A DNA stretch of 64,000 nucleotides from an uncultured bacterium (GTDB lineage Bacteria > Acidobacteriota > Thermoanaerobaculia > Multivoradales > JAHZIX01): positions 96,001-160,000 of the forward strand of contig CBDUPA010000006.1 of assembly GCA_965368975.1 (NCBI GenBank), in the 5' to 3' direction. Of this stretch, positions 1-64,000 are shown piece after piece (position 1 is the stretch's first letter; the number at the start of each line of letters is the position of its first letter). Both the position numbers and the translations under genes were made by a program. Below the pieces are notes generated by a model. The model ran no database searches, was not told where the DNA came from, and was given only the letters and a program-made list of their open reading frames with translations.

Positions 1-11
1 TGGCAGAGCGC

Positions 12-3000
12 TTGCCGTCCTACATGGTGCCCGCGCTGCTGGTCGATCTCGATGCCCTGCCGCTCAACGCCAACGGCAAGCTGGACCGGCGCGCCCTGCG
101 GCAGCTGGCGCTCGACGGCGTCGCCAGCGTCCAGGCCGAGGACGCGCACGTGGCGCCGCGTACCAAGACCGAAGCGCGCGTCGCCGCCGTCTACGCGGAG
201 ATCCTGGGCCTGGTCCCGGCCAAGGACGACCTGGTCCCGGCTCAGAATGATGAGGCCGCGATGGAGGAGGGTGCAAAGGAGGCGGGTGCCGAGACCGTCA
301 GCGTCGAGACCAGTTTCTTCGACCTCGGCGGACACTCGCTGCTCGCCACCCGTGCCGTCTCGCGCTTGCGCCGCGCCTTCGAGGCCGATCTACCGGGCCT
401 GGAGCTACCGCTGCGCATCCTGTTCGAGCGACCCTCGGCGGCAGCCCTGGCGGCCTGGTTGGACGAGCAGCGCCAGGCAGGTGAATACGTAGCGCAGCGC
501 TCAGCCTTGCCCTCGATCCAGGCCGAACCTCGACGCCCGTCGCGGCTGCCGCTGTCCTTCTCGCAGGAACGCCTGTGGATCTTGCACCAGCTGGATCCGC
601 AGAGCATCGCCTACAACGTTCCGTCCGCCCTGCGTCTGCGCGGTCTCTTCGACGACCGGCGTCTGGCCTCGGCGCTCAGCGAGGTCGCACGGCGGCACGA
701 AGTGTTGCGCACGACGTTCCCGGCCGTCGAGGATACCGTCGAGGAAGACCCGAGCGGCACCAGGGTCTCGATGGAAGCCGAGCAGCGCATCGCCGCGCCG
801 CGACCGGTGCCGGTACCGCGCGTCGACCTGCGGCGTCTTCCGGGGAGCGGCCGAGACGGGGCACGCTACGCGGAAGCTCAGCGCCTAGCGGTCGCCGAGG
901 GTCGCCGTCCCTTCGACCTGCGCAGCGGCCCGGTGTGGCGCGTCATCCTCTTGCAACTGGACGCCGACGCGACGAAGCCGGAAGCGATTCTGCTACTGAC
1001 CTTGCACCACATCGTCTCCGACGCCTGGTCGCGCGCCGTGCTGACGCGCGAACTGGTGGCGCTCTACGAGGGCCGGCAGCTCGACCCACTGCCTTTGCAG
1101 TACGCGGACTATGCGCTGTGGCAGCGTCGCTACCTGGAAGGCAAGGTGCTGGACGCACAGCTCGAGTACTGGCGCCGTCAGCTGGCCGGCGCCCCAACGG
1201 TTCTCGAACTGCCCACCGACCATCCTCGGCCGCCGGTGCAGCGGGCGCTCGGCGATCACCAGTGGCGCCGCCTGACGCCGGAGTTGACCGTCGCGCTGGT
1301 GTCGCTGGCGCGGGCCGATGGCGCGACGATGTTCATGCTGCTGCTGACCGCCTTCGGCATTCTGCTCTCGCGCTATACGAGTCCATCGAGTGGCAATTCC
1401 AGCCTGTTGATCGGCTCTCCCATCGCGAACCGTCATCGCGAGGAGATCGAGCCGCTGATCGGCTTCTTCGTCAACACCCTGGTGCTGCGCCTGGACATCG
1501 ACGGCGACGCCGACTTCCGCCAGCTGCTGGCCCAGGCCAAGATCATGGCACTCGACGCCTACGCCCACCAGGACTTGCCCTTCGAGCGCCTGGTCGAAGC
1601 GCTGGACCCGCAGCGCGACCTCAGCCGTAGTCCGCTGTTCCAAGTCATGTTCGTGCTGCAGAACGCGCCGCGCGCCACGGTGGCTTCGTCCGAGGACCAG
1701 CTGGCGGATCTCGAATTCGAAGGGGTCGAGGCGGAGACCGGTGTCGCCAAGTTCGACCTGACGCTGGCGGCCGTCGAGGCTCCCCTCGCTGCCCCCACCG
1801 ATGGGCCCAGCGACGCGCACGACACGCTCGGCCTGACGCTCAGCCTGGAGCGCAACCGCGACCTCTTCGACGCCACCACCGCGCAGCGGATGCTCGCGCA
1901 CCTGGAGCAGTTGCTCGCCGCCGTCGTGGCGGCACCGGAAACGGCAGCCGGACAGCTACCGTTGCTCACGCTCGCCGAGCGGGGCCAGCTCGTCGAGTGG
2001 GAACGCGACGAGTTTCCGGAAGAGCTCCCACACTCGGATCCGGATTCGATGTCACGGCCGACCTCACTGCCGATCTCGCTGCCCATCTCGCTACAGGGGC
2101 CGGTTCTCGAACGAGCGCTCGATAGGCCCGACGCCGTCGCCCTGGTGGCCGGCCGGCAGGTGGTCACCTACGGCGAGTTCGGCCGCCAGATCGAGCACCT
2201 GGCGCGCCGCCTGGTGCAGGCGGGAGTCGGCGTCGACGATCGCGTCGCGGTGCTGGCGGATCGCAGCGTCGAGCAGGTGACCGCGCAGCTGGCGATCCTG
2301 GCCGCTGGCGGGGCCTTCGTGCCGCTCGATCCGGAGTACCCGCTACGCCGCCTGGCCTTCATGGTTGCCGATGCACGTCCGGCGGTGGTGCTGGTGCAAC
2401 CACACCTGCACGAGCTGGCGCGCGACGTCCTGGCCGACACCGGTTGCCCACGCATCGAGCTGGCCCTGGAGCGCCAGCGGCTCGGTTCGGAGCGCCAGCA
2501 CGAGGTGTCGGCCTTGCCGCCGCTACCAGGCAAGCTGCCGCGCTCGACGTCACCCCTGCAGGCCGCCTACCTGATCTACACCTCGGGCAGCACCGGCAAG
2601 CCCAAGGGCGTGTTGATCCCACATGCGGCGATTGTGCAGCAGCTGCTCTGGAGCCAGCGCAACCTACCGCTGACGCCCGCCGACGCGATGCTGATCAAGA
2701 CCGCCGCCAGCTTCGACGTCGCGGTGTGGGAGCTGTTCGCGCCGCTGTGGGCCGGCGCGCGCACGGTGCTGGCACGGCCGGGTGGTCAGAAGGACAGCGC
2801 CTACCTGGTGCGCAGCTGCCGGCGTGCACAGGTCAGTCACCTGCACTTCGTACCCTCGCAGCTGGAACTGTTCGTCGAGCGCGTCGAGACGGAGCAGGCC
2901 GAAGGTACGGGCACCTGCTCGACGCTGCGGCGCGTGTGCACGGCCGGTGAAGCCCTGCCTCGGCGCCTGAGTCAGCGCCTGGCGCAGGCACTGCCGGGCA

Positions 3001-6000
3001 CGCGCCTGTTCAACCTCTATGGCCCCACCGAGACGATCGTCGTCGACTCCTGCTATCCGGTGCCGGCCGCCGGGGCGCGTGTCACCGTGTCGCAGACGGT
3101 ACCCCTGGGCCGGCCGTTCCGCGGCGTACGCTTCCGGGTGCTCGATACCTGGGGACAGCGGGTCCCGGTCGGCGTGCCAGGGCACCTGCACATCGGTGGC
3201 GACCAGCTGGCGCGCGGCTACCTCGACCGTCCGGCGGTCACCGCGGCGGTGTTCATTCCGGACGACGACGTGACAGCGGAGCCGGGCAGCCGCCAGTACC
3301 GCAGTGGCGATCGCGTTCGCTGGCTGACCGGCGGTGATCTCGAATTCTTTGGCCGTCTCGACCACCAGCTCAAGCTCCGCGGTTTGCGCCTGGAGCCGGC
3401 CGAGATCGAGGCGCGATTGCAGGAACATCCGGCGGTGCAGCAGGCGGTCGTCCTGGCGCGCCGCTCGCCGGCCGGGGACGAGCGTCTCGTCGCCTACCTG
3501 GTCACCGAAGGACGACAAGACGCCGATCCCAGCCTCGCGCCCGCCGAGCTGCGCCGCCACGTACAACAGACGCTGCCCGAGTTCATGGTGCCGGCGCTGT
3601 TCGAGGTGGTCCCCGAGCTACCCCTGGGGCCCGGTGGCAAGCTGGACCGCCGAGCCCTACCGGAGCCGTCCTGGCGCAGTGGTCTCGAGGCGTCGGGTTC
3701 CTCGGGTCGGCCGCCGCGGGGCCAGCTGGAAGAACTCTTGGCCGACTTCTTCGCCGAAGTCCTGGGGCTGTCTATCCAGGCTGAACCTCGCCAGGACGAG
3801 CCTCTCCAAGAAGAGCCCCTCCAGCAAGAAGCCGTATCGATCAACGCCGAGCGCAGCTTCTTCGACCTCGGTGGCCATTCGCTGCTGGCGGTACGGCTAC
3901 TGTCGCGCGTACGCCGGGCAACGGGTGTCGATCTGCCGCTGCGTGTCCTCTTCGAGGCACCCACAGTGGCGCAGCTGGCGCGCCGCTTGGAGGCAGAGCA
4001 GCTGAGTGCCCCGAGTGACGATGCGGGCGCTTGGGTGCCGGTACCGCGTGTCGAGGGAGAGGCCCTGCCGCTGGCGCCGCAACAGGAGCGTCTGTGGTTC
4101 CTCGATCAGCTCGAAGGCGGCAGCGGGTACAACCTGAGTTTGGCGTTGTTGCTGCAGGAGCGCTCCCTCCCCGCGGAAAACCAGTTGGAAGACTCGACGC
4201 CGGATTCGTCTGGGGCAGGGCCAGCCCCGAGCGTATCCGCCTTCTCCGCCGCGTTGAACGCCGTCGTAGCCCGCCACGAGGCGCTGCGCGTCGTCTTCGA
4301 ACCGCCGCGCACGGATCGCGAGACGCCGAGCCAGTGCGTGCAACCGGTGGCACCGGTGCCGCTGCCGGTGGTCGATCTGCGGAGTGTCGCTACGGTGCAC
4401 GAAGAAGAGCTCGCGCGTCGCCTAGCCCGCGCATGGGTCGCTCAGCCGTTCGATCTGCGGACTGGGCCGTTGCTGCGCGCGCTCTGGTTGCGTCTGCGTT
4501 CTGTGCGGCCCCCGGGGTCTCCCTTGGATTGTCGCTTGGGTCGCGGTGCCCTGGTGCTGGCGCAGCACCACATCTGCGGCGACGGCTGGTCGACCGGTGT
4601 GCTGCTGCGCGAGCTGGCCGCATTCTACCGCGCGCACGTGCTGGCAGCCTCGTCTACATCATCGTTGGCACCCGAATTGGTGCCCTTGCCAGAACCGCTA
4701 CCGCTGCAATATCCCGACTATGCGATCTTGCAGCGTCGCCGGCTCGGGCTCGACCAAGAGACGCAGGACGCGTCGCGGCGCAGTGGTGTGCTCGCCGCGC
4801 AGGTGGACTGGTGGCAGCGTCGCTTGACCGTCGACGGGGAGGCATTGCCGCCGCTCGATCTGCCTGTCGACCGTCCGCGCAGCACCAGCATGGGCGCTGC
4901 CGGGCAGCTGCCTATCGTCCTGCCGGACGCCACCGCGCGCCAGCTCGATGATCTCGGCCGCGCTTCCGGTGCCACCGCCTTCATGGTGCACCTGGCGCTC
5001 TACGCCGCCCTGCTCGGTCGTCTCAGCAGACAGGCAGCGTTCGGCGTTGGCGTGCCGGTGGCTGGTCGCCAGGTCGAGTTGGAGCCACTGATCGGCTTCT
5101 TCGCCAATACTCTGGTGCTGCCCATCGAGCTACCCGCCGAGCCTGGGTCGCGCCTGAGCTTCGCCGAGCTCCTGGAGCAAGTACGCCAGACCGCGCTTGA
5201 AGCCTTCGCGCACCAGGATGTTCCCTTCGAACGCCTGGTGGAAGTGCTGCAACCGCGCCGCGACCTGACCCGCCCGCCGCTGTTCCAGGTCATGTTCGAT
5301 CTGGCGCACGCCAGTGCCGCGCCGCTGCCCGAGCTGCCCGGCGTCGACGTGCTGCCCATGGGCGTCGAAGTCGCGAGCGCCAAGTTCGAACTAACCTTCA
5401 GCCTGTTCCAGGATCCGTCAGGGCTCGGTGGCGGTCTTGAATACGATGCCAGCCGCTTCGACGCCAGCACCATCCGTCGCTGGCTGCGCGCCTGGAGCGT
5501 CCTGGCCACGGCCGCTGCCGGGGCACCGGATCAGCCGCTAGCAGAGCTGCCGTGGTTGGATGTCGCTGAGCGGCACCAGTTGCTGCGCGAGTGGAGCGAA
5601 CCGTCGAGCCAGCTGGTGCAGGCCTCACCGCCGATGCAGGCACCGGAACTGCTGGACACGCTGGCGCAGCGTGCCGCCGAGATCCCGGACGCCATTGCAG
5701 TGGAAGCACCAGTGGAAGCTACTGGAGAGTCGGGGAGGTACCTGAGCTACCGGGACCTGCTGCGTCGTGTGCAGGTACGGGCCGACGAACTTCGGGCATC
5801 TGGGGTCGGTGTCGAGAGCATTGTGCCCGTCGATCTGCCGCGTTCGTCGGAGCTGATCGTCGAGTTGCTGGCGGTGCTGACTGCCGGGGCGGCGTATCTG
5901 CCGCTCGATCCGAAGCTGCCGGCGACGCGGCGAGACGAGCTGATGGCGGATGTGGGCACCCTCGCGGGATCTCCCCCGACCCAGAAGCTGGCAAGCCAGG

Positions 6001-9000
6001 AGCTGCCAAGACTGCCCGCCGAGCGCGCGGCGTACGTCATCTACACCTCCGGTTCCACCGGCAAGCCGAAGGGGGTCATTGTCAGCGCCGGGGCGCTTTC
6101 GACCTACGTCCACGACGCCGCGCGACGCTTCCGTCTCGGGCCCGGCAGCCGGGTCCTGCAGTTCGCTTCGGTAAGCTTCGACGCCGCCGCCGAAGAGATC
6201 TACCCGACGCTCTTGGCGGGCGGCACCCTGGTGCTGCGCAGCGAGCACATGCTGGCCGGGCCAGCCGATTTCCTGGACGCCTGCCGCCGCCGCGCAGTCG
6301 ATGTTCTCGACTTGCCGACCGCCTGGTGGCACGAACTGGTGCCGGCGTTGGCACAAGGGGTCGCCAGCTGGCCACCATCCGTGCGTCGCGTCATCCTGGG
6401 TGGCGAGGCGGTGCGACCGGACAGCGTGCGCGACGGCTTGCAGCATGCCGTGGGTGTCGAGCTGCTCAACACCTACGGACCCACCGAGGCCACCATCGTT
6501 GCCACCGAAGCACGCTTGTCGCCGCGGTCCGCGCGCACCCGTGCTCCGATCGGTCGACCTGTTGCCGGAACCTACGCCCGCGTCCTGGACCCGTGGCTAC
6601 GACCGGTGCCTGCCGGCGTCGCGGGCGAGCTGACGCTGGGCGGCAGCGGCCTGGCACGTGGCTACCTGCGCCGGCCGGCGCACACCGCCGCCGTTTTCGT
6701 GCCCGATCCGTGGAGCCGCGAGGATGCCGGCGCCCGCCTGTACCGCACCGGTGATCGCGTGCGCTGGCTGACCGACGGACGCCTCGATTTCCTCGGCCGC
6801 CTGGATCGGCAGCTCAAGCTGCGCGGCTTCCGCATCGAACCGGGCGAGATCGAGGCCTGCCTGGCGGCGCATCCGCGCGTCAGCAGCGCGGCGGCCGTTC
6901 TTCAGGGAGCAGGGGTTCAGGGAGAAGAGACCCAGGAAGAAGGCCCGCGTCTCGTTGCTTTCGCCGCCGTCCAGCCGCAAGCTGACGAAGCCGTCTCAGC
7001 CGAGTTGCAGGCCGAGTTGCAGGCCGAGTTGCAGGCCGAGTTGCACGCCGAGTTGCGCGCTGAGCTGCACGAGGCGCTGCGCCAGCAGCTACCCGCCTAC
7101 ATGGTGCCGGCGCACGTCGAGGTGATCGAGTCCCTGCCCTTGACCTCGACCGGCAAGGTCGACCGGCGTGCGCTGGTGCTACGCGAGCTGCACCACGCCG
7201 TGCGCACCAAGACGCCACCCTCGACGCCGGAAGAAGCTCTGGTGGCCGAAATCTGGTCGCAGGTGCTGGCGATCGACGCCGCGGCGCTCGGTCGCGACGA
7301 CGACTTCTTCCAGCTCGGTGGCCACTCGCTGCTGGCGACGCGCGTGCTGGCGCGTCTACGGCGGGCCTTCGCCCCGGAAGCTTCCGAGGCCCCTGAAGCT
7401 TCCGAGGCCCCTGAAGCCAATGCAGGTGCACAGCACGAGCTGGACGTCCAGCTGAGCGCCCTGTTCGAGTACCCGACGCTGGCCGCGCTCGCTCGTCACC
7501 TGGGCCAACTGCGCCGCGACGGTGAAGCGTCTACCTCCGCCGCGTCCTCACCCGTGCCTGTGGCGCGCGATCGCCCCCTGCCGCTGTCCTTCGCTCAGCA
7601 ACGTCTGTGGTTCCTCCAGCAGCTGGACCCTGACCTGACCGCCTACAACATGCCGACAGCCTTGCGTCTCAATGGCCGCCTGCAGCCGGCCCGTTTGGCC
7701 GCGGCCCTCAGCGCCGTCGTGGCGCGTCACGAAGTGCTGCGCACGCGCTATCGCGCGCTCGGGCCGGAGCAGGTGATCGATGTCGCGGCACCGGTCCCCA
7801 TGCCGCTAGTCGACCTCAGTGGGCTCCCAGCCGCGGTGGTCTCCGGGGAGGCGCGGCGCCTGGCCGTCCGCGATGCTCGTACTCCCTTCGACCTGGCGCG
7901 CGGCCCAGTGCTGCGCGCGCACCTACTGCGCCTCAGCACTGGCAACGTCGATGCCACCAGCCATGCGGTGCTGCTCAACCTGCACCACATCGCCACCGAC
8001 GGCTGGTCCGAGGCGATCCTGGTGCGCGAGGTGGCAGCTTGCTACGAAGCGGTGGAGAGCGGTCACGAGGACGCCGCCGCGACCCTGCCGCCGCTCGCTC
8101 TGCAGTACGCGGACTACGCGGTGTGGCAACGGCAATGGCTGAGCGGAGACGAACTACAGCGCCAGCTTGACTGGTGGCGGCGGCAGCTGGCCGGGGCGCC
8201 GGAGGTCCTGCAGCTGCCGGTCGACCGCCCTCGACGCCGTCTCGACGAGCGGGAGGCGCAGCGCGGCGCTCGCCGTCCAGTGCGCTTGCCGGCGCCGCTG
8301 GTCGACGACCTGCGAGCCCTGGCGGCGCGCCACGGCGCCACCCTCTTCATGGTGCTCCTGGCTGCCTGGCAAGTGCTCCTCGCCCGGCTCACTGGCAGGC
8401 CGGACGTGCCCGTCGGGACGCCGATCGCTGGGCGCACGCGCGTCGAGGTCGAAGACCTGATAGGTTTGTTTGTCAACACCCTGGTCTTGCGCGGACGTCC
8501 GCGGCAAGCAGAGAGCTTTGGCGACTACCTGGGGCGCACGCGCGGGCAAGTTCTCGAAGCCTGGCGCTACCAGGATCTCCCCTTCGAACGCCTGGTCGAA
8601 GAGCTGCAACCCCAGCGCAGCCTCGACCACACCCCGGTCTTCCAGGTGCTCTTCGTGCTGCAGAACCTGCCGCATACCGAATTACGCCTGAGCGGGTTGA
8701 CGCTGTCGTCGTTCGCCGCGCCGACTCTGGAGGAGACGGCCGCGCCAGGCGCCGAGCACCAAGTCAAGCTGGATCTCGAGCTGGCACTGGCGGAAGTGCC
8801 CGCAGCGCTCAGCGGCCCCGCGGCGGGTGAGGTCGTTGGCACGTGCGGCTACCGCATCAGCCTGTTCGATGCCACGACCGTCGAGCGCTGGATGCGCGCC
8901 TGGCACCGCTTGCTGGCGGCGGTGGTCGCTGCCCCGACTCGGGCTTGGCGCGAGCTGCCCTGGCTCAGCGCGGCGGAGGCTCACCAACTGCGCTTCGAGT

Positions 9001-12000
9001 TCAACGACACGGCAAGCCCCGCCGGCCAGGCAGCCAAGAACCTGTGGCCGAGGCTGGCGGCGCATGTCGCGCGCCGTCCGGACGCCATCGCCCTGGTGTT
9101 CGACGATACGTCCGGGCCTACGCATCACCTCAGCTGGGCAGAGCTCGATCGCAGCAGCGCTGCCCTGGCGCGGCAGTTGCGGCGTGCCGGTGCCGGGCCG
9201 GAGCGAGTGGTCGCGCTCTGTATGCAGCGCTCGCCGCAACAAGTACTGGCGCAGCTGGCGATCTGGCGTGCCGGCGCCGTCTACCTGCCGCTGGATCCGG
9301 ACCTGCCCGCCGAGCGCCTGGCCTTCCTGCGCACCGACGCCAAGGCCGAGTGGTTGCTGGCGGGACGGCGTGAACGCGAAGTGCTGGAGGCCGTGCGGAC
9401 CCCCGACCTGCAATACCTCGAAGCCGAAGCTCTGCTGCGAGAAGCTCTGCAGGAAGAACCGTCGTACGCCCTGGCGACGGTATCTGGGGTCGAAGGTCCC
9501 GCGCACCCCGATCACCTGGCCTACATCATCTACACCTCTGGCTCGACCGGGCAGCCGAAGGGCGTGGCGATCCCGCATGCCGGCATGCTCGACCTGCTCG
9601 ACACGCTCGAACACCACTTCGCCCTGCCCGTGGACGGTCGCCATCTGCACTTCGCCTCCACCAGTTTCGACGCCTCGATCCTGGAATTGCTGGCGGCGCT
9701 CGGTCGCGGCGCCACCTTCGTGCTGGCGGCGCGCTCGGCGATGGCGCCCGGTGTCGACCTGGCCCGCCTGCTCGCGCGGCAGGCGGTCGACGTCGCCATG
9801 CTGACCCCCTCGGTGTTGGCGGCGCAGCTGCCGGGCACGGGGGAGGCGTCGATCCCTAGCGCGTCGATCCCCGGCAATGGGCAGGCCGGCATTGCCGGCG
9901 TCCGTACGGTGTTGATGGGCGGTGAAGCCTGCCTGGCCGAGACGGCCAGTCGCGTCTCGTCTCTGTGCCGTCTGTACAACTGCTACGGTCCGACCGAAAT
10001 CACCGTCATCGTTACTGCCGACACCCTGGCGGCCGGCAGCTACGCGCAGTCGCCGAGCATCGGCAGACCCTTGCCCAACAGCAGCAGCCACCTGCTCGAC
10101 CGCGACCTGCAGTCTGTACCGCTGGGCGTGGCGGCCGAGCTGGTGGTCGGCACGCTCGGCCTGGCCCGCGGCTACCTCGGGCGGCCGGCGCGCACGGCGC
10201 AGGTGTTTGTGCCGGATCCGTTCGCGTCGGCAGCGGCAGCTGGTTCTCGGTTGTACCGCACGGGAGACCTGGTGCGCCGCCGCCAGGACGGTCGTCTCGA
10301 CTTCGTGGGTCGTATTGACCAGCAAGTGAAGATTCGCGGTTTCCGCATCGAGCCGGGCGAGATCGAAGCCGTGCTCGGTGCCCAGCCCGGGGTGCGCGAG
10401 GCGATCGTCGTGGTCCTTGCCCCATCTTCCCCGGCTGATGCATCTTCAGCGACCGGTGCATCTTCAGCGACCGGCGTATCCGAGCCGCGCCTCGCTGCCT
10501 GCATCGTGCCCACACTGCCGCAGCAACCACCGTCGACCGACGGTCTGCGCGCGGCCTTGCGCGCTCGCCTGCCTGAGTACATGGTGCCAGCCGTGCTCGA
10601 CGTGCGCACCGACGTTCCGCGCACCGAGAGCGACAAGGTCGACCGCAACGCGCTGGCGAGCTTGCTGCAGAGCAGCTTGCACGGGCAGGGCGGAGCCGGT
10701 GCCGAGCCGTCTTCGCCGCAGGAACTGGCCCTGGCGGCGATCTGGCGCGAGCTGCTGGACGTCGAGCAGGTGGGAGTCGACGACGACTTCTTCCACCTCG
10801 GTGGGCACTCGCTCCTCGCCACCCGCGTCGCTTCCCGTCTGCGTCGCGACCTGGCGCTCGATGTCCCCTTGCCGGCCCTGTTCGAACACCCGAAGCTCGG
10901 CGCTCTGGCGCGCTACCTGGAGAGCTTGCGCGACGGCACTCAGGGTTCGGCGGCTTCCGCTCCGGTGCCACCGCCGCGGCCGGTGCCACGCCAGCCAGAA
11001 GCCAGCGGCGAGGTCTTGCTGGCGGCTTCCTTCGCGCAGCACCGTCTGTGGTTCCTCGCCCGTCTGGAGCCCGAGCTGACCGAATACAACATGCCGCTGC
11101 CGCTGGTCTTCCGTGGCGCCCTGTCGCCGCCCCGCCTGGCCGCGGCGTTCGACGGCCTGTGTGCCCGCCACGAGGTGCTGCGCACCCGCTTCCGTGAGCA
11201 GCAGGGCGAAGCACTACAGGTGATCGAACCGCCGTCCCGGCAGCCGCTACCCGTCGTCGATCTCGGCGGTCTGGACGTTCCGCGGGCCGAAGCCACTGCC
11301 GCCGAGCTGGCGGCGCGTGAGGCGGCGCGGCCCTTCGACCTGGAACACGGCCGCGTGTTGCGCACCGTGCTCGTGCGGCTCGACCCGCAGCGTCACGCCT
11401 TGCTGCTCGACATCCACCACATCGCGTCGGACGGCTGGTCACAGGGTGTCCTGCTGCGCGAGCTAGCGGCCCTCTACCGCGGCGAATCCCTGCCACCCTT
11501 GCCCATCCAGTACGCTGACTTCGCCGTCTGGCAGCGCGAGTGGCTGCAGGGCGACGTGCTGGACGCGCAGCTGGTCTACTGGCGTGAGCAGCTGAAAGCG
11601 GTGCCGGCGCTGCTCGAACTGCCCGCCGACCACCCACGCCCGGCGCAGCGCAGCTCGGCCGGAGACAGCCGACCCTTGCTGCTCGACGCCGAGCTGACCG
11701 CCGGGCTGAAGGCGCTGGCGGCGAGGGAAGGCGCGACGCTGTTCATGGTGCTGCTGGCCGGCTTCCAGGTCCTGCTCGGGCGGCTATCGCGACAAGCGGA
11801 CGTTCTGGTGGGCACACCGGTGGCCGGTCGCGACCGCGTCGAAACCGAGGGGCTGATCGGCTTCTTCATCAACACCCTGGTGCTGCGCGGTAGCCTGCAC
11901 GACGACCCGACCTTCCGCGACGCTCTGCGTCGCGCCCGCGCCACCGCGCTGGCGGCCTACGGACACCAGGATCTTCCCTTCGAGCGCCTGGTCGAAGCAC

Positions 12001-14351
12001 TGGAAGTGCCACGCAGCCTGGCTTCGACACCCCTCTTCCAGGTCTACTTCGCGCTGCAGAACCTGCCACCGGCGACGGACCTCGACCTACCGGGACTGCG
12101 TCTCGAAACGCTGTCGTCCGGCGAGCCGCAGGTGCGCGTCGACCTAGAGCTGACGCTGTCGGAGACTCGCGGCAGCAGCGCGGACGTGGTGGTCGGCGGC
12201 TGTTCCTTCGCCACCTCGCTGTTCGACGCCACCACCATCGAGCGCTGGCTGCGGCATCTACAAGCCCTGCTGCGCAGCGCGGTCGCCGAGCCAGAGCGGC
12301 CGATCACGGCGCTACCCTGGCTCGCCCCGGCACAGCGGCACCAACTGGTGTGCGAGCAAGCCGCCTCGTTGGTACCCGCACGCCCCGCCACCGAGGGCGA
12401 CACGATCGTCGACCTGCTCCGCCGCCATGTCCGAGAGCAGCCGGATGCCATCGCGCTGGTGTTCGAAACCGCCGTCAACGTCGACTCGCCGCCCACACAC
12501 CACCTGACCTGGCGCAAGCTCGACCTTCTCGCGCGCCGTCTCGGGCAGGCGTTGCGCACCCGTTTGGAGAGCACCAAGGCCCCGCCCGACGCTCCCATCG
12601 GCCTGTGGCTCAACCGCAGCCTGGAGTTGCCGGTGGCGGTCCTCGGCACCTGGTACGCGGGGCGGCCGTATCTGTCGCTCGATCCGGCGTATCCCACCGA
12701 GCGCCTGCATTTCATGCTCGAAGACGCACGCGTGCCGTTGCTGCTCAGCGAGCGCACCTTGGTGGAGCCGGACTCCGGCTTCCCGACACTCTTCCTGGAC
12801 GAGATCTTCGGCCCCAGCGCCGACAAAGCGGCCCGCCGCGACGCAGGGCCGCTGCAGGACCCCGAGCCGATCCATCCGCTGCAGCTCGCCTACGTCATCT
12901 ACACCTCCGGTTCCACCGGTACCCCCAAGGGCGTGGCGTTGCCACACCGTGGCCTGCCCGACCTGCAGCGCGCCTTGCAGCACCTGCTCGGCGGTGCCCC
13001 CGGCCAGCGCGTGCTGCAGTTTTCTTCCTCCAGCTTCGACGCCTTCGTGCTCGATCTGCTCAACTCCCTGGGCAGTGGAGCGACCCTGGTGCTGGCGTCC
13101 CTGGACCTGATCCTGCCCGGCCTCGACTTGTTGCACCTGCTCTACCGTCAGCGCACCGATATCGCCATGGTGTCGCCGTCGGCTCTGACGGCCGTGCTGT
13201 TGGCTGGCGAGGCGTCCAGCGGCAATGTGCCCTTGCCCTTCCTGCGCTGCGTGGCCGTCGGCGGCGAAGCCTGTCCCCCCGAGCTGGTACGCCGTGCGGC
13301 AAAAGGCCGCCAGCTGTTCAATCTCTACGGCCCGACCGAGATCACTGTCTTCGTCACCGCCGAGCGCTTGACGCCGGCTTCCGTTGACAGCGGTTCCCCT
13401 TCCATCGGCCGTCCGATCTTCGGTGCCGCCGCCTATGTGCTCGACACCAACCGCCGTCCGGTGCCACTGGGCGTAGCCGGCGAGCTGTGCGCCCGCACCA
13501 CCGGCGTGGCCCGTGGCTACCTGCGTCGCCCGACCCTCACCGCGCGCGCCTTCGTTCCCGACCCCTGGAGCCCCGAGCCCGGAGGGCGCCTCTACCGCAC
13601 CGGTGACCTGGCGCGCCGCTGTCTCGATGGCCGCCTGGACTTCCTGGGCCGCATCGACCACCAGGTGAAGTTGCGCGGCTATCGCGTCGAACTCGGTGAG
13701 ATCGAAGCTCAGCTGAGCCTCTGCCACGGTGTGCGCGAAGCCATCGCGACGGTGCGCGGCAAGGGGCAAGACGCCCGCCTGGTGGCTTGCCTGCTACCCG
13801 AGCATCCGGCGGATCCGCCGGCCGTCGAGGAGCTGCGCGCGGCGGTCGCTGAGAACCTGCCCGAGTTCATGGTGCCGGCCACCTACCTGCTGTTCGACGA
13901 GTTCCCGCGCAGCCCCAGTGGCAAAGTCGACCGTCGCGCCATCGATGCCGAGGTCAGCGAAGAACTCAGGACCCGCCGCAGTGACGCCGACTACGTTGCG
14001 CCGCGTGACGAGCTGGAACAGACGCTGGCCGAGATCTGGCAGGATGTGCTCGAAATCGAACGCGTCGGCGTGCACGACAACTTCTTCGACCTCGGTGGCC
14101 ACTCCCTCCTCGCCACGCGCCTGATGGCGATGGTGCGCGACGAATTCGAGATCGACCTGCCGCTCAAGACTCTGTTCGAAGGCCCGACACTCGGCGAACT
14201 GTCCGTCGCCATCGCCCGAAACCGCTCTTCCGGTGTCGAGGAAGACGAGCTGGAGCGGCTGTTGGCGGATGTCGAGGGACTGTCGGAAGACGAAGTCGAA
14301 GCGCTGCTGGGCAGCGAGGATGAGGACGGCGAAGACGGTGCAACGGCGTAA
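12..14351 (+). CDS. Multimodular NRPS, 5'-truncated by the window edge: [A C-term]-T-(C-A-T)x4-acidic tail; no E, TE or R domain
   Basis: Frame is open upstream of 12 (AERLPSYMVP). Five GGHSLLA carrier motifs (~330, 3870, 7316, 10800, 14095). Four C domains (HHIVSDA, HHICGDG, HHIATDG, HHIASDG) with LSFxQxRLW-type starts. Four complete A domains (YTSGSTGxPKG, YGPTE, YR(T/S)GD). Confidence 0.97.
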   Translation: MPSYMVPALLVDLDALPLNANGKLDRRALRQLALDGVASVQAEDAHVAPRTKTEARVAAVYAEILGLVPAKDDLVPAQNDEAAMEEGAKEAGAETVSVETSFFDLGGHSLLATRAVSRLRRAFEADLPGLELPLRILFERPSAAALAAWLDEQRQAGEYVAQRSALPSIQAEPRRPSRLPLSFSQERLWILHQLDPQSIAYNVPSALRLRGLFDDRRLASALSEVARRHEVLRTTFPAVEDTVEEDPSGTRVSMEAEQRIAAPRPVPVPRVDLRRLPGSGRDGARYAEAQRLAVAEGRRPFDLRSGPVWRVILLQLDADATKPEAILLLTLHHIVSDAWSRAVLTRELVALYEGRQLDPLPLQYADYALWQRRYLEGKVLDAQLEYWRRQLAGAPTVLELPTDHPRPPVQRALGDHQWRRLTPELTVALVSLARADGATMFMLLLTAFGILLSRYTSPSSGNSSLLIGSPIANRHREEIEPLIGFFVNTLVLRLDIDGDADFRQLLAQAKIMALDAYAHQDLPFERLVEALDPQRDLSRSPLFQVMFVLQNAPRATVASSEDQLADLEFEGVEAETGVAKFDLTLAAVEAPLAAPTDGPSDAHDTLGLTLSLERNRDLFDATTAQRMLAHLEQLLAAVVAAPETAAGQLPLLTLAERGQLVEWERDEFPEELPHSDPDSMSRPTSLPISLPISLQGPVLERALDRPDAVALVAGRQVVTYGEFGRQIEHLARRLVQAGVGVDDRVAVLADRSVEQVTAQLAILAAGGAFVPLDPEYPLRRLAFMVADARPAVVLVQPHLHELARDVLADTGCPRIELALERQRLGSERQHEVSALPPLPGKLPRSTSPLQAAYLIYTSGSTGKPKGVLIPHAAIVQQLLWSQRNLPLTPADAMLIKTAASFDVAVWELFAPLWAGARTVLARPGGQKDSAYLVRSCRRAQVSHLHFVPSQLELFVERVETEQAEGTGTCSTLRRVCTAGEALPRRLSQRLAQALPGTRLFNLYGPTETIVVDSCYPVPAAGARVTVSQTVPLGRPFRGVRFRVLDTWGQRVPVGVPGHLHIGGDQLARGYLDRPAVTAAVFIPDDDVTAEPGSRQYRSGDRVRWLTGGDLEFFGRLDHQLKLRGLRLEPAEIEARLQEHPAVQQAVVLARRSPAGDERLVAYLVTEGRQDADPSLAPAELRRHVQQTLPEFMVPALFEVVPELPLGPGGKLDRRALPEPSWRSGLEASGSSGRPPRGQLEELLADFFAEVLGLSIQAEPRQDEPLQEEPLQQEAVSINAERSFFDLGGHSLLAVRLLSRVRRATGVDLPLRVLFEAPTVAQLARRLEAEQLSAPSDDAGAWVPVPRVEGEALPLAPQQERLWFLDQLEGGSGYNLSLALLLQERSLPAENQLEDSTPDSSGAGPAPSVSAFSAALNAVVARHEALRVVFEPPRTDRETPSQCVQPVAPVPLPVVDLRSVATVHEEELARRLARAWVAQPFDLRTGPLLRALWLRLRSVRPPGSPLDCRLGRGALVLAQHHICGDGWSTGVLLRELAAFYRAHVLAASSTSSLAPELVPLPEPLPLQYPDYAILQRRRLGLDQETQDASRRSGVLAAQVDWWQRRLTVDGEALPPLDLPVDRPRSTSMGAAGQLPIVLPDATARQLDDLGRASGATAFMVHLALYAALLGRLSRQAAFGVGVPVAGRQVELEPLIGFFANTLVLPIELPAEPGSRLSFAELLEQVRQTALEAFAHQDVPFERLVEVLQPRRDLTRPPLFQVMFDLAHASAAPLPELPGVDVLPMGVEVASAKFELTFSLFQDPSGLGGGLEYDASRFDASTIRRWLRAWSVLATAAAGAPDQPLAELPWLDVAERHQLLREWSEPSSQLVQASPPMQAPELLDTLAQRAAEIPDAIAVEAPVEATGESGRYLSYRDLLRRVQVRADELRASGVGVESIVPVDLPRSSELIVELLAVLTAGAAYLPLDPKLPATRRDELMADVGTLAGSPPTQKLASQELPRLPAERAAYVIYTSGSTGKPKGVIVSAGALSTYVHDAARRFRLGPGSRVLQFASVSFDAAAEEIYPTLLAGGTLVLRSEHMLAGPADFLDACRRRAVDVLDLPTAWWHELVPALAQGVASWPPSVRRVILGGEAVRPDSVRDGLQHAVGVELLNTYGPTEATIVATEARLSPRSARTRAPIGRPVAGTYARVLDPWLRPVPAGVAGELTLGGSGLARGYLRRPAHTAAVFVPDPWSREDAGARLYRTGDRVRWLTDGRLDFLGRLDRQLKLRGFRIEPGEIEACLAAHPRVSSAAAVLQGAGVQGEETQEEGPRLVAFAAVQPQADEAVSAELQAELQAELQAELHAELRAELHEALRQQLPAYMVPAHVEVIESLPLTSTGKVDRRALVLRELHHAVRTKTPPSTPEEALVAEIWSQVLAIDAAALGRDDDFFQLGGHSLLATRVLARLRRAFAPEASEAPEASEAPEANAGAQHELDVQLSALFEYPTLAALARHLGQLRRDGEASTSAASSPVPVARDRPLPLSFAQQRLWFLQQLDPDLTAYNMPTALRLNGRLQPARLAAALSAVVARHEVLRTRYRALGPEQVIDVAAPVPMPLVDLSGLPAAVVSGEARRLAVRDARTPFDLARGPVLRAHLLRLSTGNVDATSHAVLLNLHHIATDGWSEAILVREVAACYEAVESGHEDAAATLPPLALQYADYAVWQRQWLSGDELQRQLDWWRRQLAGAPEVLQLPVDRPRRRLDEREAQRGARRPVRLPAPLVDDLRALAARHGATLFMVLLAAWQVLLARLTGRPDVPVGTPIAGRTRVEVEDLIGLFVNTLVLRGRPRQAESFGDYLGRTRGQVLEAWRYQDLPFERLVEELQPQRSLDHTPVFQVLFVLQNLPHTELRLSGLTLSSFAAPTLEETAAPGAEHQVKLDLELALAEVPAALSGPAAGEVVGTCGYRISLFDATTVERWMRAWHRLLAAVVAAPTRAWRELPWLSAAEAHQLRFEFNDTASPAGQAAKNLWPRLAAHVARRPDAIALVFDDTSGPTHHLSWAELDRSSAALARQLRRAGAGPERVVALCMQRSPQQVLAQLAIWRAGAVYLPLDPDLPAERLAFLRTDAKAEWLLAGRREREVLEAVRTPDLQYLEAEALLREALQEEPSYALATVSGVEGPAHPDHLAYIIYTSGSTGQPKGVAIPHAGMLDLLDTLEHHFALPVDGRHLHFASTSFDASILELLAALGRGATFVLAARSAMAPGVDLARLLARQAVDVAMLTPSVLAAQLPGTGEASIPSASIPGNGQAGIAGVRTVLMGGEACLAETASRVSSLCRLYNCYGPTEITVIVTADTLAAGSYAQSPSIGRPLPNSSSHLLDRDLQSVPLGVAAELVVGTLGLARGYLGRPARTAQVFVPDPFASAAAAGSRLYRTGDLVRRRQDGRLDFVGRIDQQVKIRGFRIEPGEIEAVLGAQPGVREAIVVVLAPSSPADASSATGASSATGVSEPRLAACIVPTLPQQPPSTDGLRAALRARLPEYMVPAVLDVRTDVPRTESDKVDRNALASLLQSSLHGQGGAGAEPSSPQELALAAIWRELLDVEQVGVDDDFFHLGGHSLLATRVASRLRRDLALDVPLPALFEHPKLGALARYLESLRDGTQGSAASAPVPPPRPVPRQPEASGEVLLAASFAQHRLWFLARLEPELTEYNMPLPLVFRGALSPPRLAAAFDGLCARHEVLRTRFREQQGEALQVIEPPSRQPLPVVDLGGLDVPRAEATAAELAAREAARPFDLEHGRVLRTVLVRLDPQRHALLLDIHHIASDGWSQGVLLRELAALYRGESLPPLPIQYADFAVWQREWLQGDVLDAQLVYWREQLKAVPALLELPADHPRPAQRSSAGDSRPLLLDAELTAGLKALAAREGATLFMVLLAGFQVLLGRLSRQADVLVGTPVAGRDRVETEGLIGFFINTLVLRGSLHDDPTFRDALRRARATALAAYGHQDLPFERLVEALEVPRSLASTPLFQVYFALQNLPPATDLDLPGLRLETLSSGEPQVRVDLELTLSETRGSSADVVVGGCSFATSLFDATTIERWLRHLQALLRSAVAEPERPITALPWLAPAQRHQLVCEQAASLVPARPATEGDTIVDLLRRHVREQPDAIALVFETAVNVDSPPTHHLTWRKLDLLARRLGQALRTRLESTKAPPDAPIGLWLNRSLELPVAVLGTWYAGRPYLSLDPAYPTERLHFMLEDARVPLLLSERTLVEPDSGFPTLFLDEIFGPSADKAARRDAGPLQDPEPIHPLQLAYVIYTSGSTGTPKGVALPHRGLPDLQRALQHLLGGAPGQRVLQFSSSSFDAFVLDLLNSLGSGATLVLASLDLILPGLDLLHLLYRQRTDIAMVSPSALTAVLLAGEASSGNVPLPFLRCVAVGGEACPPELVRRAAKGRQLFNLYGPTEITVFVTAERLTPASVDSGSPSIGRPIFGAAAYVLDTNRRPVPLGVAGELCARTTGVARGYLRRPTLTARAFVPDPWSPEPGGRLYRTGDLARRCLDGRLDFLGRIDHQVKLRGYRVELGEIEAQLSLCHGVREAIATVRGKGQDARLVACLLPEHPADPPAVEELRAAVAENLPEFMVPATYLLFDEFPRSPSGKVDRRAIDAEVSEELRTRRSDADYVAPRDELEQTLAEIWQDVLEIERVGVHDNFFDLGGHSLLATRLMAMVRDEFEIDLPLKTLFEGPTLGELSVAIARNRSSGVEEDELERLLADVEGLSEDEVEALLGSEDEDGEDGATA
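6999..7070 (+). repeat. In-frame 12-bp tandem repeat, 6 copies (AELQ/AELH/AELR), in the second complete A domain
   Basis: GCCGAGTTGCAG x3, GCCGAGTTGCAC, GCCGAGTTGCGC, GCTGAGCTGCAC read directly. Confidence 0.95.
7371..7418 (+). repeat. In-frame 18-bp tandem repeat (APEASE, ~2.7 copies) inside a T domain
   Basis: GCCCCGGAAGCTTCCGAG GCCCCTGAAGCTTCCGAG GCCCCTGAAGCC. Confidence 0.93.
10440..10475 (+). repeat. In-frame 18-bp duplication (ASSATG x2) in the third complete A domain
   Basis: GCATCTTCAGCGACCGGT GCATCTTCAGCGACCGGC. Confidence 0.9.
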
Positions 14352-14369
14352 GCCTGCACTTGGCTGACT

Positions 14370-14399
14370 TTGGCAACTTTCCGACGCCTCCGCTATTAT
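14370..14399 (+). promoter_or_regulatory. Putative sigma70 promoter for the small membrane protein gene
   Basis: TTGGCA-N18-TATTAT in the intergenic gap after the NRPS stop. Confidence 0.45.
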
Positions 14400-14450
14400 G
14401 AGTGCATTCCGTCCCGAAAACTCACTCTGTCCGAGCCAAGGAGGCCGTCT

Positions 14451-14621
14451 ATGAAGATGAATGCGCCCAAGAATGCAACCTGGACTATCGCTGTGATCCT
14501 GGGTCTCGTGGGTCTGGTGGGGCACCTCGTGCCCATCGCGCAGGTCGCGCCGTACTCGTTCTGGCTGGTGAGCGCGGGCTTTGTGCTGCTGGCCCTGGCG
14601 AGTTTGCTCAAGGGGTTGTAG
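14451..14621 (+). CDS. Small (56 aa) two-helix membrane protein, hypothetical
   Basis: AAGGAGG SD upstream of ATG 14451; MKMNAPKNATWTIAVILGLVGLVG...FWLVSAGFVLLALASLLKGL has two hydrophobic segments. Confidence 0.85.
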   Translation: MKMNAPKNATWTIAVILGLVGLVGHLVPIAQVAPYSFWLVSAGFVLLALASLLKGL

Positions 14622-14683
14622 TCCGGCCGGGAGAACCCGAGCTAGTCTGACCAGCACCTGCCATCGTCGGCGACCTATCCTCG

Positions 14684-14689
14684 TATACT
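14684..14689 (+). promoter_or_regulatory. -10 box (TATACT) 7 nt before the helicase ATG; probable leaderless start
   Basis: TATACT-CACCGCG-ATG, no SD. Confidence 0.55.
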
Positions 14690-14696
14690 CACCGCG

Positions 14697-17195
14697 ATGG
14701 CGGTGCGCTTCGATCTCGATACCCGTAGCCTTGACCTGAGCGTCAACGACCTGCTCGAAAGCAGGTTGTTGCGCAGCTTGGGCTTCTCCAACCGTGGCGG
14801 CTACGAACGGCTGTGGTTGGGGCAGGCGATCCACAGCCGCTACCAGGAAGGGGCGCTGGAAGCCGACCCGACCTTTCGGCGGGAAGTCAAACTGGTGGTC
14901 GAGATGATCCACCGTGGCTGGACGGTGCGCATCCAGGGTCGGGCGGACGGTCTGCGCCGGGATCCCGACGGTGGCTGGGTGGTCGAAGAGATCAAGAGCA
15001 TTCGACGCGGTGGTCAGCTGTCTCCGACCATGCGCGAGCTCTACGAGCGGCAGGCGCTGCTCTATGTGTGGATGCTGGCGCAGCAGGACGATTCTGCGCT
15101 GACGGTGGGCGATGGTGAGGATGTCAGCGCCGAGCTGGTGCTGATCGAGATCGGTAGCGATCGAGAGCCGATCCGCGAACCGCTGCAGGCAGACCTGCGC
15201 GGTCTCGAGGTGGGCGTCAAGCGGCGGCTCAACGCGCTGATCGGTGGCTTCGAGGCCGAACGCAAGGCGCAGGCGCGACGTCGGCAGGCGGCGGAGGAGA
15301 TGGCGTTCCCGTTCCCCGATCCGCGGCCGGGACAGGAACGCATTCTCGACGCCGCCGAGCACGCGCTCGAGCACGGGGAACACTTGCTGGTCGAGGCCGC
15401 GACCGGTCTCGGTAAGACGGTAGCGGCGGTATATCCGGCCCTGCGCTACTGCCTGAACCACAACAAGCGCCTCTTCGTGCTCACCGCCAAGACGCTGCAG
15501 CAGGAGATGGTCGTGCGCGTGCTGCAGATGCTAGAGGCCGGGGTCGACGGTGCGGGCTCGATGAGTGGCGACAGCAGCCGTGAAGGTGGCGCCTTCCACG
15601 CCCTACGCCTGCGCGCCAAGGCGAAGATGTGCGCCAACGACCAGCTGATCTGCCACGAGGAGTACTGCCCGTTCGCCAAGGAGTACTACCTGAAACTGCA
15701 GACCACCAACGTCATCGACGAGATGCTCTACCGCCACCGTGTGCTGGAGCCGGACGATGTCTACGAAGCGTCGCGGCGGGCGGAAGTCTGCCCCTTCGAG
15801 ACCAGCCTGGAGTTGAGCGGTCGCGTGCAGGTGACGGTGTGCGACTACAACTACGCTTTCGACCCCTATGTCGCGCTGACGGATTTCGGCGAGGATGCCG
15901 ACCTGCGCGACACCGTGCTGATCATCGACGAGCTGCACAACCTGGTCGATCGCGGCCGTGGCTATTACAGTCCACTGCTCAGCGCCCGCGCCGCGCGCCT
16001 GGCGGCCGAGCGCGTGCGTTTCGGGGGCGAGCCCGTACATCGGCGATTGGAACGTGTCTGCCGCAAGCTGGCGGAGTGTATCGAGTCCGCCGTCCGTGAC
16101 CGCCTGGAAGAGCTGCCCGGGGGCACCACCGCGGCCGAGGTCAAGCTGCCCGAGGACGACCTGTGGGCGCTGCGCCCGTCCTTCGACGGGGCCTTCATCG
16201 ACTACCTGGAGTACCAGCGCGAGAACAAGAGCTTCCAGCCGGAAGACCCTTTCGTCACGCTCTACTTCGACTTCCTGCGTTTCCTCAACGGCCTCATGCT
16301 GAGCGATGGCAACACCTTCAGCCACTGCGTCGAGCAGGAGGGGGGCGACAGCCGCCTGCGCATCTTGTGCAAGGACCCGAGCCGCTTCTTGGGCAAGGTG
16401 ATGCGCCGTTGTCACGCGGTGATCGGCCTGTCGGCAACCCTGAGTCCACCCGAGTTCTACCGCGACCTGCTGGGCTTCGACGCGGATCGCGCCGTCGTCC
16501 TCAGCGTGCCCAACCCTTTCCCGCCCGAGCATCGCCGCGTGGTGATCGATGATTCCGTAGCCACCACCTACCGCGAGCGCCCGCGCTTCTACGGTCGCAT
16601 CGCCAACCAGCTCGCCGATTTCGCCGACAGCGTGCCCGGCAACTGCCTGGCGCTGTTCCCCAGCTACCGTTTCCTGGCCGAAGTGGCGCAGTTGTTACCG
16701 ACCACCAGCAAGCGCGTCCTGGTGCAGCAACGCTCGGACAGCGATGGCGACCGAGAGGCGATCTTGGATGCCCTGCGCTCGTCCCTGTTCAACGACGTGC
16801 TCTTGCTGGCGGTGGCAGGGGGCGTCTTCGCCGAGGGCGTCGACTACCCGGGTGACATGCTACGGGCGGTGGCGATCATCGGCCCGTGCCTACCTGCCGT
16901 GTCGCTGGAAAAGGAGCTGCTGCAGGCCTACTACGACGAGCGCTTCGACCGCGGCTTCGAATACGCCTTCGTGGTCCCCGGCATGACCCGCGTCGTCCAG
17001 GCCGCTGGCCGCCTGATCCGCTCCGACAAGGACACCGGCGTCATCGCGCTGTTCGACCAACGCTTCTTGCGCCACCCCTACCGGCGTCACCTGCCGGCCG
17101 ATTGGGGTGATGCCGGTTGCCTGGCCGGGGTGCCGGCCGGGGTGGCGGCAGATTTCTTTGCAACCTTCGAAGAGAGTGTGCGTATTGGAAAATGA
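14697..17195 (+). CDS. DinG/XPD (Rad3)-family Fe-S DNA helicase with N-terminal Cas4-like PD-(D/E)XK nuclease domain
   Basis: GQAIH...GRADG...EEIKS...QALLY nuclease motifs; Q motif RPGQ; ATGLGKT; Cys cluster C..C..CPF..CPF; DELHN; SAT; EGVD; QAAGRLIR. Confidence 0.92.
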   Translation: MAVRFDLDTRSLDLSVNDLLESRLLRSLGFSNRGGYERLWLGQAIHSRYQEGALEADPTFRREVKLVVEMIHRGWTVRIQGRADGLRRDPDGGWVVEEIKSIRRGGQLSPTMRELYERQALLYVWMLAQQDDSALTVGDGEDVSAELVLIEIGSDREPIREPLQADLRGLEVGVKRRLNALIGGFEAERKAQARRRQAAEEMAFPFPDPRPGQERILDAAEHALEHGEHLLVEAATGLGKTVAAVYPALRYCLNHNKRLFVLTAKTLQQEMVVRVLQMLEAGVDGAGSMSGDSSREGGAFHALRLRAKAKMCANDQLICHEEYCPFAKEYYLKLQTTNVIDEMLYRHRVLEPDDVYEASRRAEVCPFETSLELSGRVQVTVCDYNYAFDPYVALTDFGEDADLRDTVLIIDELHNLVDRGRGYYSPLLSARAARLAAERVRFGGEPVHRRLERVCRKLAECIESAVRDRLEELPGGTTAAEVKLPEDDLWALRPSFDGAFIDYLEYQRENKSFQPEDPFVTLYFDFLRFLNGLMLSDGNTFSHCVEQEGGDSRLRILCKDPSRFLGKVMRRCHAVIGLSATLSPPEFYRDLLGFDADRAVVLSVPNPFPPEHRRVVIDDSVATTYRERPRFYGRIANQLADFADSVPGNCLALFPSYRFLAEVAQLLPTTSKRVLVQQRSDSDGDREAILDALRSSLFNDVLLLAVAGGVFAEGVDYPGDMLRAVAIIGPCLPAVSLEKELLQAYYDERFDRGFEYAFVVPGMTRVVQAAGRLIRSDKDTGVIALFDQRFLRHPYRRHLPADWGDAGCLAGVPAGVAADFFATFEESVRIGK

Positions 17196-17243
17196 GAGCG
17201 ATCACGAGGCAAAGAACGACGCTCCTCCTACCCTCCTCGGAAA

Positions 17244-17272
17244 AGCCCGCTGACGACAGCGGGTTCTTTTTT
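17244..17272 (+). terminator. Rho-independent terminator after the helicase
   Basis: AGCCCGCTG-ACGA-CAGCGGGTT followed by CTTTTTT. Confidence 0.85.
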
Positions 17273-17302
17273 GCTCCGGACTCTGGGGTGCGAGGGAGGT
17301 TT

Positions 17303-17331
17303 TTGCTTTTTCTCAGCCTGCGGAGTAAACT
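17303..17331 (+). promoter_or_regulatory. Putative sigma70 promoter with no downstream + strand CDS
   Basis: TTGCTT-N17-TAAACT. Confidence 0.6.
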
Positions 17332-17337
17332 GTTTTT

Positions 17338-17543
17338 CGTCTCGCAGCGTATATAGAGGGTAGAAAGTCGCGAGGGCGAACTGACGATTTCTTGACGGTA
17401 TATCGTCATACTCCTCTAGCTAGCACGCAGGCGACGACCAAACAACAGAAACGAAGAGAAGAAGGTCGCTTACAGACCTACAACAGTCTCTACGAACTTC
17501 TCCTCCTCCTCCTAGGCCCCGCTCCAAAGCGGGGCACTTTTTT
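17338..17543 (+). ncRNA. Candidate ~200-nt small RNA with A-rich loop and CCUCC tracts
   Basis: Bounded by the promoter at 17303-17331 and a + oriented terminator. Hairpins at 17382-17408 and 17435-17468; CTCCTC at 17411; CTCCTCCTCCTCCT at 17500-17513. No credible ORF. Confidence 0.5.
17516..17543 (+). terminator. Rho-independent terminator, + orientation
   Basis: GCCCCGCT-CCAA-AGCGGGGC followed by ACTTTTTT; U-tract only on the + strand. Confidence 0.8.
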
Positions 17544-17576
17544 GGTCCGGAGTTTGGTCCGGAGTCTTGGTCCAGA
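17541..17576. repeat. 12-bp tandem repeat, 2 perfect copies plus 1 degenerate
   Basis: TTTGGTCCGGAG TTTGGTCCGGAG TCTTGGTCCAGA. Confidence 0.85.
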
Positions 17577-17579
17577 CGG

Positions 17580-18857
17580 TCAGTCGTCGCAGACGATCTC
17601 GCAGTGCTCGTCTTGCCACTGCAAGTTCAGTCGCACCGTGCCTTCCTGTAGAACGACGCGCACTTGTCCCTCGGGACTGGCCCATAGCAAGGCGGTGCCG
17701 TGGGTGGCGGCTTCCTGGACTTGGCGACGTAGGCGGCGCTGGGCCTCGACAGGCAGTTTGCGTTCGCCACGCAAGAGCGCACGTAAGGAACCCAGGTGCC
17801 GTCGGCCGATCTGGACCCACTCTGCGACCAGGTCGGTCAGTGGGTCTCCAATCGGTTCCATCGACGAGCCATCACTGTCACCGCCGGGTTGCAAGGAGAC
17901 GTCGAGCGCGGCGAGCACGCGCGGCAGGTGGCAGGCGAGGCTGTACTCGGCTTCCGGGGCGTCGAGCCCGCGCGGTTCGCCAGCGAACAGCAGGCCGACA
18001 CCCATCTCGCTCTCGGGGTCGTACCAGATGGCGCCTGAATCCCCGGCGGTGCTGATCTCTTCGTCGTTGGGATTGCCGTCGACCACGGGGGCCAGCATGA
18101 AGCCATCGATGCCCAGGCGGCCGACCGGATAGGTGAGAAAGTAGCGGCCGATGCCGACGACGCGGGCGGCGGTCACCGAGGTCGAGCGGCCGGACTTGTG
18201 CAGAATCTCGCCCAATCGAACGGGGCGGGCGCCGCGCAGACTGACCTTGCTGCCCAGGATCTGCGGCAGCGCACGGCGGCGGTCGGGAATCAGGGGGGCG
18301 ATGGCGGCGTCTCCCTGCAGGCCGAGCAGAATGCGCTGCAGCTGCGCGACCTCGTCGCGGCCCCGCCGGCCACCGTCACCGACGCCGGGTTGCAGGATGT
18401 CCTGACCGACCTGGCCGTTGTACCCGACCAACACGTGCCAATTGCTGAGCAGGGCTGGTATGCCGGAAGCGTTGTCGTAGACCAGGGCACCAAAGGTGCC
18501 GGCCGAGTCGCCATAGGCGCGCGAGATGCTACAACCGGGCTGCAGGATCTCGAGGCGGCGTTGGTGCGGATGTCCCGGAACGGTGGAGGTCGGTCGCCGC
18601 TTCTCTGGTGCTTCGAAGCTCGCCTCGACGACGTCGGTTGGGATGCCGTCGAGCAGCTGTGGCAGTGCCTCCGAAGGTTCTAGACGGCTGAGGGGCAGCT
18701 TGCGGCGGACGTGGAAGCGAACGGCAATGTCGTCCTGCCGCTGCCCGCCGCGATACTTGTAGCCGACGTCGATGCCGGTGACGGCCTGCAAGCCTCCGTA
18801 GTGGTGCAAAGCCTGATGGCAGGCCTTGCGCAAACGGGGTTCCTCTTTCTTGCTCAT
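17580..18857 (-). CDS. Trypsin-like (S1, NAL1-like) serine protease, no signal peptide
   Basis: Triad motifs LSNWHV, DAAIA, GDSGA; N-terminal VTGIDVGYK...VRRKLP...IPTDVVE segment; AAGGAGG SD. Confidence 0.85.
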   Translation of the reverse strand: MSKKEEPRLRKACHQALHHYGGLQAVTGIDVGYKYRGGQRQDDIAVRFHVRRKLPLSRLEPSEALPQLLDGIPTDVVEASFEAPEKRRPTSTVPGHPHQRRLEILQPGCSISRAYGDSAGTFGALVYDNASGIPALLSNWHVLVGYNGQVGQDILQPGVGDGGRRGRDEVAQLQRILLGLQGDAAIAPLIPDRRRALPQILGSKVSLRGARPVRLGEILHKSGRSTSVTAARVVGIGRYFLTYPVGRLGIDGFMLAPVVDGNPNDEEISTAGDSGAIWYDPESEMGVGLLFAGEPRGLDAPEAEYSLACHLPRVLAALDVSLQPGGDSDGSSMEPIGDPLTDLVAEWVQIGRRHLGSLRALLRGERKLPVEAQRRLRRQVQEAATHGTALLWASPEGQVRVVLQEGTVRLNLQWQDEHCEIVCDD

Positions 18858-18869
18858 GGTGGACCTCCT

Positions 18870-20111
18870 TCAGGCGGCCACCGCTCGCACATGCAGGTTG
18901 TGGCCGATGAAGGTCATCAAGTCGCGCAGCTGGTCGTAGTCCGGATGGTGCAGACGGAACCAGGTGTTGCACAGGTAGCCTTTGGACAAGGGTACCGTGG
19001 CACTACCGGCCGGTGGTGCATGAAAACGGGTGATCCAGGGACGGCAGTGATCGAGAACCCGGCGCAAGCCGTCGTAGCCGCTGATGCGGCCATCGCGGCT
19101 GGGGCGTACCTGCACGGAGCCGGTGGCGAAGCGCCGGCTCGGCCGGCAGCCGGAGCGTCCGTGCAGGAGCAGCAGGGCCCACTCCAAGTACATGTCCATG
19201 TCGTTGGCAGTGCAGTATAGATCCCAGATACGCTCGCCTGGCGGTCGCGCGCCGATCTCGGAGAACTTGAGGCCCTTGGGGCCGAAGAACCACTCCATGT
19301 GCGTCGCCGCGGTGTCGATGCCGAGCACGCTGATGACCCGGCGCCCCATCGCCTTGAGTTCGTCGTAGCTGGGTTCGTCCAGACGGTTGGTGACCGCGAT
19401 CTGCGGCGCGATGCCGCGGTCTTGCAGCGCTGTCAGGACGGTGGGGTAGTAGTGGGCGGCGAACTCGTGGACCACCTCACCGCGGAGACTGAGGGTGTCG
19501 TAGAACCCCTCGTGTCCCTCGATGAACTCTTCGACCGCGACGCCTTCGTGGCTCGGGTGGGCACGCAGGCCGAGAGCGTCGAGCGCCTGCTCCAACTCGG
19601 CCATCGTCTCGACCCGCCGCGTTCCCAGGCCACCGAGGGCGGCCCGCGGCTTGACCACCAGCGGGAAGCCCTCACGCTCGGCGAAGGCACGGAGGTCGTC
19701 GCGCGAGGCCGAGCCGAGCGATGCCGCGCACGGCACCCCGGCTTGGCGCAAGGCTGCCTTCATCGCCGGCTTGTCGCGGCACAGCGTGACGGTGCGCACC
19801 GACAGGCCGGGTAGTCCTAGCTGTTCGCGCACCTTCGCTGCTGCCAGCACGAGCGCTTCGTCGGCGGTCTCCAGTCGGTCGATCGAGCGCCGGCGTTCGA
19901 TCCGCCGAGCCGCTTCCAGGACCTGGCCGGCGTCGAGGAGCGAGCCGACCTGCTGGTAGCCGTCGAGCCACAGGCGCAGCTCGGAGTCGAGGTGCTGGAC
20001 GGGTGTGTGTCCAATGCCGGTCACCGTGGCGCCGGCTTGTTTGAGGCCGCGAGCGAACTGGCGGTAGATGTCGAACAGGTCCGGCCCCAGGAACACGACG
20101 TGCGGGCTCAT
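18870..20111 (-). CDS. ATP-grasp domain protein (carboxylate-amine ligase-like)
   Basis: CRDKPAMK, FPLVVKP, VEEFIEG, HMEWF, FSEIGARPPG. Confidence 0.88.
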   Translation of the reverse strand: MSPHVVFLGPDLFDIYRQFARGLKQAGATVTGIGHTPVQHLDSELRLWLDGYQQVGSLLDAGQVLEAARRIERRRSIDRLETADEALVLAAAKVREQLGLPGLSVRTVTLCRDKPAMKAALRQAGVPCAASLGSASRDDLRAFAEREGFPLVVKPRAALGGLGTRRVETMAELEQALDALGLRAHPSHEGVAVEEFIEGHEGFYDTLSLRGEVVHEFAAHYYPTVLTALQDRGIAPQIAVTNRLDEPSYDELKAMGRRVISVLGIDTAATHMEWFFGPKGLKFSEIGARPPGERIWDLYCTANDMDMYLEWALLLLHGRSGCRPSRRFATGSVQVRPSRDGRISGYDGLRRVLDHCRPWITRFHAPPAGSATVPLSKGYLCNTWFRLHHPDYDQLRDLMTFIGHNLHVRAVAA

Positions 20112-21265
20112 CGCGCGTCCCTTCGCACCTCAGGCTCGCCGCGTCGGTGCAGGCGCAGATAGCGCCAGAGCACGACGCCGAGGGTGATCGCGGTCAAGGG
20201 CAGCACGAAGGTCCCCATGACCCAGCTAAAGACCGGCAGGCCTTCGTGCTGTGTCGAATCGAGGACCAGGTAGAGCGTGTAGGCCAGGTAGTAGAAGAAG
20301 AACAGCGCGCCTTCCCAGCGGTGGATGACGTGACCGGTGACGAAGATCGGCAAGCAGGCGATGGCCACCGCCAGCATGACCGGGATGTCGAAGCGCAGCG
20401 CCGCCTCTGGCACCGTCAGGCCACCGGGGACGACGATCGACGGCAGGCCGAGCACGATCAGGATGTTGAAGATGTTGCTGCCCACCACGTTGCCGACCGC
20501 GATGTCGCGCTCGCCGCGCAGACTGGCGATCACCGAGGTGGCTGCCTCCGGCAGCGAGGTGCCGATCGCCACGACGGTAATGCCGATCACCAGCTCGCTG
20601 ACACCAAAGGCGGAGGCGATCGCCACCGCTCCCTGGACCAGCCAGCGCGAGCCGAGCACCAACAGGGCAGCGCCAACCAGGGTCAGACAAGCAAGGAGCA
20701 GCCACCGGCGCGGCGTTGCCCGCACGGGGATCGAATACGCACGTGTGAATTCGTCGTCTTCGTCCTCGCGGGCCGCGGCGGCTCGCGCCTCGTCTTCTCT
20801 TCGTTCGCGCAGGGTCTGGCGCCGGCTCTGGATCAGGAGGGAGGCGGTATAGGCGATGGCTGACGAGAACAGCAGCAGACCGTCCAGGCGATCCAGGTTG
20901 CCATCGAGCCCCAATACCAGGAAGGCCACGGAGACACCGATCATGATCGGGACGTCCAGACGCACCAGTTGGTGTGACACTGCCAGTGGCAGGATGGTCG
21001 CCGACAGGCCGAGCACCAGCAGCACGTTGGCGATGTTGCTGCCGATCACATTGCCGATGGCGACACCGGGCTGGCCCGCGAATCCGGCTTGCAGGCTGAC
21101 GGCGACTTCCGGCGCACTGGTGCCGAAAGCCACGACGGTCAAGCCGATGACCAGCGGCGAGATACCCGCCAGGCCGGCCAGCCGTGCGGCGCCGCGCACG
21201 AACGCCTCGGCACCGCCGACCAGCAAGACGAGTCCGGCCAGGATGAGAAGGACCTCGTAGATCAT
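20108..21265 (-). CDS. Calcium/sodium antiporter (YrbG/CaCA family)
   Basis: Two alpha repeats, GTSAPE..GNVIGSNIAN and GTSLPE..GNVVGSNIFN; start MIYEVLL overlaps the upstream stop (ATGA). Confidence 0.93.
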   Translation of the reverse strand: MIYEVLLILAGLVLLVGGAEAFVRGAARLAGLAGISPLVIGLTVVAFGTSAPEVAVSLQAGFAGQPGVAIGNVIGSNIANVLLVLGLSATILPLAVSHQLVRLDVPIMIGVSVAFLVLGLDGNLDRLDGLLLFSSAIAYTASLLIQSRRQTLRERREDEARAAAAREDEDDEFTRAYSIPVRATPRRWLLLACLTLVGAALLVLGSRWLVQGAVAIASAFGVSELVIGITVVAIGTSLPEAATSVIASLRGERDIAVGNVVGSNIFNILIVLGLPSIVVPGGLTVPEAALRFDIPVMLAVAIACLPIFVTGHVIHRWEGALFFFYYLAYTLYLVLDSTQHEGLPVFSWVMGTFVLPLTAITLGVVLWRYLRLHRRGEPEVRRDAR

Positions 21266-21996
21266 GCCGGTTGCTCCTGGATGAACGCGACCACCGCCGC
21301 CGCTGCTGCGGCCAAGTTGTCGGCCTGCGTACGACCAGAGCTCTTGCGCGGCTTGAAAGAATGATCTCCGTCCACCATCCACTCGAGCCGGATGCTCTGG
21401 CTGAGTGGGTAGCGCGGGACTTCCTCGGCACCGCCGAAGGGATCGCGGCTGCCCTGGACGATGAGCGCCGGGGTGGTCAGCGGTTCCAGGTGGACGGTGC
21501 GCAGGCGCTCGGGGTGTCCGGGTGGATGAAACGGGTAGCCCAAGCATACGAGACCCTGGATATGGCCGGCGCTGTGCAACTCGTCGGCCAGCATGCTGGC
21601 GATGCGGCCACCCATCGACTTGCCACCGATGAACAGCCGGCTGTGCGGCGTCTGCTGGCGCAGCGTCGCGACGACGCCTTCCCAGGTCGCCTCGAGTACT
21701 GCCTGTCGATCCGGCGGTCGGCGAGACACCTCGGGATCGAGGCGCTTGCGCAGCATGTAGGGAAACTCGAAGCGCACCACGCGTACGCCCGCCGCGGCGG
21801 CGCTCTCGGCCAGGGTCTCCATGAAGGGTGAGTCCATCGCTGCCCCGGCGCCGTGCGCCAACACCAGGATTGCGCCTGCCTCCTGCGGGCCGTTGGAGAG
21901 CCAGTGGCGTGCATCGATCGCCGCTTCGACGAGCCCGCGGCTGGTGTCGCTCAACGCTTGGAGTCTGGCGGTCTCGAGGGTGGGTGTTGAACTCAT
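21262..21996 (-). CDS. Alpha/beta hydrolase (KANL3/Tex30-like)
   Basis: LAHGAGA, GGKSMGG nucleophile elbow, GYPFHP, QGSRDPFG, GDHSF. Confidence 0.9.
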   Translation of the reverse strand: MSSTPTLETARLQALSDTSRGLVEAAIDARHWLSNGPQEAGAILVLAHGAGAAMDSPFMETLAESAAAAGVRVVRFEFPYMLRKRLDPEVSRRPPDRQAVLEATWEGVVATLRQQTPHSRLFIGGKSMGGRIASMLADELHSAGHIQGLVCLGYPFHPPGHPERLRTVHLEPLTTPALIVQGSRDPFGGAEEVPRYPLSQSIRLEWMVDGDHSFKPRKSSGRTQADNLAAAAAAVVAFIQEQPA

Positions 21997-23546
21997 TCGG
22001 ATTGACTCCTGCGAACTTGCACGTCACCGTCCAAGATCTGGTAAAGCCCGGGCATGATGCGCATCGGTGCAGGGATCTTCTGGCACAGGTTGAGGATGCG
22101 TTGCAACGTGAGCGGGGAGGCGTCGGCGATGGTGACGATCACATGGTCGATGCCCAGGGCGGTACCGAGCTTTGGCAGTTCACCGATGGTGCCGAGCACA
22201 CGAATGCCTCGAATCATCGTCCCCTGCTTGGCCGGGTCGTCGTCCAGGAAGCCCTTGATCGAGAGCAGGCGATCGGGTCTCCCCTGGATCTCCTGCGCTG
22301 CCAGAGCCCCCGCGCGGCCGGCACCGATCAGCAGAACCCCGGTTGGCCTGGCTCGCTGGTCGCTGCGCAGCATGGCCCGGCGTTGGCGCTCGCTGCGCTC
22401 GTACTGCATGCGGCGGCCGACGCGCAGTGCCAGCAGGCCGCCGAAGGCGAGCAGAGCGTCGAGCACGATCACGGAACGCGGCACGCGCCAGTTCTGCAGC
22501 GACTCCGGCAGCAGCCACCAGCTGGCCAGCAGGATGACGGTACAAGCCAGGCCGGCGCGGGCGAAGGCCTGGATGTCAGTGAGACTGATATACCGCCAGA
22601 CGAACTGATGGATACCCAGCAGCAGATAAAGAGCCAGCTGCAGTACCAGTACGTACGGCAGCTGCCGTAGCAGATTGTCCCACTCGTGCGCGGGGGGCGC
22701 GAAGTCGAAGCGCAGCAGATAGGCGAGCAGGAAGGCGCCAGCCAGCACGGCCAAGTCGAGCAGGTACTGCAACTGGCGCAGGTGGCGTTGGAACCACGTG
22801 CCAACGGGGATAGCTCCGCTGGGAGCAGCTTCTTCCTGCCCCCAGAGCTTCTCGACCTCGTCGGTGGTCGGTGGCGGATTGCGTCCCGGGATCAGGATGC
22901 CGAGAAAGGTGTCCCAGAGTACCTGCAGGTCGCTCCACATCGTGCGGCGTCGCAGGTAATTGCGGTAGCCACGCAGTTTGAATGGCAGCAGGGTCGAGCG
23001 GTAGAAGGCGTCGGTATCGCCCTCCAGGGCACCGAGCATCTCTTCCTCGTTGCGCAGGCGCAGTGTTACCGGATCGGTGAGGCCGGGCCGGGCGGCCAAC
23101 ACGTCGCGCCACAGGGGATTGTCCATGTCGACATAGCGCGGTACCTCCGGCCGTGGCCCGACCAGTGCCATGTCGCCCTTGAGCACGTTCCACAGCTCCG
23201 GTAGCTCGTCCAGCTTGAGCTTGCGCAGCACCTTGCCAATCCCTGTCACACGCGGATCGCCGCTGGCGGTCAGGGCCGGGTCGCTGTCGTCCACGGTTGT
23301 ATCCCGAGTGACCATGGAGCGGAACTTGTAGAAAGTGAAGCCGCGACCGTCGCGGCCGATGCGCTGCTGGCGGAAGAGCACCGGTCCGGGCGAAGTCGCG
23401 GCTACGAGCACGGCGAGCAGCAGCAGCAAGGGCGTCAATACCACCAGTGCCGCGGCGGCGAGGACGGCATCGATCCAGCGTGGCAGCCCGGGATTGGGGG
23501 CCTGCCGAGGTGGAGCCGATGTAGGGTTGGACCTGGAAGCACTCAC
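21993..23546 (-). CDS. Phosphoglycosyltransferase (Bac_transf) fused N-terminally to a 4-TM plus CoA-binding-like (CapD/PglF N-terminal type) region
   Basis: N-terminal KFRSM, DPRVT, LDELPEL, VGPRPE; C-terminal TM helices, then LIGAGRAG, GFLDDDP. Confidence 0.88.
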   Translation of the reverse strand: MSASRSNPTSAPPRQAPNPGLPRWIDAVLAAAALVVLTPLLLLLAVLVAATSPGPVLFRQQRIGRDGRGFTFYKFRSMVTRDTTVDDSDPALTASGDPRVTGIGKVLRKLKLDELPELWNVLKGDMALVGPRPEVPRYVDMDNPLWRDVLAARPGLTDPVTLRLRNEEEMLGALEGDTDAFYRSTLLPFKLRGYRNYLRRRTMWSDLQVLWDTFLGILIPGRNPPPTTDEVEKLWGQEEAAPSGAIPVGTWFQRHLRQLQYLLDLAVLAGAFLLAYLLRFDFAPPAHEWDNLLRQLPYVLVLQLALYLLLGIHQFVWRYISLTDIQAFARAGLACTVILLASWWLLPESLQNWRVPRSVIVLDALLAFGGLLALRVGRRMQYERSERQRRAMLRSDQRARPTGVLLIGAGRAGALAAQEIQGRPDRLLSIKGFLDDDPAKQGTMIRGIRVLGTIGELPKLGTALGIDHVIVTIADASPLTLQRILNLCQKIPAPMRIMPGLYQILDGDVQVRRSQSE

Positions 23547-23575
23547 ACGCTTAGCCTATCTCCTCGACCGTGCCG

Positions 23576-24823
23576 TCATGGTGCCGTGCCCGGGCGTTGG
23601 TCGCGGCTGTAGTCTCTGCAGAGACGGCGCAGGGTCGTGACGACATGGTCCAGTTCAGCGTCGGTCATGGTGGGGAAGAGTGGCAGGGTGACCAGGCGCT
23701 GCCAGACGCCCGAGGCTTGCGGCAGCAGGTCTTCCCGCCAGCCCAGGGTCTCCTGGTAGTACGGATGACACTGCAATGGACGCCAGTGCACCGAGTAGCC
23801 GACGCCGGCCTTGCGCAGCTCCTGGAGGAAGGTATTGCGGTCGATGCGCAGGCGGTCCAGCCGCAAGCGAACGACGAAGAGGTGCCAGGCGTGCAGCCGG
23901 TTCGGCACCACTGGCGGCAGCTCCAGTTCCTCGACGTCTGCCAGGCGCTGCAAGTAGCCGTGGGCCAGCCGCTCGCGGTCCTGACGCATCGACTCTGCGC
24001 GCGCCAGCTGGTGGATGCCGATGGCGGCGGCGATGTCGGTCAAGTTGTACTTGAAGCCAGGGGCGACGATGCGGTAGTCCCAGCTGCCGGCGGCGCTGAA
24101 GCGGCCCCAGGCGTCCGACGACAGGCCGTGCAGCGACAGGGGCCGCATGCGCTCCAGCAGCTCCTCGGAGTCGGTGGTCGCCATGCCACCTTCGCCGGTG
24201 GTGATGCATTTGTTGGCGTAGAAAGAGAAGCACGAGACCGCGCCGCTGCCCTCGCCACAGCGCTGCCAGGCATCTTGCTCGGACGCGCGCCAGGCCGCCG
24301 GGAAGGCGTGCGCCGCATCCTCGACGATCCACAGACCATGGCGGTCGGCGAACTCGCGCAAGCGTGCCAGGTCGAGCATCAGGCCGCCCACATGTACCGG
24401 AATGATGCCGACCGCCCGCGTTCCCGGCGTGACCGGCAACTCACCGCGAGCCAGCTGCTGGAGCTTGCGTTCGGCGTCGTCGAAGTCGAGGTTGAGGGTT
24501 ACCGGATCGCAGTCCACCAGGATCGCCTCGGCACCCTGGTAGCGCAGCACCTCGGCCGTCGCCGCCATGGTCATGGCCGGTACCAGCACCGCTTGGCCGG
24601 GCTGCAGTCCGAGGGCGACAACGCCCAGGTGTAGCGCCGCGGTACAGGAGTTGAGCGCCAGCGCGTGGCGCGCGCCAACGGCTTCGGCGAACTCCTCCTC
24701 GAAGCGTTTGACGCGGGGGCCGGTGGTCAGCCAGCCGGACTCCAGCGTCGCCACCACTTCATCGATCTCGGGTTGGCGTACGTCGGGCCGGAAGAAGGGG
24801 ACCTGTATCTCAGGGGTAGGCAT
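23576..24823 (-). CDS. DegT/DnrJ/EryC1/StrS sugar aminotransferase
   Basis: SGWLTTGP, NSCTAALH, EDAAHA, SFYANKCITTGEGG, GFKYN; start set at MPTPEIQ. Confidence 0.95.
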   Translation of the reverse strand: MPTPEIQVPFFRPDVRQPEIDEVVATLESGWLTTGPRVKRFEEEFAEAVGARHALALNSCTAALHLGVVALGLQPGQAVLVPAMTMAATAEVLRYQGAEAILVDCDPVTLNLDFDDAERKLQQLARGELPVTPGTRAVGIIPVHVGGLMLDLARLREFADRHGLWIVEDAAHAFPAAWRASEQDAWQRCGEGSGAVSCFSFYANKCITTGEGGMATTDSEELLERMRPLSLHGLSSDAWGRFSAAGSWDYRIVAPGFKYNLTDIAAAIGIHQLARAESMRQDRERLAHGYLQRLADVEELELPPVVPNRLHAWHLFVVRLRLDRLRIDRNTFLQELRKAGVGYSVHWRPLQCHPYYQETLGWREDLLPQASGVWQRLVTLPLFPTMTDAELDHVVTTLRRLCRDYSRDQRPGTAP

Positions 24824-24908
24824 TCTGGTGTGGGCACTCTTGGTTGAGGCTCGAGGGCGGATCGGGAGTACGCTTCGAACCTCTGGTTTGCATCTTCCGG
24901 CGTCAAGT

Positions 24909-26072
24909 TCACGGCAACCAATGGCGCAGTTGCTGCCGCACGTGCCGCCACCGCCGCCGAGGCCACCACGTCTCCTCGGGTGTCTGGATCTCGACGATTC
25001 CGGGATGCGCCCACAGCTGCCGTGGCAGAGTTCTCCAACCCGCGCGGCTGGGCCGGAGCGCCAGCAAGCGGGAGCGGACGATCTGTGCGGTGCTGAGGTC
25101 GCCGAGGGCACTGCCGGTGGCGTTACGCTCAGGATAGACCCTACGCGCCAGGAGCCGTTCCGGCCAGCGTAGATGACCGGAGAGAGTATCAGCGATAGTG
25201 CGATTTGTCGCGTCAGAGGGCCATAGCACTGCGGTCTGAGCTGCCGCCAGCAAGGCTGGCAGCTGCAGGCCCCACGCTTCGATCAGGGGCTGCACATCGT
25301 TCTCCAGCTCGAGACCCTCGTCGCGTGCTGCCGCGCTGAGGCGCCGCAGCTCCCACCAGGCGCGCAGCGGTCGCGGGGGCGGATCGAGCCACACGTGGGC
25401 AGCGGCGATCACCCAAGCAGCGGCAAGCGTCACCCGTCTGCCACCGGCCCCGAGAGTCGGATCGTCGACCGCCGTGTCGAGCACGTCACGACCGGCACGC
25501 TCCGGGAGCAGCCCCCAGAGGCGAAAATGGATCTCCAGCAGGATGCCGCTTTGGGGGCCGAGTGTCAGGGAGTCGGCATAGCCTTCGTCACGCAGGTAGG
25601 CGGCGTAGCGCTGGCCGGGGAAGAGATTCTGCCAGCCGGCGGACTGCAGTGCTTCGACGGCGTCGGTGCGGTGCTCTGGAGCGACCAGGAAATCCAGGTC
25701 GCTGGTCGGTCGCTCTTCGGCACGCCGATAGATACGCGGTCCGAGGTCGAAGCCCTTGAGGACGGTCCAGGGAATGTCCAGTCCACCCAGGGTCGACATC
25801 ACCTGTTCCGCCGCGTGTTGGAGCCGCAGCAGGTGGGCGGTGGTACCGAGCAGAGCGCGCTGCCATTCGGCCGGCGGTTCGAGGCCCGCCGCCTTGGAGC
25901 GCAGGGCCAGCGCGGGACCCAAACGGTGCTGCTGGATTGTTTCCCAAGGCAGCTCGGTTGCCTGCTGCAGGGCGTGGTGCCGATCTTGGTCCGTGGCTTC
26001 GTCGTCCAGAGCTTTCGCCAGCACCTGTAGCTTTCGATAGGCACCGGGCACGGTCGCGGCGATGGGTGTCAA
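24909..26072 (-). CDS. Nucleotidyltransferase family protein (NTP_transf_5-like)
   Basis: VLKG...RPTSDLDFLV...LEIHF; probable TTG start overlapping the upstream stop. Confidence 0.8.
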   Translation of the reverse strand: MTPIAATVPGAYRKLQVLAKALDDEATDQDRHHALQQATELPWETIQQHRLGPALALRSKAAGLEPPAEWQRALLGTTAHLLRLQHAAEQVMSTLGGLDIPWTVLKGFDLGPRIYRRAEERPTSDLDFLVAPEHRTDAVEALQSAGWQNLFPGQRYAAYLRDEGYADSLTLGPQSGILLEIHFRLWGLLPERAGRDVLDTAVDDPTLGAGGRRVTLAAAWVIAAAHVWLDPPPRPLRAWWELRRLSAAARDEGLELENDVQPLIEAWGLQLPALLAAAQTAVLWPSDATNRTIADTLSGHLRWPERLLARRVYPERNATGSALGDLSTAQIVRSRLLALRPSRAGWRTLPRQLWAHPGIVEIQTPEETWWPRRRWRHVRQQLRHWLP

Positions 26073-26839
26073 GCTGAAGTTCCCGCCTCGACGTCTGGCT
26101 TGACCAGAACTGCCAGCAGATGTGTGCGCAACCACGGCACGGCCGCTTCCAGGGTCGAAGCCAGCCAGGGACTCCACGGTGCGATACGACGCAGCAACGG
26201 TGGTGCCAGGGTGATGCGACGCGTGTCTCCGTGCAAGCCGGGAAACAGGTTCCGTAGCTCGCTCCGATCAACCCGCCGTACCGCGCGATTCCCGGGATTA
26301 TTGAAGGCGAAGTCGTACCACAGCAGGGCCCCACTCGGTGCCAGCACGCGCTCGATCTCGCCGGCCAGCCGGCGGCGTACCGCGTCGTCCAGGATCGAGG
26401 TGAACACCGTCGAGACGACCACCAGCTGGAAGGTCTCCGCCTGCCACGGCAGCTCGGCCGCGTCTCCCACACGCAGGTCCGCCGATGGCAGCCGCGCCTG
26501 TGCCACCGCCGCCCGCTCGGTGTCCAGCTCGATACCGCACAAACGAGTTTCCGGTACACCCCAGCTGATCAGCTCACCGAGCCAGCCGAGTTCGCCGTAG
26601 CCCACTTCCAGGCACAGCGAGTTTGTATCCGGGAACGCGTCGAAGCGGCGCAGCAGGCGTGCTGCCAGCCTACGCCGGCCATCGCGCATCAGTTGCTCGG
26701 CCGGATTCCAGGGTGCGTAGAGATCGGTATCGACCTCTTCGCGGCGGCGCCGGTACTCGGCGAGGACGCGCTGGGCTTCACGGTTGGGTTCCGGTTGAGG
26801 CATTTGTAGCAGTCTTCCATACTTGCGCGGAGCCTGCAT
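26069..26839 (-). CDS. Class I SAM-dependent methyltransferase (alternative start 26803)
   Basis: LEVGYGELG, GIELD, GDAAELPW, RVLAPSG. Confidence 0.9.
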   Translation of the reverse strand: MQAPRKYGRLLQMPQPEPNREAQRVLAEYRRRREEVDTDLYAPWNPAEQLMRDGRRRLAARLLRRFDAFPDTNSLCLEVGYGELGWLGELISWGVPETRLCGIELDTERAAVAQARLPSADLRVGDAAELPWQAETFQLVVVSTVFTSILDDAVRRRLAGEIERVLAPSGALLWYDFAFNNPGNRAVRRVDRSELRNLFPGLHGDTRRITLAPPLLRRIAPWSPWLASTLEAAVPWLRTHLLAVLVKPDVEAGTSA

Positions 26840-26911
26840 CCAAGGAGTACCGGTGGGTTACGGCGTAAGATGGTCCAATGTGGTCTGCTCGCTGTGCGGC
26901 GATGAGAGGAG

Positions 26912-27721
26912 ATGTTCGTTGAGGTACGACAAGTGAAGGCGGCGCGACATCTCGCGTATGGGCTAGTCAAGGGAATCGCGCCCGTGGCGCTTTGGCGTTT
27001 GCTGGCCTGGCGCAAGGGCTATCCGGAGCCGGAGATGCGCCTGATGCGCACGCTGGTGCGCTCTGGCACGGCGGTGATCGATGTTGGGGCCTCGGGAGGG
27101 CAGTATGCGCTCCACCTGGCGGCACTGGGTGTCGCGAGCCTGCTCTTCGAGCCGCGCGCAGCAGCAGCAGCCGAGCTGCGCCGACGCTTTCTCGGCGGTG
27201 CTTGGCTGCACCGGTGCGTGGGGTCGGCCCCGTACATCCGCATCGAGCAAGTCGCCCTCTCCGAGCAGCCGGGAACGGCGACCTTGAGGCTGTTGCCCTC
27301 TGACGTCGGGCGAAGCACCTTGGAGGCGGGTAATCCGATCGAGCAGCGCGGGCAGGTCGAGAGCGTCGAGGTGCCGGTGCGCCGCCTGGACGACTACCTC
27401 GACAGCGAACCGTTGTGCTCGCGGCCGGTGAGCTTCATCAAGGTCGATGTCGAAGGCCACGAAGTGAGCGTGCTGCGTGGTGCGCTCGGCTTGTTGCAGC
27501 GGGATCGACCGTCACTGCTGGTCGAGGTGGAAGAGGAGCATCGGAGTGGTTCTCTGGCCGAGGTGCGGGATCTGCTCGCGGGTCTCGGCTACCGGGGGTC
27601 GTTTCTCTGGCAGGGTGAGTCCCTGCCGCTGGATGCCTTCGATTCTGCGATCCACGCGGTGCCGAACACCGGTCGGCGGGATGCCTACGTCAACAATTTC
27701 CTCTTTCAGCAGGTCGACTGA
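26912..27721 (+). CDS. FkbM-family methyltransferase (alternative GTG start 26933)
   Basis: IDVGASGG, FEP, RLDD, FIKVDVEGHE. Confidence 0.92.
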   Translation: MFVEVRQVKAARHLAYGLVKGIAPVALWRLLAWRKGYPEPEMRLMRTLVRSGTAVIDVGASGGQYALHLAALGVASLLFEPRAAAAAELRRRFLGGAWLHRCVGSAPYIRIEQVALSEQPGTATLRLLPSDVGRSTLEAGNPIEQRGQVESVEVPVRRLDDYLDSEPLCSRPVSFIKVDVEGHEVSVLRGALGLLQRDRPSLLVEVEEEHRSGSLAEVRDLLAGLGYRGSFLWQGESLPLDAFDSAIHAVPNTGRRDAYVNNFLFQQVD

Positions 27722-27750
27722 GTTAGTGTGGTGAAATACCGCTGGGTATG

Positions 27751-27784
27751 GTGCCGCTACAGTGGTGCCGCTACAGTGGTGCCG
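27751..27784. repeat. 14-bp tandem duplication spanning the GT2 stop codon
   Basis: GTGCCGCTACAGTG x2 plus GTGCCG. Confidence 0.9.
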
Positions 27785-28853
27785 GAACCTGCCCCGCTCG
27801 GTCGCCCCAGCGATGGGCGAAGCGCACCAGCCCGACCAGGAAGCCACTGCCGTAGCCGAGATGCAGACAGGCGAAGGCCAGGGGTAGGCGCAGTAGGCCC
27901 GAGACGGGCAAGCTGGCGCGGCGCAGGGTCCACAGGGACGCGCCGAGGTTGGCGAGCAGGTAGGCGCCAGCAGCGAAGGCGAAGAGCACGGTGCCGGTCG
28001 TGCCGAGCCAGGCAGGAGCCTGCACGACCAGGGACGACAGCGCCAACATCGCCGTGAGCAACAGGCCACCGACGAAGAGAGGGGGCACGAACTGACGTGG
28101 CTGCATCTGGCGTGGATGCTTTTGCAACACGCGCACCTTCCAGAAGCCGTACTGGAAATACTGACGCCACAGGCGCCGCAGCGTCGAGCGGCTGGTATAG
28201 GTCGAGCGCAGGCGCGGCGACAGCAGCACCTGGCCGCCACGGGAGCGCAGGCGGTAGTTGTACTCGTCGTCCTGATTGCGCACCAGCTCTTCATCGTACA
28301 GGCCCGCGCGCTCCAGCGCTCCGCGGGTGTAGACGGGGAAGGCGACGGTGTCGACCCAGCGAGGTTCGTCGACGCCGACACGGAAGGCCGAGCCGCCGAC
28401 GCCGAAGGGCGAACTCATGGCGGCAGCGATGACACGCGCGGTGTCGGTCTCGGCAACCGTGTCGATCGGGCCGCCGATGCCGTCCGCCGGGGTGCCCTGG
28501 CCGCGACAGCGCTCCAACTCTTCGACGGCGGCACGCAAGTAGCCGCAGGCCAGCTCGCAATGCCCGTCGACGCGCGCGATCAACTCGCCTTGCGCCTGCG
28601 GGATCGCCAGATTGAGGCCGGTGGGGACGATGCGCCCCGGGTTGTCCAGCAACTCGACAGAGATCGCGGGATGCTGGCTTGCGAGAGTGCGGACGCGCTC
28701 GCGCGTGTCGTCGTCACTCTGCCCGTCGATGACTAGCACGTCGAGTTTGTCAGCGGGGTAGTCCTGGGCCAGCACCGAGCCGAGGCTGCGCTCGATGAAG
28801 CGACCCTCGTTGCGGATCGGCATCACGACGGTGATAGAAGGCAGCTCGCTCAC
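27771..28853 (-). CDS. GT2 glycosyltransferase (ExoA-like)
   Basis: VVMPIRNE, IDGQSDD, RVDGH, NQDDEYNYR, C-terminal TM; GTG start with GGAGG overlapping the upstream stop. Confidence 0.93.
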   Translation of the reverse strand: MSELPSITVVMPIRNEGRFIERSLGSVLAQDYPADKLDVLVIDGQSDDDTRERVRTLASQHPAISVELLDNPGRIVPTGLNLAIPQAQGELIARVDGHCELACGYLRAAVEELERCRGQGTPADGIGGPIDTVAETDTARVIAAAMSSPFGVGGSAFRVGVDEPRWVDTVAFPVYTRGALERAGLYDEELVRNQDDEYNYRLRSRGGQVLLSPRLRSTYTSRSTLRRLWRQYFQYGFWKVRVLQKHPRQMQPRQFVPPLFVGGLLLTAMLALSSLVVQAPAWLGTTGTVLFAFAAGAYLLANLGASLWTLRRASLPVSGLLRLPLAFACLHLGYGSGFLVGLVRFAHRWGDRAGQVPAPL

Positions 28854-30229
28854 GCCTCCTCTCCTGGAGGAGGATAGGGGATGTAGTCGCGCAGCTTGGC
28901 GCTGGCGATCGCAGGCATGTGGTCGAAGAAGCGCAGGTCGAGGGGCAGGTCCGGACCCAGGGCCCGGTGCGTCTCCCGTTCGATGAAGCGGCGGTGTTTG
29001 TCCTCGAAAGCCTCCGAAACCGTGAGCCACAACTCCAGCCGCTTGTCGGCAGTCTCGACGAAGACGCAGCGCCGTACCGAGCCGAGCGGATGAAAGGTGC
29101 GCGTCAGGTTGTTGATCGCGTTGGGGTTGATCCGGCGTCCGTTGGGCAGCAGATGGGGCTCGCTGACCCTGCCGGTGATGGCCTCGAGAAGCGGATGCGC
29201 CAGGCCACAGGCACAGCTGCGCCGGCTCAGTCGCGCCTTGTCGTTGATCACGTAGCGGATCAGCGGCATGGTGCGCAGCATCAGGTCGGTAACCAGGATC
29301 TCCCCCGCTGGATCGCCGGTTTCAGGATCCGTGGCGTCGGGCTCGCGCAGCTCGACGGCGGTGGCTTCCAGCGTCAGGTGCAAGCTACCGGCCGGGCATT
29401 CCCAGGCATTGAGGCCGCCCTCAGCGCTGCCGTAGAGATTGCAGCAGGGCACGCCCGTCACTTCCGTGATCACCTCGCGCTGGTGCGGGAAGAAGGGCTC
29501 GCTACTGATGAACATGGCTTTGAGTGGCAACTCGCGCAGATCGTACCCATGCTCGCGGCACAGCATGCAGAACTCATAGACCGCCGACGCATAGCCCATC
29601 AGGAACACCGGCTTGCGACGTCGCAGGCGCTGCACGTGACGCTCCAACATGTCGGGTCCGAGTTCGAAGGCGGAGACTCGACTGCGATTCATCACCCAAT
29701 CCTTGAGCCGAACCTTCCACTTCGCCAGCCGGTGCCAGGGAGAGCCGAACAGGTAACCGTAGGGTTCGCCCAACTGGACGCCGTAGGCTTCCATCGCCCG
29801 GAACATCAGCGCATGACGGTAGGCCCAGGCGCGCTGATCGCACGGAAAGAGCAACGGCTCGCCGGAAGTGCCTGACGTCTTGTCGAGATAGCTCGGCAGT
29901 GGCCCGACACCCTGGGCGCTGACTCGCTCGGGTGTGGCCTGCACGGTGCTGCGTTCGAGTGGCGGAATCTCGCGCACCAGCTCCCGTAGTTGGTCGGGAT
30001 CACGGACCTCTCGCAGACGTTCGCGCACCGGCGCCAGGACTTCCTGGAAGTGCGGGACGTAGCGGGCCGCGAACAAGAGCTGCTCGCGCCGCCGGCGCAT
30101 CTGCAGCTCGTACAGCTGGTCCGCGGAGAAACGCTCGGTGCGTCGCACGTCCGTCAGAGCTTCGCCGACCGGTTCGCGGCGCAGCAACTGCAAGCCCAGA
30201 TAGAGGCGGTAGGCAACGCGCGGGTTCAT
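28850..30229 (-). CDS. Phenylacetate-CoA ligase-like / CapK-type adenylate-forming enzyme
   Basis: TSGTSGEP, GYAS, YGSAEGG, MPLIRY, ITGR, terminal AKLR. Confidence 0.88.
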   Translation of the reverse strand: MNPRVAYRLYLGLQLLRREPVGEALTDVRRTERFSADQLYELQMRRRREQLLFAARYVPHFQEVLAPVRERLREVRDPDQLRELVREIPPLERSTVQATPERVSAQGVGPLPSYLDKTSGTSGEPLLFPCDQRAWAYRHALMFRAMEAYGVQLGEPYGYLFGSPWHRLAKWKVRLKDWVMNRSRVSAFELGPDMLERHVQRLRRRKPVFLMGYASAVYEFCMLCREHGYDLRELPLKAMFISSEPFFPHQREVITEVTGVPCCNLYGSAEGGLNAWECPAGSLHLTLEATAVELREPDATDPETGDPAGEILVTDLMLRTMPLIRYVINDKARLSRRSCACGLAHPLLEAITGRVSEPHLLPNGRRINPNAINNLTRTFHPLGSVRRCVFVETADKRLELWLTVSEAFEDKHRRFIERETHRALGPDLPLDLRFFDHMPAIASAKLRDYIPYPPPGEEA

Positions 30230-31320
30230 TCGCGCCGTTCCTGCCCTGGCTGCACGCCGAGTCCGTCGAAGGTAGCTTGCCAGGTGCTCTGGACGCCGGG
30301 CCAGGCACAGCGCTCGGCGACGTCGCGGCCGGCCCGAGACAGCTGCTGCGCCAGCTCGGGTTCACGCACCAAGCGCAGTACCGCCGAGGCCATGGCTTCG
30401 ACATCGCCGTCCGGTACCAGTAGAGCGCTGTGGTCGTTCTGCAGCAGATAAGGGATGCCTGCGACCTCCGTGGCGACCACGGGTAGGCCGACCGCGGCCG
30501 CTTCGAGTACGCTGACCGGGGTGTTGTCGGTGTGATTGGTGTTCAGAAACACGTCGTGGACTGACATCTCTGCCTTCTTGCCGGCGAGGTCGAGGAAGCC
30601 AGGAAAACGTACCACGCCTCCCAATCCAAGCTGTGCCGCGAGTTCCCGGGTGGCGTCGAGTTCGCCCTTGTCTTGGCCAGCCATGGTCAGCAAGGTTCCA
30701 GGTTCTTCTTGGCGCACGCGCTCGAGCACTCGTACGGCCATGGCCGGATTGTAAAGTGGGTGAAAGGTGCGCATCCACATCAAGCGTGGCGGCCGCATAG
30801 AGCCGGGGGAGCGGTAGGGATAGTCCTCGAGTGGAAAGACGTTGGGGATGACCCCCACTTCGTAGCCCCAGCGACGGAACTTCTCGGCTAGATAGCCGGA
30901 CGGCGAGACGACAGCGTCAGCGCGGTCGAGCACGCGGCGCACCCAGCGTGGATGGCGGGCGGCGAACTCGGGCAGCAAACCACCGTGCAACGCCAGCACT
31001 TGTGGGATCCCCAGGCGTCGCAGCAGCCAGCTGGCGGCATCGGCGACGGCGAAGGCGCGCTGACTGAACACCAGGACGATGGCCACGTCGAGCTGACGGC
31101 GCCAGCGCAGCAGGCTGACCAGGATGTCGAGCACTCGCAGAAAAGGATTGATGCGGCTAGAAGTCAACTTTACCTGGTAGCCAGCTTCCCGGAAGCGCGC
31201 CGCCAGCACTTCACCTTGACTCACCACCCAACCCGGGTGCTGGCCGAGCATCGGCCCCACGAGTCCGATGGTCGGCAAGTTGGAGTTGCCTGCCGTCTGG
31301 CTGGAAGCTGTTTCCTTCAT
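30226..31320 (-). CDS. GT4 glycosyltransferase
   Basis: DNTPVSVLEAAAVGLPVVAT..GIP. Confidence 0.92.
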   Translation of the reverse strand: MKETASSQTAGNSNLPTIGLVGPMLGQHPGWVVSQGEVLAARFREAGYQVKLTSSRINPFLRVLDILVSLLRWRRQLDVAIVLVFSQRAFAVADAASWLLRRLGIPQVLALHGGLLPEFAARHPRWVRRVLDRADAVVSPSGYLAEKFRRWGYEVGVIPNVFPLEDYPYRSPGSMRPPRLMWMRTFHPLYNPAMAVRVLERVRQEEPGTLLTMAGQDKGELDATRELAAQLGLGGVVRFPGFLDLAGKKAEMSVHDVFLNTNHTDNTPVSVLEAAAVGLPVVATEVAGIPYLLQNDHSALLVPDGDVEAMASAVLRLVREPELAQQLSRAGRDVAERCAWPGVQSTWQATFDGLGVQPGQERRE

Positions 31321-32591
31321 GCCCCACTTGCCCTCGGTTGTTTCCCGGCGGGCACAAGCCGCTGTCGCAGCCAGCGCGCGAGCTGCAGAGCGTGGCGTGG
31401 CCGGATGCGTCCGAGCAGTGGCAGTACCCGACCCAGGTTGCCCCGCCGGAGATGATGCAGCAGAACCTTGAAGGTCAATCCCGTGTTGCGCCGTGCATAC
31501 TGCTGGTGGAACTTCTCAGCTAGCGTCGGCTCACCTGGACTCGGGGCCTGCAGTTCCTGGCTGAGCCGTTGGAGCCGAGTCAAGATCAGCTCACCTGCCG
31601 TATCCACTGCCCATTCGACCCGTCCATCGATCTCGTGCATCAGGGTTGGCAAGATCGCCAGCTGGCTGACACCGTGGCGGTCTAGATCGAAGCCGAAAAT
31701 GGCACCTTCGCGCTGCTCACGCACGGCGACGTCGGGCTGTACGTGGCCATCTTGCCAATCGAAGAGCAGGTTGCCGAGGTTGTGGCAAACGACGCAGGTG
31801 CGCTCCGGTGTTGCTGCCGGCAGGACTTCGATGCCCTGCAGTACGTGAGCATGGTGCAGCAGCACCAGGTCGGCTCCGGCCGCGGCCAGTCGGTGGGTCA
31901 GCCGCCGGTGATCAGGGTGGGGATAATCGACATACATGTACCCCAAGTGCAGGGACACCACCAGCACGTCGACCTCGGCCCGTACCGCGGCGGCGGCGGT
32001 ACAGATCCGATCACCGTTGAGTTCCTCGAAGCACGGTCCAGACTCAGTCTGCTTCTGCAAGGTGCGCGCTGCCCCCAGCCATCCGATGCGAAGGCCCTTG
32101 GCGTCCGTCCGTACCAAGCGTTCAGCGTCCTGCAGAGTATCTGCGGCTCCCAGCACGTCGAGGCCGGCGCAACGGACGGCTTGTAGAGACGAGGTGAGGC
32201 CGTCCGGTCCGTGATCGTAGATGTGGTTGTTGGCCAGATTGAGCAGGGTGAAACCGTGATGGGCCAGCGTCTCGGCGAAGTCGGTCTCACCCGTGTGGAA
32301 GGCACCGCTCGGAACGACCGGCAGCAACGGAGTCTCGAGATTCCCGAAGACCACGTCGCCGCTACGGAGTACGGGCGTCAGTTGCGAGAGCAGTGCTTCC
32401 CGGCCGAGCTGGTCAGCAGTTGTGCGCAGGCGTCCGGAAAAGCCGATATCACCAGCGGCCAAGAGTCGTACGGTGGCACCGTCCGCTTGCCGCAGCTCAC
32501 CTTGCAGCATCGGGAGCCCGGCCGGGGCGCCACTGGACCAGGCGCGCGCCGGAAGACGCTGGAACGATGGGAACTCGTGGACGTGACTCAT
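31317..32591 (-). CDS. CapA-family metallophosphoesterase
   Basis: AAGD, GNLETP, LANNHIYDHG, VSLHLG, HHAHVLQ, NLGN; start MSHVHEF overlaps the upstream stop. Confidence 0.88.
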   Translation of the reverse strand: MSHVHEFPSFQRLPARAWSSGAPAGLPMLQGELRQADGATVRLLAAGDIGFSGRLRTTADQLGREALLSQLTPVLRSGDVVFGNLETPLLPVVPSGAFHTGETDFAETLAHHGFTLLNLANNHIYDHGPDGLTSSLQAVRCAGLDVLGAADTLQDAERLVRTDAKGLRIGWLGAARTLQKQTESGPCFEELNGDRICTAAAAVRAEVDVLVVSLHLGYMYVDYPHPDHRRLTHRLAAAGADLVLLHHAHVLQGIEVLPAATPERTCVVCHNLGNLLFDWQDGHVQPDVAVREQREGAIFGFDLDRHGVSQLAILPTLMHEIDGRVEWAVDTAGELILTRLQRLSQELQAPSPGEPTLAEKFHQQYARRNTGLTFKVLLHHLRRGNLGRVLPLLGRIRPRHALQLARWLRQRLVPAGKQPRASGA

Positions 32592-34081
32592 CTTGCTGGG
32601 TTCCAGGGCTTCGGCGCGCCCCACCTCTGGGCAGCAGCCGAGCGTACATGCATGGGGATGCCCGCGGGAAGGATCCATGCCGCCCCGATCGCGAATACGA
32701 CGCTGGGTGCGGCCAGGCGCATAGCTGCGTGCACCAGGAAGAGCAATGCCCAGGTCGTAAATGTCAGGGACAAGGCGATGCTGAGCAGCGAAGCTCTCCG
32801 TCGCCGTAGCCGTTTCCACACCATTCCAGCGAGCAGCAGTAAGGCAATCAGGCCGAAGATGCCATGCTCGGCCAAGAGCCGGCTGTACTCTGTATGCGTT
32901 GCCTTCATGCCGAAAGTGCGAGCATGGTAGATCTTGGCTTGTCCGGGGCCGACCCCGAACACCGGGTTCTCGACGAAGGCCATGAGGTCGGCCTCGATCA
33001 GCTTCTCGCGGCCGGTCAGCGACGGATCAGAAAAGCGCCTGCCGAGGGCACCATCGGTGAAGGCATTGAGCGCGGGATATAGCAGGTAGATGCCGACCAG
33101 GCCGACCAGGGCCCCGCGCAACAGCACGGCGCCTCGGCTTTGGCGGTCTCGCATCAACAGGACGATGCCGACGGTCAGAGCGCCGAAGGTAGTCGCCAGG
33201 CCGCCCCGGGAGAAGGTCAAGGCGCTCTGTGCCGCTAGCCAAAGACCGCAGGCGGCGATCAGAAAGCGTAGCAACTTCTCACGCCGATCCAGGAAGAGGT
33301 AGATCAGGGCCATCAGTGCCGCGAGACTGAGCGTCGAGGACACCTGGTTGGGACCGATACCGCCCGATGCGACTCGATTCGATGCGCCGCCGAAGTCGAG
33401 GCCTTCGGTCGTCAAGGTCAGGCTGGTAGCGACCGCGACCATGCTCAGTGCCGGCCCGATGATCGCCAGGCACAGCAGCTTGAACTGCCGCAGATCCAGC
33501 TGCTGAGTGCTGAACAGGGCTGTCAGCACGGCGAGCGCCAGAGGCCCGCTCAGGTTGAACGAAATCTGGCCGCGGTCGAGGTGAGGCAGGACGGCGATCG
33601 CGGGTAGCAGCAAGGCGAAGTACACGAGGGGCATCTTCTCGGCACGGGGTAGCAGCCGGTAGCGCAGTAGCGCCAGCATGCCGAGCAGCGTCGCCGCGTA
33701 CTTGCCGTACTCCCAGAAGATCGAGGCTCCGGCACCGCGCCACAGGACCTCGGCGCCGCTGATGTAGGCGATGACCAAGAGAACGCGCAGAGGCTGGCGC
33801 GAGGTGATGACCCAGAATAAGCCGAGTGCCAGCGTGGCCAGCGCGTGGCCCGTGGCCAACAGCGACGAAGCCTTGAGGGCTGGGCCGAGCAGCAGATGTC
33901 CGGCCAGGTAGAGAGTCACCCAAACCGTCGGTAGGGAATCACTGCGGACGAAAGCCGCCGAGGCCGGATGCGTCCAGCCCTGGAATCCCGGGGCGTGCGC
34001 GAAGGACGCTGGAAAGCCCGGTGTCCGTGTCTGCCACTGTGGGTGGGGTCGTTGCCACCTCGGGTCAGCAAAGTTCGTCAT
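32588..34081 (-). CDS. O-antigen ligase/Wzy-family polytopic membrane protein (polymerase candidate)
   Basis: About 11-12 TM segments; PNQ, TFSRGG, LTGR, PVFGVGPG, THTEY. Confidence 0.85.
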   Translation of the reverse strand: MTNFADPRWQRPHPQWQTRTPGFPASFAHAPGFQGWTHPASAAFVRSDSLPTVWVTLYLAGHLLLGPALKASSLLATGHALATLALGLFWVITSRQPLRVLLVIAYISGAEVLWRGAGASIFWEYGKYAATLLGMLALLRYRLLPRAEKMPLVYFALLLPAIAVLPHLDRGQISFNLSGPLALAVLTALFSTQQLDLRQFKLLCLAIIGPALSMVAVATSLTLTTEGLDFGGASNRVASGGIGPNQVSSTLSLAALMALIYLFLDRREKLLRFLIAACGLWLAAQSALTFSRGGLATTFGALTVGIVLLMRDRQSRGAVLLRGALVGLVGIYLLYPALNAFTDGALGRRFSDPSLTGREKLIEADLMAFVENPVFGVGPGQAKIYHARTFGMKATHTEYSRLLAEHGIFGLIALLLLAGMVWKRLRRRRASLLSIALSLTFTTWALLFLVHAAMRLAAPSVVFAIGAAWILPAGIPMHVRSAAAQRWGAPKPWNPAR

Positions 34082-35153
34082 TGTCACTGTCTCCGAGGCC
34101 CCAAGCCGGTTCGGCGGCAGCCACGCGTGCCATGAGCTGCGGCTGCGCACTGAGCCAGCAGAAGCGTGAGCGAGTGCGCACCAGGAACCCTAGCGGCCAT
34201 AGCTGCTTGGCCAGAACTGGTCCAGCGAGGACTGTGATCTGTGCCAGGCCTTGGGCGGCAGCATCACGGGTGGCCAGGCGCACGACATCCCGCAAGTCGG
34301 CGGATTGGGCCGGGTCTCCGAACAGCTCCAGAATGCGCAACATGCCGGGACCGTCGGCTTGGGGGACCACTCGAGCGATCAAGGCCCAGGTCGGCTGCGC
34401 TCGTGGACCTGCGACATAACACCGCAGCTGCTGCGGCCAGGGCAGCTGACCATAGCGCCAATCGAAGTGGTGTGCGTCGCGTCTCGTGTGCACGCTGGAG
34501 GGCAATGGGTAGCGTTCCGCGATGTGACTCAACAGCTGCGGATCCAGCGCTTCCAGGAGCCGTGCACTGCGGGGCTGGTAGCAGCGCAGCCAGCGCCGCC
34601 AGAGCAGCGCCAGCGGACTGAGCAAGAAGGCGCCGCCTCGCAGAATCCGACCTCGGACGCCGCGGGTTCGTTGCAGTGGGCGCAACTGCCCCGGCCGCAA
34701 GGGCAGCAGTAGAGTCGCTAGATCCTCGCGCACGCCCCATCCGTGCTTGCGATGAATCGCCGCGGCCAGCGCATTCGGCACCCCCAGCAAGAGCTGAGCC
34801 CGTTCCCGCACCTCGCGGTCGAAGTAGCGCTGAAGTCCGAGTCCACGATACTCGCGAGCGATCACCAGATCTACCCACCACACCGCTTCTACTTCCTCGC
34901 CAGCAACTGCGCATGTGATCGGGATCAGTGCGCAATAGCCGGCGATCTCGTGGTTGACTGTCAGCACCAGACGGTTGTCGGATCCATGGTGCCACCACTC
35001 GCCGTGCAGGCGTAAGAAGTGGGCCTTCGCCGGGCTGAAATTACGACGCAGGAACGCGTCAAGCTGCTCCGCGTCGATCGTACTGGCGGTTTGCAGCCGA
35101 GGGGGCGACAACGAAGTGGCCGCAGTGGTGGCGGAGTCGGGGCCGGTACTCAC
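34065..35153 (-). CDS. GNAT-family acyltransferase
   Basis: VDLVIAREYRGLGL acetyl-CoA binding motif, GVPN, WRY. Confidence 0.8.
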   Translation of the reverse strand: MSTGPDSATTAATSLSPPRLQTASTIDAEQLDAFLRRNFSPAKAHFLRLHGEWWHHGSDNRLVLTVNHEIAGYCALIPITCAVAGEEVEAVWWVDLVIAREYRGLGLQRYFDREVRERAQLLLGVPNALAAAIHRKHGWGVREDLATLLLPLRPGQLRPLQRTRGVRGRILRGGAFLLSPLALLWRRWLRCYQPRSARLLEALDPQLLSHIAERYPLPSSVHTRRDAHHFDWRYGQLPWPQQLRCYVAGPRAQPTWALIARVVPQADGPGMLRILELFGDPAQSADLRDVVRLATRDAAAQGLAQITVLAGPVLAKQLWPLGFLVRTRSRFCWLSAQPQLMARVAAAEPAWGLGDSDNDELC

Positions 35154-36358
35154 CGGTCGACTCTACCACCGCCCGAGGTGTCCACCGTGATGCCGCGCGC
35201 CCGCAAAGCTCCGCGGTACAGGCGTTCCAAGTGTGCGGCTGCGTGGCTGCAAGCATGTCTCTTCTGCACTCGCAGGCGGCCTGCCTGGCCGAGGCGACGA
35301 GCTCGGGTGGGGTCGAGAAGAAGGCCTTCGATCGCCTGCGCCAGGGCGTCAGCGTCGCCGGCTGGAACCAGGAGGCCCGCGTCTCCATCGCCGAGTAGTT
35401 CCGGAATACCGCCGACGCTCGTCGCCACGACCGGTGTGCCGGCGGCCATCGCCTCCAGAATGGCATTGGGTTGTCCTTCACTGTGGGAAGTCAGCGCCAT
35501 CACGTCGAACCGCGCCAGCAGTGACGTCACATCGCTGCGGAAGCCGGCGAGCAACACCTTGCCGTGCAGGCCCAGGCCGTCGATCTCGGCTTGTAGTTCG
35601 GCTGGTAGATCCGGTTCACTAGGCAGCGGTTGACCGACGATGACACCGCGGGCGTCCGGGTGGTGGCGGATCACCTCGGCCATCGCCTGGACGAAAAGTT
35701 GTTGGTTCTTGACCCGCCGCAGGTTGCCGAGGATGCCGACCACCGGCGCTTGCGTATCAATGCCCAGACCACTCAGGTCGGCAGGCTGCACGTCGGCAGG
35801 TGGTAGCTCGACGCCGTTGGGGAGTACGGCGATACGGCTGCCGCCGAGGCTGGCATCGAGCAGCTGGTCACGTAGCGCTTCCGAGTTCACCAGGAGGCGT
35901 TGCACGCCACGCAAGCAGAGAAAGCGGTAGAGTGCCGGCAGACTCCGGATGGCCTCCGAATGCAGCGAGCCGCGCAACGAGCCCCAGCGCAGCGGCACGC
36001 CAGCCAACCGTCCCGCAACCGCGGCGTAGGCGTTGTCGTGCACACTCCAGGAGTGGAGTACGTGTGGTCTGAGCCGGCGGCACAGTCGGCGTAGATACGC
36101 TAGGCGCTTACGGATGCCGCGGATCTCGGGTGGAAGCTCGATCACGTCGACGCTGGCTGCGCGCAGGGCCTCGTTGAGCACTGGATAGGGCGTCGGGTTG
36201 AACACCACCACGGTGGCTCGGCAGCGTGCTGGGTCGAGGTGCTTGAGTAGCAGATAGAGCTGCCGCTCGCTACCACCGTGTCCCAGCTCGCCGGTCAGGT
36301 ACAGCAGGCGCAGCTGGCTGGTCTCAGTGGGTGCCTGGTCCGCCATCCGCCTCGTCAT
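35150..36358 (-). CDS. GT4 glycosyltransferase
   Basis: GGSERQL, KNQ, SEGQPNAILEAMAAGTPVVAT. Confidence 0.94.
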   Translation of the reverse strand: MTRRMADQAPTETSQLRLLYLTGELGHGGSERQLYLLLKHLDPARCRATVVVFNPTPYPVLNEALRAASVDVIELPPEIRGIRKRLAYLRRLCRRLRPHVLHSWSVHDNAYAAVAGRLAGVPLRWGSLRGSLHSEAIRSLPALYRFLCLRGVQRLLVNSEALRDQLLDASLGGSRIAVLPNGVELPPADVQPADLSGLGIDTQAPVVGILGNLRRVKNQQLFVQAMAEVIRHHPDARGVIVGQPLPSEPDLPAELQAEIDGLGLHGKVLLAGFRSDVTSLLARFDVMALTSHSEGQPNAILEAMAAGTPVVATSVGGIPELLGDGDAGLLVPAGDADALAQAIEGLLLDPTRARRLGQAGRLRVQKRHACSHAAAHLERLYRGALRARGITVDTSGGGRVDR

Positions 36359-37529
36359 CGCTGGTTGACTGAGTTTGTAGGGGCGATCGGGTCAGCAGGG
36401 TCGTCAGTCGCGGCTCCAGTGTGGCGGCGGCGAAGATATGGCCGGCGGGCGAGAAGTGCGTGTCCACCAGGCCGTGCAACCGTTCGCCGGTCGCCTCGAA
36501 GTGTTGCCGCATGGGGTCCGAGAGGTTCACGAAGTCGAGGCCTAGCTCGCGCAGGCGCGCCTCCATCAGGCGTGCCGGCTGGCCGTAATCCACTGCTGCG
36601 GGCGACTCACCCAACGCCCGCGCGTACGCCTCCCCGAGCCGCGCGTCGACCTCGACGGCACCCGGCAGGAGCACGAACAGCGCGTCGATGCCGTGTGCCG
36701 CGGTCACTTCGTCGATCTCCTGGCACTGTCGTGCCGTCAAGGCCCAGCGCTCCGCCTCGGCCTCACGGCGTAGATAGGCAGAGTCCAGGTGCCGTGCGCT
36801 CAGGCCCATCCGCATCAGCAGGTACCAAGCCTGGTTGCGCGCCAGCATGAACAGGTGGGAGCGGGTCTCGAGCGTGTCGTTGAGCGGATACAGCCAGGCA
36901 TTGACTAGCTCGCCCGGCCGCAAGCTGCGTGGCCAGCGCCAGGCGTGGCGCACGGTGCTCTGCTTCGGTGGGAACGCGTCGCGGCGCCAGGCTTCGATGT
37001 CGTTGCCCAGGTAGAGGAAGACCAGCACCAGGTCATAGGGTCGTCCGTCGGCGGGCGCGTCCAGCTCCTGCGCGGCTTTGATCCGGTAGTGACTCGGTCC
37101 CCAGCCACCGACACCGGTGTTCACCACCTCGACACCGTCGTTGAACCGCTCGCTCAGCGTGCGTGCCAGCAGCTCCGTCATCGTGTCCTCGGCCTCGACC
37201 TGGATAGCCGCCAGGTATGAATCGCCGAGCGCGAGGATGCGGTGTCCGGGCGTTGCCGTGGGAGTTTCACTGGTGATGCGGTAGCCGTGCTCGTCGGTGC
37301 GCAAGTGGATCTCGCGCTCGCCGGTGTTGATGCGTGTGTCAATGTTCGGCGTCTGCACCCAGCCGAGCCCGCTGTCGTCTGCCTGCCAGACATCCGGTCG
37401 CAGCAGGATCAGCTGCTGTGGTGCCAGCCAGCGCACCAGACCTTCGGCGAGCAGCAGCGAAACGCAGGTCGACAACACCAGCAACAGCAGCTTGCCCGCT
37501 CGGCGCCGCCAGCGGCGACGAGCAGACAT
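36324..37529 (-). CDS. Membrane-anchored SGNH/GDSL hydrolase (polysaccharide O-acyl transfer or removal); alternative start 37580
   Basis: N-terminal TM, LGDSY, NTGVGGWG, GND, DTHFSPAGH. Confidence 0.85.
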   Translation of the reverse strand: MSARRRWRRRAGKLLLLVLSTCVSLLLAEGLVRWLAPQQLILLRPDVWQADDSGLGWVQTPNIDTRINTGEREIHLRTDEHGYRITSETPTATPGHRILALGDSYLAAIQVEAEDTMTELLARTLSERFNDGVEVVNTGVGGWGPSHYRIKAAQELDAPADGRPYDLVLVFLYLGNDIEAWRRDAFPPKQSTVRHAWRWPRSLRPGELVNAWLYPLNDTLETRSHLFMLARNQAWYLLMRMGLSARHLDSAYLRREAEAERWALTARQCQEIDEVTAAHGIDALFVLLPGAVEVDARLGEAYARALGESPAAVDYGQPARLMEARLRELGLDFVNLSDPMRQHFEATGERLHGLVDTHFSPAGHIFAAATLEPRLTTLLTRSPLQTQSTSDDEADGGPGTH

Positions 37530-37555
37530 CTCGGTCGGCTTCGATGCTTCGGGCT

Positions 37556-37912
37556 TCAGAGTAGGCGGTCTCTGCCGCATAGGATATCCAGACCGTTCAG
37601 AATCGATTCGAGCTGAGAGCGCGAGACTCTTCCAACGCGTTCTCGCAGCTGATGGCGATGGAGCGTCAGGATCTGCGAAACATTGGCGACGGAGTCCTTG
37701 GGTAGTCCAGTCTTGCGGGATACGAGGAGCACGTTTCCCGGCATGTCTGCCAAAAGGGCATTGCTGGTCAAAGGGACGACCGTGACGGTTGCAAGCTGGC
37801 TCCGATTGAAGGAGTCGCACTGGATTATTACCACGGGGCGATCAAACCCTGGACCAGAGCCAACTGGTTCCGGCAAAGTGGCCCACCAGATGTCTCCCTG
37901 GCTGATCACCAC
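37556..37912 (-). CDS. mazF: PemK/MazF-family endoribonuclease toxin
   Basis: QGDIWW, RPVVIIQ, FN, VVPLTSN, DSVANVSQI. Confidence 0.93.
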   Translation of the reverse strand: MVISQGDIWWATLPEPVGSGPGFDRPVVIIQCDSFNRSQLATVTVVPLTSNALLADMPGNVLLVSRKTGLPKDSVANVSQILTLHRHQLRERVGRVSRSQLESILNGLDILCGRDRLL

Positions 37913-38142
37913 TCGGTGTTGGCCAGGATTCTGCGCGCCGCTTCGGTGACGAAGGCGTCTGGGCGCGTGTCGACGTCCGCACAGACGGCGTTGATCTTTT
38001 CGGTAACCGCGTCCGGGTCATGGCGGGCAGCGTACTCGGAGACGGCCTCGCTGTAGAGCTGGCTGCGGGACTTGTTCATCAGCTTGGCGAGGCGCTCCGC
38101 GGTATGGAAGATAGGATCGGGAATGGAGATAGCGGTCTTCAT
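37906..38142 (-). CDS. Ribbon-helix-helix antitoxin
   Basis: MKTAISIPD..F..AERLA....SRSQLY..AV; directly upstream of and overlapping the toxin gene. Confidence 0.9.
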   Translation of the reverse strand: MKTAISIPDPIFHTAERLAKLMNKSRSQLYSEAVSEYAARHDPDAVTEKINAVCADVDTRPDAFVTEAARRILANTEW

Positions 38143-38154
38143 ACTATGAGTATA
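38141..38154 (-). promoter_or_regulatory. TA promoter -10 (TATACT, 6 nt before ATG) overlapped by an inverted repeat (likely autorepression operator)
   Basis: Minus strand TATACT-CATAGT-ATG; ATACT-atg-AGTAT palindrome at 38141-38153. Confidence 0.65.
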
Positions 38155-38178
38155 ACCGAGAGTTGGGGAGAACTGCCC

Positions 38179-39006
38179 TTACCGCAGCCCCGGACGGTGC
38201 AGTCCGCTCAACTTCGCGGCCAGGTACCAGGGGCGATCCGAATACAGCCCGATGCGCGGGATCTCGTAGCCCTCGACGCCGGCACCCAGCGCGTCGAGTG
38301 CGAACCCCGCCCGGTATCCAGCCGCACGTACCGCCAGCGCCACGCGCTCGTCGTAGTCGCCGGTCGGGTAGGCGAAGAGATCGACTTCCTTGCCGGTGAT
38401 CTCTTCCAGCGTCCGCTTCGAGCCCCCCAGCTCGGCACGCAGGTCTTCGTCCGAGCATTGAGTCAGCAGCGGGTGCTTGACGCTGTGCGCACCGATGGTG
38501 ATGCCCGGGTTTTTGGCGCACTGACGCAGCTGCTCGGCGCTCATGCCATCGTACAGGTCTTGGGCGATCTCTTCCGGTACGTCGGCGGCATCGTCCCACT
38601 TGCGCGCCACCTGCTTGTGTGTCGCGGGCAGCCAATCACGCGGGTCGTGGACGTGCTGTGTGGTGATGAAGAAGACGGCCGGAGCGTCGAGTTCGCGCAG
38701 CACGGGAATGGCTTGCTCGAAGTTGTTGGCAAAGCCGTCGTCGAAGGTGAGCAGGATGCCGGGTTGACCGGCGAGGAATTGCCGTGGGCTGAGCAGGGCG
38801 AAGTGACGGCGCAGCCAGGTGAGGGCTCGGCGCAGTTCAGCGGCGTCGAAGCTGGGCTGGATGTCCTTGGGCAGGTCGGGGTAACGACGCGAAGCGACAC
38901 CGTGGAAGGTGATGGCGAAGCGGCAGCGTTGCGTCTTGAAGTGGCGGGCCAGGCTGGTGACGCCAGTGGCCCACAGCAAGAAGGAGGCGGCTTGCCGAAG
39001 GATCAT
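38179..39006 (-). CDS. Polysaccharide deacetylase (CE4)
   Basis: LTFDDG, GAHSVKHP, FAYPTG. Confidence 0.93.
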   Translation of the reverse strand: MILRQAASFLLWATGVTSLARHFKTQRCRFAITFHGVASRRYPDLPKDIQPSFDAAELRRALTWLRRHFALLSPRQFLAGQPGILLTFDDGFANNFEQAIPVLRELDAPAVFFITTQHVHDPRDWLPATHKQVARKWDDAADVPEEIAQDLYDGMSAEQLRQCAKNPGITIGAHSVKHPLLTQCSDEDLRAELGGSKRTLEEITGKEVDLFAYPTGDYDERVALAVRAAGYRAGFALDALGAGVEGYEIPRIGLYSDRPWYLAAKLSGLHRPGLR

Positions 39007-40304
39007 GAAGACTCCGTGGAGCGTGATGGTGAGGCGGAGGAGGGAGAGGAAGAGGAGGCCTGCGGTAGTTGCCAGGCGGCACGCAGGTGTTCGCCGATCG
39101 TGTCACGCCAGCATTCCAGCGTATAGTTCTCGGCACGCTGGCGTGCGGTACAGGCGAGGCGGGCGAGGCGTTCTGGATCGGCGGTGAGTTCGAGGACGGC
39201 GTCTGCGACGGCATCGGCGGTCGCTGCGGGCAGCACGACGCCGGCGGGGTCGGCTCCGGGCGGTTGCAACAAGTGGGGCAGCACTGAGACCGCGGGTGCG
39301 AGCACGGGCAGACCGCAAGCGAGGGCCTCGAGCACCGCCTTGGGGAAGCCCTCGGCGACGCGCGTCGGAAAGAGGAAGAGGTGACTCTCGCACAGCCGCT
39401 GCAGGAGTTCAGCGTGCGGCCGATTGCCGTGCAGGGTGACGGCGTCGGCGAAGTCGGGATCGCGCTCGCTGAGCTGCAGGATCTGAGCCTCCAGCGCCGT
39501 ACGGTGGGCACCGTCGCCGAAAACCTCGAGACGTGCGGGCAAGTGCCGGCGCAGCTCGAAGAGGGCTTGGATACAGGCGTCGACGTTCTTGCCGGCACTC
39601 AGGCGGCCGGCAAAGATCAGCCGCAGTTCCTGGCCCGGCTTCCAACCTGCCGCCGGCATCAAGGCGGCGAGCTGAGCGCGGCGCAAGCTGGTCGAGAAGA
39701 TCCACTGGACGTCGGCGTGCCCGGGCTGCCCGGCCGTCTGCGGCGGCCGCGTGCCTCCGCCAGTCGCTAGCACGACGCGCCGCGGGTAGGCAGGATGGGG
39801 TTCGGCGATGCGTGGTAGGAGCCAGCCGAGGAAGCGGTCGGCAATCGTCGTGCGGTTGCCCCAGGTACCACAGTGGCGTACGAAGAGGTGCTTGCGCTGA
39901 ACCAGAGCGAGTAGCAGGCCGACAGTACCGAGGTCGCCGGGGACGGCGGCGTGGACGACGTCGGCACGCCACAAGGTTCGCCACAGGGTCGGCAGGTGTC
40001 GCGGCAGCCAGAGCAGTAGCGCCAGCTTACGCCGCCAGCCGAGACCGGGAGGTTCGGGCACGGCGCGAACCTCGAGCGACGAGCCCGCCGTTGCTTGCAG
40101 CGGTGTCAGGCTGGCGGGTGCCGGCGTCGTGCGCCGGGTCACCAGCAGGGTGGTGTGCTCGAAGAGCTGTGCCAGTGCGGTCATCTGGAACGGGAAGCCG
40201 CCGTCCGTGGCGAAACCGGTGGGACTGCCGGTATCAGGCCAGCACGGCTTGTGCGATACCACGGCGAGCCGTTGGCGGTTCAGGGGTCGCCGTGGCGGGC
40301 TCAT
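39003..40304 (-). CDS. GT4 glycosyltransferase
   Basis: FAGRL..GKN, EGFPKAVLEALACGLPV; start MSPPRR overlaps the upstream stop. Confidence 0.9.
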   Translation of the reverse strand: MSPPRRPLNRQRLAVVSHKPCWPDTGSPTGFATDGGFPFQMTALAQLFEHTTLLVTRRTTPAPASLTPLQATAGSSLEVRAVPEPPGLGWRRKLALLLWLPRHLPTLWRTLWRADVVHAAVPGDLGTVGLLLALVQRKHLFVRHCGTWGNRTTIADRFLGWLLPRIAEPHPAYPRRVVLATGGGTRPPQTAGQPGHADVQWIFSTSLRRAQLAALMPAAGWKPGQELRLIFAGRLSAGKNVDACIQALFELRRHLPARLEVFGDGAHRTALEAQILQLSERDPDFADAVTLHGNRPHAELLQRLCESHLFLFPTRVAEGFPKAVLEALACGLPVLAPAVSVLPHLLQPPGADPAGVVLPAATADAVADAVLELTADPERLARLACTARQRAENYTLECWRDTIGEHLRAAWQLPQASSSSPSSASPSRSTESS

Positions 40305-41599
40305 GGTTGACTGTCCGGTGGAACATTGCGCTCGCTCAACCAGGTATCCAATTCCCAGGCCAGGCGTCGGTACGTCGCGTCGAAGCCGTAACGGCCCTCG
40401 ACTTGCGCCCGCGCTTTCCGCCCGGCCGTGGCCTGGTGTTCGGGGTCGCTGAGCAAGCGCCACAGCGCCTCGGCCATGCCGTCGTCGTCGGAGGCCAAGA
40501 AGAGGCCCTCGCCGTCGATCAGCTCCATGCCGGCGACGGCGTCCGGCGTGGCGACGACGGGGACGCCGAGCGCCATCACCTCGATCAGGCGGCTGCGAAA
40601 ACCGTAGGTGCCGACCCAAGGACACACGACCGCGTGCATGCTGGCGAGCACTGGCTGGACTTCCGGCACGAAGCCCGTGACCTTGACGCCGGCGTCCTCG
40701 TGCGCCAGGGTTTGTAGCTGTGCCGGCGGATGGCTACCGACCAGCCACAATTCGAGGTCGGGGACGTGCTGGCGTAGGCGCGGCAGTAGCTGGCGGTAGC
40801 AGCGCAGCGCGGCCTGCTGGTTGTGCTTGGTGGCCAGCCCACCGTAGTAGGCGATGCGGGGTGGATTTCCGGGCAGGTTGGGTGCCGGCTGGAAGGGCCA
40901 CTCGGCCAGGTCTACGCCCATTGGGGCGTAGAAGCGTGGCATCTCCTGCAGGGCTGCACCGACGTAGGTGTGTTCGTCACGGTTGATGGTGATCAGGGCG
41001 TCGAAGTCGCGCCAGGCAGCTTCTTCTTGCCGCCGATACGCTGCCACGCGACGGCGAGTCCAGAACGCGGGCAGTGGTACTCCGAAGAGTTTCACGTCTT
41101 GCCTTTGGCGTTCGTACGTCCGCCACAGCAGATCGTGCATGTCGAGCACACTGGGGACGCCGTGGCGGCGCAGCATGGGCGCGCAGGCGTGAGCGTGCCA
41201 GTACTCGAACAGGGTGAGGTCGAAGCCCCCGTCGCAGTCCCTGGCGTCGAGAAGCTCTTCGAGCGCCGTCTCGACGCGCCGCGGGTCGAACTCCAGCTGT
41301 ACGACGTAGTTCGAGGTCTTGAGGCTATGGCGGCGGGCGAAGAGTTCGGCGCGCAGCCGGTGCCAGAGACGGGCGAGCGGGTTGGCCTGGTAGCGTGACG
41401 GCAGCACGATGGCGAGGTCGACCAGCTCGGCCAAGCGGGCGCGCAGACCTTCGATCTCGGGCTCCGGGGCGAAGGTCAAGAAGGTGATGTGGAAGCGCTC
41501 GCTGAGCGCCAGTAGTTTGTTGCGCACGCGCTGCTGCTGGCCGGCACTGCCCGGGAAGGGCAAGACTGCTGACACGACCAGCAAGTTGCGTCGGGGCAT
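40301..41599 (-). CDS. GT4-like glycosyltransferase
   Basis: VTGFVP, GFRSRLIEVMALGVPVVAT. Confidence 0.88.
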   Translation of the reverse strand: MPRRNLLVVSAVLPFPGSAGQQQRVRNKLLALSERFHITFLTFAPEPEIEGLRARLAELVDLAIVLPSRYQANPLARLWHRLRAELFARRHSLKTSNYVVQLEFDPRRVETALEELLDARDCDGGFDLTLFEYWHAHACAPMLRRHGVPSVLDMHDLLWRTYERQRQDVKLFGVPLPAFWTRRRVAAYRRQEEAAWRDFDALITINRDEHTYVGAALQEMPRFYAPMGVDLAEWPFQPAPNLPGNPPRIAYYGGLATKHNQQAALRCYRQLLPRLRQHVPDLELWLVGSHPPAQLQTLAHEDAGVKVTGFVPEVQPVLASMHAVVCPWVGTYGFRSRLIEVMALGVPVVATPDAVAGMELIDGEGLFLASDDDGMAEALWRLLSDPEHQATAGRKARAQVEGRYGFDATYRRLAWELDTWLSERNVPPDSQP

Positions 41600-41607
41600 C
41601 GCGCGGC

Positions 41608-42504
41608 TCAGGCCTCGGGTGCGTCCGAGTACCCGAGAGCCTGCCGCACCTCGGCGGTGAGCTCGAGTACACGGGCGGCTTCGCTGGCGTCGACCCGCTC
41701 GGCCTGCAGGCGATCGATCGATGGTTCGAGGAACGCGGGCACCTCGTCCGGTGCGAACCAGCGGTGGCTGTTCTGGTCATAGGGAGTGGAGTGGGACCCG
41801 TCCGGCTGCAGGTGCGGCTTGCACTTGAAGCGCAGGCGCTCGACGGCACCGCGTTCCAGGCCGGCATGGTGGTAGATCTCGTCGACTGAAGCCAGCGGCT
41901 CGTGCACCAGCTGTTCAAAGCGCAGCAGGTGGCAGGCGTCGAAGCGATCAGCATCGTCGAGCATGCGCTGGGCCAACCGGTTGTAGAACGGCGCGAAGGC
42001 GTCCGGTCCGGGGCTGATGCCGCGGCGGCGATGACTCTCGTAGAGCGCCACGGGATGGCGCACCAGGGCGAAGAAGGTCGCGTCGGGGTAGACCTCGAGC
42101 AGACGCTCGGTGAGGAAGGTCAGTCCGTTGTTGTTCTTGGCCACCAGGCGTGATGCCTCTACTTCGTCCCGGGTGTACGTTTGCCCCGGCGCTTTGATGC
42201 TCATGTCCTCGTCGTCCAGTGTGGTCAACTTGTAGCGGTAGAGCACACGATCGAGATAGCGTGCCGCCGCCCCGGTCAGAGGGCGCCGCGGTTGTAGGTG
42301 CCACTGGTCGAACAAGCGTGGCTGGCGGCTGAGCACGCGCACCCACAGGCCAGGCCAGGTACGGGCGCGTAAGCCGAAGTAGAAGATCTCCAGCGTCTCG
42401 CGCATCGGCGAGCAGACCTGTGGATGACTGAGCAGCAAGTTCCACAGAATGTTGCTGCCACCGCGCGAAAAGCAGTTGAGGAAGATGGGGCGATGATTGA
42501 GCAC
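41608..42504 (-). CDS. Sulfotransferase family protein
   Basis: 5'-PSB-like SRGGSNILWNLLLSHP, 3'-PB-like LVRHP...YES, RFEQLV..P; GAGGA SD before GTG. Confidence 0.82.
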   Translation of the reverse strand: MLNHRPIFLNCFSRGGSNILWNLLLSHPQVCSPMRETLEIFYFGLRARTWPGLWVRVLSRQPRLFDQWHLQPRRPLTGAAARYLDRVLYRYKLTTLDDEDMSIKAPGQTYTRDEVEASRLVAKNNNGLTFLTERLLEVYPDATFFALVRHPVALYESHRRRGISPGPDAFAPFYNRLAQRMLDDADRFDACHLLRFEQLVHEPLASVDEIYHHAGLERGAVERLRFKCKPHLQPDGSHSTPYDQNSHRWFAPDEVPAFLEPSIDRLQAERVDASEAARVLELTAEVRQALGYSDAPEA

Positions 42505-42533
42505 GATAGGTTCCTCTGAAAGGCTAAGGATAC

Positions 42534-43328
42534 TCAGTGCGGCAGGCTGGTGGCCAGTCCGTGGCGGGGATACTCCTGCTGGCGGCTCGAATACCGTTCG
42601 AGTGGGTGCCAATGGTAGCGATGGCTCTGCAGGATGTCTCGTACGTCGCGCTCCAGCTGGGCGCTGTGGACCTCGAAGATCCAGGTGGGTCGCACGTTCT
42701 GCAGAAGTTCGGTCGCTCCCTCGAGGACGCGGCACTCGGCGCCTTCGACGTCGACCTTGACCAACGTCGGAGGTCGATACAGCGCGGCGAACGTGTCCAG
42801 CGTGGTGAGCCGCACAGTGAGCTGCTGTGCGTCGAGTTGCTGTGCGTCGGTCTCGGGATGCTCACTCAAGGCAGCCACTGTCGTCGCCGCATCGGTGCCC
42901 AGGGTCAGCCGCGCGCTGCCTTCGCGTTCGGCGACGGCCGCCTCGATCAGCTCGATGGGGGCAGCCGAGCCGGTCGCTACGGCTAAATGGCGAATCCGTG
43001 CGGCGTTGGCTGGCAGGGGCTCGAAGGCGTAGACCTGCCCACGCGGACCCGCGGTGAGTGCGCTCAGCAGCGCAAAGTAGCCCAGATGAGCACCGACGTC
43101 GTACACGATGGCATCAGGTCGCAGTTGCCGTGTGAGAGCAACCTGGGCAGGTAGCTCATAGATCCCCAGCCGCTGGGCCAGGCCAGCCGCCGGTAGCCGC
43201 CGGCCTCGCAGGGGGCCGGCCACGACACGGTCTGTGGGTAGCAAGCGCCGCATCAAGGCCTCGAAAGGGCGGCGGGCGGGACTCCACCACAGGGAGGCCA
43301 GCAGACGCTGAGCCAGCGTCGGTGTCAA
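42534..43328 (-). CDS. FkbM-family methyltransferase
   Basis: YDVGAHLG, AFEP, TLD, KVDVEGAE. Confidence 0.92.
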   Translation of the reverse strand: MTPTLAQRLLASLWWSPARRPFEALMRRLLPTDRVVAGPLRGRRLPAAGLAQRLGIYELPAQVALTRQLRPDAIVYDVGAHLGYFALLSALTAGPRGQVYAFEPLPANAARIRHLAVATGSAAPIELIEAAVAEREGSARLTLGTDAATTVAALSEHPETDAQQLDAQQLTVRLTTLDTFAALYRPPTLVKVDVEGAECRVLEGATELLQNVRPTWIFEVHSAQLERDVRDILQSHRYHWHPLERYSSRQQEYPRHGLATSLPH

Positions 43329-44740
43329 GACGAGACCTCGGCGCGGACCAGGCGCAGCAGGGCGGCCGCTACACGCCGGCCGCTGTTGCCGTCGAGAGTC
43401 GTGCCGAACATGCCGTCCAGGAAGCGCCGGCGCGCCGCGCGATCAGCGTCGGGCTCGGTAAGGCCACGCTGCAGCATGGTACGCATGTCCTCGGGTGAGC
43501 GCGCCACCATAACGGCACCGGAGTCGGCCACGGGCCAGTAGTGGTCGAAACGAATGTGACGCTCGTAGCCCAGGCACCACGGCAGGTCGCTGCCGGGCGG
43601 ATCGAAGTCGAGGTTGATCACTGGTTTGCCGAGCATCAACAGTTCCAGTGTGACCGTCGAGGCGGCGTTGATCCCCAGGGCGGCGTGGCGCAGCAAGCTG
43701 GTGTAGGTTGCCAGGTCGCGGCGTCGTGGAATCAGCCGCTCGGCGTCCCACTGCACGGGCGGGAACAGGACATTCGGCAGACCGCGTGCCGCTAGCGCTT
43801 TCATCTCGGGGCTGGTGTCCTTGACGTTGACGCGCACCACCAGCTGCGGCTTGACCGGCAGATCCAGCTCATCGAGCAGGCGGATGATCAGCTCCAGATG
43901 CTTGTGCTCTTCCGGAAAGTGATGCGCGATAGCGGCCGTGTAGCAGATGTACGGACGCGACGGATCGATCCCCATGCGCCGGCAGGTCTCTTCGCGGCTC
44001 AGGTGATAGTCGGGCTGGAAGTGGAAGTCGAACTGCGGTGTACCGGTGACGTGGATGTGGTCCTGGCCGACGAAGGGATAGACCTCGTGCAGCTGGTGGG
44101 CCATCCCCTGATGCCACACCAGGTAGTCGTCGTAGGGCACGAAGATGCGGCTGCGTGAGGTCAGGTTGTCCCAGGAGAAGACAAAGCCGGCGGTGCGTTG
44201 CCCCAGGCGGTGGGCGACACGCAGCGGCAACTCGCCGGCCATGCCGTGGATGTGCGAGCCGTTGAACACCAGGTCTGGCTGCAGACGCAGCAGCAGGGCA
44301 TCGAGATCGCGCGTCGGGCGCTGCAGATGGAAGAGTTCCTGCTCCAACGCGGTCAGCGCACGCAGCGCGGCTGGGAAGGTGAACAGACGCGCACCGGCCT
44401 TGACCAGCTTTTCGCGCCACAGCTTGCCGCGAGCTGCTGCCCGGCGGTCGCGCAGTTGCCAGTTGTTTTGCGCCACCGCGCTCCACAGCCAGCGGTCGTG
44501 GGCGTTCTCGGTGAAGGTGCGCAGGTAGTAGGCCAGGCGTGGGGGAGGCAGGTCCGGCAGCGGCAGGAAGTCGTCGACCAGCTCGCGGAAGGGAGCGACG
44601 AATTCGTCGTCATGAATCACGCTCAGTACCGTCACCCGTGCTTGCTCGGCCAAGTGCGGCAGGGTATTCGAGTAGAGGAAGTTTCGCACCGCCTCGCCGC
44701 GCGGGATGACGAGCACGATATGAGGACGCTGCTCACTCAT
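43325..44740 (-). CDS. GT-B fold transferase (CDP-glycerol glycerophosphotransferase-like; candidate nonulosonic acid transferase)
   Basis: SWDNLTS, TGTPQFD, ASTVTLE..GKPVI; coupled to the NeuA-like gene. Confidence 0.6.
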   Translation of the reverse strand: MSEQRPHIVLVIPRGEAVRNFLYSNTLPHLAEQARVTVLSVIHDDEFVAPFRELVDDFLPLPDLPPPRLAYYLRTFTENAHDRWLWSAVAQNNWQLRDRRAAARGKLWREKLVKAGARLFTFPAALRALTALEQELFHLQRPTRDLDALLLRLQPDLVFNGSHIHGMAGELPLRVAHRLGQRTAGFVFSWDNLTSRSRIFVPYDDYLVWHQGMAHQLHEVYPFVGQDHIHVTGTPQFDFHFQPDYHLSREETCRRMGIDPSRPYICYTAAIAHHFPEEHKHLELIIRLLDELDLPVKPQLVVRVNVKDTSPEMKALAARGLPNVLFPPVQWDAERLIPRRRDLATYTSLLRHAALGINAASTVTLELLMLGKPVINLDFDPPGSDLPWCLGYERHIRFDHYWPVADSGAVMVARSPEDMRTMLQRGLTEPDADRAARRRFLDGMFGTTLDGNSGRRVAAALLRLVRAEVSS

Positions 44741-46023
44741 GTCGTGGGCTCCTGACGCGCGGCGAGGAGATGATCACAGACTTCACGCACCGCGCCACGT
44801 CCTCCGGGCTTGCCGGTGACCCAGTCGGCAGTGGCGAGGATCTCCGGCCGAGCGTCGGCCGGGGCGATCGCCAGACCGGCCCAGCGCAGCGCGTCGAGGT
44901 CGTTGACGTCGTTGCCCATGAAAGCGACCTGGGCGGCGTCGAGACCGCGTTCGGTGGCCAGCTGCTGCAGTGCTTCGAGCTTGCGCGTGCAACTCTGCTC
45001 GCACGCCAGGCCGAGCTTGCGGCAGCGCGCCGCGACGACCGGGTTGGTCTCGCGCGAAAGCACGCGCAGCTCCAGGGAGCCGTGTTGCTCGGCGTCGCTT
45101 TGCTCGGCGTCGCGGCGCAGTCGCTCCAGGCCGAGGCCATCACCGCGGTGGCAGAACACCGCCTCGCGGCCGTCTTGGTCGACCAGCACCCGATCATCGG
45201 TCAGCACGCCGTCGAAATCGAAGACGAGGAGGTGAATGGCGGCAAGCCGAGCCAAGGCCGGCGCGGGTGCTGGTATCGGTGCTGGCGCCGACGCTGCCGA
45301 CTCGCTGCGGACGGTCAGCAAGCGCTCCATCAGCTCGAGGTCCCCTGGCTCATCGACCTGGAAAGAGTCGAGCGGATCCATCGGGTAGATGGCCACCTGG
45401 CCGCCCAGGCGGTTACCGTCGCGCCGCAGAATCTCGGGCTTGAAGACGTAGATAGAGCCGTTCTCCAGCCAGTCTTCGCCGATGTCCTGGCGCCGGGGAC
45501 GGTGCTGGAAGTCGTAGGTCAGCGATCGTGGTACTTCGTCTTCCTGCTGGCGCCAGACGAAGCCGTGCACCGGGCAGGCCGAGAACAGGCTGTCGGCCTG
45601 CTGGCGTTCCAGCGTCTCGATTGCGGCGTCGATGGCGCCGGGGCGGCGTAGCGGCGACGTGGCCTGTAGGAAGACCAGCAGATCCGGTGCGTAGCCCTCG
45701 GCCGCGAGGACCTCCAACGCATGGCTGAGAGCCGACTCGGAGGATGCAGTGTCGCCGCTCAGGTCGGCCGGCCGATCGATCACTTCGGCCCCCGCGCTGC
45801 GTGCGGTGTCGGCGATCTCGGCGTCATCGGTCGACACGACCACCCGATCGACGCGCTGCGCCGCCAGCGCCTGCTCGACGGTGTGCACCAGCAGCTGCTT
45901 GCCGGCCAGAGAGCGCAAATTCTTGCGCGGAACTCCCTTGGAGCCGCCGCGGGCGGGGATCAGGGCCAGGATCTTGGCGTGTCGGACCTGGACTTCCGGG
46001 GCCTCGGTGGGGGACTGGCTCAC
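44737..46023 (-). CDS. neuA: Acylneuraminate cytidylyltransferase fused to KdsC-like HAD phosphatase
   Basis: IPARGGSKGVPRKN, LQATSPLR, ENGSIY; C-terminal FDFDGVLTD, MGNDVND, GGRGAVRE. Confidence 0.9.
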   Translation of the reverse strand: MSQSPTEAPEVQVRHAKILALIPARGGSKGVPRKNLRSLAGKQLLVHTVEQALAAQRVDRVVVSTDDAEIADTARSAGAEVIDRPADLSGDTASSESALSHALEVLAAEGYAPDLLVFLQATSPLRRPGAIDAAIETLERQQADSLFSACPVHGFVWRQQEDEVPRSLTYDFQHRPRRQDIGEDWLENGSIYVFKPEILRRDGNRLGGQVAIYPMDPLDSFQVDEPGDLELMERLLTVRSESAASAPAPIPAPAPALARLAAIHLLVFDFDGVLTDDRVLVDQDGREAVFCHRGDGLGLERLRRDAEQSDAEQHGSLELRVLSRETNPVVAARCRKLGLACEQSCTRKLEALQQLATERGLDAAQVAFMGNDVNDLDALRWAGLAIAPADARPEILATADWVTGKPGGRGAVREVCDHLLAARQEPTT

Positions 46024-47339
46024 GCGTCCTCCCGCGTCCGTGCTTCGTTCTCGTGGCGGCGGTTCCAGGCCAGCTCGGGACGGACAACCCCCGGTCGCTT
46101 GGGCTCCAGGTGCGAGCCGACGGCACCGGTGTCCTCAATGTCGAAGAAGAGAATGTTGTTGAAGCGTCCCAGGTGCTTCTTGCGCCCGTCAGCGCCAGCG
46201 TGCACCGACACCACCAGCCGCCCGGGGGCCAGCAGTCGTCCCGGAATGCGGCAGCGGTTGACGAAGCGACCGGCGGGGCGCTCGTCGGTGTAGCGCAGAT
46301 CGTCGGCGTCGTACGTCTCTAGCACTTCGACGCCGTGGATGGTGGACAGCTGCAGGCCGACGCGGTACTGCTGTACCGGCCGCAGCAACTCGTACTCCAG
46401 CTCGATGTCGAAATCATGTACCGGGTCGAGGCTGGCGGTGACACCGCGGTCTGGGTGGACCAGGCGGAGCGCGTGCAGGCGAAAGTCCGGTGCATTGGTG
46501 TCGTCGAGACCTTCCGGCCATTCGCGCTGACCGCTCTCGTCAGCTTCGCGCAGCAGGTACTGTGAGATCACCTGGTCGGTCGGGCCCTCGGCGACCAGCT
46601 GACCTTGCTCGATCAGCAGGGCGCGCTCGCACAGCCGGCTGACGGCTGCCAGATTGTGGCTGATGAAGATGACCGTTCGCCCCGAGCGGGCCACCGAGCT
46701 GAGCTTGCCCAGGCACTTGCGCTGGAAACTCAGGTCACCGACCGACAGCACCTCGTCGACCAGCAGGATCTCGGGTTCCAGGTGCGCGGCGACGGCGAAC
46801 GCCAGGCGCACGTACATGCCGCTCGAGTAGTGCTTGACCGGCGTTTCGATGAAGCGCTCCAGCTCGGCGAACTCGACGATGTCGTCGAACTTGCGATCGA
46901 TCTCCTGGCGCGTCATGCCGAGAATGGCTCCGTTGAGAAAGACATTCTCACGGCCGGTCAGCTCCGGATGGAAGCCGGTGCCGACCTCGAGCAGTGAGCC
47001 GACGCGCCCGCGCAGCCGAACCTCTCCGGTCGACGGTGAAGTGATGCGCGACAGGATCTTGATCAGCGTGCTCTTGCCGGCGCCGTTGCGACCGATCACT
47101 CCGACCACCTCGCCGGTTTCGACACGGAACGACAGATCGCGCAGTGCCCACAGCTCTTCGTCGCGATCCTCGGCGGCAGCACGTCCTTGGAGCAACGCGC
47201 GCACCCGGCGGGCAGGTGCGCTCAGCGCGTCGGTGACGCTGTCGCGCAAGGTGCGGTACCGGTGCCGGCGCAAGGCACCGATGTGGTAGACCTTCGACAG
47301 GTTCTCGACTTCGATGGCATACGACATGTCAGACGACAT
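46020..47339 (-). CDS. wzt: Polysaccharide ABC transporter ATPase with Wzt C-terminal domain
   Basis: GRNGAGKST, GFHPELTGREN, YSSGM, LLVDE. Confidence 0.95.
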   Translation of the reverse strand: MSSDMSYAIEVENLSKVYHIGALRRHRYRTLRDSVTDALSAPARRVRALLQGRAAAEDRDEELWALRDLSFRVETGEVVGVIGRNGAGKSTLIKILSRITSPSTGEVRLRGRVGSLLEVGTGFHPELTGRENVFLNGAILGMTRQEIDRKFDDIVEFAELERFIETPVKHYSSGMYVRLAFAVAAHLEPEILLVDEVLSVGDLSFQRKCLGKLSSVARSGRTVIFISHNLAAVSRLCERALLIEQGQLVAEGPTDQVISQYLLREADESGQREWPEGLDDTNAPDFRLHALRLVHPDRGVTASLDPVHDFDIELEYELLRPVQQYRVGLQLSTIHGVEVLETYDADDLRYTDERPAGRFVNRCRIPGRLLAPGRLVVSVHAGADGRKKHLGRFNNILFFDIEDTGAVGSHLEPKRPGVVRPELAWNRRHENEARTREDA

Positions 47340-48186
47340 CCGCGAAACTCTTCTCCATGCGCCGGAAGAAGTAGGCACCGCTGACCAACAGCAGCACCGA
47401 GACCACCGAAGACACCGCCAGCATAGGCCCTGGAGCCGTGTCGGTGCCGAGCAGAGCCCAGCGGAAACCCTCGACCACGCCGACCATCGGATTGATGCTG
47501 TAGACGGTGCGCCAGGGCTCACTGAGCAGGCTACTGGGGTAGGCGATGGGGGTGGCGAAGAGCCAGATCTGGATCAAGAACGGTATGACGTGACGCACGT
47601 CGCGGAACAGCACGTTCATCGCCGAGAGCCACATACCCACTCCCAGGCAGGTAGACATGGCGAGCACGAAGAGCAGGGGCAGCCACAGCACCTGCTGCGT
47701 CGGCACGATACCGTAGAAGCCCATCATCACCAGTAGAACGGTGAAGGCGAGGACGAAATCGACGATCCCCGCGGTGACCGACGCCAGCGGCAGTAGCAGG
47801 CGTGGGAAGTAGATCTTCTTGAGCAGGTTCTGGCTGCCCACCAAGCTGTTGGTGCAGTTGGTCAAACCGGTAGCGAAGAAGGTCCAGGGGACCAGGGCGG
47901 CATAGCTGAAAATGGGGTAAGGCAAGTCGTCGGACGGAATGCCACCGAGTTTGCCGAAGAACAGACTGAACACCACCATCGTCAGCAACGGCTGCAGGAT
48001 CGCCCAGGCCGCGCCGAGGGCGGTCTGCTTGTAGCGTACCTTGACGTCGCGCCAGACCAGGAAATAGAGCAGCTCCCGGTAGTCCCACATCTCGGCCAAG
48101 TCGAGCTGCACCCAGCCGGTGCGTGGACGAATGACGACCAAGGGCGGCTCGGCGGCCGCCCTGGAAGGAAACGCGACGTCAGGCAT
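47329..48186 (-). CDS. wzm: Polysaccharide ABC transporter permease
   Basis: RDVKVRYKQT.LG.AW, KIYFPR, TPIAYP, NPM. Confidence 0.95.
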   Translation of the reverse strand: MPDVAFPSRAAAEPPLVVIRPRTGWVQLDLAEMWDYRELLYFLVWRDVKVRYKQTALGAAWAILQPLLTMVVFSLFFGKLGGIPSDDLPYPIFSYAALVPWTFFATGLTNCTNSLVGSQNLLKKIYFPRLLLPLASVTAGIVDFVLAFTVLLVMMGFYGIVPTQQVLWLPLLFVLAMSTCLGVGMWLSAMNVLFRDVRHVIPFLIQIWLFATPIAYPSSLLSEPWRTVYSINPMVGVVEGFRWALLGTDTAPGPMLAVSSVVSVLLLVSGAYFFRRMEKSFADVV

Positions 48187-48192
48187 CGTGGG

Positions 48193-49131
48193 TCAGGGGC
48201 CCGAGGGCGATACCGGTGGCAACAAGGGCTGGTTGTCGTCCTGAGCGATCAGGATACCGCCCCCCGCGGTCACGGCCGCCGCCAGCGGCAGCAGGATTTC
48301 CTTCTTCTTCCACCAGGCGATGACGCAGGCTCGGCAGACCTCGTCCGAGCGCAGCAGGCCTTCCGGGTTGATGCGGGTCACGATGCCCGAGCACATCCAG
48401 TGGAAGACGTTCTCGCCGCGCTTCCAGTAGGCGGTCTCACCGACCGTCAAGTTCTCCGCCACGCTCTCTTGCTTCGGGGTGAGAGTGGTCGGGCAGTCCG
48501 GTGTGACCTCGGTGACCAGCATCGGTGAGCGGGCCACCACCTTGCCGGTAGCGTCGAGAACCTCGGAGTAGTACTCGGTCGGTTCGTTCTCCAGACCTTC
48601 GAGCCAGGTCTGCAAGTCTTCGCGCGTCAGGTCGGCCATCCAGTCGCGCTTCAGCTGCTTGCCTACCGACGCACGCTCGCGAATGATGTCCTGGTCCAGG
48701 TTGTGGTTCGGGTCGCGGTCGGTGGAGGCTTCCTTGGCGTTCCACCATTCCGCCCAGCTGGTGTCTTCGCCACTGCCGGCTTGGTACTCGATGTCATCGA
48801 GCAGGCCGCGGGCTTCGAGGATCTGATCTTCGGCCTTGGGCAGCACGGACCAGTAGCTACCGCCACCCTGCGGGTAGGCTTCGACGTAGTAGAAGTCTTC
48901 GACCTCTTCATGCAGGCGGCGGAAGTAGACTCGCACGGAACCACCTGGGGGCTCGTTCTGTGCGTTCAGCGTCACGATGCCGTTCTGCTCGATCGGCAGG
49001 CACGTGACCTGGTCGAGGCTGACCGTGGTCTGGGCCACGGCCGCGGCCGGAACGAAGAGGCCTGCGCAGACGAGCAGCAGGGTGCCCAGCAGAAGGGTGG
49101 GGAGCATCGAAATCAACGGTTTGCGTGCCAT
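48193..49131 (-). CDS. Secreted hypothetical protein with C-terminal hydrophobic helix and ...PPVSPSGP tail
   Basis: GGAGG SD; signal peptide ending AVA-Q; C-terminus CRACVIAWWKKKEILLPLAAAVTAGGGILIAQDDNQPLLPPVSPSGP. Confidence 0.85.
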   Translation of the reverse strand: MARKPLISMLPTLLLGTLLLVCAGLFVPAAAVAQTTVSLDQVTCLPIEQNGIVTLNAQNEPPGGSVRVYFRRLHEEVEDFYYVEAYPQGGGSYWSVLPKAEDQILEARGLLDDIEYQAGSGEDTSWAEWWNAKEASTDRDPNHNLDQDIIRERASVGKQLKRDWMADLTREDLQTWLEGLENEPTEYYSEVLDATGKVVARSPMLVTEVTPDCPTTLTPKQESVAENLTVGETAYWKRGENVFHWMCSGIVTRINPEGLLRSDEVCRACVIAWWKKKEILLPLAAAVTAGGGILIAQDDNQPLLPPVSPSGP

Positions 49132-49207
49132 GGTGTTTCCTCCGGTCGGACTCGGCCCTAGATCTTATCACTTTGGCCAGAACTGATGGCCAGACGGTAG
49201 CTGTGGA

Positions 49208-50197
49208 TCACGGCGCGGCCAAGATCTTGGTCTCGTAGCGGCTGACGAAATCGGTTCGCTGCAGATTGGGTAGGCAGCGCCGCATCACCGTCGCTGCATA
49301 CTCGGTGTCGCCGGACTCGTAGAGGGCCACGGCCATGAAGAATTGCAACACCGGTTGTGCGTCCGAGGGCACGCCGCCGCGCTGGAAGTACTCCGCGCTC
49401 ACCTGCCAGTGCGAGGCGCGGTAGGCGATCTCGGCAGCCAGGTGTTGCGCCTCGGTGGACTCCGGGTGGCGGCTGGCGACGTCCTGAGCCAGCTCGAAGG
49501 GGCGCTCCAACTCTTCGCCGCGGGAAGCGAGCCGCATCTCTTCGCGTGCGCGGCGCAGCTGCTCGCGGTCAGCTGGTGACAGCGGTGTGGCCCGGGGCAC
49601 GGCGTTGGCCGGCTCGACATCATCGTCGTCGGCCGCGCGCTCGGCGCCGTCCGCGGTGGGGCTATCGGTGTCCGGCGCTGGCGCCTCACCGTCGTCTAGG
49701 GAGGCTGGCAAGAGCGGTCGGAAGGTCGGCACGGCCTGCAGCGTGTAGCTGGGCATCAGCTGGACGAGGGTTCCTTCGAACCGGTTTAGTAGGTCGCGCG
49801 GCAACTGTACACGCGTGTAGACGCGGAAGCGTTGCTCGACTTCCAACAGCCGCCGTGCCGTGGCGCGGAAGGCCTCCTGATCATTGGCGTCGGCCTGCGC
49901 CAGTCCCAAGCGGATCAGGCATTCGGTCAGCAGCGGCGGTTCTTCCAACATACCGAAGCAGGCGAGGCGCAGAAGTCGCTGCGCCGCGCTGGTATCCCCG
50001 CGGTGGTAGGCGTCGCTGCCATTCTGCAGCAACCGCTGGTAGAACGGGTCGACCGTCGCGCGAGCCGGGCTGGCCACGGCCATGCCCGCGAGCAGAAGCG
50101 CGAGAACGAGAACGCTCAGGGCAAGCGGCCGCGAGACTCCCGTACGCGAGATGAGGGCGCCTGGAGCCGTGTGGTGGTTCGTCGAAGGCTGATTCAT
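49208..50197 (-). CDS. Exported helical-repeat (TPR-like) protein
   Basis: Signal or TM segment, two Ala/Leu-rich helical regions separated by an acidic Pro-rich linker. Confidence 0.7.
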   Translation of the reverse strand: MNQPSTNHHTAPGALISRTGVSRPLALSVLVLALLLAGMAVASPARATVDPFYQRLLQNGSDAYHRGDTSAAQRLLRLACFGMLEEPPLLTECLIRLGLAQADANDQEAFRATARRLLEVEQRFRVYTRVQLPRDLLNRFEGTLVQLMPSYTLQAVPTFRPLLPASLDDGEAPAPDTDSPTADGAERAADDDDVEPANAVPRATPLSPADREQLRRAREEMRLASRGEELERPFELAQDVASRHPESTEAQHLAAEIAYRASHWQVSAEYFQRGGVPSDAQPVLQFFMAVALYESGDTEYAATVMRRCLPNLQRTDFVSRYETKILAAP

Positions 50198-50242
50198 GAG
50201 TCTTGCTTTGGTCGCGTTTGTGGTATCGCCTCTACAGTGCGG

Positions 50243-51043
50243 TCAAGATACCGACCCCAGAGGCCTGTTTTCGACCACACAGCGGGGGTTGTCCTCGGTG
50301 AGTATGCGGGCCAGTTCCGGGCCCCACCGGTCGTGAATGCGGTAGACCGCTGCCTGGACGCTCGGTGGACGTCGCGTCAGGCCGTGACAATCACTGGCCA
50401 GAAAGTGCCCCAGACCGGCGTCGAGTATGGCTTCGGCAGCCTGCATCGGTCGCCGGCCGAAGCTGCCGACCACACTCATGGCCGTCAGCTGTAGCGTGGC
50501 GCCGAGGGACACCAGGTGACGCAGACGAGGGAGATCTTCTGCCAGCCAGGGAAGCAGTTCCGGGTGTGCGAGGATCGGCCGCCAGCCAGCTACGTGGAGC
50601 TCGTGGACGATGCTCTCGGGTCGTGGTCCCAGTCCCGTGCGGGCAAATTCAATGAGCAGGTATCGGCTGTCTCCGAGGGGACGGATGCCGCTGTCGGGCC
50701 AGCGTTCGAGGTCTTCGAGTAGCCCATCGTCGACCCGGATCTCGGCACCGGACAGGATGCGGAGGCGATCCCCCACGGCTTCCTGCAGCTGTTGCGTCAG
50801 GTCCCGCAGGTGCTGTCCGTCGCCATTCCACCAGTGCGGATGGCGCTGGTGCGGGGTGGCGAACATCACCTCGAATCCGTCGTCGGCAGCGGCCTGGCAC
50901 ATCGCCACGGCTTCCTCCAGCGTCTCGGCACCATCGTCGATGCCAGGTAGGAGGTGACCGTGAATGTCGATGCGCCGCCGGGCCTTGGGAGCGCTGGAAG
51001 CCGGGAGTTCCGAATCTCCGCTGACAGTGTGCGCTCGAAGCAT
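50243..51043 (-). CDS. CpsB/CapC (PHP-family) tyrosine phosphatase
   Basis: DIHGHLLPGIDDG, ATPH, LAHPE, ASDCH. Confidence 0.93.
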   Translation of the reverse strand: MLRAHTVSGDSELPASSAPKARRRIDIHGHLLPGIDDGAETLEEAVAMCQAAADDGFEVMFATPHQRHPHWWNGDGQHLRDLTQQLQEAVGDRLRILSGAEIRVDDGLLEDLERWPDSGIRPLGDSRYLLIEFARTGLGPRPESIVHELHVAGWRPILAHPELLPWLAEDLPRLRHLVSLGATLQLTAMSVVGSFGRRPMQAAEAILDAGLGHFLASDCHGLTRRPPSVQAAVYRIHDRWGPELARILTEDNPRCVVENRPLGSVS

Positions 51044-51053
51044 CAGGATTCCG

Positions 51054-53603
51054 TCAGGCCGCAGAGCTGCGTGCTGATCCGCGTGATTGGTCCCGAGTCC
51101 GCTTCTCATCAGCTTCCTGGCGGCCGTCGGGTCCGTAGCCGTAGTAGAGATACTTGCGGGCGCGGTAGCTGCTGCCGGTCGGACGGTGGCGGTTGAGCAC
51201 GGCACCCAGCAGGCGCACGCCCGACAGCGCCAGGCGCTGGTGCAGCGTGCGCGCGGCATCGCGCTGCAGGCGACCGGCGCGGCAGCACAGCACCATGCCG
51301 TCCACCAAGTAGCCGATCAAGGTGGCATCGGTGACCGCCAGTGTCGGAGGCGTGTCGATCAGCACGAAGTCGTACTGCTTGCGCACGTGGGCCACGAACT
51401 GACGCATGCGTTCCGACGCCAGGAGCTCGGAAGGGTTGGGAGGAATGGGGCCGGACGGGCACAGGTAGAGGTTCGGCACCTTGGTGCTGAAGAGGGCGTC
51501 GCGGGCCTCGGCCGTGCCGGTCAGGTAGTTCACCAGTCCCTTGCGGTTGGAGATGCCGAAGACCTCGTGCTGCCGTGGCTTGCGCAGGTCGGCGTCGATA
51601 ATCAGCACGTTGCGCCCGAGCTGCGCCATCACCACCGCCAGGTTGGAGACTGTGGCGGTCTTGCCCTCGCCGGCTTCGGCGGAGGTGATGGCGATGGCGC
51701 GCAGCTCGTCGGCGGTCGACAGCAGCAGCGCGGTGCGCAGCGACCGGTAGGCTTCGGCGACCGCCAAGCGCGGGCTGCTGTGTGGCAGTAGCTCGATCTG
51801 TGCCGGCAGCTCGTCTTCCTTGTCTGCCGTTCGTCGGCCTTTACGGCGCTCAGGACTCTTGGACGTCGAAGGCTGGCCGTAGCCGTAGGAATAGCCGTAG
51901 TTGTAGCCGTAGCCGCCGTCCTCGCTGTTGACGTCCGGTACCACGGTGAGGGTTGGCACGTGCAGCAAGCGTTCCAGCTCGTCTGGGTTCTTGACGGTGC
52001 GGTCCAGGTACTCGATCAGCACCGCCAGGCCGAGGCCCAGCAAGAGGCCGGCAGCCAGACCGAGCGTCAGATTCTTGCGCAGCGACGGCCGGAACGGGCC
52101 GCCGGGGACCAGTGCCGTGTCGATAATTCGCACGTTGGAGTCTCGAGTGTTCTGTAGGCGAACGGTGACGTCAGTCTCCGATTGCCGGCGCAGCAGCTCG
52201 TTGAGCAACTGGCGCCGCGTGTTGACCTCGTCTTCGAGATTGATGTACTCCAGCTCAGTGGACTTCTGGTCCAGGCTGCGTGCCTTGAGCGTCTCGATTT
52301 CCTGCTCCAGCGCCCGTTCCTGGCGCAGCGCCGCCTGGTACTCGGCGCGGGCCGTCTCGCGAGCCTTCTGAGCGTTGTCCAGGATGGTCGAGTTCAGCGA
52401 TTGACGGGCCTTCTCGATGCGTCCTTTCAGCTCGACCATCTCCGGCCATTCTTCCTTGAAGGTGTTGAGCCGGGCGTTGTAGTCCTGCTCCAGCTGGAGC
52501 ACCAGCGAACGTTGGGCGCTCACCTCGCCGCCGCTGTACTGATCGGCGACGTTCTCGGCCGGGCTGGCGACGCGTTCCTCGTACAAGGCCTGCTTCTCGA
52601 TGCGCTGCTTCTTGGCCTCGATGTAGTCTTGGTTGAGAGCGCGCAGGCGCTCGAGCGTCACGTTGGAGGCCGGATCGAGCGCGATGTCCGTACGTCGAGA
52701 CAGTGCTTGCAGTAGCTGCTCGCGCTCGGCGATCTCGCCCTTCAGCGTCTCGACCTGCTCGCCGAGAAAGGATGAGGCGCGTCCCGCCGTCTGGAAGCGC
52801 GTCTCAATGCCCATGTCGATGAAGGCTTCGGCGAAGGCGTTGGCCAGCCGCGCCGCGCGCTCGGGATCGTTGGCGCGGTAGGTCAGTTCGACCAGCTGCG
52901 TTCCCTCGATCCGGCGCACGCCCAGGCCGCCGCGAATCTGGTTGGCCACGCGCGCCATCTGTGCCCGATCCGCGGCCAGCGCATCGGTGGCCAGGGGATC
53001 GTCGTTCAGGTCGGCATCGGTGGTTTCCGTGTCGTGGAGGGCGACCGCGCCAGCGTCGTCCAAGCGCAACTGCCGGACCACCCGTTCAGCCAGGCCGCGA
53101 CTCTGCAGCAGGCGTTCCTGGGTGGGGTAGTACTCCATGTTCCACCAGTTGTCGAGCCAGGGACTGGCGTTGCCGGTCAGCGGCGACAAGCTACGCCGTT
53201 CGAGTTGCAGCAGGGCGCGCGCCTGGAAGGCCTTGGGAGTGATGAAGAACTGGACGATGCCGATGCCCAGGCACAGCAGGCAGACCAACGTCACCAGTCG
53301 CCAGTGTTGCTGCAGCTTGTGCAGATACTCCTTGATGTCGAACTCGCCCTCGCCGAAGTCTCCTGTGTCCATCATTCCCGGGGGCATCAAGGCTGGTGGC
53401 CCCATTCCAGGCGCCCCCATTCCAGAAGTAAGGGCTGGGGGGGCCTGGGCACCGAACTGCCAGCCCGGTCCGGCTCCCGGAGGCACGGCCCCCGGAGGGT
53501 AGTTGCTTGGCATCTCACCGGAGCCGACCACCTCGGCGGAACCTGCAGGGACGGCAGGAATCTGGATCGGACCCGTACCGCTAGTCGAGAAGCGTTGACT
53601 CAA
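51054..53603 (-). CDS. wzc: Polysaccharide co-polymerase / tyrosine autokinase
   Basis: Two TMs flanking a coiled coil; EAYRSLRT, GEGKT, IDADLRKP, IDTPP; C-terminal YLYYGYG. Confidence 0.95.
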   Translation of the reverse strand: MSQRFSTSGTGPIQIPAVPAGSAEVVGSGEMPSNYPPGAVPPGAGPGWQFGAQAPPALTSGMGAPGMGPPALMPPGMMDTGDFGEGEFDIKEYLHKLQQHWRLVTLVCLLCLGIGIVQFFITPKAFQARALLQLERRSLSPLTGNASPWLDNWWNMEYYPTQERLLQSRGLAERVVRQLRLDDAGAVALHDTETTDADLNDDPLATDALAADRAQMARVANQIRGGLGVRRIEGTQLVELTYRANDPERAARLANAFAEAFIDMGIETRFQTAGRASSFLGEQVETLKGEIAEREQLLQALSRRTDIALDPASNVTLERLRALNQDYIEAKKQRIEKQALYEERVASPAENVADQYSGGEVSAQRSLVLQLEQDYNARLNTFKEEWPEMVELKGRIEKARQSLNSTILDNAQKARETARAEYQAALRQERALEQEIETLKARSLDQKSTELEYINLEDEVNTRRQLLNELLRRQSETDVTVRLQNTRDSNVRIIDTALVPGGPFRPSLRKNLTLGLAAGLLLGLGLAVLIEYLDRTVKNPDELERLLHVPTLTVVPDVNSEDGGYGYNYGYSYGYGQPSTSKSPERRKGRRTADKEDELPAQIELLPHSSPRLAVAEAYRSLRTALLLSTADELRAIAITSAEAGEGKTATVSNLAVVMAQLGRNVLIIDADLRKPRQHEVFGISNRKGLVNYLTGTAEARDALFSTKVPNLYLCPSGPIPPNPSELLASERMRQFVAHVRKQYDFVLIDTPPTLAVTDATLIGYLVDGMVLCCRAGRLQRDAARTLHQRLALSGVRLLGAVLNRHRPTGSSYRARKYLYYGYGPDGRQEADEKRTRDQSRGSARSSAA

Positions 53604-54493
53604 AAGAACGACTCCTTGACGATCACCACATCTCCGTCGCGGAGTTTGAAGTCCTGACGCTTGCCAGAGATGATGTCCTTGTAGTCGAGTTGGATTTCTT
53701 CGTCCGTACCGTCCGTGCGTGCCCGCTTCACCGTTACCTTGGAGGAGGCGCGATCACTCAGGCCGCCGGCACGCGCGATGGCGGCCAGCAAGGTCAGGCG
53801 CTCGTTGCTCTTGAACTCCATGGCACCGGGACTCTCTACCTCGCCCAGGCAATAGACGATATAAGTGGCGGTCGCCGGGACGTTGATCAGGTCGTTGGCG
53901 AAGATCGGGATGTTGAAGTTGGGATCAGCGTGCACCAACAAGGCGTCGACCGGGATCTCGATCTGATCCGAAAGTCCGTTGTCCGAGCGGCGTAGCACGT
54001 AGAGCACCGGGCCGTGGTTCTCGGCCAGGCCGCCGGCGGCGGTGAGTGCTTCGATCAGGGTCCAGCGTCCGGGAAAGGCGAGATCGCCCGGCTGCTGGAC
54101 GGCACCGATCACCGAGATCGGGCTGGAGCGGAACTCCCGTACCTGGACGGACACGGTGGCGCGCTGGAAGTAGCGCTCCTCGAGAATCTCTTTCAGCCGC
54201 AGCCGTAGCTGGTCCGCGGTCAGGCCCTGGGCGCGCAGCTCGCCGACCGGCGCGAAGTTGATGTTGCCGTCCTCGTCGACACGCAACTCGCCGTTCAGGT
54301 CCGGCACCTCGAAGACCCGGATTTCGAGCAGATCCTTGGGGCCGATGCGGTAAGTGGCGCCTATGTTGGCCGCCACGGGGATCTGAGCCTTCAGTGCTGG
54401 CAGGACCAGCAGGGCCAGCGCACAGAGCGACAGCGCTGTTGTCAGTGCTGCCGTCAAGCTCCGGGATTGCGCAGAAGGTCTCGTCATGGCCAA
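53600..54493 (-). CDS. wza: OPX polysaccharide export protein (Poly_export plus SLBB domains), short non-lipoprotein type
   Basis: YRIGPKDLL.I.VF, GAVQQPG, AGGL repeats; ends DGDVVIVKESFF. Confidence 0.9.
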   Translation of the reverse strand: MAMTRPSAQSRSLTAALTTALSLCALALLVLPALKAQIPVAANIGATYRIGPKDLLEIRVFEVPDLNGELRVDEDGNINFAPVGELRAQGLTADQLRLRLKEILEERYFQRATVSVQVREFRSSPISVIGAVQQPGDLAFPGRWTLIEALTAAGGLAENHGPVLYVLRRSDNGLSDQIEIPVDALLVHADPNFNIPIFANDLINVPATATYIVYCLGEVESPGAMEFKSNERLTLLAAIARAGGLSDRASSKVTVKRARTDGTDEEIQLDYKDIISGKRQDFKLRDGDVVIVKESFF

Positions 54494-55797
54494 TCCACTC
54501 CACCGAGTTTCAAGGAGATGCCGGTGATGATGCGAGTCACCGATCGGTCCAGGCCGGGAAGGTTCGAGTCGTACTCACTTTCCGTGGCTCCCAGGCGCAG
54601 TGTCAGGGAGTCGGTGAGCTCGAGCTGAGCCACGGCACCAAACGACATCGTATCGTCTTGGCGGGCGGCAACGCCAATGCGGCCCAGTTTGGCCGTGTAG
54701 TCGTGCCGTCCTTCCTCGATGTAGAGCTGCAGGTTCGACGAGCTGCCGAAGGTGAAGACCAGGCTGACGCCGGTATTCTCGCGGGTGAAGTACGCGTAGT
54801 CGTTGGCTGCCGAGTAGGACGGGGAGCGTTCACCGTAGACGGCCAGTTGCAGCCGCGGGCGCAGCTGGTAGTTGATGCGCAGGACACCTTCCAGCTCGTC
54901 CTGGTAGGGCGTGAAGCGGGATCCGATGCCGTCCGGGTCGAGGGAGCGCAGCACGGCGTCGAGCCGCACTTGCAGCCGCGCACCTTCGTAGCTGGCGTCC
55001 AGGAAAGGGGAGCTGCCCTCGTTCGACAGGCTGTTGGTGGGATCGCGGAACTCAGTTTCCACGCGTTCGACACCGGCGCCGATGCGCAGCTGGTCGGACA
55101 CATGCCAGCGTAGGCCGGTGCGGAAGACGTCCTCGTCCCTATCCAGCACGTCGAGGGATGCGACGCGCTCGTCCAACTGGTCGACCAGGTTGCGGTAGCT
55201 GCTGAACGAGATACCAGTGAACAACCAGAGGTTGCGGGTCAAGCCGACTTCGACCAGGCCTTGTTGGTTTTCGCGCCGCGACGTGATCTGTTGCAAGACC
55301 TCCGGTGTGACGAAATTCTGGCTCTCCTCCCAGTCGCCCACCAGCTCCAGCACGAAGCGGTTGAAGTGGCCGTAGTACCCCGCGCCGTAGCGTCCGTTCC
55401 AGCGTCGGTTGCGCTCCAGGTCCTGCCACCAGACGTACTCCGGGAGCGCGTGCGCGGCCAGTATCGACTTGCTGCCGAGTGGCAGGAAGCCGCGCAGGCC
55501 GGCGCTGATGGTGAGCGTGAAATCACTCACCGCCTCGTCGTCGCGGGTGCCGAACACGTTGTCGACATAGCTGGCGTCGCGGATCTCTAGCGACGGTGAC
55601 AGGCGGAAAGCGCCCAACTCCCAGGGGGCCTTCCGTACTGCTTCCTGCAAGCGCTCGCGGCGCTCCTCGGGCGTCTGAGCGAGACTGCCGGGGGGCGTAT
55701 ACTGCTGCAACTGAGCACGGACCTCGCCGCTGGCCCACAAGCAACAGAACAGGCCCAGCAGGAGAACGCCGTGCCGTTGGATAAAGTTCACTTTCAT
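54484..55797 (-). CDS. Outer-membrane beta-barrel protein associated with polysaccharide export
   Basis: Signal peptide, YVDNVF motif, alternating aromatic/hydrophobic strands; directly upstream of OPX; start MKVNFI. Confidence 0.8.
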   Translation of the reverse strand: MKVNFIQRHGVLLLGLFCCLWASGEVRAQLQQYTPPGSLAQTPEERRERLQEAVRKAPWELGAFRLSPSLEIRDASYVDNVFGTRDDEAVSDFTLTISAGLRGFLPLGSKSILAAHALPEYVWWQDLERNRRWNGRYGAGYYGHFNRFVLELVGDWEESQNFVTPEVLQQITSRRENQQGLVEVGLTRNLWLFTGISFSSYRNLVDQLDERVASLDVLDRDEDVFRTGLRWHVSDQLRIGAGVERVETEFRDPTNSLSNEGSSPFLDASYEGARLQVRLDAVLRSLDPDGIGSRFTPYQDELEGVLRINYQLRPRLQLAVYGERSPSYSAANDYAYFTRENTGVSLVFTFGSSSNLQLYIEEGRHDYTAKLGRIGVAARQDDTMSFGAVAQLELTDSLTLRLGATESEYDSNLPGLDRSVTRIITGISLKLGGVDWP

Positions 55798-57349
55798 GAG
55801 TCGTAAGCTATCACGATCGTCACGCGGCAGAGGTTTGTCGCGGTCCCGCAGGCCGCGCACTACGGGTGTTTTCCGCGTCCTCGGCTTGTGGTCAATCCGG
55901 GTCTGGCCCCCTGAGCGGTATCGCCGGCATGCGGTCTTGTTGGCCGCGGTCCTGGCCTTGATGGTTGTGGGGTTCGCTGTTCCCTTCGGCGGTGTCCTAC
56001 GTGGGGCGTTGGTGGTGGCGCAGCTCCTCGCCTTCGTGACCGCCGCCTGGGTGCTGCTGGCGGCGCGCCGCCTCGCACACCTGCGGCCGGTGGCCTGGCC
56101 TGTCGCTGCACTGCTCGCCTTGGCTTTGTTCGGTTTCCTACAGACCCTACCGTTGCCGGGAGCGGTGGTCGAACTCCTATCCCCACGGCACGCTGAACTC
56201 TATGCCGAGGTGGGGCTCGATGCTCCCGGCATGGGCGCCAGGAACATGGACGCCAGGAGCAGCTTGGACGGTGGCCCCTGGCCGACGCTCTCCGTCTCGC
56301 CGCGGGCCAGCCGAACGACAGCCCTCCATATCCTGGCGCTGGCCGCGCTGATGCTGGCGGCAGGCTGGGTCGGACGGCACAGTTCGCATCGACGACTGCT
56401 GGTGCTGGCGTTGGCGGCGTCGGCACTGTTCCAGGTCTTCTACGGCGCTCGAGCCTGGCTGGTGCGCTCCGATCACATCCTGGGCGTCGAGGTTCTCGGC
56501 GATGCGAGTCGTCTGCGCGGCACCTTCGTCAACTCGGACCATCTTGCCCTGTACCTGGAAATCGCTCTGCCGGTCTTGCTGGCGGTCACCTTCTGGGGTT
56601 GGCGGCAATGGCATCGGCAGGAGAACCTGGAACGACGTGTGGCGCAGGTTGCGGTGCCTGCACTGGTGTGGGTTGTGCTGTTCGTCGGTCTCGCCTTCAG
56701 TGGTTCGCGTGCCGGTCTGCTGGCGGCGGCCGCTGGCTTCGTGGTGCAAGTCGTGCTGTTCGTCATCGGCTGGGGTCGACGCCGGGGTGTCAAAGGCTTG
56801 ATGCTAGGAGCCTTTGTCGGGCTGGCGGGAATCCTGGCCGTTCTGGCGACGGGCGCGCGCGAAGGCTTCGGCCGTTTGCTCGGTACCTCGACCTACGAGG
56901 TGACCTGGAATGCCCGACTCGACACCTACCGAGCCTCCTGGGAACTCTGGCAGCAATTCCCTCTCACGGGTACGGGACTTGGTACCTTCAGGGAGGCGTT
57001 CCCGCTGGTCCAGCCGAGATCCTTGCCTGGCTGGTGGTGGCACGCGCACAGTGATGTGCTGGAACTCCTGGTCACTGGCGGTCTGGTGGCCGTGCTGCTG
57101 GCCGGTGTCGGGCTCTTGGCGCTAGTGCTGCGTCTGCTGCAGGTCCTACGCTGGGGAGGCCGCAGTGAAGAACGCGCCGCTGCCGTCGCGGCCTTGGGCG
57201 CCCTCACCTCGGTGCTGCTGCACGAAGCGGTGGATTTTGGTCTCACCATGCCAGCCAACGCGTTCACCCTGGGCGTTCTGTGCGCGGCTGCGGCGGCCGT
57301 CCGTCTGCCGGGGGACGCAGGGGAGAGATCTCCTGACGCGGCTTACTGA
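55796..57349 (+). CDS. O-antigen ligase family protein (true start probably downstream of 55796)
   Basis: GTFVNSDH, SGSRAG, R...., TGTGLGTF, HAHSD; many TMs. Confidence 0.87.
   Translation: MSRKLSRSSRGRGLSRSRRPRTTGVFRVLGLWSIRVWPPERYRRHAVLLAAVLALMVVGFAVPFGGVLRGALVVAQLLAFVTAAWVLLAARRLAHLRPVAWPVAALLALALFGFLQTLPLPGAVVELLSPRHAELYAEVGLDAPGMGARNMDARSSLDGGPWPTLSVSPRASRTTALHILALAALMLAAGWVGRHSSHRRLLVLALAASALFQVFYGARAWLVRSDHILGVEVLGDASRLRGTFVNSDHLALYLEIALPVLLAVTFWGWRQWHRQENLERRVAQVAVPALVWVVLFVGLAFSGSRAGLLAAAAGFVVQVVLFVIGWGRRRGVKGLMLGAFVGLAGILAVLATGAREGFGRLLGTSTYEVTWNARLDTYRASWELWQQFPLTGTGLGTFREAFPLVQPRSLPGWWWHAHSDVLELLVTGGLVAVLLAGVGLLALVLRLLQVLRWGGRSEERAAAVAALGALTSVLLHEAVDFGLTMPANAFTLGVLCAAAAAVRLPGDAGERSPDAAY
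55805..55813 (-). promoter_or_regulatory. Extended -10 promoter 7 nt before the first gene of the export operon
   Basis: Minus strand TG-A-TAGCTT-ACGACTC-ATG. Confidence 0.55.
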
Positions 57350-58965
57350 AGCTGCAGTGTGCCCGGCTGCCAGCCGCCGCCGGCCAGTCGCTCCAACTCC
57401 AGCACATGCGTCTCGGACGCCGCCAACGGCGCGGGCAACTGCAGGCGCACCTGCCGTCCGGAACGGGCAATGACAGTGTCGAGGATGTAGCCATCCAGGC
57501 GCACCTCGATCACCGCGCCCACCGGGCTGACGGTGCCGAAGCTGAGCGTCAGGCTGCGAGCCTGATCGCGAGTCTGATGGGTGGCCGGTTGCTGATCCTG
57601 CCAGGCGAGCGAGAACACTTCCCCTTCTTGACGCCATGCCTCGGCGGGCCATCGATCGCGATCGAACCTCGCGAGTTGTTGCTGTACGGTGGCGAGCCGG
57701 TCGGCGTCGTCCGCCGCGCGCGCCCAGCGTTCTTCCGCTTTCAGGTACGCCAGCCGCGACCGCCAGCTGTCGGCGACACGGTCGAGTGCCGCGCGGGCCA
57801 ACCCTGGCTGGTTGCGCGCCAGCAGGAGATTCGCCTTGGCGATCAAGTAGGGGGCCCAAGGTGTGGTCCAGAGTTCGGCGCCCGCGTGACCTTCCAGCTG
57901 CTCGGCGACCGCCAGTTCGCCGCCCACGGCCATTGCCAGTGCCGCGCGGTCCGGCGGTAGGTCGTGGGTCAACCCAGCCATGCGCAGGACAACGGCCGGA
58001 GCCACCGGCAGTGGCCGCAACAATGCCAGGCGCAGCAAGCGGTCGAGCGGGTCCACCAGGGCCGGCACCCGGTTGGCGCCGGCCGGGCTGCGCGTGATCG
58101 CCTGCTCCAGCCGCTCGTCGTCGCGCGGGCTCGCCGGTCGCAGCTGGATGGCCACGTTGAGGAACTGGCCCCGCGCGCGCCGCAGGTCGCCGCCCGCGCG
58201 TCGTTCCTCGGCTTGCTCGAGCTGCGCGTCGAGGAAGCGGCTCAGGGCGTCGAGGTAGTGCCTGTGGGCGTCCAGGTAAGCGGTCCACTGGTGATCGGCA
58301 GCGTAGATTTCTTGGATGCGCTGCCAGTTCTCCGGTCGGTCCGGAATCACCTCGAAGGCCTCTCGGCGACTGGCCGCTCGCTCCAGCCAGGCGGGAATCA
58401 GGGCATCGAAGAGCGCGGGTTCGAGCAAGGTCCGGTGGAGGATCTCCCGTGCATGCTGACGCCGGTCGGCCGCCAGCATCGGCCACAGCTCGAGGTAAGC
58501 GGAAGCGAGGAAGCGCGTTGGCTCCAAGGTGCCGGGTGCCAGCTCGATGCTGCGCTCCAGGGGTTTCTGCCAAGCTTGTGACTGCAGGATCAACCGCTCG
58601 TCACGGCGTAGCGTCCATTCGAGGTAGGTGCTGGCGCCGAGGGCCCAGTGCACCTCCCAGGCGCCCGGCAGACGCGGCGCGAGATCCTCGGCCAGCTGGT
58701 GAGCTCTCTCTAACTGCTGGCTGTATTGCTCGGCGTCGGCGGTCCGGTGCAGGATCAGCTGCCGCAACAGGCGCACTCGAGCCCGCGTGCTGTCGCGCTC
58801 CCGGTACAGCTGCTGCCGCTCACTCGCCCCGACCTCCAGTGCCTCGGCTTCCGCCACCACCTGAGCGCGGTTGGTGACGTAGGCCTGCCATTGAAAGACC
58901 GCCAGCAGAGCCCCCACGGCCGCGAGGGCGACGAGGACGAGGCGGGTGGGCCGAGCGTCGTGCAT
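57343..58965 (-). CDS. Membrane-anchored TPR-like protein with C-terminal beta domain
   Basis: N-terminal TM (LVLVALAAVGALLAVF), long Ala/Leu/Arg helical repeats; TACTAT 9 nt before ATG. Confidence 0.7.
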   Translation of the reverse strand: MHDARPTRLVLVALAAVGALLAVFQWQAYVTNRAQVVAEAEALEVGASERQQLYRERDSTRARVRLLRQLILHRTADAEQYSQQLERAHQLAEDLAPRLPGAWEVHWALGASTYLEWTLRRDERLILQSQAWQKPLERSIELAPGTLEPTRFLASAYLELWPMLAADRRQHAREILHRTLLEPALFDALIPAWLERAASRREAFEVIPDRPENWQRIQEIYAADHQWTAYLDAHRHYLDALSRFLDAQLEQAEERRAGGDLRRARGQFLNVAIQLRPASPRDDERLEQAITRSPAGANRVPALVDPLDRLLRLALLRPLPVAPAVVLRMAGLTHDLPPDRAALAMAVGGELAVAEQLEGHAGAELWTTPWAPYLIAKANLLLARNQPGLARAALDRVADSWRSRLAYLKAEERWARAADDADRLATVQQQLARFDRDRWPAEAWRQEGEVFSLAWQDQQPATHQTRDQARSLTLSFGTVSPVGAVIEVRLDGYILDTVIARSGRQVRLQLPAPLAASETHVLELERLAGGGWQPGTLQLQ

Positions 58966-59004
58966 GGTGTCGGTATAGTAGCTCAACGAAACCTCGATCC
59001 CGCC

Positions 59005-59427
59005 ATGCCGCCCATCCCCACTCCCGCAGCCAGCCGCAAGACCCAGCAAGCCGCCACCTCGGGCTCGCTGCGCGGTGCCGTCCTGTGGGCGCTGCTGATC
59101 TTCGTCCTGCTGTCGATCCCGACCGGCCTGGTCGTGCCGTCTGGTTCCGGGCGCTTGCTCGACTTCCTGCCCGACCTCGTCGCGGACACGATCCGCCTGC
59201 TCGCCGACAAAGCTGTTCACGCAGTGCTATTTGCCGGGCAGGCTCTGTGGCTGCGCCGTGCCGGCTGGACGGCCGGACGCGCGGTGCTGTGGAGCGCTGC
59301 CTACGGCGCCGCGACCGAGCTCTACCAGGCACTGTTGCCGTTCCGTTCCGGGGACGTCTACGACCTGCTGGCGGACATCCTCGGCGCGCTGCTGGCGGTC
59401 TGGTGGTGGCGCCGGCGCGACCGTTGA
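59005..59427 (+). CDS. VanZ-family membrane protein
   Basis: LWALLIFVLLSIP, DKAVHAVLF, TELYQALLPFRSGDVYDLLAD.LG. Confidence 0.88.
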   Translation: MPPIPTPAASRKTQQAATSGSLRGAVLWALLIFVLLSIPTGLVVPSGSGRLLDFLPDLVADTIRLLADKAVHAVLFAGQALWLRRAGWTAGRAVLWSAAYGAATELYQALLPFRSGDVYDLLADILGALLAVWWWRRRDR

Positions 59428-59508
59428 GCTGATACACTGCCAACGTTCTCCAGACACAAGCCGCTCAGAGCAGCGAACCCAGGACGCATTTTCGGAATCT
59501 CCAGAACC

Positions 59509-60894
59509 GTGAGCCCTTCCAAGAAAAGCCCTTCCAAGAGCAAGTCCCGTCGGGCGCGCGATCGCGCCATCGCGATCAACGCCGCGCAGGTCGCCGAGTG
59601 GTGTCTCTGGCTGCTTCTTCTGCTGCTCTGGATCGTCCATGATCGCCAGCTCAAGGACGCCTTCCGACTGCCCAAGCTGCAACTGGCGGAGACACTGACC
59701 CTGGTATCACTGGTCCTGCTGGCCTGGCACCTGCGGTGCGCCGGCCGGATCGAGTGGCGTCAGTTGCGCGGCGTGCCGGTCTTGCGGGCCACCCTGCCTC
59801 TGTTCGCCGCCGCCTTGCTCAGCGCTGCCGCATCCGACTACCCGGTGCACACGATGACCGCCTTGGCGTCCCTGGCCATCGCCCTCGCCGCGCTCGTTGC
59901 CTGGAGCCTAGGCTTGCCGCGTCCGCGCCTGGAGCAGTTGGTACACGGCCTCATCTGGCCGGCTGTCGGCCTGGCGCTCGTCGCCATCCTGCAGTTCCAC
60001 GACCTCTGGCGCCCCTTCGACTTTGCCGGCAATGTCGAGCAGGAGCGCCTGGGCGTCACGTCCTTCGCCGGCAGTGCGGGTGACCTGGCGATGTTCCTAC
60101 TGTTGCCCTGCCTGGTGGTACAGGAACGCCTGTTCCGTCTCTGGGGTGGTCGTCGAGGGGGCAAGCACAGTAGCGCGCTGGTGCTGTGGGCCGTTGCGCT
60201 GCTCCTGTGCGTCTATGGCCTGGCGGTGAGCGGCACCGTCTCCGCGCTCGGTGTGCTCGGTGTTGCCAGCTTCGCCCTCTGGTGGTGGCTGCTGCCGCGG
60301 CGGTTGGCGGTGCCCCTGCTCGGTGGTTTGGCCGTCGCGGGCGTGGCCGTCCTGCTCGTGGCGGCACCGCTGCGCGAGCGCGTCGTCCCCAAGGTGCAAC
60401 AGCTGGTGCGCGGTGACGTCGACGACGCTCTCACCGGCCGCCTGGATGGCTGGAAGGCCGCCGGCTGGATGCTGCGCGAGAACCCCCTGCTCGGCGTCGG
60501 TCACGGCGCCTTCCGTCCCGAGTTCGCCGACGCCAAGCTGGCATTGACCGAGCGGGGCGTCGAGTTCTACCGCGGCCAGAACTTCGTCGTCTTCGCCAAC
60601 GCCCACAACGAGTACCTGGAAGTGGCCGCCGAATGGGGTCTGTTCGGCGTCGCGGCCCTGCTGTGGGCGTTGTGGCAACTCTTGCAGCGCCTGCGCTCGC
60701 TGGCCGGTGCCCGGGGTGGTGCTGCCGAGCGTGAACACCGACTCTCGCCCGAAGCCGCCCTCGCCTGCGCCGGCACGCTGGCTCTGGCCCTCATCGCCAC
60801 CGTCCAGTTCCCCTTCCGGCTCGCCCTCACCGGCTACGCCGCCGTCCTGTGGCTGGCCTGGATCTTCGCCCCGACCGACGAGGAGGCTGCGTGA
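59509..60894 (+). CDS. O-antigen ligase / O-oligosaccharyltransferase-like protein
   Basis: FRLPK, LTGR..GW, PLLGVGHGAF, NAHNEYL, QFPF. Confidence 0.87.
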   Translation: MSPSKKSPSKSKSRRARDRAIAINAAQVAEWCLWLLLLLLWIVHDRQLKDAFRLPKLQLAETLTLVSLVLLAWHLRCAGRIEWRQLRGVPVLRATLPLFAAALLSAAASDYPVHTMTALASLAIALAALVAWSLGLPRPRLEQLVHGLIWPAVGLALVAILQFHDLWRPFDFAGNVEQERLGVTSFAGSAGDLAMFLLLPCLVVQERLFRLWGGRRGGKHSSALVLWAVALLLCVYGLAVSGTVSALGVLGVASFALWWWLLPRRLAVPLLGGLAVAGVAVLLVAAPLRERVVPKVQQLVRGDVDDALTGRLDGWKAAGWMLRENPLLGVGHGAFRPEFADAKLALTERGVEFYRGQNFVVFANAHNEYLEVAAEWGLFGVAALLWALWQLLQRLRSLAGARGGAAEREHRLSPEAALACAGTLALALIATVQFPFRLALTGYAAVLWLAWIFAPTDEEAA

Positions 60895-61349
60895 TGTCCT
60901 CCCTCGACACCTCCGCCAAGGCGTTCAGCTGGGTTCTGGTCGTCCTGTTGCTGGCCGCTCTGGCCTGGCAGGTCCAAGACAGCCGCGACAAACTCGAAGC
61001 CAGCCGGCTGCTCTACAAGGTGGAAGGCATCAGCTACAGCATCCTCGCCACCGGACAGGCTCCGCGTCAGGCCCTGGCGCAAAACCTACGCGACCTGCGC
61101 CGCGCTGGCGAGCTGGATCCCCTGGAAGTCGGTGTGCCGCTGGCCACCGGTAGCCAGTATCTGCTCATGCAGAGTCCCAATCAGGCCGTCGAGGCGTACC
61201 GCGAAGCCCTGGAGCTGGAACCGCGGCCGGAGATCTACCTGAATCTGGGCAAGGCACTGGTCATGGCGGGGGACAGGAAAGCGGCGGACGAAGCCTTCGA
61301 CAAGGCTGTCCGCCTGGCGCCGCAATTGGCGTCGGAAGTGCCGCAGTAG
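60894..61349 (+). CDS. Membrane-anchored TPR protein
   Basis: N-terminal TM; AVEAYREALELEP..EIYLNLGKAL...A..AFDKAVRLAP; overlaps the ligase stop. Confidence 0.85.
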   Translation: MSSLDTSAKAFSWVLVVLLLAALAWQVQDSRDKLEASRLLYKVEGISYSILATGQAPRQALAQNLRDLRRAGELDPLEVGVPLATGSQYLLMQSPNQAVEAYREALELEPRPEIYLNLGKALVMAGDRKAADEAFDKAVRLAPQLASEVPQ

Positions 61350-61352
61350 GCT

Positions 61353-62750
61353 TCAGACCCCCCGTGACGTCAAGACGATCTTGACCGTCCGCAGCAGGAT
61401 CGAAAGGTCCAGCCACAAGCTCCAGTTGGCCAGGTAGGCGAGGTCGTAGCGCAGCTTGTTCGGCGCCGACGAGTGGTAGTCGCCGTTGATCTGTGCCAGG
61501 CCAGTGACACCGGGTGGAACCGAGAAGCGCTCGGCGTAGCCCGGGACGTCGCGCAAGAACTGTTCGACGAAGTTGGGCCGTTCCGGTCGTGGCCCGACCA
61601 GGCTCATGTGACCGCGCAAGACCTGGAACAGCTGCGGTACTTCGTCCAGGCGGGCACGACGCAGAAAGCCACCGACGGGGGTGAGACGCGGGTCGTTGGT
61701 GGTGGCGAGAACGGCACCGGTGGCGCGTTCGGCATCCTGGTGCATGGTGCGCAGCTTCCAGACCTCGAAGGTCTGCTGCCCGACGCCGACGCGGGTCTGA
61801 CGGTAGAACACCGGACCTGGTGAGGTGAGCCGGATGAGCAGGGCGCAGACGGCGAGGATTGGCAGGCAGAGCAGCAGCAAGAGTGAGCCGAGAACGACGT
61901 CGAGCCCACGCTTGACCGGCCGGTTGATGCGCCACTCGGTCTGGCGCACGACCTCGATCAACGGCAGATCGCGCACCCAGCGATAGCGCATGCGGCCGAT
62001 CAGGCTCTCGTAGGGGCCGGGCAGTAGCAGCACGTTGCTGCGCTCTGGGCCGAGGCCGGCCAGGCCGTCGAGCAGGCGGGTCTGCCAGGAGGCGGCGCTG
62101 GGGGCGAGGATGAGGTCGTCGACCTGGCCCTCGAGCACGAGCTTGCGCACGTCGTCGATGCTGCCCAGCTGTGGACCCAAAGAACGATCCTCGGCGGGAT
62201 TCTCGATCGGGGGATCGTCGGGAGCGGGTACGTGACCGACCACTTCGAGACCGTGCCAGCCGTGCTCGTGGATGGCCCGCGCCAACTCCTGGGCTGCCGG
62301 GCCGCTACCGACGATCACCACGCGCCGCTGCCGCGGTCGGTGCAGGCGGCGCAGTAGGCCGCGCCAGGTCGAGAGCAAGGCGAGATCGAGGCCGACGAAG
62401 AGCACCAGCACGGAGCGCGGGAAGGTCCGGTTGGTGAGGAAGATGTAGCCCATCAGCACCAAGCCGAGTAGCAGCGTGCCGGCGATCAGCCGGCGCTGCA
62501 CTTCGGCACTCGGTCCAGGAGGATCGTAGAAGCCGAAGAAATAGAGCATCGCGACCTGTCCGAGGGTGACCACCCACCATTCATCGAAGAAGAACGAGAT
62601 GCGATCGGCGGGCAGCAGGTCGAGGGTGAAGGGCAGGTGCAGATGGATGCGTAGCCAGAAGGCGCAATAGAACGCCAGCAAGGCGACGCTGACGTCCCCG
62701 AGCGGACGCGCACCCTGCCAGAGACCTTGGAGTGAAGTCCAGCCACGCAT
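61353..62750 (-). CDS. WcaJ/WbaP-type polyprenyl glycosylphosphotransferase
   Basis: 4 TM plus CoA-binding-like domain, then KRGLD, KLRTM, DPRLT, LDEVPQ, VGPRPERP, PGVTGLAQ. Confidence 0.95.
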   Translation of the reverse strand: MRGWTSLQGLWQGARPLGDVSVALLAFYCAFWLRIHLHLPFTLDLLPADRISFFFDEWWVVTLGQVAMLYFFGFYDPPGPSAEVQRRLIAGTLLLGLVLMGYIFLTNRTFPRSVLVLFVGLDLALLSTWRGLLRRLHRPRQRRVVIVGSGPAAQELARAIHEHGWHGLEVVGHVPAPDDPPIENPAEDRSLGPQLGSIDDVRKLVLEGQVDDLILAPSAASWQTRLLDGLAGLGPERSNVLLLPGPYESLIGRMRYRWVRDLPLIEVVRQTEWRINRPVKRGLDVVLGSLLLLLCLPILAVCALLIRLTSPGPVFYRQTRVGVGQQTFEVWKLRTMHQDAERATGAVLATTNDPRLTPVGGFLRRARLDEVPQLFQVLRGHMSLVGPRPERPNFVEQFLRDVPGYAERFSVPPGVTGLAQINGDYHSSAPNKLRYDLAYLANWSLWLDLSILLRTVKIVLTSRGV

Positions 62751-62802
62751 GATCAGCGGTATTGTGTCCTCTTTCGCGGGCTCGGGCTATACTCTTGCCG
62801 CC

Positions 62803-63756
62803 ATGAAGGTCATCGAGCATCTCGAAAAGGCCCGTCGACCGTTGATCAGCTTCGAGATCATCCCCCCCCTGCGCGGGGGCGATCTGCGTTCGCTGCTGCA
62901 GTTGATCGAGGATCTGAAGAAATACGATCCGCCGTTCATCGACATCACCAGCCATGCGGCCGAGGTGATCTACGAAGAGACGGCGGACGGCATCCAGCGC
63001 CGGATCAAGCGCAAGCGTCCGGGCACCCTGGGTCTGTGCGCGCTGATCCAGAACAAGTACGACATCGATGCCGTGCCGCACATCCTGTGCCGCGGGTTCA
63101 CGCGTCAGGAGACGGAAGACTTCCTGATCGAGTTGCGCTATCTAGGCATCGAGAACGTACTGGCCGTGCGCGGCGACGACAACGGCTACAAGAAACCACT
63201 GCAGTGGGGCCGCAAGGCCAACGACTATGCCGTCGACCTGGTGCGCCAGGTCCACGACATGAACAATGGCAAATACCTGGAAGACGCCCTGCTCGACGCG
63301 GCACCGACGGACTTCTGCATCGGCATCGGCGGCTATCCGGAGAAGCACTTCGAAGCGCCCAACCTACAGAAGGATCTGCGCCACGCCAAAGAGAAAGTGG
63401 AAGCCGGTGGTGAGTACATCGTGACCCAGATGTTCTTCGACAACCAAAGCTACTTCCGCTATGTCGAGAACTGCCGCGCTGCCGGCATCGACGTACCGAT
63501 CATCCCCGGGCTCAAGATCCTGACCAGCAAGACACACCTCACCAGCCTGCCGCGTCACTTCTACGTCGACATTCCCGAAGAGCTGGCGGAGCAGGTGGAA
63601 GCCGCCAAGGACAAGCGGGAAGTGCAGGAAGTCGGCATCCAGTGGGCGGTGAAGCAGAGCGAAGAGCTGCTGGAATACGGCGTCCCCGCCGTGCACTTCT
63701 ACGTCATGGCCCAGAGCCGTGCGGTCAATGACCTGATGAGTCGCCTCAAGCTCTGA
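62803..63756 (+). CDS. metF: Methylenetetrahydrofolate reductase
   Basis: SFEIIPP, LAVRGD, GYPEKH, VTQMFFD, IIPG, HFY; TATACT 9 nt before ATG 62803. Confidence 0.95.
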   Translation: MKVIEHLEKARRPLISFEIIPPLRGGDLRSLLQLIEDLKKYDPPFIDITSHAAEVIYEETADGIQRRIKRKRPGTLGLCALIQNKYDIDAVPHILCRGFTRQETEDFLIELRYLGIENVLAVRGDDNGYKKPLQWGRKANDYAVDLVRQVHDMNNGKYLEDALLDAAPTDFCIGIGGYPEKHFEAPNLQKDLRHAKEKVEAGGEYIVTQMFFDNQSYFRYVENCRAAGIDVPIIPGLKILTSKTHLTSLPRHFYVDIPEELAEQVEAAKDKREVQEVGIQWAVKQSEELLEYGVPAVHFYVMAQSRAVNDLMSRLKL

Positions 63757-63812
63757 AGGTCGCCCATTCCCTCCTTTCCTACCTCGAGTTTCCCAAGCCG
63801 AAGAGAACGACG

Positions 63813-64000
63813 ATGACGCGAATCGCAAGCCTCCCGCTACCAGACTACTCTGCGCTGCCCGACTACATGCCTCGTGACATCCCCGTGCCGCCGGAGCCAG
63901 CCGATCGCGAAAGCCGCGAGGCGGCGCTGCGCGAAGCGTTGGAGCACCGTATCCTGGTGCTCGATGGCGCGACTGGCACGGCGCTGCAGAACCTGGAATT
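63813..64000 (+). CDS. metH: Methionine synthase, N-terminal fragment (runs off the window)
   Basis: Translates to ...LREALEHRILVLDGATGTALQ, the homocysteine-binding domain start; directly after metF. Confidence 0.82.
   Translation, partial: MTRIASLPLPDYSALPDYMPRDIPVPPEPADRESREAALREALEHRILVLDGATGTALQNLE

Follow-up and report, generated by a model that had tools for sequence, protein, structure and literature searches.

A conserved, unnamed secreted protein with an inverted C-terminal tail travels with a Wzc/Wza exopolysaccharide export block in one group of Acidobacteria

The window analyzed here, a 64,000-nucleotide stretch of DNA taken as a whole, contains a gene (P0001; 48193..49131, minus strand; 312 amino acids plus stop) that encodes a real, conserved and unnamed secreted protein of one Acidobacteria group. 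This gene travels with the genes for Wza, Wzc and CpsB, a probable porin and an uncharacterized upstream protein, not with wzm and wzt. We favor, at a probability of roughly 55%, the reading that its product is a lineage-restricted, membrane-associated accessory subunit of a Wzc/Wza/porin exopolysaccharide exporter of the class-3 OPX type, equipped with a terminal peptide for docking or modification. The protein would be exported by Sec, and its folded domain would sit directly on the membrane, since the last conserved cysteine immediately precedes a Trp-Trp pair and a hydrophobic stretch. Its acidic P-[VA]-S-P-x-x-P-COOH end would act as a flexible short linear motif that either docks on another component of the machine or undergoes modification at that place.

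The reading frame has a GC3 of 0.85, carries GGAGGA just 5′ of its ATG and ends in TGA, which is followed after six bases by the ATG of an ABC-2 permease gene (wzm). The plus-strand reading of 48193..49131 was ruled out because it contains a stop. Given this GC3 and an architecture that recurs in hundreds of relatives, the features of the target far exceed what chance would produce. A putative signal peptide (residues 1–33; 49033..49131, minus strand), read from the sequence by eye, has R3 and K4 in its n-region, followed by a hydrophobic h-region and, at residues 30–33, AVA|Q. The AxA-Q ends of relatives align with that of the target, and the AF2 model places a helix at residues 10–25 and the beginning of the domain at residue 36. 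The original prediction, which had described the open reading frame, a signal peptide, an acidic mature domain with five cysteines, the order of the tail elements and the 6-bp gap to wzm, was borne out on all these points by the translation and sequence.

The target family comprises 358 matches, forming 205 clusters at 50% identity, and its named sources are nearly all metagenome-assembled genomes of Acidobacteriota/Thermoanaerobaculia. Matches in the ESM Atlas belonged to unnamed Acidobacteriota clusters only, and searches against Pfam and NCBIfam with E values up to 0.1 gave no match to the target. The family is represented by a single copy in this genome and is present in 33 of 151 sampled genomes of the class, usually with one gene apiece. 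In the literature on C-terminal sorting signals, exosortases and Acidobacteria, and on exopolysaccharide and Wzc in Thermoanaerobaculia, we found no account of the family or its tail. A review on S-layers brings C-terminal sorting signals, exosortase and Acidobacteria together.

The mature domain (residues 34–265; 48337..49032, minus strand) is acidic, with a pI of 4.4 and 42 Asp/Glu versus 20 Lys/Arg residues. Besides Cys22 in the signal peptide, the protein contains five mature cysteines (44, 213, 247, 266 and 269), of which C44, C213, C247 and C266 are near-invariant in the family. The AF2 model reached a mean pLDDT of 87.6 and a pTM of 0.81, with block means of 93–98 over residues 31–260 except for values of 66 and 87 at residues 111–130. 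It predicts a confidently modeled, generic Ig/FN3-like β-sandwich core, split in sequence (~34–100 and 181–212) and joined by a small Cys-bearing subdomain (213–265); the tail is modeled weakly. A helical insertion (residues 104–180; 48592..48822, minus strand), predicted as helices in the model, is missing from short family members of ~220 amino acids, which match the target in two stretches. Foldseek searches of the PDB with the target model returned nothing at E ≤ 0.001, and the best match of the fold search (Z 7.1, rmsd 2.8, 97 residues aligned) tied with many unrelated sandwiches. The fold was, therefore, discarded as a functional clue, as Foldseek and VIA-align against the PDB yielded generic sandwiches only.

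The most distinctive part of the protein is its C-terminal tail, which in the target reads CRACVIAWWKKK / EILLPLAAAVTAGGGILIA / QDDNQ / PLLPPVSPSGP. It starts with CRAC-VIAWW-KKK (residues 266–277; 48301..48336, minus strand), containing the last Cys pair, a Trp pair and a basic cluster, and continues with an 18-residue, Gly/Ala-rich hydrophobic stretch (residues 279–296; 48244..48297, minus strand) that displays small-residue patterns. An acidic spacer and the terminal motif complete the chain (residues 297–312, QDDNQPLLPPVSPSGP-COOH; 48196..48243, minus strand), with Ser308 and Pro312 as conserved positions. Across the family, the hydrophobic stretch retains its length and varies in sequence, the run without charged or amide residues having a median of 18 residues and a Kyte–Doolittle mean near 2.0. 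SPxxP or [ST]xxxP occurs at or near the C terminus in 180 of 215 family proteins, and 125 of the 215 end exactly in SPxxP. At the anchored tail positions, Ser is found in 94% and the next Pro in 84%, and in 70% the chain ends right after the last Pro. Mean net charge around the hydrophobic run (215 proteins) is +1.0 before and −1.9 after it, the exception being one subgroup with basic residues after the stretch (...TIEKREPRRASDIQP). These family-wide charges, together with the position-wise conservation, uphold the earlier claim of an inverted order (basic, hydrophobic, acidic, terminal SPxxP) unlike that of PEP-CTERM and LPXTG. The pLDDT of residues 297–312 in the target is only 50–61, which suggests that the terminal peptide is flexible. 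The Ser of PPVSPSGP lies within this Pro/Ala-rich segment, and tail values were 50–65 across both AF2 models, that of the target and that of a variant without the hydrophobic stretch.

With its three-part build at the C terminus of a secreted protein, the tail is reminiscent of PEP-CTERM, LPXTG, GlyGly-CTERM and MYXO-CTERM, and PEP-CTERM systems are located in polysaccharide loci, as is the target. The tail might be a cleavable sorting signal that a dedicated peptidase recognizes and removes while attaching the protein to the envelope, a reading that would suit a conserved element at the extreme C terminus that is portable between two families and a genome with one exosortase-like gene. That gene (PF09721, 33.5 bits) is found on a different contig (C3), neither in the window nor in the locus; the original statement that no exosortase is present, hence, holds for the window but not for the whole genome. 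The conserved block contains no protease or sortase-like gene that could serve as a processing enzyme, and NCBIfam sorting-signal models did not match the target. Unlike in the four known signals, the order is inverted, the basic end is missing and replaced by a negatively charged segment (here QDDNQ...), and the motif stands at the very end. The residues before the stretch are KKK, not the Pro-Glu-Pro of PEP-CTERM. There is also a single substrate per genome, whereas the known signals have many carriers. A genome scan with TIGR02595 (PEP-CTERM) was silent but uninformative, as all controls were silent too. We consider processing of this kind very improbable.

The reach of the tail bears on the same question. 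The tail profile matched one of the 97,386 six-frame ORFs in this genome (E 6e-16; the next at 0.035) and, out of 151 related genomes searched, had matches in 19, of which 18 contained a single matching gene. The idea of a signal common to many secreted proteins, for which the original prediction had proposed such a scan, was contradicted by it. A regular expression for tail-like ORF ends selected 118 of the 97,386 ORFs, in which inspection by eye revealed the hydrophobic stretch in the target only; the others were rejected as tail carriers and resemble the out-of-frame ORFs, rich in Arg, Pro and Ser, that a GC-rich genome yields. Outside the family, a tail HMM match in genome G092 was internal to a Ser/Thr-kinase-like protein and, therefore, taken as chance, and genome G095 gave a partial match (E 0.009). 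Genome G031 showed a third copy among these outside matches. The tail is a private feature of the export machine and not a general protein-sorting signal, which removes the tempting reading of a new multi-substrate sorting system at this locus.

Judged by sequence comparison, the tail behaves as a module. The original prediction had named an unconserved tail, or one limited to orthologues, as grounds for abandoning it. Conservation proved strong, and the tail reaches beyond the target family into one second family only, the 71 matches in a large protein collection being divided into 69 target-family and 2 second-family members. This second family consists of 45 proteins whose N-terminal domain has no similarity to the target family, and 42 of them carry the same tail. 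In genome G010, which has no target-family gene, the second-family gene is positioned between those for Wzc and CpsB. Moreover, the terminal motif outlives loss of the hydrophobic stretch, as ten variants without the stretch retain a C-terminal VSPSxF. Docking of the motif onto its own domain was dismissed after AF2 modeling of a stretch-less variant, in which the tail had a pLDDT of 52–57 and no docking was seen.

The genes around the target connect it to polysaccharide export. On the same minus strand, it is preceded by a gene for a 329-residue protein with a signal peptide, helical repeat-like ends and no Pfam match (49208..50197), which is its most constant neighbor and lies ≤2.5 kb upstream of the family gene in 32 of 48 loci. 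Further upstream on this strand are genes for a CpsB/CapC-type PHP phosphatase (50243..51259; PF19567, E 3.4e-45), whose true start is probably further in because the PF19567 match begins at residue 97, and for a Wzc-type co-polymerase with a tyrosine kinase domain (51054..53603; Wzz, GNVR and AAA_31). They are followed by a short Wza (OPX) of 297 amino acids ending in ...KESFF (53600..54493), with Poly_export and SLBB domains only and, as read from the sequence, neither a C-terminal membrane helix nor a canonical lipobox, and by a probable outer-membrane β-barrel partner of the OPX protein (458 amino acids; 54484..55860; weak EpsL match of 21.8 bits versus a cut-off of 275). Divergent from this block, on the plus strand, is a gene for a Wzy_C protein (55796..57349; PF04932) with a position conserved by synteny; the window contains three Wzy_C genes, of which one holds its place in most loci. 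On the other side of the target are wzm for an ABC-2 permease (47329..48186, minus strand; PF01061) and wzt for an ABC ATPase (46020..47522, minus strand; Wzt_C match weak and below the cut-off).

Upstream synteny was counted in the 36 loci that encode the hydrophobic stretch and offer at least 7 kb of upstream sequence. Wza, Wzc and the upstream unknown occur together within 7.5 kb in 27 of these, and in 24 of 36 they are joined by CpsB and the outer-membrane protein. Export genes are absent upstream in the remaining 9 of 36 loci, which counts against the accessory-subunit reading; three of the nine (L005, L047 and L068) have genes for a Metallophos protein and a HerA-like ATPase there. Of 45 loci with the stretch, only 5 have wzm ≤3 kb downstream. 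The original placement in an export operon beside wzm needs one correction, as the conserved partners are Wza, Wzc and CpsB upstream, not wzm and wzt, which in all likelihood serve another polymer pathway. At loci of stretch-less variants, a short Wza-like gene is directly upstream in seven of nine cases and, at locus L034, is itself preceded by a BBP2_2 porin gene (match 1.4e-14), the counterpart of the gene for the 458-residue protein; no Wzc gene was found near these loci and no Wzy_C match within 10 kb.

This gene set parallels a characterized machine, the class-3 OPX export system WzaB–WzpB–WzcB of Myxococcus xanthus (PMC12819527, PMC9603273 and PMC9601211). Both have a short Wza without the outer-membrane helix and with a Phe-Phe end (PMC12819527, accessible text), an adjacent β-barrel gene, which in the window is a probable one, a Wzc co-polymerase/kinase and a phosphatase. 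In the same accessible text, WzaB binds the porin WzpB through its terminal Ser-Phe-Phe, a case of subunits docking by way of a C-terminal peptide, to which, as a precedent, we liken the tail of the target. The target tail differs in presenting SPxxP after a hydrophobic stretch instead of Phe-Phe, and the available part of that report names no subunit resembling the target. Wzc/Wza machines with a pore-less OPX protein are the most common type, and their subunits are still being catalogued; our data add one more constant gene to such an export block in one bacterial class. The function of the target appears to lie in its short terminal peptide, which two unrelated domains share. Were this peptide a docking or ligation site, it would be a small handle of eight residues and one Ser, with a bearing on the recruitment of accessory proteins to the exporter or the retention of polymer at the cell surface.

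Modification instead of docking is the core of a reading in which an undescribed pathway of O-glycosylation or anchoring has the target as its dedicated substrate, with a Wzy_C enzyme adding a glycan, possibly the locus's own polymer, at Ser308. The Pro-flanked Ser is 94% conserved at its anchored position, the tail is flexible in both AF2 models, and the motif persists in stretch-less variants, where it would face the exported side because they have no hydrophobic stretch. TfpO/PilO enzymes modify pilins at a C-terminal Ser. PglL-type O-oligosaccharyltransferases belong to the Wzy_C proteins, are often encoded beside the protein they glycosylate and act on Ser residues close to Pro in flexible regions (PMC3643930, available excerpt), a setting similar to that of the target with its Ser beside Pro, its flexible segment near a membrane anchor and the three Wzy_C genes of the window, including the position-conserved one. 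However, none of the three local Wzy_C proteins has a PglL_A match. PilO-type enzymes lack PglL-specific motifs according to the same excerpt (PMC3643930), so this absence is compatible with an O-transferase; a genome-wide PglL_A scan was negative but uninformative, as the controls hardly gave a signal. Wzy_C genes would be expected in such loci regardless, as polymerases or ligases, and the stretch-less loci have none within 10 kb. If the hydrophobic stretch crosses the inner membrane, Ser308 would be cytoplasmic and out of reach. Taken together, we find glycosylation at Ser308 unlikely. Doubtful to a slightly greater degree is a more ambitious variant, in which the whole tail (Cys, Trp-Trp, hydrophobic stretch, acidic run and A/V-S-P-x-x-P-COOH) would be a portable module plugging exported domains into the Wzc/Wza machine, with polymer ligated to the invariant Ser by a Wzy_C-family enzyme. 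If true, the target would be a membrane-held anchor or primer for exopolysaccharide, amounting to a protein-tethered capsule in a diderm.

The accessory-subunit reading that we favor leaves two placements of the terminal peptide to be weighed. The existence of variants without the hydrophobic stretch points to a periplasmic peptide, and the length and hydrophobicity of the stretch (18 residues; Kyte–Doolittle mean 1.84 over 19 residues), which suffice for a single span, point to a membrane span with a cytoplasmic end. A plain inner-membrane anchor fits uncomfortably, because the charges of +1.0 before and −1.9 after the stretch are reversed relative to the positive-inside rule for an outside-to-inside span.

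A true inner-membrane span would permit a role in kinase control. In Firmicutes, the kinase CapB is activated by a membrane modulator, CapA, through the cytoplasmic C-terminal end of the latter. By analogy with this precedent (PMC2422856, available portion), a cytoplasmic C-terminal peptide of the target might act on either the kinase domain of Wzc or the phosphatase CpsB. The target would resemble CapA/CpsC-type modulators as a membrane protein with a short C-terminal end that could reach a kinase encoded nearby; Wzc and CpsB are its constant neighbors, the second-family gene lies exactly between them, the run is long and hydrophobic enough (median 18 residues, Kyte–Doolittle mean near 2.0), and one subgroup has basic residues after it. 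Unlike CapA/CpsC, however, the target lacks a Wzz domain and has one hydrophobic stretch instead of two spans, and its family includes span-less variants. At the ten stretch-less loci, the terminal VSPSxF is kept, necessarily on the exported side, with no Wzc nearby. Moreover, the family-wide charge bias is contrary to a cytoplasmic end, and the Wzc of the window, being complete and fused, can do without a separate modulator. This assignment, accordingly weighed on both sides, seems improbable, on a par with glycosylation.

The charge order, unfit for an inner-membrane stop-transfer sequence, would be less of an obstacle if the stretch spanned or entered the outer membrane like the C-terminal helix of Escherichia coli Wza, giving the pore-less Wza a membrane partner and a surface-facing terminal peptide. 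The window Wza lacks such a helix and a canonical lipobox, loci of both tail types link the target gene to the OPX/porin pair, and the pattern of small residues along the stretch would favor the packing of helices. During Sec export, however, so hydrophobic a stretch would be expected to stay behind in the inner membrane, and the stretch-less variants would lose the proposed outer-membrane role. An outer-membrane helix, hence, appears highly unlikely. The charge order around the stretch is also that of bacterial tail-anchored proteins, in which basic residues precede a C-terminal span and a short end on the outside; these have no signal peptide and a cytoplasmic domain, whereas the target has a signal peptide and conserved Cys pairs.

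The minus strand carries the open reading frame at 48193..49131, which encodes a product of 312 amino acids; a plus-strand reading of this interval contains a stop and was ruled out. The translation begins with a signal-peptide-like segment, read from the sequence as MARK, a hydrophobic core and AVA|Q, followed by an acidic mature part (residues 34-265; 42 Asp/Glu versus 20 Lys/Arg, pI 4.4). Cysteines occupy positions 44, 213, 247, 266 and 269, with one more inside the signal peptide. The tail (residues 266-312) comprises, in order, CRACVIAWWKKK, EILLPLAAAVTAGGGILIA, QDDNQ and PLLPPVSPSGP and includes a hydrophobic, Gly/Ala-rich stretch (residues 279-296). GGAGGA is found upstream of the gene's own ATG, and an ABC-2 permease gene begins with its ATG six bases after the stop. 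As signal-peptide-like start, composition, cysteines, tail and 6-bp gap were all recovered from the sequence, the original prediction had described the gene accurately.

An AlphaFold2 model built from 120 sequences reached a mean pLDDT of 87.6 and a pTM of 0.81, with block means of 93-98 over residues 31-260 (falling to 66 and 87 at 111-130) and of 50-65 in the tail. Foldseek returned nothing for this model at E 0.001 or better. The best match in a wide VIA-align search (Z 7.1, rmsd 2.8, 97 residues) was tied with many unrelated Ig/FN3-like sandwiches, all covering residues 33-214. On the basis of the model and these matches, the core is predicted to be a split sandwich that carries a helical insertion, and a small cysteine-bearing subdomain comes after it; the modeled fold gives no hint on function.

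No Pfam or NCBIfam model matched the protein. A word-indexed search identified 358 relatives at E 0.001 or better, all unnamed or annotated as ‘hypothetical’, with the named sources being Acidobacteriota or Holophagales MAGs, and an exhaustive search for this family (family 1) yielded 205 clusters at 50% identity. Reference genomes contained 71 family-1 loci, nearly all labeled Acidobacteriota or Thermoanaerobaculia, including Multivoradales and Sulfomarinibacteraceae, and a few with another or no phylum. The family was present in 33 of 151 sampled genomes of the class (a tally that takes in one unpublished genome, G104, on which no other result depends), as a rule with one gene each, and the source genome has a single copy. 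C44, C213, C247 and C266 are nearly invariant across members; C269 is not. Short forms of about 220 aa are missing residues 104-180, and in six members of ~600 aa (P0137, P0140, P0181, P0183, P0212 and P0248) the tail is swapped for a DUF900 alpha/beta-hydrolase domain. The literature searched contained no description of family 1 or its C-terminal module; both are undescribed, within an export system of known kind. Family 1 is confined to a single class, most of whose bacteria are uncultured, and has a putative function only.

The tail had been proposed to be an unusual C-terminal sorting or glycosylation signal, for which a tail HMM was to be run against the proteome and relatives. Among 97,386 six-frame ORFs of the source genome, the tail profile matched the target alone (E 6e-16), the runner-up (E 0.035) being an off-frame ORF of 42 aa. 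Across the 151 class genomes, 19 matched at 21 places in all, 17 of which coincided with family-1 genes of the genome tally; the remaining four were a third match in genome G031, a kinase-like protein taken as a chance match, one weak partial match and a gene in genome G010. Searching a 5.8-billion-protein collection with a 47-aa tail profile, whose query alignment contained the G010 tail, retrieved 71 proteins, 69 with the family core and two with the tail only. By these scans, the tail is not a general sorting signal, and a cleaved one, for which we see little support, is very improbable. The sole exosortase-like match of the source genome (33.5 bits) lies on contig C3:414019-414471 (-); a scan of this genome for PEP-CTERM carriers found none, with its controls silent too. 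The three G031 tail matches (C11:4203-4301, C13:4006-4104 and C6:543127-543225) have identical scores, two of them adjoining family N-domain matches, and represent either several copies or assembly duplicates.

Within the family, endings were counted in 215 of the 270 proteins then stored, selected for having the core motif with 25 or more residues beyond it, with the ending not a criterion. An exact SPxxP end was present in 125 and an [ST]xxxP end in 12, while SPxxP was followed by 1-10 further residues in 38 and lay deeper inside in five; the other 35 include close variants (for example, VSVSVP), DUF900 fusions and broken sequences. In these 215 tails, the uncharged run spans 18 residues at the median and averages close to 2.0 on the Kyte-Doolittle scale, with a net charge of +1.0 in the preceding eight residues and -1.9 after it. 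Anchoring on the last [ST]xxxP (195 of 215), which dictates only S/T and the last P and leaves the remaining positions free, gave the profile [IVL][IVL]-D-D-D-[DP]-P-P-[PE]-[VA]-S-P-[SD]-x-P, with Ser at 94%, the next Pro at 84% and the chain stopping right after the last Pro in 70% of proteins. S308 and P312 are among 18 near-invariant columns of alignment A2, which is not independent evidence for them because its sequences were picked for that ending. At locus L032, a 70-aa open frame (12837-13046 (+)) 2 kb downstream of the family gene is a partial tail duplicate, a near-exact copy of that gene's last 42 residues.

Two results speak for the tail as a working module: the motif outlasts loss of the stretch and is carried by an unrelated domain. 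Ten loci, mainly from Sulfomarinibacteraceae, code for relatives of full length that start with a signal peptide, share ~45% core identity and lack the stretch. They end in ...CxxCVPC-LNQATVLNYTIGG-AVSPSDF, with V-S-P-S in a C-terminal register identical to the target's, and their terminal motif must lie on the exported side. A tail pLDDT of 52-57 in the AlphaFold2 model of one such relative marks the tail as a free peptide outside the fold. The G010 protein, on which Pfam found nothing, has its own signal peptide and a different N-domain and is one of the 45 members of a second family; in hhalign, only 30 tail columns align with family 1. The tail CxC-K-x-WW-hydrophobic-DDDE-x-x-A-S-P-[ST]-x-P-COOH, like that of family 1, is present in 42 of the 45. 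No family-1 gene is present in G010, a genome reported as 100% complete; its second-family gene lies between Wzc and CpsB, adjoining a Wzy_C-TPR fusion.

Stretch-less variants and inverted charges point to an exported-side C-terminus; how long and hydrophobic the stretch is and, in one subgroup, the basic residues after it favor a membrane span that ends in the cytoplasm. Such an end could regulate Wzc or CpsB, which agrees with the G010 gene position but conflicts with the stretch-less variants and seems unlikely. That the stretch forms an outer-membrane helix finds little support and is highly improbable.

A polysaccharide locus occupies the window from ~21 kb to 63 kb and contains two priming transferases, several glycosyltransferases, a sulfotransferase, FkbM methyltransferases, a deacetylase, a cytidylyltransferase/HAD fusion and three Wzy_C proteins. 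The target is preceded on the same strand by genes for a probable beta-barrel, a short Wza, Wzc, CpsB and a 329-aa exported protein without known function. For stretch-bearing loci, the upstream unknown gene was within 2.5 kb in 32 of 48 with at least 2.5 kb of upstream flank; where this flank was at least 7 kb, the unknown gene, Wzc and Wza occurred within 7.5 kb in 27 of 36 and CpsB and OMP in 24 of 36. Since these genes recur upstream while wzm lay within 3 kb in just 5 of 45 loci with at least 3 kb of downstream flank, the gene groups with the machine's OPX side and not with the adjoining ABC transporter. Seven of nine stretch-less loci with at least 2.5 kb of upstream flank have a short Wza-like gene directly upstream, preceded in L034 by a BBP2_2 porin gene. 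Nine of the 36 long-flank loci have none of the export genes. In three of these (L005, L047 and L068; ~5-10 kb in each locus), the family gene does not lie in an export block but directly follows genes for a Metallophos/kinase-like protein and a HerA-like ATPase.

Conservation, single copy, synteny, a flexible conserved end and portability underlie our main reading, an accessory subunit of the export machine, to which we assign slightly better than even odds (roughly 0.55). The protein would be exported by Sec, its domain seated on a membrane via Trp-Trp and the hydrophobic stretch, and its terminal peptide would dock to, or be modified by, another machine part. Under this accessory role, the end most likely serves as a periplasmic docking peptide. 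Machines of this kind offer a precedent: the Ser-Phe-Phe end of WzaB binds WzpB, a porin, and export requires it (PMC12819527). The window Wza (53600-54493 (-), 297 aa) ends in ...KESFF, like the porin-binding end of WzaB; the LSLC in the signal peptide of this Wza is not a canonical lipobox, whereas WzaB is described there as needing lipidation (PMC12819527).

Modification could instead mean O-glycosylation of Ser308. PglL-type enzymes are Wzy_C proteins often encoded beside their targets, and they modify Ser residues close to Pro where the chain is flexible (PMC3643930). However, the local Wzy_C proteins have no PglL_A match and stretch-less loci lack a nearby Wzy_C, making this doubtful. 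The three Wzy_C-family genes lie at 32588-34150 (-), 55796-57349 (+) and 59509-60894 (+), the last followed by a small TPR protein gene (60849-61349); the two parts are separate genes here but joined in one 865-aa protein in G010.

The sulfotransferase and two FkbM-type methyltransferase genes (41608-42735 (-), 42534-43328 (-) and 26912-27721 (+)) suggest a sulfated, methylated polymer. A 625-aa protein without a Pfam match, encoded at 57343-59220 (-), closes the export block on its far side, a position kept in most related loci. Finally, a single open frame at 12-14351 (+), possibly cut by the window start, encodes 4779 aa of a non-ribosomal peptide synthetase with four condensation, five adenylation and five carrier stretches.
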